Source: a bacterium | GTDB lineage: Bacteria > SZUA-182 > DTGQ01 | Assembly: GCA_040752695.1 (NCBI GenBank) | Contig: JBFMGO010000060.1 | Coordinates: 1-33,967 of the forward strand | Direction: 5' to 3' | Length of the DNA stretch: 33,967 bases | Shown here: positions 1-33,967 of the stretch, piece after piece | Layout: every line of letters starts with the position of its first letter | Numbering within the stretch: position 1 is the first letter of the stretch | The notes under the pieces: model-generated | Seen by the model: only the letters and a program-made list of their open reading frames with translations | Told to the model about the DNA's origin: nothing | Databases searched by the model: none | Program-made: the position numbers and the translations under genes

Positions 1-273
1 GTGGTTATCGGGGTCCCCGACGATCTTTTGGGCCAGGCCATCAAAGCCTTTATTCTGCCTGGCCATGGGAGAACCCTTTTAGAAAAACAGGTCATCGGCC
101 ACTGTATGGATAGATTAGAATTTTTCATGGTGCCGAAATATGTAGAGTTCTTGAGTCAATTTCCAAGAACCAGCACAGGAAAAGTCGATCGAAAAAAACT
201 AGCTATGAACCAGATGAAAGATGAAGAAGATAGGAGAGATTATGAGCAGCACTCTATCGCCGAAGGGCATTGA
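1..273 (+). CDS. AMP-binding (ANL family) acyl-CoA/adenylating ligase, C-terminal fragment cut by the window edge
   Basis: VIGVPDDLLGQAIKAFI and the A10-type motif PRTSTGKVDR are typical of the AMP-binding C-terminal domain. Confidence 0.85.
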   Translation: MVIGVPDDLLGQAIKAFILPGHGRTLLEKQVIGHCMDRLEFFMVPKYVEFLSQFPRTSTGKVDRKKLAMNQMKDEEDRRDYEQHSIAEGH

Positions 274-1297
274 AAAAGATGCTGAGCATTTTACCCCGGA
301 TGTATTGCAGATCGATCCGGAAGTTGAAACAAACCACCTCTGCACCTTTATCCGAGATCAGGTCGTAAACAGATTCAAGCGCCAGGGTGCGGTCATCGGC
401 CTTTCTGGGGGCGTAGACTCAGCGGTTATATCGGAACTGCTCGTCCGGGCACTTGGCCCTGACCGGGTCTTAGGGCTTATCCTTCCGGAAAAGGAATCGA
501 ATCAAATCAGCGAAATCTATGCCCGAAAACAGGCAGGAAAATTGGGCATTGCCGTTCAAAAGGTGGATATTACCGAGCAGCTCAAAGCTTTTGGCGTGTA
601 TGAAAAGAGGGACGCGGTTATCAGATCGATCTTTCCGGAATTCGACGATTCCACGCATACCTTCAACATCTGCCTGCCGCAGAATATTCTCCAGAAGGAC
701 AGGATCAACTACCATTCCATAACTATTGTTGATGAAAATCATAACCGGAAGACCGCCCGGCTGTTACCCAAAGACTGGATGGCCATCTCCGCCTGCCAGA
801 ACATCAAGCAAAGGACCAGAATGATTAACCTTTATGCTTTGGCTGAGCGAAATAACTACCTGGTCTGCGGAACTACCAATAAGTCCGAGGCAGATCAGGG
901 GTTTTTTGTCAAATGTGGAGATGGTGGAGTCGATATCGAGCCGATAGCACATCTTTACAAAACGCAGGTTTTCCAATTAGCCCGGTATTTAGGAGTAATC
1001 GGGGAGATTATCAACCGAACCCCAAGCCCTGATACCTACAGCCTGCCGGTGAGTGACCAGGAATTTTATTTTTGTCTTCCGTATCAAGTGCTGGATCTGG
1101 CCTTATATGCCTATGAACACCAGATTCAAAGTGCCAGGGCCGCCGAGGTTCTGTCCATTTCCGAAGAGCAGCTTGCCCGGATCTACAAAGACATTCAGGC
1201 CAAGGCCAGGGCCACCTGGCACCTGCGGGCACTTCCTCCATCTCCCGATCAGACATTCCTTGAACAGTTATCGATGGATCAGGCACCGATGGACTAA
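242..1297 (+). CDS. nadE: NH3-dependent NAD+ synthetase-like protein (NadE family, probably a cluster-associated paralog)
   Basis: GLSGGVDS PP-loop; NIKQRTRM, GTTNKSE, GFFVKCGDG and PIAHLYKTQV motifs. The start is moved from 221 to ATG 242, which follows AGGAGA. Confidence 0.8.
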   Translation: MSSTLSPKGIEKDAEHFTPDVLQIDPEVETNHLCTFIRDQVVNRFKRQGAVIGLSGGVDSAVISELLVRALGPDRVLGLILPEKESNQISEIYARKQAGKLGIAVQKVDITEQLKAFGVYEKRDAVIRSIFPEFDDSTHTFNICLPQNILQKDRINYHSITIVDENHNRKTARLLPKDWMAISACQNIKQRTRMINLYALAERNNYLVCGTTNKSEADQGFFVKCGDGGVDIEPIAHLYKTQVFQLARYLGVIGEIINRTPSPDTYSLPVSDQEFYFCLPYQVLDLALYAYEHQIQSARAAEVLSISEEQLARIYKDIQAKARATWHLRALPPSPDQTFLEQLSMDQAPMD

Positions 1298-1343
1298 GCT
1301 TTACCTGCTCTTAAAAATGGCAAAACCATAAAGCCTCCCGTTA

Positions 1344-1385
1344 CGGGTTGGCAGGGAAAGGCTAAAGCCCATCCCTGCCAATCCG
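1344..1385. terminator. Intergenic stem-loop (terminator-like or REP-like)
   Basis: cgggttggcaggga (1344-1357) pairs with tccctgccaatccg (1372-1385): 14 bp including one G-U pair. No clean U-tract follows. Confidence 0.5.
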
Positions 1386-1432
1386 CACCTGATAATTTAA
1401 CCTGATTCAATAAACTCTCATAAGGATCATCT

Positions 1433-2437
1433 ATGCACTATTGTACCCGGTGTGTTCTCCCCTCCACCTTTCCTGGTATTACCTTCAGTGATCAAGGCGT
1501 TTGCAATCACTGCCTGAACTATCAGCCATCGTTAAGCAGCCGGCAGAAGGAAGAATACCTGGCCAAATTCGTCAGCCTGATCAAAGAATGCCAGAACAGG
1601 GGCTCCCATGATGTTCTGGTAAGCTACAGCGGCGGCAAGGATTCAAGCTTTACCCTCGATCTTTTCAAAAACACCTTTGGCCTGCGGGTTCTGGCTTTCA
1701 CGCTTGACAATGGCTTTGTGTCAAAGCTGGCCCTTCAAAACATGGCCAGAGTAACCGAAGCGCTGTGCATTGACCACATCCTGGTCAAGCCGCGGTTCGA
1801 TTTGCTTAAAAAGATATTCGCCGCAGCAGCAACTAATGAAGACCTGTATGCCAGAAAGACCCTGGAGCGGGCCAGCCCTATCTGCACGGCCTGCATCAGC
1901 TTTGTCAAGTTCATCGGACTGCGGCTGGCCATCGAAAACCAGATCCCCTTTGCAGGCTTTGGCTGGTCCCCCGGCCAGGCCCCTGTTCAATCATCAGTGA
2001 TGAAGGTTAACCCAGGGCTTGTGAAAATGACCCAGAAAACCCTTCTGGCACCCCTGACCACAATCGTCAAGGCGCAAGAGCTTGAGCCATACTTTCTGAC
2101 TGACAGGCACTTTGCCCTGATGCAGCAAGAGCATTCCCTCTGGAATATCCATCCGTTGGCCTTTTTGGATTACAGCGAAGAGAAGATTTTTCGCAGGATA
2201 GAAGCCCTCGGGTGGCAAAAACCAGACGATACAGGAGCACACTCCACCAATTGCCTGTTAAATCCCCTGGCCATCGAGTCCCACAAGGAAAAATATCGAT
2301 TTCATCCTTATGCCTGGGAAATAGCCGGTATCGTGCGAGATGGCGCAATGTCCAGGACCGAGGGGCTTGAGAGAATTATCACAAAGGAGCCATCCGAAAT
2401 GGTTGATTATGCCAGGCAGCGATTGGAACTGGCCTGA
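1433..2437 (+). CDS. PP-loop N-acetyl sugar amidotransferase-like protein (WbpG/PseA-like)
   Basis: N-terminal CTRC...GVCNHC, SYSGGKDS PP-loop, CTAC and HSTNC motifs; polysaccharide context. Confidence 0.7.
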   Translation: MHYCTRCVLPSTFPGITFSDQGVCNHCLNYQPSLSSRQKEEYLAKFVSLIKECQNRGSHDVLVSYSGGKDSSFTLDLFKNTFGLRVLAFTLDNGFVSKLALQNMARVTEALCIDHILVKPRFDLLKKIFAAAATNEDLYARKTLERASPICTACISFVKFIGLRLAIENQIPFAGFGWSPGQAPVQSSVMKVNPGLVKMTQKTLLAPLTTIVKAQELEPYFLTDRHFALMQQEHSLWNIHPLAFLDYSEEKIFRRIEALGWQKPDDTGAHSTNCLLNPLAIESHKEKYRFHPYAWEIAGIVRDGAMSRTEGLERIITKEPSEMVDYARQRLELA

Positions 2438-2470
2438 GTACTTCAATAGACCTCCCCGTTTGTATCCTTA

Positions 2471-2616
2471 GTACACTACGCGGGAATTACGCGTCCGGTT
2501 AGCGGATGCTTTTACGAAAGAGTCCGCCCAGATGTCATTCCCGCTTTCGCGGGAATGACAAATATGTGCTGCATAGATAATAACCTATCTGGTTGCGTAT
2601 TTACCGCGGTCTGTAC
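2471..2616. mobile_element. MITE-like element (146 bp) with imperfect terminal inverted repeats and a central hairpin
   Basis: Ends GTACA...TGTAC with ~28-bp imperfect inverted repeats. TTA flanks both sides (2468-2470, 2617-2619). Perfect 12-bp hairpin tgtcattcccgc-tttc-gcgggaatgaca at 2533-2560. Confidence 0.55.
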
Positions 2617-2675
2617 TTAGAACGATTTTTCACCCTATACTCATCATCTCTTTTTTTTGAAAGGTTAATAAGAGT

Positions 2676-3710
2676 ATGAAAACAGGAGCCGATAATTCAT
2701 TCGCTCATTTTAAAAAAGGCGAGTACAGCGATGTGCTCACCTATCCGCACTTTTTTATTGTGGGAACTCAAAGGTCTGGAACAACCCTGCTCAGGCTCAT
2801 TCTCAACAGCCACTCCTCAATAGCTGTACCGGAAGAAGCGGCGTTTTTCATGCCGCTGTTTAACTGGAAGAAGATCCTGGATCCACGGCCATTGCCGCTG
2901 CCTGTCAGGCAGAATCTCTTGAATTATTTAATCAATAACTATCAATTTGCAAAATGGAAACTGGATGAGTCTTTGCTTCAGCCAATTCTTGAAAATGACT
3001 TCTCGTACAAACAGGTAGTAGGATTTACCTACAAAACCTTCGCTCAAAAATACGGCAAATCGATATGTGGCGATAAATCCCCGGCTTTCATTCGAAAACT
3101 CAAAATCCTTTCAGAAGCATACCCGAATGCCAAATTTATTCACATCGTTAGAGATGGAAGAGATATCTACTTGAGTTTCAAGAAAAAAAATCATCCGGCA
3201 GCATCATCTGTGCCCGGCTCGGCACTTGAATGGAATGTCAAGCTGTCTTTGATTTCCCGGGGGCTCGAAGCTCAAAGGGATTCAGTGATTGAAGTCAGAT
3301 ATGAAGATCTGCTTCAAAATCCTTTACAGGTGATAAAAAGGATATGCACATTCCTGGGGATCACCTTTGAAAACGAAATGCTGGAATACTGGAAAAGGAG
3401 TAGCGAGTTCATCGATCAGCAGCATTCCGATCTTATATTTAAACCGATTCAAGCTTCCAATACGAGCAGGTGGAAAACTCTCATGAGTCAAACTGAATTG
3501 GCTCAGTATGAGTTTTTCGCTAAAAAAAAGCTCAAAGAATATGGATATCCTCTTTCAGAGGGAAATGCGAATTTTACAGAAAAGTTTATCCTTCTCTCCA
3601 GTGTTCTTTCCTATCTCCCTAAAAGACTCTGTAGAATTACGCGGATTGCCCTTCGCATGCGAATAGCCAGCAGGCTCGGAACCGCGGTTTCTGCAGAGTA
3701 TTATGAATGA
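2676..3710 (+). CDS. Sulfotransferase (PAPS-dependent)
   Basis: 5'-PSB motif IVGTQRSGTTLL, GDKSP, 3'-PB motif HIVRDGRD and VRYEDL. Confidence 0.9.
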   Translation: MKTGADNSFAHFKKGEYSDVLTYPHFFIVGTQRSGTTLLRLILNSHSSIAVPEEAAFFMPLFNWKKILDPRPLPLPVRQNLLNYLINNYQFAKWKLDESLLQPILENDFSYKQVVGFTYKTFAQKYGKSICGDKSPAFIRKLKILSEAYPNAKFIHIVRDGRDIYLSFKKKNHPAASSVPGSALEWNVKLSLISRGLEAQRDSVIEVRYEDLLQNPLQVIKRICTFLGITFENEMLEYWKRSSEFIDQQHSDLIFKPIQASNTSRWKTLMSQTELAQYEFFAKKKLKEYGYPLSEGNANFTEKFILLSSVLSYLPKRLCRITRIALRMRIASRLGTAVSAEYYE

Positions 3711-3740
3711 CGTCATTTAACAGGGGCAAAAGAGGTATCC

Positions 3741-5330
3741 ATGTATAAGCTTCCTCCAGACATCCATGATCAGTCAGGCAGCAAAGATCAGTCCGAAGGC
3801 ACCCACTTTTCCGAGGTATCAAAGATTGTCAAGGGAGGAGGCATCAGTTTAATCGGTTCCCTGGGAGCCAAAGGCATGCTGTTCCTCCTTGCTCTTTTTA
3901 TCGCCAAGGCGTTAGGCCCGAGCGATATCGGCCTCTATTTTTTAGGTATCACGATCTGCGAAGTATTAACACTCGTATCCATTATGGGACTTCCCAACGG
4001 AATAACCCGATATGTTGCTATTTATAACGAACGAAACGATATACAAAGGATGAAAGGCACTGTTTTAGGTGCGGCCCTTTGCAGTCTTCTCGTTAGCCTG
4101 TTGAGCGGTGCACTCCTCTTTCTCTCCGCTGATCTTATCTCTTCTTTGCTCCATAAACCGGCCTTGGCCCCTATCCTGAAGTTATTTGCTGTATCAATCC
4201 CTTTCGAGTGTCTGATGAAAATATTCACCGCCTCGACGAGGGGGCTCAAGATCATGGAGCACACCGCCGCTATCGAGCAAATTTCCTGGATTGGCCTGAG
4301 ACTTGGATTGGCACTGCTATTTTTCTATGGAATGAATACAGGTCTTGGTGGAGTAATCCTGGCCTACGTTATAGCATCTTTCATTTGCGCGAGTCTGGCT
4401 TTCTATTATGCCAATAGATGGATACCGTTAATCAATACACAAATACCTGCTGTTTTCGAGGCCAGGAAGTTACTGAAGTTTTCTCTACCCATGCTGTTAT
4501 CTACATTAATACATGACATCATGATGAAGGAAGACGTCGTGATGTTAGGCTATTTTGTCAGTGCTGCGGAGGTGGGAATTTACAGTGTTGCCGTAAAGGT
4601 TCTCAACCTGGCCGAAGTCATTTTTCAAACCTTCAGGCCCATATTCAATCCTATGGTGGCTGAACTCCAAGAAAAAAAGGAACTGACCAGGCTCGGACAC
4701 CTTCTTAAGTTAATAACACGATGGGATGTCATTGTCAGTTGCCCTCTTTTTTTAAGCCTATTTCTGTTCCCTGAATTTTTCCTCAGTATTTTTGGCAAAG
4801 GATTCATAGGAGGCTCCGTCTGCCTCCGTATTCTTATTGCTGCCAGTGTGTTCAATGCCATATCGAGCTATCCGGACTCGATCATTTTCATGTCCGGGAG
4901 GTCAGAAATAACCCTGATGAACGGTTTTATTGCCCTGATTACCAATTTTATCATTAACTACCTGCTCATACCATCCCAGGGGATAAAAGGGGCAGCCTTG
5001 GCAACGGCAGCCGCTTTATTGATAGTAGCACTGCTGAGAATACTAATTTTATTCCGGATGATGAAAATTCAACCCCTAAGCACATCCCTCTGGAAACCGT
5101 TGATGGCAGGATCTACTTCGTTTTTCATAACTTATCTTATGCATCGACTTACGATGAGTAATGCTTTTCATATTAATTACACTGATTACCGTAACATAAT
5201 CGTCCTGTTCTTACTATCTTTCTTTATGGTGTCATATTCCTCTTTGATATACCTTTTCAAATTCAATAAAGAGGAAATCTACATCAAGGAAAAGATAAAG
5301 AAAAAGATTCTTATTTTGATTAACAGCTAA
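3741..5330 (+). CDS. wzx: Wzx-type polysaccharide flippase
   Basis: Many hydrophobic segments; ALGPSDIGLY, LLKFSLPM, EVGIYSVA and LIPSQGIKGAALAT are typical of Wzx/MOP exporters. Confidence 0.88.
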   Translation: MYKLPPDIHDQSGSKDQSEGTHFSEVSKIVKGGGISLIGSLGAKGMLFLLALFIAKALGPSDIGLYFLGITICEVLTLVSIMGLPNGITRYVAIYNERNDIQRMKGTVLGAALCSLLVSLLSGALLFLSADLISSLLHKPALAPILKLFAVSIPFECLMKIFTASTRGLKIMEHTAAIEQISWIGLRLGLALLFFYGMNTGLGGVILAYVIASFICASLAFYYANRWIPLINTQIPAVFEARKLLKFSLPMLLSTLIHDIMMKEDVVMLGYFVSAAEVGIYSVAVKVLNLAEVIFQTFRPIFNPMVAELQEKKELTRLGHLLKLITRWDVIVSCPLFLSLFLFPEFFLSIFGKGFIGGSVCLRILIAASVFNAISSYPDSIIFMSGRSEITLMNGFIALITNFIINYLLIPSQGIKGAALATAAALLIVALLRILILFRMMKIQPLSTSLWKPLMAGSTSFFITYLMHRLTMSNAFHINYTDYRNIIVLFLLSFFMVSYSSLIYLFKFNKEEIYIKEKIKKKILILINS

Positions 5331-5347
5331 AAATGATCAGATAAATT

Positions 5348-6745
5348 ATGACCATTGATTTAGTAAATAGCCTTTTTTTTGTTAATATTATTTTTATTGG
5401 TTTTATTGGATTCGTTCTCCTTTTAAAATTCTGGGAATGGCTTCCCGTAATTCTCCTGCCCCTGATATGGTACCTGCCGTCATGGACATCGCCGGGCGGA
5501 CCGCTGGTGCATATTCGAATAATCAGGTGGTTCATGATTCTGATTATTCCTTTTCTGTATATCATTCAATTGGGAAGGAATATTAAATTCAGACAGCGTT
5601 TGGAGTTGACAATCATTGCCCGGCCTTTGCTTGCTCTTTCCTTCGTTGCAGTACTATCTGCCATGCTGAACGCCAGTGGGTTCATCAACATGTTGGGGTA
5701 TTTAGCCCTTTTCTTACAATACCCTTTATTTTTTGTTATATTAATGAATATCGAGTTATCAGATACTGTCGTTGTCTGGTTTATCAAGCTTTTTCTTTTC
5801 CTTACTTTCATCCAGGTCCCTGAAATAATTTTCCGGTATCTCACCATGGGCATAGTTGGAGATACGGTTTCTCTAACTCTCGGCATTTATGGACATTACA
5901 ATATAGGCATCTTTTCTCTCTATACCATAGCCCTGATTACTGCCCATTCCCTTACCGCAGGATTCAGCCCCTTATATATTATGGCCTGTCTGCTTCTTCT
6001 GCTTTGCTCCCTTATCGGTGAAATTAAAATTGTCGTTATCTCAGCGCCAGTTATTATTATCGTTATAGTTTTTCTCTTTTTGAATAAACAACTTTCTCAA
6101 GACCTTGATATAAGCAGATATGTGAATAAATTTATCATTGGCCTGCTGAGCATTGCTCTCCTTCTGCCCATTTATACCAGTTGGGGGAAGGTTCAATCAG
6201 GCCAGAGAAACAGCTTGGGCCGGTTCTTTGATAACATTTATGGTGTCATTTCAGGGACCAAACAATTTACAAGGAAACAGATTTACGACATTAACAGAAT
6301 CGGCGTATTTGTAGAAGTTTGGGACGTATTGAAAAATAACTCGATAAGGCTGCTGTTCGGGTATGGCCCTGGAAGTACTTTTGCCGGTAACTTTTTTGGT
6401 ACCCCCGGCCGTTTTTTTGCCGGAGTGATGAAACTGAAAGCAGCAGGGGGAAAAATGCTGCCTCAGATTCCCGCTACCTTGGGTGATGTTGGTTTCATCG
6501 GTTTACTTGTTTACTTCTGGATTTATGCCCTGCTTTTTAAATGTCTGGTATCGAGTTATTTACATGCCAAGGACAGATTTTACGAGATATTAATCCTCGG
6601 CTCATTCGGGATCTGGGTATTTTATGTAATATTGGGGCCTATTTATAACATAGTCTGGCGATCCGAAATGGCCTCATACCTTTTTTATTTCTTTATGGCT
6701 GTCGCCTGCAGGCAAAAAGCCCGTAGTGACGACGCCCAAGGATAA
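5348..6745 (+). CDS. Polytopic membrane protein, probable Wzy polymerase
   Basis: About 10-12 TM segments with a large loop near the C-terminus (LLFGYGPG...GDVGFIG); lies between the flippase and a GT. Confidence 0.65.
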   Translation: MTIDLVNSLFFVNIIFIGFIGFVLLLKFWEWLPVILLPLIWYLPSWTSPGGPLVHIRIIRWFMILIIPFLYIIQLGRNIKFRQRLELTIIARPLLALSFVAVLSAMLNASGFINMLGYLALFLQYPLFFVILMNIELSDTVVVWFIKLFLFLTFIQVPEIIFRYLTMGIVGDTVSLTLGIYGHYNIGIFSLYTIALITAHSLTAGFSPLYIMACLLLLLCSLIGEIKIVVISAPVIIIVIVFLFLNKQLSQDLDISRYVNKFIIGLLSIALLLPIYTSWGKVQSGQRNSLGRFFDNIYGVISGTKQFTRKQIYDINRIGVFVEVWDVLKNNSIRLLFGYGPGSTFAGNFFGTPGRFFAGVMKLKAAGGKMLPQIPATLGDVGFIGLLVYFWIYALLFKCLVSSYLHAKDRFYEILILGSFGIWVFYVILGPIYNIVWRSEMASYLFYFFMAVACRQKARSDDAQG

Positions 6746-6758
6746 GCTGGAGTTTTTC

Positions 6759-8075
6759 ATGAAAATATTATTTGCCAACACCAGGCATTTTCCAGGTGGA
6801 GGAGACAGTACCTACACCTTTAATCTTGCCCGCCTGCTCACAAAAATGGGTCATGAAGCAGCATTTTTTGCCATGCAGGATCCGAGGAATATTCCAGATG
6901 CTAACAGTGACCTTTTTGTCAGCTACATCGATTTCAAAGAACTGAACAGGAAAAAAAGCCTCTACAATGGCCTGAATACCTTAAGTCGGGCCATTTACTC
7001 TCGTGAAGCCAGAAAAAATTTTAGCCAAATCCTTGATCGCACAAAGCCGGATATCGTGCATCTGCATGGTATTCATGCCCATATCACACCTTCAATCATT
7101 TTCGAGGCGAAAAAGCGCAACCTGCCGGTTATATGGACCCTTCACGACTATAAAATGGTTTGTCCGAATACACATTTCCGCATAGATGCGACCAATGAGA
7201 TATGTGAAGCCTGCGGGAAAGGGGCTTTTTGGCATGCCATATTAAAGAGGTGCAAAAAAAATTCTCTCCTGGCCAGCAGTATGGCTGCTGTGGAAGCCTA
7301 CATCCATATCCTCATGGGTGTATGGAATAGAGTCGATTTCTTCCTTTCACCCAGTGCTTTTCTCAAAGATAAACTGGTGGAACACGGATTGCCAGCATCA
7401 AAAATAGTACATTTGCCTCTGTTTTTGCCAAAGGAGCTATTTTATTATGAGAACTGTGATGAGGGATATCTATTGTTTATGGGCAGACTCGATCCGATAA
7501 AAGGAATTTACCCCCTGCTTAAGGCCTGTCACCTTGCGTCAGAGGCCCGTCTCATCCTGGCAGGGCGGGTTGAAGAACCGATCTCCTCCCAATTACCGGA
7601 GCTGCTGCCACCGAACGCTCACTATGTGGGGATGAAACAGGGGGATGAACTTCGCCATCTTCTGGTAAGATCCAGGGCAGTCATTCTTCCTTCTCTATGG
7701 TACGAAAATCAGCCTTTTAGCCTCACTGAAGCCTTTGCAGCCGGCAAAGCAGTTATTGCCACTAACCTGGGAGGAATGATCGAGTTAGTTACGCGCAGCC
7801 AGGGCGGGCTTTTAGTTCCACCTGCTGATATCGAAGCCTTAGCCAAAGCCATCCAATGGATGAGCTCACATCCAAAGGAGGCTCATCAAATGGGAACAGA
7901 AGCTCGAAAATATGCCAGCCGTGTCCATTCAGCAGAGGTACACTATCAGGAATTAATGGAAATATACGAGCTTGCCATCAAGGAAAATAAGGGTAATACG
8001 TCTTCCATGAAGATCAGAGCCACCAGGGACATTGACGCGACAATGTCCTGCAATGACACACCTATGAACCTGTAA
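6759..8075 (+). CDS. Glycosyltransferase family 4
   Basis: MKILFAN start after GGAG; WTLHDY, FMGRLDPIKG and PSLWYENQPFSLTEA (ExxxxxxxE motif). Confidence 0.9.
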   Translation: MKILFANTRHFPGGGDSTYTFNLARLLTKMGHEAAFFAMQDPRNIPDANSDLFVSYIDFKELNRKKSLYNGLNTLSRAIYSREARKNFSQILDRTKPDIVHLHGIHAHITPSIIFEAKKRNLPVIWTLHDYKMVCPNTHFRIDATNEICEACGKGAFWHAILKRCKKNSLLASSMAAVEAYIHILMGVWNRVDFFLSPSAFLKDKLVEHGLPASKIVHLPLFLPKELFYYENCDEGYLLFMGRLDPIKGIYPLLKACHLASEARLILAGRVEEPISSQLPELLPPNAHYVGMKQGDELRHLLVRSRAVILPSLWYENQPFSLTEAFAAGKAVIATNLGGMIELVTRSQGGLLVPPADIEALAKAIQWMSSHPKEAHQMGTEARKYASRVHSAEVHYQELMEIYELAIKENKGNTSSMKIRATRDIDATMSCNDTPMNL

Positions 8076-8086
8076 GGAGAAGAACT

Positions 8087-9319
8087 ATGCCGAGGTCAGC
8101 ATTGCCGCAAAATTACGCAGTGCAGGATGGAATTTTATTCGAGGATTTTGAAAGTCTCGCTCCTTGGCCGAAAATATCCGGCAATGGAAATATAGAGGCC
8201 AACACTTCTCAGTTTCGCACTGGAACACAGTCAATGAAAATGAGTGTAACTACTCCCGGTTCTTTTCTTCTCACCAGAAAAACTTTTCCACCCCTCCTTG
8301 ATCTTAGCAGCGTCAATAAACTTATGCATTTTTGGTTTTATCTCCATACCAACCCTACAACGACTATCCATCATATTTCGGCCACATTTTACAATTACTT
8401 TGAAGGCGTTCCCAGCAGGTATTTTTCTCTGAACTGGTGGCCTGAAAAAATACGATCCGGGTGGAATCATGCAGTAATACATCGGGATGACTGGGCGCTG
8501 ACCGGAAATCCTGCGCCTGACTGGAACTCAATTTACGTGTTCGAATTCAAAGTAATTGCCGCCGCTGGCCAGACCGCAAGCGTTTCTTTCGACGAAGTCC
8601 GCCATTCGATGGAGCAACTTCCCCGCTGTGTTATCGCCTTTGATGACGCCTGCGAAACAGTCTACACCGAAGGGTATGCTTACATGCATCCAAGGGGGGT
8701 GCGAGGCACCATATACGTTGCTCCAGCTTTAATTGGTACGGCAGGGTACTGCACTTTAGCCCATCTGGAGGAAATGTATTCAAATGGCTGGGCTCTTGCC
8801 AATCACTCGTATACTCATCCAGGATTTCCATATTATCTGACCGGCTTGACCCGGAGTCAAATTGAAAGCGAGCTCAGCCGGTGTTCCCAGTGGCTCAATG
8901 ATCATGGATTTACCCGGGCTGCGCATCACCTGGCCTATCCTGGCGGGTATTTTAATGATGATGTTTTTGCTGCTCTTGATTCTACCGGCATGTATACGGG
9001 ACGGTCAACCTTGCGTTTTCTCCAGACCGTACCTGTTGACAACTACAAGATTCTGGGGAGCCAGACCCTTGATAATACGCTGTCTCTAGCCGCAGCAAAA
9101 TCGTTATGGATCGATGCTGCTCTTAAGCGCCAAAGTTCGGCATTTTTACATGGACACATCCTCGATGCTGTTGCTGGACCGAATACCTGGGCCATTGCCG
9201 ATTTCAGGGCTTTGATCGATTATATTACAGCCTGCGGCATCAAGTGTGTGACCATCGACGAGTGGTACAATGGGCTGACCAATCCGCGGTATAGATCACT
9301 GTCGTTAAACAAAGGATAA
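8087..9319 (+). CDS. Polysaccharide deacetylase (CE4/NodB) with an N-terminal carbohydrate-binding-like beta domain
   Basis: IAFDDA, NHSYTHP and AYPGG motifs in the C-terminal half; aromatic-rich beta-type N-terminal half; RBS AAGGAG. Confidence 0.8.
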   Translation: MPRSALPQNYAVQDGILFEDFESLAPWPKISGNGNIEANTSQFRTGTQSMKMSVTTPGSFLLTRKTFPPLLDLSSVNKLMHFWFYLHTNPTTTIHHISATFYNYFEGVPSRYFSLNWWPEKIRSGWNHAVIHRDDWALTGNPAPDWNSIYVFEFKVIAAAGQTASVSFDEVRHSMEQLPRCVIAFDDACETVYTEGYAYMHPRGVRGTIYVAPALIGTAGYCTLAHLEEMYSNGWALANHSYTHPGFPYYLTGLTRSQIESELSRCSQWLNDHGFTRAAHHLAYPGGYFNDDVFAALDSTGMYTGRSTLRFLQTVPVDNYKILGSQTLDNTLSLAAAKSLWIDAALKRQSSAFLHGHILDAVAGPNTWAIADFRALIDYITACGIKCVTIDEWYNGLTNPRYRSLSLNKG

Positions 9320-9347
9320 CAACAGCAGTAAGAAAAAGGAGGACTCT

Positions 9348-9440
9348 ATGTCTTCAGTGAATTCATGGATAATAAAAATGAATGCAGGAGCATCAGAAGA
9401 TGTGGTCAAAAGGGCTGATGCTGCGGTATGGGAGGGATAA
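9348..9440 (+). CDS. Putative 30-aa small ORF (not in the ORF track): MSSVNSWIIKMNAGASEDVVKRADAAVWEG
   Basis: Strong SD AAGGAGG just upstream of ATG 9348; the ORF fills the gap exactly and its last codons contain the SD for ATG 9445. Confidence 0.5.
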   Translation: MSSVNSWIIKMNAGASEDVVKRADAAVWEG

Positions 9441-9444
9441 ATCT

Positions 9445-9912
9445 ATGGGTGTTACAAGTCGTGTATCTATCGATGAAGTCAACATTAGCGATACTACACC
9501 GTTACCGGCCAATCTGGTTACGACACTATCTTCAGAATACGACACTATCGATATCAGCAAAATGTCAAAAGGCGGGGTAGTGGTTGCTCACGATGCCATC
9601 GCAGCTACGGCTACCAGTTCTGAGATCGATTGCCGGGGATTTAATACGATCTCGGTTGAATGTACAGTATCGAACATCTCTTCTGGTAACTGGGTCATCG
9701 AGATTTTAGGTGTCGCCATGTCCGGCGGGACATTTGGAAATTGCTATGCTCCAAAGGATGACGGCACGTTTGTTCAACAAAAAACCCCAACACTCACTGC
9801 GAACGGTAATACGACCTACTACTTTCGCGGCATCCCCAATTACGTGAAAATAAAGGCTATAAGAACGACTGACGGGACGCTCACCTGCAAGGTGACTCCC
9901 ATGAACCTGTAG
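9445..9912 (+). CDS. Hypothetical Thr/Ser-rich beta protein
   Basis: In-frame ATG 9445 preceded by GGAGGGA is preferred to 9382. No recognisable catalytic motif. Confidence 0.6.
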   Translation: MGVTSRVSIDEVNISDTTPLPANLVTTLSSEYDTIDISKMSKGGVVVAHDAIAATATSSEIDCRGFNTISVECTVSNISSGNWVIEILGVAMSGGTFGNCYAPKDDGTFVQQKTPTLTANGNTTYYFRGIPNYVKIKAIRTTDGTLTCKVTPMNL

Positions 9913-9978
9913 GAGAGGCTTTTAGAATACCCTGCCTACCCTTTGCGGTTATCCTGCCTCAAGAGGTGATAGAAAGAA

Positions 9979-10974
9979 ATGGAATGTGCTGTTATTACCA
10001 CCTACCGATGTAATGCTCGTTGCCAGATGTGTGATACCTGGCAATCACCCACTGTGAAGAGTGAAGAGTTTGACCCGGCTATTTTAGAAAAAATCCCCTG
10101 CGGGATGGTCCGTCTCAACATTACCGGCGGTGAGCCAATGTTGAGAGATGATATCCTCGACATTGCAGCCATCCTTGATAAAAAAACCGGACGATTAGAG
10201 ATCAGCACCAATGGCTATTTCACAGATCGTCTCGTCAGAGTATGTGAGCGGTTTCCCAATATTACTATCCGTGTAAGCGTTGAGGGTCTGCCAAAACTGA
10301 ATGATGAATTGCGGGGAATAAAAAACGGCTTTGACCATGCCCTGCGGACCATCCTGAAACTCAAAGCCATGGGTATACGGGATATCGGCTTTGGCATCGT
10401 GATCTCTGACCGCAATGTCTCGGACCTTCTGGAGTTGTATACCCTATGCTCCGGCATGGGGATAGAGTTCGGCAATGCTACCATGCACAACTCCTTCTAT
10501 TTTCATAAGTTCGATAATAAGATCGAAGATGTGGACAAAGCAGCGGCACAAATGCGGCGCTTTATCCATGCACTTCTGACCAGCAAAAGGAGCAGCCTGC
10601 GTATGCGGGTTAAGGACTGGGCCCGCGCTTATCTGAATCTGGGGACTATGAGGTACATGGAAGGTAAAGCCAGGTCCCTGTCGTGCGGGGCAGCAACGGA
10701 TACCTTTTTTGTTGATCCCTGGGGCATGATTATCGCCTGCAACGGATCGGCCGAGCCGTGGGTCATGGGTGATTTGAAGACACAATCATTTGATGAGATC
10801 TGGCACAGCACCCAGGCAGAAAGAGTCCGGCAGAAGGTGAAAGAGTGCAGGCGTAATTGCTGGATGACAGGCACCGCAGTGCCAGCCATGCGAAAGAATA
10901 TCTGGGTGCCGCTTCTGTGGATGCTTAAGAGCAAGGCTCACCTTGCTCTTGGTAAAGAGGTACTGTTCGAATGA
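9979..10974 (+). CDS. Radical SAM enzyme with a C-terminal SPASM/twitch domain
   Basis: CNARCQMC, ITGGEP, STNG; C-terminal CGAA...ACNG...CRRNCW. Confidence 0.9.
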   Translation: MECAVITTYRCNARCQMCDTWQSPTVKSEEFDPAILEKIPCGMVRLNITGGEPMLRDDILDIAAILDKKTGRLEISTNGYFTDRLVRVCERFPNITIRVSVEGLPKLNDELRGIKNGFDHALRTILKLKAMGIRDIGFGIVISDRNVSDLLELYTLCSGMGIEFGNATMHNSFYFHKFDNKIEDVDKAAAQMRRFIHALLTSKRSSLRMRVKDWARAYLNLGTMRYMEGKARSLSCGAATDTFFVDPWGMIIACNGSAEPWVMGDLKTQSFDEIWHSTQAERVRQKVKECRRNCWMTGTAVPAMRKNIWVPLLWMLKSKAHLALGKEVLFE

Positions 10975-11012
10975 TAGAATTGATTCTTGAATGATGAATG
11001 ATGAATGATGAA
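10969..11012 (+). repeat. Short tandem heptamer repeat (GAATGAT)n
   Basis: Three perfect copies at 10989-11009 plus degenerate copies from 10969. Confidence 0.8.
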
Positions 11013-11024
11013 GGTGACATATCA

Positions 11025-12164
11025 ATGATGAAAATCGCTTATATGGGGATCAAAGGCTTACCCTCAAAGGGTGGAGCCGAGCGGGTGGTCGAGCCTATTG
11101 TGCAGGAACTTGCCAACCGGCAGAAAGTGACCGTCTACTGTAATTTCCGCTATACTCCTCCTGATATACAAATACCGGGAGTAAAGCTGGTACGTATCCC
11201 GACCCTGCCGGGGAAATACCTTCAGCCTGTTTCCCTTTTTGTACTCTCCGCTCTGCATGCTTTATCAAAGGGGGACTATGACCTTATTCACCTCCATAAT
11301 GTCGAGGCGTGCTTTATACTGCCCCTTTTGCGGCTCAGATACCGGGTGATAGCCACATCACATGGCAGCCCCATCCGGGCCGCAAGAAGCAAATGGGGGC
11401 ATCTGGCCCGCACCCTGATGGGGTTAACCGAGTATCCCTACCTTTTGCTATCAAATTGCGCCACCAGCGTTTCCCAGTGTGATGCTGAGTATTTTAAACG
11501 CCGGTGCAAGCGAAAGGTCCTCTGCCTGCCTAACGGAGTAAAAGAGTATCCGGTAAGCCAAAAGGCGGCCGCAGCCGCCCTGGTACATATCGGCGTGAGG
11601 GAAGGAAAGTATATTCTTTTTGCCGCCGGCCGTATTGATCCGACCAAAGGGTGTCATCTGGTTTTGGAGGCATTCTACCAGATCATGCCCGAAGACATGA
11701 AGCTCGTTATTATAGGTGACCTTTCACAGGTGCCACAGTATAGCCAAAGACTGCAAGATATGGCCGATGACCGGACACTGTTTATTCCTCATATCTCGGA
11801 AAAAGAGAAACTCTTTGGCATTGTCCAGAATTGCCGCCTGTTTGTTTTTCCTTCACTGGTCGAGGCAATGTCCATGATGCTCCTTGAAGTGGCGGTCATG
11901 GGAGTCCCTCTTATCTGCAGTGATATTCCTGAAAATAAAGACGTCCTTGACAAGCACGGCGTTTATTTTCAGTCAGGAAATGCTCAGGATCTTGCCAAAA
12001 AGATGCAATGGGCTTTAGAACACCCGGGACTCATGGCCCGTTATGCTGCCGATGCTCAAGGGTGGATAAAGAATACCTATTCATGGGACAGAATGGTAAA
12101 AGAATATGAGGTACTCTACAGAAATATAGCACCTCAGAAAAGGAATGCGAAGGGGCGGTGGTAA
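11025..12164 (+). CDS. Glycosyltransferase family 4
   Basis: MKIAYMGIKGLPSKGGAE, GRIDPTKG and FPSLVEAMSMMLLE motifs. The upstream Mets in the ORF track come from the heptamer repeat. Confidence 0.9.
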   Translation: MMKIAYMGIKGLPSKGGAERVVEPIVQELANRQKVTVYCNFRYTPPDIQIPGVKLVRIPTLPGKYLQPVSLFVLSALHALSKGDYDLIHLHNVEACFILPLLRLRYRVIATSHGSPIRAARSKWGHLARTLMGLTEYPYLLLSNCATSVSQCDAEYFKRRCKRKVLCLPNGVKEYPVSQKAAAAALVHIGVREGKYILFAAGRIDPTKGCHLVLEAFYQIMPEDMKLVIIGDLSQVPQYSQRLQDMADDRTLFIPHISEKEKLFGIVQNCRLFVFPSLVEAMSMMLLEVAVMGVPLICSDIPENKDVLDKHGVYFQSGNAQDLAKKMQWALEHPGLMARYAADAQGWIKNTYSWDRMVKEYEVLYRNIAPQKRNAKGRW

Positions 12165-12191
12165 ACCGCACCCCAATCATTAAATTCAAAA

Positions 12192-13784
12192 ATGAGGAAA
12201 AGTATCATGGTTTCCAGACATAAAGTGGGCATGGCCATTCTAGACATTATTCTCATCTTTATGGGTTTTCATAGTGCTTTCTGGTATGTTTTTGCCTCCG
12301 GTTTCTATGGCAGGTCGCAGCGGCTACCTCTTTACTATACACCTTCCATCGTTCTGATTACGATTATCTTCCTTATGGTATTCCAACTGCAAGGCTTGTA
12401 TAAATACCAGTCCATCACAAATCCCATTCATCAGCTCCAGTCACTGTTAAAATGCTATCTCAGGTGTCTGGCAGCCTTCGTTCTGATCATCTTTTTCCTT
12501 AAGACTGAATATATTGCTGACAGCCGGTTGACTATCGGTCTGGGGTTTCTGGTCAGCTTCATCCTGGTGGCCGTGGCCAGGGTCCTGATTGTTCCAAAGG
12601 TGTTCTATTATCTGGCTGAGAGAGGCAAGATAAAAAAAAGGACACTGATCCTGGGTGCAGGCCAGCACGGAAGCAGTGTCTGCGCCTATCTTGAACATAA
12701 TCCTGGAAGCTATTTTGATGTTATCGGATTTTGCGATGACTTCAAAAAACCCGGTACAACGGTTTGTGGCAAGAAAGTCTTCGGAAACAGCCATGATCTG
12801 GAAGACATTGTTTCAGAACATCACATTGAAGAAATCATTCTCGCCATCAGCAATATCGAAAAAGGAGTATTGCTGGACCTGGTGGACAGATGCAAAAAGG
12901 CTGGTCTGGTGATTCACATCGTTTCAGACCTTTTCTCCACGGTAACCGAGAAAATGGAGGCCGAGGAGTTTGGCGGATTAATGACCTACCGGATCGTCCC
13001 CAGGGAGGCAGGTATGGTTCATCTTGCCATGAAGCGGGCAATTGACCTTGTGGGATCATCGGTTCTTCTGACTCTTCTTTCCCCCTTCTTTTTGATTATC
13101 GCCTGGGCCATTAAGCATGATTCAGAAGGCCCGGTTTTCTATACCAGTAAAGTAGTCGGCAGAGAGGGGAAGCCTTTTGTAGCTTATAAATTTCGCAGCA
13201 TGATAAGCAACTGCTCCGGTAGCCAGGCTGAAAGCCAAAAATATGAAGAGGGGAAAAAGCGTCATCTCCAATTTATGGAGGATTTCATTCAAGGTCGTGT
13301 CAATGGGGAGTGCTTTGTCAAGGATGAGTCCCGTATCACAAAGACAGGCCGCTTCCTGCGCAAACATTCGCTGGATGAATTACCACAACTGATGAACGTT
13401 TTCTTAGGCCAGATGAGTCTGGTTGGCCCGCGTTTTTGCTCAACCGAAGAATACCGGTTTTATAAGCCATGGCATAAACGGCGCTTCCAGGTCAAGCCGG
13501 GCATAACCGGACTGTGGCAGGTGAGGGGCAGAAGTGAAGTCAGTTATGATGATATGGTTATCCTGGACCTTTACTACATTCAAAATTACTCCCTTTTGTT
13601 TGATCTTGAAATTTTACTCAGAACCATTTCAGTGGTGCTCTCCGGCAAGGGAAGCAGAATAGCAGAAAAGGAGAACAGAAGAGCAGAAAAAGAGAGTCCG
13701 GAAAGGATATCAAGAAGAGTAAGGAATGAGGAAGAATACCAAAATACGGATAATTGCTTGCTTGGAGGAGTTGACATCAGATGA
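12192..13784 (+). CDS. Priming polyprenyl-phosphate sugar phosphotransferase (WcaJ/WbaP family)
   Basis: N-terminal TMs and a Rossmann-like domain, then KRAIDL, YKFRSM, SLDELPQLMNV, SLVGPR and KPGITGLWQV. Confidence 0.93.
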   Translation: MRKSIMVSRHKVGMAILDIILIFMGFHSAFWYVFASGFYGRSQRLPLYYTPSIVLITIIFLMVFQLQGLYKYQSITNPIHQLQSLLKCYLRCLAAFVLIIFFLKTEYIADSRLTIGLGFLVSFILVAVARVLIVPKVFYYLAERGKIKKRTLILGAGQHGSSVCAYLEHNPGSYFDVIGFCDDFKKPGTTVCGKKVFGNSHDLEDIVSEHHIEEIILAISNIEKGVLLDLVDRCKKAGLVIHIVSDLFSTVTEKMEAEEFGGLMTYRIVPREAGMVHLAMKRAIDLVGSSVLLTLLSPFFLIIAWAIKHDSEGPVFYTSKVVGREGKPFVAYKFRSMISNCSGSQAESQKYEEGKKRHLQFMEDFIQGRVNGECFVKDESRITKTGRFLRKHSLDELPQLMNVFLGQMSLVGPRFCSTEEYRFYKPWHKRRFQVKPGITGLWQVRGRSEVSYDDMVILDLYYIQNYSLLFDLEILLRTISVVLSGKGSRIAEKENRRAEKESPERISRRVRNEEEYQNTDNCLLGGVDIR

Positions 13785-14899
13785 AAGTACCTTTTGTAGA
13801 CCTGAAAATTCAATATCAAACTATTAAACCTGAAATCGATGCAGCCATTCAGGATGTGCTGAATAATGCTGCCTTCATTATGGGGCCGAAGGTAAAAGAA
13901 TTCGAAGATGGGTTTGCCCGGCTGCATGATGCGGCCTACTGCATTGCAACCAGCTCAGGGACAGACTCATTGCACTTGGCGCTCTGGGCCTTGGGAGTAG
14001 GGCATAAAGATAAAATCATCCTGCCGGTAAATACCTTTATCGCAACAGCCGAGGCCGTAACCTTGTGCGGTGCAGAGCCGGTATTCGTGGATTGTGATGA
14101 GCACTACAATATGGATGCTGCACGGCTCGATGAGACCCTGTCTACGATGAGCAGGGAGGATCTGAGCAAGCTGAAAGGAATCATACCGGTGCACCTGTAT
14201 GGCCAGCCCGCGGATATGGACAAAATCACCGCCCTGGCCAAAGAATACGGCCTGATCATAATCGAAGATTGTGCCCAGGCGCATTGTGCTCAGTTCGATG
14301 GAAAACCCGTCGGCACTTTGGGCCTTACCGGCTGCTTTTCCTTTTACCCTGGCAAGAACCTGGGGGCTTATGGTGAGGCAGGTGCAGTAATTACCAACGA
14401 CACCGGGATATACCAGAAGATGATGCTTATCCATGATCATGGGGCCAGAATCAGGTACCATCATGAGGTGCCTGGACATAATTACCGGATGGAGGGTATT
14501 CAGGGAGCTGTCCTTTCGGTCAAGCTGAAAATGATTACCTCCTGGACCAAAAAGCGTCAGGAAAATGCAGCTCTTTACAGCGAATTGTTACAGGATGTAC
14601 CGCAGGTGACTACTCCAAAGGTAAAGCCGGACAGAACGCACTCGTTTCATCTTTATGTGATCAGAACGAAAAGGCGTGATGCCCTGATGAAATACCTGGA
14701 GGATCAGGGGATCAATACAGGACTGCACTATCCCGTTCCTCTGCATCTTCAAAAAGCCTATGCCAGCCTTGGGTACCAAAGGGGTGATTTCCCCGCAGCC
14801 GAACGGATGGCGGGCGAGATCCTGTCCCTGCCCATGTACCCGGAATTAACCGAGGAGCAGATTCGCTTTGTAGTAGATCAGATTAAAAATTTTTTTTAG
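13781..14899 (+). CDS. DegT/DnrJ/EryC1/StrS PLP-dependent sugar aminotransferase
   Basis: VPFVDL, PVHLYGQ, EDCAQAH and FSFYPGKNLGAYGEAG (PLP lysine). Confidence 0.93.
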   Translation: MKVPFVDLKIQYQTIKPEIDAAIQDVLNNAAFIMGPKVKEFEDGFARLHDAAYCIATSSGTDSLHLALWALGVGHKDKIILPVNTFIATAEAVTLCGAEPVFVDCDEHYNMDAARLDETLSTMSREDLSKLKGIIPVHLYGQPADMDKITALAKEYGLIIIEDCAQAHCAQFDGKPVGTLGLTGCFSFYPGKNLGAYGEAGAVITNDTGIYQKMMLIHDHGARIRYHHEVPGHNYRMEGIQGAVLSVKLKMITSWTKKRQENAALYSELLQDVPQVTTPKVKPDRTHSFHLYVIRTKRRDALMKYLEDQGINTGLHYPVPLHLQKAYASLGYQRGDFPAAERMAGEILSLPMYPELTEEQIRFVVDQIKNFF

Positions 14900-14921
14900 G
14901 AAAAAGAGTAAAGGTAACCGT

Positions 14922-15884
14922 ATGTGTAATGTAGCTGTTTTAGGATTGGGGTGGTGGGGATCCAAGTTATTCCGCAATGTGCTCCACCACCCTGCTGTTG
15001 CAGGGGTGACTGGCGTTGATCCCCGGCCCGCTTGCAGGGAAGAGATGGCCAAAACTTTGCAGGTTCCGGTGCTCGCCGCCCCTGAAGAAGTGATCAGTGA
15101 TTCTTCGATTAAGGCGGTAGTCATTGCCACGCCGCCAGCCACCCATTACGATCTGGCCAGGGCCGCTCTGGAAGCAGGCAAGGACGTACTGGTAACCAAG
15201 CCCCCGACCAGAACCATTGATGAACTGGAACGCCTCAACGAGCTGGCCGAGCGTAACCGATGCATCTTTATGATGGATTCAACCTTTGTCTACAGCCAGC
15301 CGCTCGGCAAAATCAGGGAACTGCTCGATAGCGGCCTCTTTTCGGATATTCTGTTTATGCAATCCCTGCGCTATGGCAATGACCTGCGTATGCATCATGT
15401 TAGCCGCCTGAAAGAAACCATGCTGGACAACGGCACAAGCGTGGTACTCGATTTATTGTTCCATGACATGGCCATTCTCAACTACCTTTTGCCGGGAAAA
15501 AGTTTCAAGCCAAAGGCAGGCCACAAGGTCAACATGCTCTCTGATACCCTTTGCGATACGGCCTTTATCCGGCTTGAAACCGACTCTTTTCCCATTCATA
15601 TCGGATTGAGCTGGACACTTCCAGAGCGCAGAAGAGAATTGCTTATCTGCGACAGGCAAAAGCAGTTAATTTTCGATGATCTGGCAACGGGCGGTAAGAT
15701 AAAGCTCTTTTGGATTGAAGAAAAACACGAAGAAGAGATTACCCACGGTAATGATGAACCCCTCTTCCGGGTAATAAGCCACTTTGTGCACTGCATCCAA
15801 ACCCGAACAACTCCCTTCACGGACGGCGCGTATATGCTCGGGGTAATGAAGAGCTTTCAGGCAGTGCTGGAGCTTTTTTCATGA
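14922..15884 (+). CDS. Gfo/Idh/MocA family oxidoreductase
   Basis: VLGLGWWG Rossmann motif, IATPPATH, GKDVLVTKP and DLLFHD. Confidence 0.85.
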   Translation: MCNVAVLGLGWWGSKLFRNVLHHPAVAGVTGVDPRPACREEMAKTLQVPVLAAPEEVISDSSIKAVVIATPPATHYDLARAALEAGKDVLVTKPPTRTIDELERLNELAERNRCIFMMDSTFVYSQPLGKIRELLDSGLFSDILFMQSLRYGNDLRMHHVSRLKETMLDNGTSVVLDLLFHDMAILNYLLPGKSFKPKAGHKVNMLSDTLCDTAFIRLETDSFPIHIGLSWTLPERRRELLICDRQKQLIFDDLATGGKIKLFWIEEKHEEEITHGNDEPLFRVISHFVHCIQTRTTPFTDGAYMLGVMKSFQAVLELFS

Positions 15885-16465
15885 GTATCTCACCGAATCC
15901 ACTTCCTTTTATTCATCATTTGGCCATAGTCGAAAGCAAAAAAATCGGCTGTGGCACACGCATTTGGGCATGGACCCATGTCCAGGAGGATGTTGCAGTC
16001 GGCGACTATTGTAATATCGCAGAACACTGCTTTTTGGAAAACGGCGTCCGTATAGGCAACCGTGTTGTGATCAAGAATGGTATTTCGCTCTGGGAGGGAA
16101 TTACGGTTGCTGATCAGGCCTTCTTAGGGCCGCATGTCGTTTTTACCAACGAACGCTTTCCCCGCTCCGGATTCCCCAAGCCCTATGAGGCTATCAGGAT
16201 CGAGCAGGGAGCCAGCATTGGAGCTGGAGCAGTCATTGTTCCCGGTATGCGGATAGGCAGCTTTGCAACGGTAGGGGCAGGGTCCGTGGTGACCCGTCAT
16301 GTGCCGGACCATGCCCTCGTTTTTGGAAATCCTGCAAGAGTGCAGGGCTGGATGTGCATATGCGGTCTGCGGCTGAAGGCCGGCAGCCCGATGGACCCGA
16401 CAGTGTGCGAATGCGGAAAGAAGTATACAACATCCAGAGGGCAATGCCAGTTAATAACCAGTTGA
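15881..16465 (+). CDS. Hexapeptide-repeat N-acetyltransferase (WbpD/WlbB-like)
   Basis: Left-handed beta-helix repeats, FLGPHVVFTN, GNPAR and a C-terminal CxCG...CxCG element. Confidence 0.85.
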   Translation: MSISPNPLPFIHHLAIVESKKIGCGTRIWAWTHVQEDVAVGDYCNIAEHCFLENGVRIGNRVVIKNGISLWEGITVADQAFLGPHVVFTNERFPRSGFPKPYEAIRIEQGASIGAGAVIVPGMRIGSFATVGAGSVVTRHVPDHALVFGNPARVQGWMCICGLRLKAGSPMDPTVCECGKKYTTSRGQCQLITS

Positions 16466-16491
16466 TTTCATTAATAGGAGAACAACAGATA

Positions 16492-17571
16492 ATGATTATC
16501 ACCAGAACACCGTTCAGGATAACCCTTGGTGGGGGCGGGACGGATTTACCGTCTTATTACATGCAACACGGCGGATTCGTCTTTAGTGCGGCTATCAATA
16601 AGTATATGTTCATTAACTTAAACCGTCCGGTAGTAGATGACCTGGTCAGGGTAAAATATGCAAAATCGGAAACGGTAAACCATATAGATGAACTGCAGCA
16701 CGAGATTGCCAAAGGCGCATTGAACATACTGGGGATCGAAAAGGCCATTGAGATTATTTCATCAGCGGATGTCCCCGACGGGACGGGTCTGGGCTCATCG
16801 AGCTGCTACACGGTCGGCCTTTTGCATGCTATTCACGCTTTGAAGCGAGACTATATCAGCCTTTCCGATCTGGCCGAAGAGGCCTGCTATCTGGAGATGG
16901 AGCTTTTGCAGAAGCCGATCGGAAAGCAGGACCAGTATATTGCCACTTTCGGAGGATTGACCGCCTTTGAGATAGCCAAAGACGGAAGGGTCAAGGTGAT
17001 GAAGGCTAAAGTTACTCCAAATACCGTGGATGATCTGAAAAGAAACGTGATGATGTTCTACACCGGAGTATCGAGGAAGAGCATGGATATCCTGGGGGAA
17101 CAAAATAAAGGGGCGCAGGATAATAAAAAAACTGTCATGGACAGCCTCCACTACATTAAAGAAAGCGGATATCAGATTAAGGAGCTGATCGAGGACGGTA
17201 ATTTAACCGATTTCGGATTGATGCTGGATAAGCACTGGGAATATAAGAAAAAAATGTCTTCCAAGATATCCAACCCGACATTCGATCTCATCTACCGGGT
17301 GGCAAAGGAGCATGGAGCACTCGGTGGAAAAATCACCGGTGCCGGAGGAGGGGGCTTTTTCCTGTTCTATATAGAAAAAGATCATGAGCGGTTGAGAAAT
17401 GCAATGCAGGCCATGGGGCTCAGGGAGATGCGGTTTAATTTCGAATTCGAGGGATCAAAGGTTATCGTTAATCTGGTGAACAGCGAAAGTGAAAACCATG
17501 ATTATCATGTGTGGAGCATACCGCAGACCCAAAAGAGAATGTCCGTGATCCATGCAATGCATTCGGCCTGA
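16492..17571 (+). CDS. GHMP sugar kinase (HddA-like heptose/octose phosphate 1-kinase)
   Basis: MIITRTPFRITLGGGGTD, GTGLGSS, GKQDQY and GAGGGG. Start ATG 16492 follows AGGAG. Confidence 0.9.
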   Translation: MIITRTPFRITLGGGGTDLPSYYMQHGGFVFSAAINKYMFINLNRPVVDDLVRVKYAKSETVNHIDELQHEIAKGALNILGIEKAIEIISSADVPDGTGLGSSSCYTVGLLHAIHALKRDYISLSDLAEEACYLEMELLQKPIGKQDQYIATFGGLTAFEIAKDGRVKVMKAKVTPNTVDDLKRNVMMFYTGVSRKSMDILGEQNKGAQDNKKTVMDSLHYIKESGYQIKELIEDGNLTDFGLMLDKHWEYKKKMSSKISNPTFDLIYRVAKEHGALGGKITGAGGGGFFLFYIEKDHERLRNAMQAMGLREMRFNFEFEGSKVIVNLVNSESENHDYHVWSIPQTQKRMSVIHAMHSA

Positions 17572-17593
17572 TCATGGTATTTAGGATAACGGC

Positions 17594-18436
17594 ATGAAAC
17601 TGGAAGGAAAGAAACTGGAAGGAAAGAAAGCTGTTGTCACCGGCGGCAGCCGGGGAATCGGCAAAGCCATAGCTAGGGCATTTCTGGAAGAGGGTGCCTC
17701 GGTAGCAATTACCGGCCGCAATCAGGATGAACTGGAAAAGACTGCTGAAGAATTGTCGTCATTTGGTCCTGTCCGAAGCTTTAAGGCAGATATATCCCGC
17801 GAGCAAGACGCACGGCACATGATCAGCGAAGTTTTAGCTGCCTTTGGCGGAGTAGATATACTGGTGAATAATGCGGGTATCCAGGGGCCAATCGGCAGAT
17901 TCTGGGAGGTTGACTTCGAGGATTGGGTTGAAAATATCAAGGTCAACTGTATCGGCACTGCACGGTGCGTAAGACAGGTTCTGCCGATCATGATATCCCG
18001 GAAAAAAGGGAAAATCATTAACCTGTCAGGCGGTGGCGCCACCTCTCCCCGGCCATACTTCTCAGCCTATGGTACCGGCAAGGCAGCCATTGTCCGCTTC
18101 ACGGAAACCCTGGCCGAGGAGGTCAGGGATTATTCTATCGACGTTAACGCCATTGCTCCTGGAGCCGTAAATACCAGGATGCTCGAAGAAGTACTGGAAG
18201 CAGGGGGAGCAAAAGCGGGAGAGAAGGAATTACAGGAGGCCAGGCAAAGGAGCGAGACGGGGGGGGTTTCTCCCTTTGCGGCAGCAGCTCTGGCGGTTTT
18301 CCTGGCTTCGCCTGAATCCGACGGCCTCACCGGCCGTCTTGTCAGCGCGGTCTGGGATGACTGGCGGCAGTTTGGACCGGACCGGATCAGAGAAATAATG
18401 TCGGGAAATCTCTACACATTAAGAAGAGTGAGTTAA
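17594..18436 (+). CDS. Short-chain dehydrogenase/reductase
   Basis: TGGSRGIG, NNAG and YGTGK (YxxxK). Confidence 0.9.
   Translation: MKLEGKKLEGKKAVVTGGSRGIGKAIARAFLEEGASVAITGRNQDELEKTAEELSSFGPVRSFKADISREQDARHMISEVLAAFGGVDILVNNAGIQGPIGRFWEVDFEDWVENIKVNCIGTARCVRQVLPIMISRKKGKIINLSGGGATSPRPYFSAYGTGKAAIVRFTETLAEEVRDYSIDVNAIAPGAVNTRMLEEVLEAGGAKAGEKELQEARQRSETGGVSPFAAAALAVFLASPESDGLTGRLVSAVWDDWRQFGPDRIREIMSGNLYTLRRVS
17596..17629 (+). repeat. Perfect 15-bp tandem duplication at the SDR start
   Basis: gaaactggaaggaaa twice, encoding KLEGK-KLEGK. Confidence 0.85.
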
Positions 18437-18477
18437 CATCGGCAGTGCAAATACCGAAAAGGAAGGATCGGAATAGG

Positions 18478-19479
18478 ATGCGAGTTGCAATCATAGGAGC
18501 TGGCCTGATAGGAAATAAGAGAGCTGCGGCTATCACCAAGTCGAAAAAGGGCAGCGTGGTGGCCGTGGCCGATGTAAACCTTGAAAGATCGCAAGGGCTG
18601 GCCACAAGGTTTGGCGGGGATGCTTATCAAAGCTGGGAAGAGATAACAGGGCGACAGGACATCGATGTGGTGGTCATTGCCACCGTAAACAAGTTTCTGG
18701 CTCCCATCGCTGTGTCCTTCCTGGAAAGGGGGAAACATGTCTTATGCGAAAAACCCCTGGGAAGGAATACCATCGAGGCCGGGTTAATCGTAGAGGCAGC
18801 AAGAAAAAATGCAGTAAAGTTGAAGACCGGCTTCAACCACCGCCACCATCCGGCAATAGCCAGAGGCAGACAGATTGTGGCTGAGGGGAGGATTGGGGAG
18901 GTGTGCTTCCTGCGGTGCAGATACGGACACGGAGGAAGACCGGGGTATGACCGTGAGTGGCGTGCGGATAAGGATCTGTGCGGCGGGGGTGAACTTTTGG
19001 ATCAGGGGGTACATGTCGTGGACCTTTTCCGGTGGTTTACGGGAGATTTCCATGAGGTCTTTGGCTCTCTGCCTACCTACGTCTGGAACATGCAGGTAGA
19101 GGATAATGCCTTTGCCCTGTTTAAGACACACAAAGGACAGATAGCTTCCCTGCATACCAGTTGGACTCAATGGAAAAACATATTTTCCTTTGAGGTATTT
19201 GGACGCGATGGCTACGTAATCATAGAAGGTCTGGGCGGCAGCTATGGCCGTGAGACGCTTAAAGCGGGCCGAAGAAAACCGGAGGGTGGAGCACCTGAAG
19301 AGCAGGTTATCGAATTTCCCCCTGAAGATATCTCCTGGGAAGAGGAGTGGAAAGAGTTCCTGCGGGCCATCGAAGAAAACCGTGAGCCAGAGGGGAGCGG
19401 CTGGGATGGATATCAGGCCAACCGGATGCTGGATGCGGTGTATGAGTCAGCCCGGCTTGCAAGGCCGGTGAATCTATAA
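18478..19479 (+). CDS. Gfo/Idh/MocA family oxidoreductase
   Basis: IIGAGLIG, GKHVLCEKP, GFNHRH and GGGELLDQGVH. ATG 18478 is preferred to GTG 18445. Confidence 0.9.
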   Translation: MRVAIIGAGLIGNKRAAAITKSKKGSVVAVADVNLERSQGLATRFGGDAYQSWEEITGRQDIDVVVIATVNKFLAPIAVSFLERGKHVLCEKPLGRNTIEAGLIVEAARKNAVKLKTGFNHRHHPAIARGRQIVAEGRIGEVCFLRCRYGHGGRPGYDREWRADKDLCGGGELLDQGVHVVDLFRWFTGDFHEVFGSLPTYVWNMQVEDNAFALFKTHKGQIASLHTSWTQWKNIFSFEVFGRDGYVIIEGLGGSYGRETLKAGRRKPEGGAPEEQVIEFPPEDISWEEEWKEFLRAIEENREPEGSGWDGYQANRMLDAVYESARLARPVNL

Positions 19480-19525
19480 GATTCTCTTTTTTTGAAAGCC
19501 AGGCCCTTCAAAGGTTTAAGAAGTA

Positions 19526-20848
19526 ATGATTTCCACCCGATTGAATAGCCTTTTTGCACCCGACCTGGTTATTGAGCTCGCCCTTGTGCTCCTTTTAGTA
19601 TTCACCCCGCTGCCCAAGGGGACCTTTAGCGGATGGCCGGTGCTGGTGGTGCATGCCCTCAGCTTTGTCATGCTGATAAACTGGATTATCAAGATGAGAG
19701 GACAAAGATCACGGCCTGTACATAAAACACCAATTGATTTCCCTCTCATCTTCTTTTTCATTTTCGCTCTGCTCTCCTGTATCTTTTCATTGGATCACAC
19801 AAAGAGCATATCCGGGGTTTTGAAGGTCCTGGATTGTATTATTATATTCTACGTAGCTCAAGACACTCTCAATACCAGGAGAAAAATCAAAATCATCCTC
19901 TATGCGGCCATTCTTACCGGCAGCTTTCTTTCGCTACTCGGGCTTATTCAACTCCTTGACGGTATCGATCACTCCTTTTGGGTCTTACCAGTCGAATTAT
20001 CAGCCACGTTCGAAAATTCAAATTATTTTGCCGGATATATGGCTCTTATTATTCCCTTGACCATCGGCATATTATTTGACGAGTTGGAACCTGGACAGAG
20101 AATCATGGTCTTTTACCTTCTCATTATGATGATACTGGCTTTTATTTTATCCCTGTCACGTGGGGGATGGATAAGTTTAACGGTCGCTTTGGGAGCGATG
20201 AGTTTCCTGTTTTTCGGCAAGTCTGGTGTTAATAAAGAATTAGTGAATAGAAAGCTCCTGATTTTACTACCTTTCCTTTTAGCCGTTATCTTCATGCTTG
20301 CTATATGCCTGGGATTTACCAGTATCCTGGGCAAGATGGACAGCAGGAACTTTCATGGAAGGATAGAACTATGGAAACAATCTGTCGGAATTATCAGGGA
20401 TTACCCCTTTTTCGGCGCTGGGGTTGACGTATTTACCTCCTTTCATTCTGCTATTCCGGCAGGGTATAAGAGTATCGATCGTGATTACATGAGAAGTATT
20501 AAAAAGTGGATGCTTTCAAAATATAATGGATATGATGGATTGGAATTATGCAATCAATATCTTCAAACGGCTGCGGAAATGGGAATACCGGGTTTTTTCT
20601 GCCTTCTGTGGCTGATAGTTGAAGGTATTTCCGGAAGTGTAAAGGTGTATAACCGGAAAAAAAGCAGGTTCGAGCAAATGGTGTCTTTAAGCATTATCGG
20701 AGGCGAGATGGCGACGATAGTTCATATGCTCTCTTCCAACCTGTTGAACTTTTTGTCTATCAGTGTGTTACTATCGGTATTGATAGGAATTATCTTTGCT
20801 GAACACAGCTTGACAGCCAATGCCCATCCTGCATCTTTAGAGAATTAA
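19526..20848 (+). CDS. O-antigen ligase (Wzy_C/WaaL) family membrane protein
   Basis: Multi-TM; TFENSNYFAGY, LSLSRGGW, R..LW, PFFGAG and NQYLQTAAEMGIPG. Confidence 0.85.
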   Translation: MISTRLNSLFAPDLVIELALVLLLVFTPLPKGTFSGWPVLVVHALSFVMLINWIIKMRGQRSRPVHKTPIDFPLIFFFIFALLSCIFSLDHTKSISGVLKVLDCIIIFYVAQDTLNTRRKIKIILYAAILTGSFLSLLGLIQLLDGIDHSFWVLPVELSATFENSNYFAGYMALIIPLTIGILFDELEPGQRIMVFYLLIMMILAFILSLSRGGWISLTVALGAMSFLFFGKSGVNKELVNRKLLILLPFLLAVIFMLAICLGFTSILGKMDSRNFHGRIELWKQSVGIIRDYPFFGAGVDVFTSFHSAIPAGYKSIDRDYMRSIKKWMLSKYNGYDGLELCNQYLQTAAEMGIPGFFCLLWLIVEGISGSVKVYNRKKSRFEQMVSLSIIGGEMATIVHMLSSNLLNFLSISVLLSVLIGIIFAEHSLTANAHPASLEN

Positions 20849-20928
20849 CCCATCGCAGTTCTTTAACCACCTCGAATAACAAGCAAAAGTTTTTCACCAG
20901 GCAACAACATCATAAGGAAATAATTAAA

Positions 20929-21870
20929 ATGAATCAAAAAACGGTCTTAGTTACTGGCTGTGCCGGTTTTATCGGCAGCAATCTGTGTAAGCGGCTCTGT
21001 GATGAGGGATACCGGGTAGTGGGCATAGATAACCTTTCTTACGGCACCCTGGAAAATATCGATAGGCGCGTGATCTTCCATAAAATGGATATCAGGGATC
21101 AGAAAATTTATCCTTTGTTCGAGGGCGTCGATACGGTATTTCACCTGGCTGCCAAAAATTGCCTGATCGACTGTCTGAGTAATCCTCTCGAGACAAGTGA
21201 GATCAATGTATATGGAACTGTGAATGTTCTTGAAGGAGCAAGAAAAGCCAGGGTGCGAAAATTTATTTATGCCGACACCTCGGCTGAGTATGAAGGGATT
21301 TTGGATTTCCCCTCCAGGACAGACAGGGTATGTCCGCTTGGTATCTATGCGGTGAGCAAAAGGGGAGCATCACTATTCTGTGAAAGTTACCGGCGTTTGC
21401 TGGGAGTTACGGGTATTACTGTGCGCTATTTCAATGTTTACGGCCCTGCCCAGGATTGGCGTCGAGTGGTGCCGCCGGTGATGAGTGCTTTTATCATGCG
21501 TATGCTCAAGGGGGAGAGGCCGGTCATTTATGGCAGTGGAGAGAAAAGGAGAGATTTTATTTACGTGGATGATGTCAACCAGTTTCACCTTTTGGCTATG
21601 AATGACGAAAGGCTGGATGGTGGAACCTTCAATGTAGGCAGCGGTGTAAGTTATTCCGTTAACGAAATTTTTCAGGTCATCGAGGATATTTTACAAACCG
21701 GCCTGACTCCCATCCATAAAGAAGACCTGCCCGGCGAGGCAGAAATAACCCTAGCGGACATTTCCAGAGAGAAGCAATTGGGCTGGGAACCAAAGGTGGA
21801 TCTCCAAGAGGGCCTCAGGAAGTCAATCGAGTATATCAAAGAGCGTGTGCTTCAGGCGGCGTTACTATGA
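20929..21870 (+). CDS. NAD-dependent nucleotide-sugar epimerase/dehydratase
   Basis: VTGCAGFIGS, YAVSK, RYFNVYGP and RDFIYVDD. Confidence 0.92.
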   Translation: MNQKTVLVTGCAGFIGSNLCKRLCDEGYRVVGIDNLSYGTLENIDRRVIFHKMDIRDQKIYPLFEGVDTVFHLAAKNCLIDCLSNPLETSEINVYGTVNVLEGARKARVRKFIYADTSAEYEGILDFPSRTDRVCPLGIYAVSKRGASLFCESYRRLLGVTGITVRYFNVYGPAQDWRRVVPPVMSAFIMRMLKGERPVIYGSGEKRRDFIYVDDVNQFHLLAMNDERLDGGTFNVGSGVSYSVNEIFQVIEDILQTGLTPIHKEDLPGEAEITLADISREKQLGWEPKVDLQEGLRKSIEYIKERVLQAALL

Positions 21871-22592
21871 GAGGAATAATTCTTTCTGCGGGCAGGGGAA
21901 CACGGCTTGGCCACTATACGCAGAACATGCCTAAGGTGATGATGGAAATAGGAGGAAAGCCTGTACTGGAGCATGGAATACTGCTCTTTAAAAAACATGG
22001 TATCGAAAATCTGTGTATCAACCTCCACCACTGCCCCGAAGTGATACAGAATTATTTCGCAGACGGCCACAAGTGGGGGGTAAACATTCAGTATAACCTT
22101 GAAAAAGAGCTCCTTGGTACGGCCGGCGCGGTAAAGGCATTTGAAGAGCTTATGGACGAGGGAGAAAAGATCATGGTGCTTTATGGAGACAATCTGACCG
22201 ACTGTGATTTGACTGCTCTAAGACGGTTTCACGAGAGAAAAAAGGCTCTTTTGACTATGGCCTTCATCGAAGAGGATGAAGTATCAAAGAGCGGTATTCT
22301 TGCCTTTGATCATAATTGCCGGGTAGTGCGAATGGTAGAAAAACCCAAGCCGGAAGAAATCTTCAGCCACTATGTCAATGCAGGGATCCTGCTTTTGGAA
22401 CACGAAGTGCTTGATCTGATTCCGAAGGGTGAATTTTACGATTTCGGCTATCACCTTCTCCCAAGGATGATCAGGGAGGAAAGGGGAATCTATGCTTACC
22501 CGATGAATGGTTATCTGATCTCCCTTGATACCCCGGAATATTACCAAAAGGCTCAGGAATATTTTCGGTTTAAGGGGAAAAATTTGGAATGA
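21867..22592 (+). CDS. Sugar-1-phosphate nucleotidyltransferase (HddC/GDP-mannose pyrophosphorylase-like)
   Basis: ILSAGRGTRL...PK, LGTAGA, YGD, VEKP and VNAG. Confidence 0.9.
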   Translation: MRGIILSAGRGTRLGHYTQNMPKVMMEIGGKPVLEHGILLFKKHGIENLCINLHHCPEVIQNYFADGHKWGVNIQYNLEKELLGTAGAVKAFEELMDEGEKIMVLYGDNLTDCDLTALRRFHERKKALLTMAFIEEDEVSKSGILAFDHNCRVVRMVEKPKPEEIFSHYVNAGILLLEHEVLDLIPKGEFYDFGYHLLPRMIREERGIYAYPMNGYLISLDTPEYYQKAQEYFRFKGKNLE

Positions 22593-22649
22593 TGAAATGG
22601 TGGAATGATGGAATACCCTGGCAGTATGGGTAAAGAGGTAATTTCAGAT

Positions 22650-23366
22650 ATGGAAGGAATGAATAAGGCGATATTTCTGGACCGCGATGGAGTAATCAAT
22701 GAGATTATCTACCACCACGATATCGGGGTGATTGACAGTCCATTTACTCCCGGGCAGTTTCACCTGAGAGATGGAGTGGGACAGGCCATTAAAGAAATCA
22801 ATGGGACCGGTTTCTTAGCTATCGTAGCCACAAACCAGCCAGGTATAGCCAAAGGGCATTTTGATGAGAATGTCCTGAATTCTATTACGGAAAAAATGAA
22901 AACCGATCTGGCTCTTGAGGGGGCCTGCCTTGACGATATTTACATGTGCCTTCATCATCCCACAGGGAATGATCAGGGGAATCCTCAATACATTATGGAC
23001 TGCGCCTGCCGCAAGCCCAAACCGGGCTTACTGCTTGAAGCAGCCCAAAAGCATCGGCTGAACCTCAATGCCTCCTACATGATTGGTGACAGCATTACGG
23101 ATATTCAAGCAGGGGCTTGTGCAGGATGCACTACTTTTTTGATCGGCCAGCTTAAGTGCGATTTATGCCGGATCATGGAAAAGAGTGGAGTGAAGCCCGA
23201 TTTTATCGTTTCCAGCCTGCCGGAGGCGGTACGAATCATCAAGGGACGGGAAAATCTGGAAATAAGCTACGAGAATCTATCCCAAAGGCTCTCTTTAAGA
23301 GACATATCTTTCGAGAAGGAAGAGTGTGTTCATGATAGCCAGTCGGATGGTAAGGAATATTTATAG
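22650..23366 (+). CDS. gmhB: HAD IIIA sugar bisphosphate phosphatase (GmhB-like)
   Basis: FLDRDGVIN, TNQPG, CLHHP, CACRKPKPG and IGDSITD. Start uncertain (22605, 22650 or 22659). Confidence 0.85.
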   Translation: MEGMNKAIFLDRDGVINEIIYHHDIGVIDSPFTPGQFHLRDGVGQAIKEINGTGFLAIVATNQPGIAKGHFDENVLNSITEKMKTDLALEGACLDDIYMCLHHPTGNDQGNPQYIMDCACRKPKPGLLLEAAQKHRLNLNASYMIGDSITDIQAGACAGCTTFLIGQLKCDLCRIMEKSGVKPDFIVSSLPEAVRIIKGRENLEISYENLSQRLSLRDISFEKEECVHDSQSDGKEYL

Positions 23367-23478
23367 AAAGGGAGAATAAGAAGAAACCCTTTAAGGGGAA
23401 GAGGACCCTGACTGGGGCAGGTGATAACTCTTAAAAAGAGGGCGAAGTCCCTCAAGGAGAAGGAGAAAGAACAGTAAT

Positions 23479-24075
23479 ATGTCATATACAGCCAATTATC
23501 TATTAGAGATGCAGAGTATTATAGGGCTTTTGAAAGAGTCAGAAATCGAGAAAATGGTAGATGTACTAGCCAGGATCAGGGAAGAGAACGGGAGGCTTTT
23601 CTTCCTTGGTGTCGGAGGAGGAGCGGGAAACGCCACCCATGCAGTGAATGATTTTCGTAAAATTGCAGGCTTTGAAGCTTATACTCCTTTGGATAATGCC
23701 TCTGAACTGACTGCCCGGATTAATGATGATGGATGGGAAACAGCGTTGGTAAACTGGTTAAAAGGGAGCAGGATAAAGGCCCAGGACGGATTGTTTATCT
23801 TTTCCGTCGGCGGGGGGAATCTTGAGAAAAAGATTAGTGCCAACCTTGTGTACGCAATGCAGTATGCTCATGAGGTTGGTGCCCGGATTCTGGGCGTGGT
23901 AGGCCGTGATGGTGGATTTACGGCCCGGATAGCAGATGCCTGCGTGATTATCCCCACCATCAATCCGCAAACGGTCACTCCGCATACCGAATCCTTCCAG
24001 GGAGTGATCTGGCACTTGATAGTATCCCATCCTAAGATGAAGGCCTTAGAGATGAAATGGGAATCAGTGAAATAA
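23479..24075 (+). CDS. gmhA: SIS-domain phosphosugar isomerase (GmhA-like)
   Basis: LGVGGGAGNATHAVND, LTARIND, FSVGGG and TPHTE. Confidence 0.8.
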   Translation: MSYTANYLLEMQSIIGLLKESEIEKMVDVLARIREENGRLFFLGVGGGAGNATHAVNDFRKIAGFEAYTPLDNASELTARINDDGWETALVNWLKGSRIKAQDGLFIFSVGGGNLEKKISANLVYAMQYAHEVGARILGVVGRDGGFTARIADACVIIPTINPQTVTPHTESFQGVIWHLIVSHPKMKALEMKWESVK

Positions 24076-24167
24076 AGGTAATATAGACAAATAGATAAAC
24101 TCAGCTATCCGGCTAGCGAGATAAAGAGACAGGGATAGATAAAAATCACACTTACGGAGAACAGGGA

Positions 24168-24839
24168 ATGAAAATTTTTATTGACTCAGCAAACCTTAAG
24201 GATATTGAAGAAGCATTAGAAAGAGGTTTTCCCAGTGGAATAACGACCAATCCATCGATCCTCGCCAAAGAGGAAAAATGTGATTTCAGGGAACATATCC
24301 ATAAAATCATCCATCTGGTGAGGACCCATGGTTATCATGATATTCCCCTCAGTGTGGAGGTCTTCTCTACCGAGCCTGAAGAGATGATCAGACAGGCGGA
24401 GGAGTTTGTGGAGGAATTCCATTATGAGGGGTTGAATATCAAGATCCCCATTGGCTGGAATGAATTATCCGTGATCAAAAAATTGAAGGATAAGGCGATC
24501 AAGGTAAACTGCACCTGCTGCATGTCTTATAACCAGGCTGTCATGGCTGCAGAGGCGGGCTCCGATTTTGTCAGTTTATTCAGCGGACGGATCAGGGATA
24601 TTGGCTATAATTCCTCAGAAGTCATCAGTGCCGTGAAACAGACCATTAAAGACCGCAATTGCCCATCAAAGATCATCATCGGCAGCATCCGCCACATCGC
24701 TGACATTAACGAGGCCATGCAGGCCGGTGCAGATATTGTGACCGTACCACCGAAATTTTTCACCCAGATGTGTTCCCACCCCAAAACTACTGAGGCAGTT
24801 AACCAATTTATTACTGACTTCAGAGAGTGGCTGAAGTAG
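24168..24839 (+). CDS. tal: Transaldolase (small TalC/Fsa-size family)
   Basis: IFIDSA, GITTNPS, SVEV, IKIP (Schiff-base Lys), SLFSGR and GSIR. Confidence 0.88.
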   Translation: MKIFIDSANLKDIEEALERGFPSGITTNPSILAKEEKCDFREHIHKIIHLVRTHGYHDIPLSVEVFSTEPEEMIRQAEEFVEEFHYEGLNIKIPIGWNELSVIKKLKDKAIKVNCTCCMSYNQAVMAAEAGSDFVSLFSGRIRDIGYNSSEVISAVKQTIKDRNCPSKIIIGSIRHIADINEAMQAGADIVTVPPKFFTQMCSHPKTTEAVNQFITDFREWLK

Positions 24840-24896
24840 AAGATGAGCCTAAAAAGAGAGAGCTGATTTTGTACGAAGTTTTTAAAGGCGAAGAAA

Positions 24897-26105
24897 GTGG
24901 CTGAAGAGGAAAAATTCTTTCTGGCCTGCTTACGCCACTTTCTAAAAGGGAAAGCAGACACATCAGAAGGGATTCTCAGTTACCTTGGGAAGGGGATTGA
25001 CTGGCCTCTCGTTCTCTCCTGGTCCCAATGGCATGGAGTCACTCCCGTAATCTATCATATCCTGAAGGAAATAGATTGGACCGGTGTGCCGGAGATGATC
25101 AGAAAGGGGCTGGAGCGGAGCTTTCGGATAAATATGGCCAGGAATCTCTTTCTCTCGGCAGAAATAGACAGGGTATTTGCGGCACTGGGAGAACGGGGAA
25201 TAATAAGTATTCCCATCAAGGGGATCTTTCTCTCAGAAGAAGTCTATCCGGACATATCCTTTCGGATGATAACCGATATCGATATTTTAATCCGTAAAGA
25301 CGATCTTCGGAGGGCAGAAGAAATACTGACACAGATGGGATATGAGAGGGATCAGCCTCTCAAGGATGCCTTTTTTCCAGACAATTGCTATACCCTGCAC
25401 ATGGAGAAAGGAGAAAAGAACGGTCAGAAGCTTTGCGTTGAACTGCATTGGGGCCTGGCGAACAGGCGAGACTATACACTTCCTGTAGAAAGCTGGTGGG
25501 AGAGGGAAATCTTTCGGGTTGCTCAGAACAGGCACTTAAAGGGTGGAATGCATTGCCTGACCATGGGACCGGAGATAACCCTGCTCTATCTGACTATCAA
25601 CGCTCATATGTCCCGCTACGCATTCCTTAAACAGCTAGTGGATATCGGGCAGGTGATCAGATACTACGAAAACGACATTCATTGGGAACGTGTGACACGT
25701 ATAGCCTCTGAATTGGGCCTGCTCGATAATTTCATTTTTGCCTTGAGTCTGGTTCACAGCATGTTCGATGTACCGATTGCCAAAGAGCTGGCTTATCAAT
25801 CAGCATCGTGGAAACACCGGGTATTCCAATCTCTCTTTACCGAACAGAGGCTGGTGCGGGGGAAAATGGGTCAGGATCTGCGCCAGCTTCTGTTGTTATT
25901 TTTGTTAAACGAGAAAGCAATCGTCAAGTCGGCCTGCAAAGTGATATTCTCCTCCCGGGAAACCATCGCTTACCGATATGGACTATCTCCTCAATCTTAC
26001 CGCACCAATCTTTATGTTCTCCTTAATCCTTTATTTGCCCTGTATCGCCTGCTTCGAGGATGTGTAGTGGATTGCTGGGCAGGAAAAGGAATTGGGGAAG
26101 GATAA
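24897..26105 (+). CDS. Uncharacterised nucleotidyltransferase (NTP_transf_5-like, the type found in RiPP clusters)
   Basis: W...HGV, PIKG, R...DIDILI, VELHW and LVDI motifs; GTG start. Confidence 0.8.
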   Translation: MAEEEKFFLACLRHFLKGKADTSEGILSYLGKGIDWPLVLSWSQWHGVTPVIYHILKEIDWTGVPEMIRKGLERSFRINMARNLFLSAEIDRVFAALGERGIISIPIKGIFLSEEVYPDISFRMITDIDILIRKDDLRRAEEILTQMGYERDQPLKDAFFPDNCYTLHMEKGEKNGQKLCVELHWGLANRRDYTLPVESWWEREIFRVAQNRHLKGGMHCLTMGPEITLLYLTINAHMSRYAFLKQLVDIGQVIRYYENDIHWERVTRIASELGLLDNFIFALSLVHSMFDVPIAKELAYQSASWKHRVFQSLFTEQRLVRGKMGQDLRQLLLLFLLNEKAIVKSACKVIFSSRETIAYRYGLSPQSYRTNLYVLLNPLFALYRLLRGCVVDCWAGKGIGEG

Positions 26106-26235
26106 AACGATTGTTGCCTGGCAGCCCGACAGCAGCTTTTTCATTAATTTGTTTAACATGAGGACATAAACTATGGCATTATGTTCGTATTTATAGTATA
26201 ATTTGGATGATTAACGATATTACTGTATTTTTTTA

Positions 26236-26264
26236 TTGAATCTAAATTCATATTAAAGTATAAT
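26236..26264 (+). promoter_or_regulatory. Sigma70-type promoter upstream of the PqqD/rSAM/precursor genes
   Basis: TTGAAT (26236-26241), 17-nt spacer, TATAAT (26259-26264) in an AT-rich intergenic region. Confidence 0.65.
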
Positions 26265-26303
26265 TTGAAGAAATATGGAGATTGTTCATCAGGAGATTTT
26301 TCC

Positions 26304-26612
26304 ATGACCGGAAAATACGTATCCAGAAATGAAAATACAGCATCAAGGGTAATTGACGGACAGGCAATTATCATGACTCTGGGAGACAACACCCTGCATA
26401 CCCTCAATGACGTAGGATCACGAATATGGAATCTTTGCGGCGACCAAAAGGCTATTGAAGAGATCATTACGGTGATCCACGAGGAATACGCTGCCAGTTA
26501 CGAGGAAATCAAAGCAGATTGTGAGTCCTTCATAGAGGAAATGTGCACGAAGGGAATTCTGACTCTGCAGGATGAAAAGGCTGTAGGGGAAGGATCGGGT
26601 GTAGGTAGATGA
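26304..26612 (+). CDS. PqqD family / RiPP recognition element protein
   Basis: RVIDGQAII, LHTLNDVGSRIWNLCG, EEI...EEY and D...FIEEM...GIL. AGGAGA precedes ATG 26304. Confidence 0.9.
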   Translation: MTGKYVSRNENTASRVIDGQAIIMTLGDNTLHTLNDVGSRIWNLCGDQKAIEEIITVIHEEYAASYEEIKADCESFIEEMCTKGILTLQDEKAVGEGSGVGR

Positions 26613-27667
26613 ATATCGTAGCTTATAGCCTGGAGAATAAGATTCCCATTGCTGTCCAGGTTAATGTAACCAGACAATGTAATCTTCATTGTATTCACTG
26701 CTGTGTAGGAAAGAGAGAAAAATCAAAAAGGAGTGGAAAAGAGACTGTTGCCGTTCCAGCACCTGGCTCTGAACTGACTCTACAGGAAATTCATCAGCTT
26801 CTTGAGCAACTGGCTCGGTCAGGATGCCTCCTCCTGACCCTGTCTGGAGGTGAAGTATTACTTCGAGAAGATCTCTATGAAATTATCGACTCTGCTCGCA
26901 GATTGGACTTTGCCGTTAAGGTTTTCACCAATGGGACACTTTTGGGGAAAAAAGAGGCTGAAACGTTTCGTAAGTTTCATCTCCAGGAAGTGCATATCAG
27001 TTTATATGCAGCCGAGGCTCGAATACATGACATGATCAGTGGTGTTTCCGGTTCATGGCAAAAGACCATGGAAGGAATCCGGTTTCTTAAGCAAGAGGGT
27101 GTTCCAGTCAAGATAAAATGCGCTATCATGAAACAGAATCTTGGAGAGTATCGAAAAGTATATGACCTAGCCGTGAGCCTTGGAACCGATTATGCCTTTG
27201 ATCCCATTATCACAGTTCGGGATGATGGGAATCGCGATCCGCTGAAGCACCGAATAGATCAGGAAGATTTACACACGGTTTTGCATGATCCGATTTTCCG
27301 GAATAAGGGGTCTGAAACAGGTGAGAAAAATGCATGCCTCCTCAGTGATATAATCGAAGAGATCCCCTGCAGTGCCGGTCATTATATCTGCTTCGTTTCT
27401 CCGGAAGGAGATGTCACCCCGTGCGTTCAATTGCCTGTTGTCTGCGGAAATGTACGAGAGCAAGACTTTTATTGGGTATGGCAACATTCACCGCAAATGC
27501 AGAAAATCCGTCAGTACCAGATAAAAGATATTCATGGTTGCAGTGACTGTCGTCACTTATCCTGGTGTGCCCGGTGCCCTGGTTTAGCCTATCTTGAGGA
27601 TGGCGATCTTTTGGGTCCTTCCAGTGCTGCCTGCTGGATGACTGAGGCAAGAGGAGAGAATGAGTGA
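26609..27667 (+). CDS. Radical SAM/SPASM peptide maturase
   Basis: CNLHCIHC, SGGE, FTNG; SPASM motif CSAG...C...GDVTPC...CSDC...CARCPG...C; 4-nt overlap with the PqqD gene. Confidence 0.92.
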   Translation: MNIVAYSLENKIPIAVQVNVTRQCNLHCIHCCVGKREKSKRSGKETVAVPAPGSELTLQEIHQLLEQLARSGCLLLTLSGGEVLLREDLYEIIDSARRLDFAVKVFTNGTLLGKKEAETFRKFHLQEVHISLYAAEARIHDMISGVSGSWQKTMEGIRFLKQEGVPVKIKCAIMKQNLGEYRKVYDLAVSLGTDYAFDPIITVRDDGNRDPLKHRIDQEDLHTVLHDPIFRNKGSETGEKNACLLSDIIEEIPCSAGHYICFVSPEGDVTPCVQLPVVCGNVREQDFYWVWQHSPQMQKIRQYQIKDIHGCSDCRHLSWCARCPGLAYLEDGDLLGPSSAACWMTEARGENE

Positions 27668-27759
27668 CACTATCAGACATCGTAAACGGACCAAGCATTT
27701 ATCATCAAGAGTTTTAGTACATCTTTCCAATAACCCAAACAGCTAAGGAGGAAAAAAAT

Positions 27760-27924
27760 ATGGAAAGAAAGAAAATATTAATCGAGAAAGCACCAGCCCC
27801 AAAAAGCTATGAACCACCAAGAATCATTTCTGAAGAAGTATTTGAGACACTCGCTCTTGCATGCTGCAAAAGCAATACCTGCTTACGATATAGTCTGCCA
27901 AAGGGACTGCATGGTGTAAGCTAA
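27760..27924 (+). CDS. Putative RiPP precursor peptide, 54 aa (not in the ORF track): MERKKILIEKAPAPKSYEPPRIISEEVFETLALACCKSNTCLRYSLPKGLHGVS
   Basis: Strong SD TAAGGAGG upstream of ATG 27760; YxxPxI leader motif; CCxxxxC core; directly downstream of the RRE and rSAM genes. Confidence 0.85.
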   Translation: MERKKILIEKAPAPKSYEPPRIISEEVFETLALACCKSNTCLRYSLPKGLHGVS

Positions 27925-28033
27925 CATCTCAAAGTTGTATCTTTAAAACTCATATCCCTCTTTTAAACGTAAGGTGCCGGAAATTTTCCATCAGCACATC
28001 GATGGGCACCGGGTAAGTCGTGTAATATAAAGC

Positions 28034-28349
28034 AGAGTAGTCATATTTCGTATTGCTAAGGTAAGCATTGTGCCCCACTCCGAGAGTGATTAAAAGGAAT
28101 GCCTGGATAATGATGTCCCCTCAGAGGGCAGGACTATGAGTTGTATAATCGGCTCCCATACGGCTCTCGCAAGAATTAAGTGCACGCAGAGACATCCTTA
28201 TGACGTCTTGCCAACTGCCAATCTTCATAGGTAGGTAGGTTACGGATTTTACTGCAAATTCCCTGGACAGTATTCAGTAGACAGTCAAGGGCGGACTATT
28301 CACCCTATAAGCGGGCAAAAAGGTTACCTCCAGGGAGTATGGCTACTCT
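28034..28349 (+). ncRNA. Candidate ~316-nt structured RNA of unknown family
   Basis: A 16-bp terminal helix (13 Watson-Crick + 3 G-U pairs) encloses nested helices and several hairpins; no ORF of 60 aa or more here in the track. Confidence 0.4.
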
Positions 28350-28509
28350 CACTTGCTTGAGCCAGCTTGATAGGCCATGCTGATACTCATAGATAGAATA
28401 AAACCTTGGTCCTCTCTCATCCATCTTCTGTACCCTATTATTTGGTAATCCTAAAAAACCGGTTTACAGCATATTTAAAATTTTTTCTAAACCCTGCCTT
28501 TGAGCCATA

Positions 28510-31500
28510 GTGAGGAAGAAGAAAATGAAAAATATGTCATTTAAAATCCTTACATCAGTGTTGTTTGGATTATTATTCAGCCTATCCTTACCCATAGGAT
28601 ATGTGACCAATGCCTACTCCCAGCAGGCCTATGTAATAGAAGATATTTCATATGACCCTGTAACTCAAATTTATACTTATACCTACACCCTCAAGAATCT
28701 TGGGAAAAAAAAGGTGTGGTGGTGGGGCATATGGTACTCTGAAGACCCCAAAGCCATCCTCGATGACTCCACTATTGATGCGAATGGCTTCGCACCTACT
28801 GACCTGACTGATTGCAGCACCGGATGGAAATCAACAGCACCGCCAAGACGTATGGGCTATTATCTGTATAACGGTCCTAATGGAGAACCGGGCTTTTATT
28901 CCACCTATACCAGTGACTTTCAATCAGCGAATGAACCGATCACTCCCGATGCTCTTAACTTGACCAAGATTGGAGGTCAGTGGGGATGGAATGGTGAGGG
29001 TGCCAATATCCTGACTGCTTACGGCGTCCAAAACGGAGATGACGGTTATTACGTAATAAGATCCAAAAAATATTTTCCGGAAAACAAGAAATTCTTTTAT
29101 AATACGAACGACTATTGGAACTCATCTTTCGATGCCAAAACTGGCCAGCTTGTCATCAAGGGATTTGAATTCGTCTCTACCACCCAACGCTCTTACAGCA
29201 TCCGTACATCCCTGGCTCAAGGATATAATCTTATATCACAGCCAGTTGCAGAGTTACTTACCCCGGATCTTTCCATTATTTCCTACCAGGCATCTTCTCT
29301 TTTAAGCACCATACCAGGATGCCAGAAGATTATCGGATTCGATCCACTGTCACAAACGACAGAAAGTTATCTTTTCTGGAATGGCACCCCGTACGGAGAT
29401 GACTTTCCGATTATTCCCGGTGAGGCCTACTATGCTGAGGTATCTGAAGCTACTTCCTTTAACTTCGATGGCCTGATAGCTCAGGCACCAAGTACCCTGA
29501 ACTTAAGCCAGGGTTACAATTTCGTTTCCTTCATCTACGGACCCAAGATGCCTGATGATGCCAGAACAGGTTATACCTCAGCTACCCTTCTGACAGCGCT
29601 TCCAGGGTGTAAATCCGTTATCCGGTTTAATTCCCTTTCACAAAAAACCGAGTCCTACCGCTCCTGGGCCGGATATGCACTGGGAACAGAGTTCGATATT
29701 CGTGTCGGAGAAGGATATATGGTTGAGGTCTTAAACGATGTTACCTGGACACCTGAGAAACTTTCCCTGTCAACAGTGCGTTCCAGATTGGGTGATGAAT
29801 ATCCCTCCTATAGCCTGACCTCTTCTAATCTCTCCACACCGGTTATCTCGGATATCAGGGAATCATATCAGACTGCCGGATCTGTAACCATATCCTGGCT
29901 GACCGATATCGATTGCCAGGGGGAAGTCCACTATAGCACGGACATGGGTCTTGCGGATTATGCTGTCGTAAAGGACAGCCGCACAGGGAAAATCCACCGA
30001 GTGGAACTGAATGGTTTACAACCGGGAAGACTCTGTTACTATGAAGTTCAGTCAGGGGCAACCAGAGACGACAATAACGGGTACTTCTATCGGTATACTC
30101 CTTTGCAGCCATCCTCACCGCTTGATAATCTTTTCATCGGTGGGCGTGTTCTCAGGGCAGACGAAAGCCCGGTGTCCGGGGGACTGGTGTTTATAACTAC
30201 GAGCCACGATGGAGTTAACTCCTATCCTCTGTCTACCGTGACTGACAAAAACGGGATCTGGGTTTTAAACCTTGCCGATCTTAAAGACTCGGTAGGCGGA
30301 GATTCATTGCAAAAGAGTCTGAATGATCCGATCTCCATTGAAGTTAATGGTGGAGGGGGGTGGCAAAGTGAAGAGATGATAATCTCCGACCTGACTGAAG
30401 AGGAGGGCTATATCCTGATCCTGAACGCTTCTGCACTCCCGCCGGTTACTCCCCTGGTTGTTGCTACCCCCGTTTTGTCGCCAGCATTTGAAGCTTTCAG
30501 AATCTCAATACGCGTTACCATCACCTGTAATACCGAAGGAGCTGTCATCCGCTACACTACGAATGGAAATGATCCAACCGAACAATCAACTGCCTACACC
30601 GGTCCCCTGGTCGTGACAACTGATACCACGGTCAAGGCCAAGGGTTTTAAGAGTGGCTATACCCCAAGTGATACCGCATCCGGAACCTATTCAAAGGTAA
30701 AAGAATCAGTAGCCACACCAATCATTTCTCCGGTATCAGGAGCCTTTGCCGATTCAATACGGGTAGAGATTTCCTGCAGTACTCAAGGGGCTACTATCCA
30801 CTATACCAAAGATGGGAGTGAACCGACAGCAAACTCCCTGGTCTACACCACTCCCCTGATCTTAAACAGAACCACGACTATCAAGGCGAAAGGGTTTAAG
30901 AATGGCTATTCCCCAAGCGATACTGCAAGCGAGACCTTTACCAGGATGGGCAAAGTTGATACCCCGGTCCTTTCTCCCATATCTTACACCTTTTCCGATA
31001 CCATCAACGTTTCCATCCGGTGTGCCACCCAAGGAACCGTCATTCACTACACTATGGATGGAAGTGAACCAACCGAAAATTCACCCGTCTATACTGCTCC
31101 CCTGATGGTAGCGAAGAGCACCACGATCAAGGCCAAGGCTTATAAGAACGGCTTTACCCCAAGCGATACCACAAACGGAACCTATACCGCCAAAGTTTCC
31201 ACACCTACCCTCTCACCGGCACCCCGCACTTTCTCTGATCCGATAGCTGTTACCATAAGCTGCGCCTCCCCAGACGCCGTTATCTGCTATACAACGGATG
31301 GAAGTGAACCAACCGAAAATTCACCCGTCTATGCTGCTTCCCTGACCCTTACCGAGACCGCTACAGTCAAGGCGAAAGGTTTCAAGAGCGGCTTCACCCC
31401 GAGTGAGACCGCAAGCGGGACCTATACGAGGATAAAAGCAAAAGTATCCACTCCTATCCTCTTCCCGGCACCTGGACCTTTTGCTCACTCAATCATCGTT

Positions 31501-32139
31501 TCGATAAGCTGTAATACGCAAGGGGCCGATATCCACTATACGATGGATGGAAGCGAACCAACCACAACCTCACCAATCTATACCGCTCCTTTGTCTCTGA
31601 CCGATAAGACCACGATCAAGGCCAAAGGATTTAAGAGTGATTGGGACCCAAGCGATACAACCAGCGGGACCTATACAAAAATCATGGAGAAAGTCGCTAC
31701 ACCTGTTCTTTCTCCCTCCTCTGGCACCTTTGCCAACTCAATGACCGTTACCATAAGCTGTGCTACCAAAGGAGCCGATATCCGCTATACCACAGATGGA
31801 AGCGAACCTGATGAACAATCTTCCGCCTATACATCTCCCCTGATCATGACAAAGACCAGCACACTTAAGGTAAAAGGATTCAAGAGCGGCTTTACCCCAA
31901 GTGATACTACGCGTGGGAAATATATCAAGGAAGCATCCAGGCAACCAATCTCCACCACGAATCCCTTACCATGGACTGTACCATCTCTGCCTTCTTATCA
32001 ACCTTGGTCTAATAGTTCTACTCCAACCTGGCAGACATATCAATCCTCATCATCATGGTCTTCCTTTGACTGGACGGGCTATCAATCCGCAGCTAATCCC
32101 TATCTTGGGAATTATCAAATATTTACTTCAGGTTTCTAG
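28510..32139 (+). CDS. Large secreted multidomain protein with a Fn3-like domain and six chitobiase/beta-hexosaminidase C-terminal (Fn3-associated) repeats
   Basis: Signal peptide (basic N-terminus, hydrophobic core, AYS), two LxQGYNxxS repeats, a VTISWLTD...HRVELNGLQPG Fn3-like unit, six VxTPxxxP...YTxDGSEP...IKAKGFK-type units and an S/W/Y/Q/P-rich tail. The start could be ATG 28525 or 28534. Confidence 0.8.
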   Translation: MRKKKMKNMSFKILTSVLFGLLFSLSLPIGYVTNAYSQQAYVIEDISYDPVTQIYTYTYTLKNLGKKKVWWWGIWYSEDPKAILDDSTIDANGFAPTDLTDCSTGWKSTAPPRRMGYYLYNGPNGEPGFYSTYTSDFQSANEPITPDALNLTKIGGQWGWNGEGANILTAYGVQNGDDGYYVIRSKKYFPENKKFFYNTNDYWNSSFDAKTGQLVIKGFEFVSTTQRSYSIRTSLAQGYNLISQPVAELLTPDLSIISYQASSLLSTIPGCQKIIGFDPLSQTTESYLFWNGTPYGDDFPIIPGEAYYAEVSEATSFNFDGLIAQAPSTLNLSQGYNFVSFIYGPKMPDDARTGYTSATLLTALPGCKSVIRFNSLSQKTESYRSWAGYALGTEFDIRVGEGYMVEVLNDVTWTPEKLSLSTVRSRLGDEYPSYSLTSSNLSTPVISDIRESYQTAGSVTISWLTDIDCQGEVHYSTDMGLADYAVVKDSRTGKIHRVELNGLQPGRLCYYEVQSGATRDDNNGYFYRYTPLQPSSPLDNLFIGGRVLRADESPVSGGLVFITTSHDGVNSYPLSTVTDKNGIWVLNLADLKDSVGGDSLQKSLNDPISIEVNGGGGWQSEEMIISDLTEEEGYILILNASALPPVTPLVVATPVLSPAFEAFRISIRVTITCNTEGAVIRYTTNGNDPTEQSTAYTGPLVVTTDTTVKAKGFKSGYTPSDTASGTYSKVKESVATPIISPVSGAFADSIRVEISCSTQGATIHYTKDGSEPTANSLVYTTPLILNRTTTIKAKGFKNGYSPSDTASETFTRMGKVDTPVLSPISYTFSDTINVSIRCATQGTVIHYTMDGSEPTENSPVYTAPLMVAKSTTIKAKAYKNGFTPSDTTNGTYTAKVSTPTLSPAPRTFSDPIAVTISCASPDAVICYTTDGSEPTENSPVYAASLTLTETATVKAKGFKSGFTPSETASGTYTRIKAKVSTPILFPAPGPFAHSIIVSISCNTQGADIHYTMDGSEPTTTSPIYTAPLSLTDKTTIKAKGFKSDWDPSDTTSGTYTKIMEKVATPVLSPSSGTFANSMTVTISCATKGADIRYTTDGSEPDEQSSAYTSPLIMTKTSTLKVKGFKSGFTPSDTTRGKYIKEASRQPISTTNPLPWTVPSLPSYQPWSNSSTPTWQTYQSSSSWSSFDWTGYQSAANPYLGNYQIFTSGF
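30460..31930 (+). repeat. Six intragenic tandem repeats of ~240-250 bp
   Basis: Six homologous ~82-aa units; an identical 37-bp block at 31056-31092 and 31296-31332. Confidence 0.9.
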
Positions 32140-32198
32140 GACATTTTAAGACTTTTTGACCTAGTAGGTGTGTTTACGTTCTTCTCTTCTTCCCTAAA

Positions 32199-32227
32199 GA
32201 CTCCTCTCCTGCTCAAGGAGAGGGGTC
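32199..32227. terminator. Stem-loop downstream of the large protein gene (terminator-like or REP-like)
   Basis: gactcctctcct-gctca-aggagaggggtc: 12 bp with one G-U pair, extendable by flanking pyrimidine and purine tracts. Confidence 0.5.
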
Positions 32228-32301
32228 AGGAAGAGGAGGAGGAAAAGGAAAAATGAAACGGTACGAAAATGTGAAGAGAGACGATAGTAGGTGGTAATAG
32301 T

Positions 32302-33162
32302 ATGAAAAATTTTCAAATTGAGATCGGTGGCATTCCGGTTTTAATCAAATCCGATGAGTCAAGGTTTATGCAGCTTATCGCTGAAAAGTATCAAGCGTTT
32401 GCCTCGCCTTGCGCCCAGATACCGGAAAAGGATTCTTTGACGATTTCCCCTCCAGCTCAAGCTGCTTTTATCCAACTGTACATGGACATCCGATCAAAGG
32501 AAAAGGAAGAGGGAAAATGGGATACACTAATCGAAGAAAAATTATGGATAGATGTTTCTTATCATAACAACCGATTTTTAATCCGCAGGCCGGATCTGGA
32601 GGCAGAAGTTAATCTAAACAACATGACTGCCCGCGTTACCAACAGGGCTGCAATCTATAGTTTTGATTCCTTTTTACGGATTCTCTATTCTTTGATTCTT
32701 GTTCAAGAAGGGGGTTTTCTTCTGCATGCAGCATCAGTAGTGAGAGATGGACAAGGTTATGTGTTTATGGGAAAATCAGGGGCGGGGAAATCTACTCTTG
32801 CCGCTCACTGCCCGGAGCAATCGGTTTTAAGTGATGAGATTTCCCTGGTCAGGAAGGTCGAGTCAAAGTATATTCTCTACAGTACTCCCTTTTGGGGGGA
32901 ACAGGAAATTAAGGGTGGAAATTTTTGTTTTCCCCTCAAGGGAATTTACCAACTGAAACAAAGCCCCCGACTGCATTCCAGAAAACTGACGGCACGGGAT
33001 GCTCTCAGCAGGCTGATGGGAAATATCTTATATTTTAGCCGGGAACAATTCCTGACCAGGCAATTATTCCAAAATTGCTATGACTTCATTCAACATATGA
33101 CAATTTATGAGCTTGAATTTCAAAAAAATACTTCTTTTTGGGACGTCATCGATGAGAGATAA
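32302..33162 (+). CDS. HPr kinase-related P-loop protein (RiPP-associated kinase type)
   Basis: LLHAASV, Walker A MGKSGAGKST, VLSDE and STPFWGE; lacks the N-terminal domain of canonical HprK. Confidence 0.8.
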   Translation: MKNFQIEIGGIPVLIKSDESRFMQLIAEKYQAFASPCAQIPEKDSLTISPPAQAAFIQLYMDIRSKEKEEGKWDTLIEEKLWIDVSYHNNRFLIRRPDLEAEVNLNNMTARVTNRAAIYSFDSFLRILYSLILVQEGGFLLHAASVVRDGQGYVFMGKSGAGKSTLAAHCPEQSVLSDEISLVRKVESKYILYSTPFWGEQEIKGGNFCFPLKGIYQLKQSPRLHSRKLTARDALSRLMGNILYFSREQFLTRQLFQNCYDFIQHMTIYELEFQKNTSFWDVIDER

Positions 33163-33177
33163 AAAAAACTTGATCCC

Positions 33178-33765
33178 TCAGTGGCCCTTCAGATTCAAAA
33201 AAGAGCACAAAAAATACAGAATGCACCAAAATCCTCTGTGCCCTATCTTATAGATAAGCTCCAGCCTCTGGTTATCTCTTCCCTCTTCTATAAAGGTATA
33301 AATCATTCCAACTGTCTTATAAAACCTTAATAGTTTTCGATTTCGTCTTTGCCAAGGACCAGGCTGCAACCTTTGAAAAATTTCCGGATGGCCTTCAATA
33401 TCCATTACTATGCCTACGATCTCTTCCGGATAACATACCTTGGGAAAGTAATCGTTGTCTCCCTTTTCCCAAAAGGAAAGCTGGCCTTTAAGGAAAAATC
33501 TGGCTACGATTCGGTGAATGATTAAGACATGCTGTTGTGCTGCCTCTGAGGGTGAAAATCTGTGATCAGAGGATGCAAATTTGCAAGAAGAAAAAGGCTT
33601 TTTTTTCTTGAAAATGACGATTCTGCCGATCTGGAGGTCACAGCCGGCATCAAAATCTGTCCAGACTTTGGCTAGCAGGGATTGTCCATCGGGAAATACT
33701 CCATCCATGCTATTTCCCTTGATATTGACTTTCCAGGTATCAATATTCGCCATTATGAAATGCAA
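33178..33765 (-). CDS. S24/S26 signal-peptidase-like protein
   Basis: IKGNSM...DG (catalytic Ser), IIHRIV and EKGDN, matching the Ser-His SipW/Sec11-like pattern; no N-terminal TM anchor. Confidence 0.72.
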   Translation of the reverse strand: MHFIMANIDTWKVNIKGNSMDGVFPDGQSLLAKVWTDFDAGCDLQIGRIVIFKKKKPFSSCKFASSDHRFSPSEAAQQHVLIIHRIVARFFLKGQLSFWEKGDNDYFPKVCYPEEIVGIVMDIEGHPEIFQRLQPGPWQRRNRKLLRFYKTVGMIYTFIEEGRDNQRLELIYKIGHRGFWCILYFLCSFLNLKGH

Positions 33766-33837
33766 TTCTGTTTAAGAAGATAATTCTTCTTTAAGAAGAT
33801 ATTTTCATTTTACATGGTAATTTTCTTTTACGAGGTG

Positions 33838-33873
33838 TAAAAGAAAAAGCCCGCACAATAAGGTATGCGGGCT
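33838..33873 (-). terminator. Rho-independent terminator downstream of the 5S rRNA gene
   Basis: 8-bp stem agcccgca/tgcgggct (33848-33873) followed on the minus strand by a U-rich run. Confidence 0.75.
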
Positions 33874-33887
33874 ATAAGAGAGAATAA

Positions 33888-33967
33888 TCTCGGCGGCGAC
33901 CTACTCTCCCACATTGAGATAATGCAGTACCATCGGCGCAGAAGAGCTTAACTGCCGTGTTCGGAAT
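33888..33967 (-). rRNA. rrf: 5S rRNA, 3' portion (truncated by the window end)
   Basis: The reverse complement reads ATTCCGAACACGGCAGTTAAGCTCTTCTGCGCCGATGGTACTGC...GTGGGAGAGTAGGTCGCCGCCGAG, a canonical 5S sequence. Confidence 0.96.

Follow-up and report, generated by a model that had tools for sequence, protein, structure and literature searches.

The gene set found 3′ of a 24-kb polysaccharide locus in the window (the whole stretch of 33,967 nucleotides analysed here) probably directs the synthesis of a RiPP by a pathway resembling that of the linear polyphosphorylated peptides (LPP), supplemented with an extra radical-SAM step, a reading to which a probability of roughly 0.55 is assigned. 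What is observed comprises the genes with their catalytic motifs, the conservation of the peptide and the repeated occurrence of the cassette; from these we infer every chemical step. All six features that the initial annotation had named at 24897–33765, after the sugar cluster, are present there: a PF14907 protein, a discrete PqqD-type RRE (RiPP recognition element), a radical SAM/SPASM enzyme, a precursor ending in Ser, an HPr-kinase-like protein and an S26-like peptidase. The parts of the proposed non-lasso, RRE-dependent radical-SAM system with paeninodin-type kinase and PF14907 genes are in place, and no lasso cyclase and no peptide exporter were found in the window. The right-hand boundary of the cluster is marked by an rRNA operon: the contig breaks off inside a 5S rRNA gene (33888–33967, reverse strand), which scores 45.3 bits with Rfam RF00001 (gathering score 38). 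No cassette protein reaches a curated NCBIfam cut-off.

The 54-codon precursor ORF (27760–27924, forward strand), identified as an ORF, through its homologues and by a profile, is a real gene. Third codon positions hold 548 of the 863 nucleotide differences among eight copies of this ORF, and the differing codon pairs comprise 434 synonymous and 237 non-synonymous ones; since the differences concentrate at third positions and are mostly synonymous, the ORF is beyond chance. The strong ribosome-binding site AAGGAGG (27745–27751, forward strand), read directly from the sequence 8 nt 5′ of the precursor ATG, further supports the reality of the gene. The leader carries the motifs Y17-x-x-P20 and F28-E29-T30, and the predicted core, LALACCKSNTCLRYSLPKGLHGVS, comprises 24 aa with three Cys and the C-terminal Ser54. 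Residues Y17, P20, E25, F28, T30, A32, C35, K37 and S54 are invariant in alignment A2 (63 sequences), while Val-Ser forms the C-terminal end of all ten distinct homologues. The initial annotation would have been refuted by a terminal Ser that homologues do not conserve, yet this Ser is found in all 70 motif-defined precursors (drawn from 69 of the 80 related loci), where C+5 and K+7 are also invariant, and it ends 149 of the 150 best-scoring sequences among the 900 profile matches. The terminal Ser is also present on precursors beside more distant cassettes (G009, G016, G026 and G033). No other Ser/Thr position is universal among the 70 peptides, whose core position +3 is Leu in 69 and Met in one. 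The precursor profile retrieves 900 representative proteins (clusters) at E ≤ 1e-3, and the peptide is conserved along its full length with a core length fixed at 20–25 aa.

The PqqD/RRE ORF (26265–26612, forward strand; PF05402, E 5e-15) opens at TTG 26265, with a likely start at ATG 26304 giving 102 aa, and its stop overlaps the start of the radical SAM gene. Its top NCBIfam match is lasso_PqqD_Bac, a lasso-type PqqD chaperone (E 7.5e-10, below cut-off), and its PDB matches are TbiB1 (5v1u, 1e-7) followed by LppB (9x8z_B, 3.5e-7). The radical SAM/SPASM peptide maturase (352 aa; 26609–27667, forward strand; PF04055 and PF13186) displays the CX3CX2C Cys (C24, C28, C31) and seven SPASM Cys, which 95% or more of the 69 sequences aligned retain. 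Among solved sequences, SkfB (6efn, E 6e-13), a thioether synthase (sactisynthase), comes closest, but the similarity is weak.

The HPr-kinase-like (PEPCK-fold) P-loop kinase (286 aa; 32302–33162, forward strand), assigned from weak NCBIfam matches, motifs and an AF2 model, is encoded by a single-copy gene in the genome. Its matches to ScmC (E 9e-12), HprK_rel_B (5e-8) and HprK_rel_A (9e-8) are all below cut-off, and the PEPCK P-loop match is weak. The motifs H142-A143, G157-x-S-G-x-G-K163-x-T165 and D178-E179 are invariant in 29 sequences, and the AF2 model (pLDDT 89.7) matches PEPCK-fold kinases in Foldseek (E 7e-8). The soluble S26-type serine peptidase (195 aa; 33178–33765, reverse strand) was assigned from motifs, an AF2 model and a weak TIGR02228 match (E 2.4e-6; 27.5 bits, where the cut-off is 51.85); the protein has no Pfam match and no predicted TM segment. 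Its motifs G-x-S-M, H-R and G-D-x-D are invariant in a 34-sequence alignment and supply S19, H84, D103 and D105. The signal-peptidase fold match of the AF2 model (pLDDT 78) is weak, with SEC11 (7p2q_A), SpsB and LexA/UmuD as top Foldseek hits at E 0.016–0.1. This archaeal/ER-type signal-peptidase-like enzyme is the predicted leader peptidase and LppS counterpart. The peptidase and kinase genes are convergent.

In the proposed pathway, the RRE would bind the YxxP of the 54-aa precursor, as its homology to lasso B1 and LppB suggests, and the radical SAM/SPASM enzyme would modify the 24-aa core, most likely by forming thioether cross-links from conserved Cys. The HPr-kinase-like enzyme would phosphorylate the invariant Ser54, as PadeK/PsmK-type kinases do, and the soluble signal-peptidase-like enzyme, aided by the RRE, would cut after Phe-Glu-Thr30 in the manner of LppS, as the cleavage motif and catalytic residues common to both systems suggest. 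In the weakest step, a sugar or another group may then be attached to the phosphate by the PF14907 protein, a modification for which pseudomycoidin requires PsmN.

The LPP are non-lasso peptides demonstrated experimentally in Bacillota (Popov et al., Nat Commun 2026, PMC13381572), so that the related gene sets, described by the initial annotation as defined only bioinformatically, now include an experimentally characterized family. According to that report, the genes of Paenibacillus alginolyticus are lppA-K-B-S-D-N, the leader consensus is YxxPxVLxHQxIxFETxxS with cleavage after T-1, and F-3, E-2 and T-1 are required for cutting by the S26-like leader peptidase LppS, in which S29/H68/D93 are catalytic (PMC13381572). 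As far as the published account goes, the LPP systems and the window have in common a stand-alone RRE, a kinase resembling HprK, a PF14907 transferase, the lack of a lasso cyclase, a leader peptidase with Ser/His/Asp that resembles signal peptidase I of archaeal type, a YxxP leader, the Phe-Glu-Thr cleavage motif and a position inside a polysaccharide locus. However, the window encodes a radical SAM/SPASM enzyme, and the words "radical" and "SPASM" are absent from the main text of the LPP report (PMC13381572). In the window precursor, YxxP and FET lie two residues closer together than in LPP, and the window lacks the MsbA-like exporter described for LPP. At 20–25 aa the window-type core is short; it is also conserved, its Cys, Lys and terminal Ser being invariant, whereas the C-termini of the LPP precursors described are variable. 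LppK, reported as the only characterised non-lasso kinase of its kind, phosphorylates Ser3 of the core and not a terminal Ser (PMC13381572); since core +3 in the window-type peptides is Leu or Met, the phosphorylation site here must differ.

The kinase-tailored lasso systems (PadeK; PsmK/PsmN), as published, resemble the window in the YxxP leader with a PqqD-type RRE, the HprK-family kinase, the C-terminal Ser and the PF14907 protein. Paeninodin/pseudomycoidin-type kinases are reported to act on the terminal Ser, and PsmN is needed for a hexose on the phosphate (PMC6993621). Unlike these systems, the window lacks a macrolactam synthetase, the genome (96.6% complete) lacks a match to the lasso B2 peptidase (PF13471), and the window carries an S26-like leader peptidase and a radical SAM enzyme. 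The SynChlorMet (Scm) and HprK-related A/B sets (TIGR04248-04251, TIGR04352, TIGR04355), which are database models only, likewise bring a PqqD relative and a radical SAM/SPASM enzyme together with an HprK-like protein. For the window kinase-like protein, Scm models rank first or among the leading NCBIfam matches, but the scores fall far below the cut-offs (ScmC 44.9 vs 125, ScmD 20 vs 100, ScmE 107.9 vs 400, ScmF 86.4 vs 400; HprK_rel_A 31.6 vs 200), and the window cassette has a single radical SAM gene instead of the ScmE and ScmF pair. Sactipeptide and ranthipeptide maturases resemble the window in the RRE-dependent radical SAM/SPASM enzyme and the Cys-containing core; neither a kinase nor an S26-like peptidase nor a PF14907 gene is known to belong to these classes.

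Judged by its sequences, the window cassette appears to be a widespread radical-SAM relative of the LPP family. A cassette-type locus encoding a kinase relative was found in 297 species genomes, mostly of Acidobacteriota; the hosts lie outside the Bacillota, to which LPP are said to be restricted (PMC13381572). When composition was scored in the best 80 of the 297 loci, each anchored on its kinase gene, PqqD was recorded in 79, radical SAM/SPASM in 77, the precursor in 69 and an S24/S26-like ORF directly upstream of the kinase in 49, while a dedicated exporter was not consistently present. The initial annotation had expected the kinase and the nucleotidyltransferase to accompany the precursor. 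This holds for the kinase, found in all seven genomes with a strong precursor match among 61 related genomes, but only partly for the PF14907 gene, which 38 of the 80 loci carry at no more than 10 kb from the kinase.

The PF14907 protein (NTP_transf_5, nucleotidyltransferase fold, 402 aa; 24897–26105, forward strand; Pfam E 8e-53) is the counterpart of PsmN and LppN. At least 90% of the 38 homologues aligned retain K108, G109, D127, D129 and E182, and no PDB sequence match was obtained. The co-oriented polysaccharide locus upstream (221–24839, forward strand, from gene annotation of the context) encodes NAD-synthase-like and WbuX-like proteins, a sulfotransferase, Wzx, a 12-TM protein, two GT4 proteins, a deacetylase, a second radical SAM/SPASM protein, Bac_transf, DegT, a 440-aa Wzy_C protein and a heptose-type set (kinase, NTase, phosphatase, isomerase and transaldolase), and is syntenic throughout in G001 and G002.

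The PF14907 gene may belong to this sugar locus and not to the cassette. It begins 58 bp 3′ of the last sugar gene (transaldolase) and is separated from the PqqD gene by 160 bp with two promoter-like sites, although such sites are no commoner than in shuffled sequence. PF14907 orthologues from G001 and G002 share 63-64% identity with the window protein, a value that falls to 31% for the homologues from G005 and G007, of two related families in which the other cassette proteins are 54-64% identical to those of the window, and the genome holds four further PF14907 matches outside any cassette, one adjoining a Polysacc_synt_2 gene. An LPP-type free peptide, with PF14907 as the last polysaccharide-operon gene not acting on it and the adjacency chemically meaningless, would explain this arrangement; it is considered unlikely, as the 38 loci with PF14907 near the kinase often place it directly 3′ of the radical SAM gene (gene orders listed from the 80 loci), and it is reported as a core LPP gene (PMC13381572) and a lasso tailoring gene (PMC6993621). 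The opposite reading, that kinase and PF14907 protein activate the terminal Ser so that the cross-linked peptide is joined to the neighbouring heptose-type polysaccharide, is rather improbable. Phosphorylation would come first, followed by an NDP-type or sugar-phosphate intermediate and a phosphodiester link, or a Wzy_C-domain ligase would attach the peptide via its terminal Ser; a similar kinase/nucleotidyltransferase logic operates in phosphocholine-type decorations. Polysaccharide genes adjoin the cassette in all five assessable genomes of the order (G000, G001, G002, G005 and G007), G005 has the order PF14907 - Wzy_C - PqqD - rSAM - precursor - kinase, and Wzy_C-like and sugar genes lie near the more distant cassettes of G016 and G026. 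Wzy_C occurs in 10 of the 80 related loci (Acidobacteriota), all within the 38 bearing PF14907 and none within the 42 lacking it, the related genomes not being independent. The LPP clusters of Bacilli are reported to sit inside capsule loci, with LppN inactive without further partners (PMC13381572). All known O-oligosaccharyltransferases are described as carrying a Wzy_C domain, TfpO and TfpM (420-470 aa) glycosylating C-terminal Ser/Thr (PMC9829042), and the 440-aa Wzy_C protein of the window is accompanied by the 12-TM protein as a possible polymerase. However, Wzy_C is not kept within the genus (fragmentary in G001; in G002, this query did not recover it between its neighbours), the lack of a peptide exporter and of an identified coupling transferase argues against conjugation, and adjacency may reflect co-regulation only. 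In Acidobacteriota, polysaccharide genes are not detectable near most cassettes; the expectation that these clusters sit beside polysaccharide loci holds for the lineage of the window and some others but does not extend across the Acidobacteriota. The polysaccharide link is lineage-specific.

The invariant terminal Ser could also serve the radical-SAM chemistry instead of the kinase, a small molecule being released and the kinase-fold protein having another substrate or a scaffolding role; such cofactor-like processing seems distinctly improbable. MftC, for comparison, acts on the C-terminal Val-Tyr of mycofactocin. The top NCBIfam match of an Acidobacteriota copy of the radical SAM enzyme is the mycofactocin maturase (E 1.5e-44, full length, below cut-off), and the full-length conservation and fixed core length suit a cofactor precursor better than an antibiotic. 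A dedicated exporter occurs only irregularly. On the other hand, the kinase-like gene anchors every locus with invariant P-loop, HA and DE motifs, the invariant Cys point to cross-linking inside the core, and C-terminal Ser phosphorylation by the same enzyme class has published precedent (PMC6993621). It is very improbable that the mature peptide is a subunit, ligand or maturation factor of the large exported protein encoded nearby. A cross-linked small subunit of this kind is known in quinohemoprotein amine dehydrogenase. The gene of the secreted repeat protein (1209 aa; 28510–32139, forward strand, by Pfam; probable start ATG 28525) lies between precursor and kinase, directly 3′ of the precursor in G000, G001, G002 and G007, and 61 Acidobacteriota loci encode an unrelated secreted protein (600-1000 aa, no Pfam family) within 9 kb of the kinase gene, usually 5′ of precursor and peptidase in the gene orders listed. 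Nevertheless, homology between the two families is not detectable (hhalign probability 1.9%), neither G004 nor G005 has the type seen in the window between its precursor and kinase genes, and the N-terminal domain family of that type is lineage-specific, with only 9 proteins against 900 representative clusters for the peptide.

The secreted protein is a variable passenger outside the core cassette. It consists of a signal peptide, an N-terminal domain of ∼235 aa and six CHB_HEX_C/Fn3_assoc repeats, and only the first ∼235 aa are common to the G007 copy. This protein had not been named in the initial annotation.

The cassette of the window is best read as a pathway resembling that of the linear polyphosphorylated peptides (LPP; Popov et al. 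2026, PMC13381572) with an added radical-SAM step, a reading to which a probability of about 0.55 is given on the present analysis. The window covers a whole contig in the draft genome (6.05 Mb, 239 contigs, 48% G+C) of an uncultivated environmental bacterium. On its forward strand, the gene of a PF14907 protein (24897-26105; E 8e-53) is followed by those of a PqqD/RRE protein (26265/26304-26612; PF05402, E 5e-15), a radical SAM/SPASM enzyme (rSAM; 26609-27667) translationally coupled to it by an overlapping stop and start, a precursor of 54 codons (27760-27924) with AAGGAGG 8 nt before the ATG, a secreted repeat protein of 1209 aa (28510-32139) and an HPr-kinase-like protein (32302-33162). 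An S26-like peptidase gene (33178-33765) lies on the reverse strand, convergent with the kinase gene. The cluster is taken to end at an rRNA operon, since a 5S rRNA gene on the reverse strand (33888-33967) is cut by the contig end and forms the right boundary. A promoter and terminator scan gave counts not above those of shuffled sequence.

The 54-codon ORF is, on its ribosome-binding site, its homologues and its codon-position bias, judged to be a real gene; third codon positions hold 548 of the 863 nucleotide differences among eight precursor copies. Two database homologues, seven from related genomes and the window's own make ten distinct sequences, every one of which fits ...SEEVFETLAL[AS]CCK...H[GA]VS. 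A search motif silent on the C-terminus, [YWF]xxP-x(4-14)-[FY][EV]T-x-[AS][LM]-x-C, recovered 70 peptides from 69 of the best 80 loci with a kinase relative, and all 70 end in Ser. Their cores, counted from +1 as the first residue after Thr30, are 20-24 aa long with Ala+2, Cys+5 and Lys+7 invariant, and 64 of them have a second Cys 8 residues from the C-terminus; besides the C-terminal Ser, no position is universally Ser or Thr. Ten of the 80 loci (L031, L036, L038, L045, L048, L051, L057, L062, L073 and L105) yielded no precursor even by the loosest motif. When a profile of 63 precursors was searched against 1.84 billion representative proteins, 900 were matched at E<=1e-3 and 356 at E<=1e-10, and the C-terminal Ser was present in 149 of the best 150 of the 900. 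Candidate precursors beside the more distant cassettes of genomes G009, G016, G026 and G033 likewise end in Ser. The invariant Cys, Lys and terminal Ser provide exact and cheap predictions for mass spectrometry. The 'ALAC' stretch was also considered as a lipoprotein lipobox, but the leader, being hydrophilic, lacks a signal-peptide h-region, and this reading was given up on that ground. Genome G005, from another family of the same order, holds three precursor copies on three contigs (L021:2308-2493, L121:~480-645 and L122:~744-905), all ending in GLHGVS, and only one of them adjoins enzyme genes.

LPP are described as peptides of Bacillota, the clusters of which are often embedded in capsule loci, and their leaders carry YxxPxVLxHQxIxFETxxS (PMC13381572). 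YxxP and FET are common to both systems and invariant in the window's family, while the window's spacer is shorter by two residues and has E-E in place of the H-Q pair. Both have a discrete RRE, and in a PDB sequence search the window's RRE found LppB (9x8z_B) as its second-best match (E 3.5e-7). In LPP the leader is cleaved after Thr by LppS, aided by LppB (PMC13381572). LppS is an SpI-like (archaeal-type signal peptidase I) enzyme with the catalytic triad S29/H68/D93, and the Ser/His/Asp residues of the window's peptidase are S19, H84 and D103/D105. An HprK-like kinase is likewise shared, that of the window being recognised by its family matches, invariant P-loop and modelled PEPCK fold, as is a PF14907 gene in the cluster, which in the window could be part of either the cassette or the sugar locus. 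The initial annotation had proposed a non-lasso system with lasso-type tailoring beside a polysaccharide locus; this is borne out, but a system of this kind is already known, as the window's precursor has the Y-x-x-P and F-E-T of LPP and its RRE is related to LppB.

The MsbA-like exporter of LPP has no counterpart among the ORFs of the window that were scanned, none of which matched ABC_membrane or ABC_tran. The LPP phospho-acceptor is Ser+3, whereas this position is Leu in 69 and Met in one of the 70 motif-found peptides. LPP are linear products with no further core-modifying enzyme, and a radical SAM enzyme is not discussed in that report, the main text of which lacks the words 'radical' and 'SPASM'; here an rSAM/SPASM enzyme is encoded, as it is in 77 of the 80 related loci. 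As judged from sequence, it is the added radical-SAM step and the short, highly conserved core that are new with respect to LPP. The header row of Supplementary Data 2 of the same report, a domain matrix of 199 peptidase neighbourhoods, lists Radical_SAM and TIGR04545 along with BBP2_2, NAD_synthase, Sulfotransfer_1, HEAT_2 and Rubrerythrin. All of these domains also occur around the cassette, so that the 199-peptidase set may include an rSAM-type locus undiscussed in the text.

The rSAM enzyme retains CX3CX2C and seven SPASM cysteines, and its nearest solved relative is the thioether synthase SkfB. The system has sequence features of thioether RiPPs (sacti- and ranthipeptides), namely CX3CX2C, a complete set of SPASM cysteines and cysteines in the core. 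The kinase-like protein matches the families ScmC, HprK_rel_A/B and PEPCK, and PF27840 is the precomputed Pfam label on all its homologues; its model (pLDDT 89.7) has a PEPCK-type kinase fold, and the P-loop, H-A and D-E motifs are kept in 29 sequences. The PF14907 protein retains K108-G109 and D127-x-D129, and a D134A D136A double mutant of the same motif class inactivated PsmN of the pseudomycoidin cluster (PMC6993621). It gave no meaningful match in a PDB sequence search, and the open-access literature on PF14907 has a phosphonate biosynthesis paper among the matches listed.

The S26-like peptidase of the window was not recognised by Pfam, and its sole family match is TIGR02228 (E 2.4e-6, below the cut-off). 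Nevertheless, G-x-S19-M, H84-R and G-D103-x-D105 are invariant in 34 sequences. The best fold matches of its model are SEC11, SpsB and LexA, with weak E-values, and a PDB sequence search returned no meaningful match. A profile built from it found only one of the 80 loci, the Acidobacteriota copies being recognised by clustering, Pfam/NCBIfam spot checks and alignment. A predicted complex of the peptidase with RRE and precursor scored 0.59, lower than the 0.77 of a control in which the peptidase was replaced, and is given no weight in either direction. The peptidases of the window's clade share a conserved hydrophobic tail (residues ~168-190, GFW..L/F.F.CS.F.LKG) that is absent from the Acidobacteriota copies and may be a membrane or partner contact.

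In the proposed pathway, the conserved core cysteines would be modified by the rSAM enzyme under guidance of the RRE, the terminal Ser would be phosphorylated by the kinase, as in paeninodin and pseudomycoidin, and the leader would be removed after Thr30; the PF14907 protein would possibly extend the phosphate. The chief uncertainty lies in which residue is phosphorylated: LppK, the sole tested non-lasso kinase, polyphosphorylates core Ser3 (PMC13381572), and the residue at +3 is here Leu.

Although LPP were reported in 2026 as restricted to Bacillota (PMC13381572), their rSAM-bearing relative is much larger and occurs in other phyla, the precursors amounting to 900 representative clusters (50% identity). 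For the kinase-like protein, 678 relatives were found in the database at E<=1e-3, and a separate search of species-representative genomes gave relatives in 297 stretches. The best 80 of these 297 loci are mostly from Acidobacteriota/Terriglobia, with single Binatia, Baltobacteraceae, Limnocylindrales and Proteobacteria records, and three are recorded as 'Pseudomonadota bacterium' or 'bacterium'. PqqD is present in 79 of the 80, rSAM/SPASM in 77, PF14907 in 38 and Wzy_C in 10. The usual Acidobacteriota order is secreted protein, precursor, S24/S26-like peptidase, kinase, PqqD and rSAM, sometimes followed by PF14907. Among 61 related genomes, the seven with a strong precursor-profile match all have a kinase-like gene (7/7), 13 others have only more distant kinase-like genes, and 41 lack precursor and kinase, save for two weak peptide matches. 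A Bryobacterales-type subgroup (L031, L045, L048, L051 and L057) has the order kinase, (PqqD), rSAM, PF14907 and a long Wzy_C protein of 700-870 aa. These five loci, in which no precursor was found with the motifs used, also hold TPR proteins and an S8/kumamolisin-like protease.

Paeninodin-type lasso clusters encode an Asn-synthetase-like macrolactam cyclase and a B2 transglutaminase-like peptidase, neither of which was found here: no ORF of the window matches Asn_synthase, the seven PF00733 matches of the genome all lie on other contigs, and the genome, 96.6% complete, has no PF13471 match. The SynChlorMet models also fall below their curated cut-offs in the window, with bit scores of 44.9 against 125 for ScmC, 20 against 100 for ScmD, 107.9 against 400 for ScmE and 86.4 against 400 for ScmF. 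No cassette protein, whether from the window or from Acidobacteriota, reaches a curated NCBIfam cut-off; SynChlorMet and HprK-related models come nearest and are clearly missed. Among the open-access papers searched, none was found on SynChlorMet, on HPr kinase together with PqqD, radical SAM and nucleotidyltransferase, or on HPr kinase together with SPASM.

The cassette follows a polysaccharide locus of about 23 genes (221-24839), all in one orientation on the forward strand. It encodes NAD-synthase-like and WbuX-like amidotransferase proteins, a sulfotransferase, a Wzx flippase, two GT4 glycosyltransferases, a deacetylase, a Bac_transf priming transferase, a DegT aminotransferase and a heptose-type set (within 16354-24839) of GHMP kinase, sugar-phosphate nucleotidyltransferase, GmhB-like phosphatase, SIS isomerase and transaldolase. 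Wzx is accompanied by two more polytopic membrane proteins, a 12-TM protein without family beside the Wzx gene (5348-6745) and a Wzy_C-domain protein of 440 aa (19526-20848), of which one could be a polymerase and the other a ligase. A second rSAM/SPASM gene in this locus (9979-10974) is preceded by a Ser/Thr-rich ORF (9382-9912, up to 176 aa, no family), with no PqqD gene adjoining the pair. In the two congeners, G001 and G002, this rSAM gene is 86-87% identical and the ORF 78-80% identical over 135 aa.

This neighbourhood invites a bolder, though improbable, explanation, in which the cassette would fasten a ribosomal peptide onto a surface glycan to give a peptide-decorated or peptide-primed polysaccharide. 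The kinase would phosphorylate the invariant C-terminal Ser, the PF14907 nucleotidyltransferase would activate or extend the phosphate, and the cross-linked peptide would then be phosphodiester-linked to a sugar of the adjacent heptose-type polysaccharide or be moved by a Wzy_C-domain ligase. Synteny with the two congeners extends over all 34 kb, but the Wzy_C gene was not found at its site in G002 and is fragmentary in G001. Two further families of the order have the cassette beside PF14907, Wzy_C and Bac_transf genes, arranged in differing orders. Against a link, the PF14907 homologues of the genomes from these families (G005 and G007) share only 31% identity with that of the window, and four further PF14907 matches in the window's genome lie outside any cassette. 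Cassettes in G016, G026, a Bryobacterales group and one Proteobacteria record also have Wzy_C-like genes in their company, and among the 80 loci Wzy_C occurs only where PF14907 does (10/38 against 0/42); most Acidobacteriota loci, however, show no sugar genes. A Wzy_C domain is found in every known O-oligosaccharyltransferase, and a C-terminal Ser or Thr is the target of TfpO and TfpM (PMC9829042).

In view of this evidence for and against a polysaccharide link, glycan attachment is kept as a bold reading and the LPP-like pathway with a radical-SAM step as the main one. If attachment were true, it would also account for the position of LPP and paeninodin clusters inside the capsule loci of Bacilli, and for the inactivity of LppN, reported for a heterologous host (PMC13381572), when expressed alone. 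Should the terminal phosphoserine prove to be the handle for a sugar or glycan, ribosomal peptides would be connected with cell-surface polymers in a new way. That the cassette recurs next to polysaccharide genes in several lineages unrelated to one another is a concrete lead on the role of such phosphorylated peptides.

The secreted protein of the window shares with its relatives only a lineage-specific N-terminal domain of ~235 aa. The family of this domain comprises only nine database proteins, and one assembly may hold three paralogues, as three members share a locus-tag prefix; no usable ESM Atlas match was obtained for it. The remainder is variable, with CHB_HEX_C repeats in the window and other sequence elsewhere, and the gene is absent at the same position in genomes G004 and G005. 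The protein is treated, on these comparisons, as a probable passenger. The Acidobacteriota-type loci have another secreted protein, rich in Gly, Thr and Ser, 600-1000 aa long and without Pfam or NCBIfam family; in 61 of them its gene lies <=9 kb from that of the kinase, for the most part directly before the precursor gene (e.g. L032:6088-9066 and L035:7511-9289). Homology of the two secreted-protein types was rejected because of an hhalign probability of 1.9%.

In the congener G002 the region past the peptidase gene (L014:1-9200) is gene-poor and has no long ORFs, and small ORFs recur in it every ~5.6 kb. Tandem rRNA operons would fit this repeat, matching the 5S rRNA gene at the end of the window.
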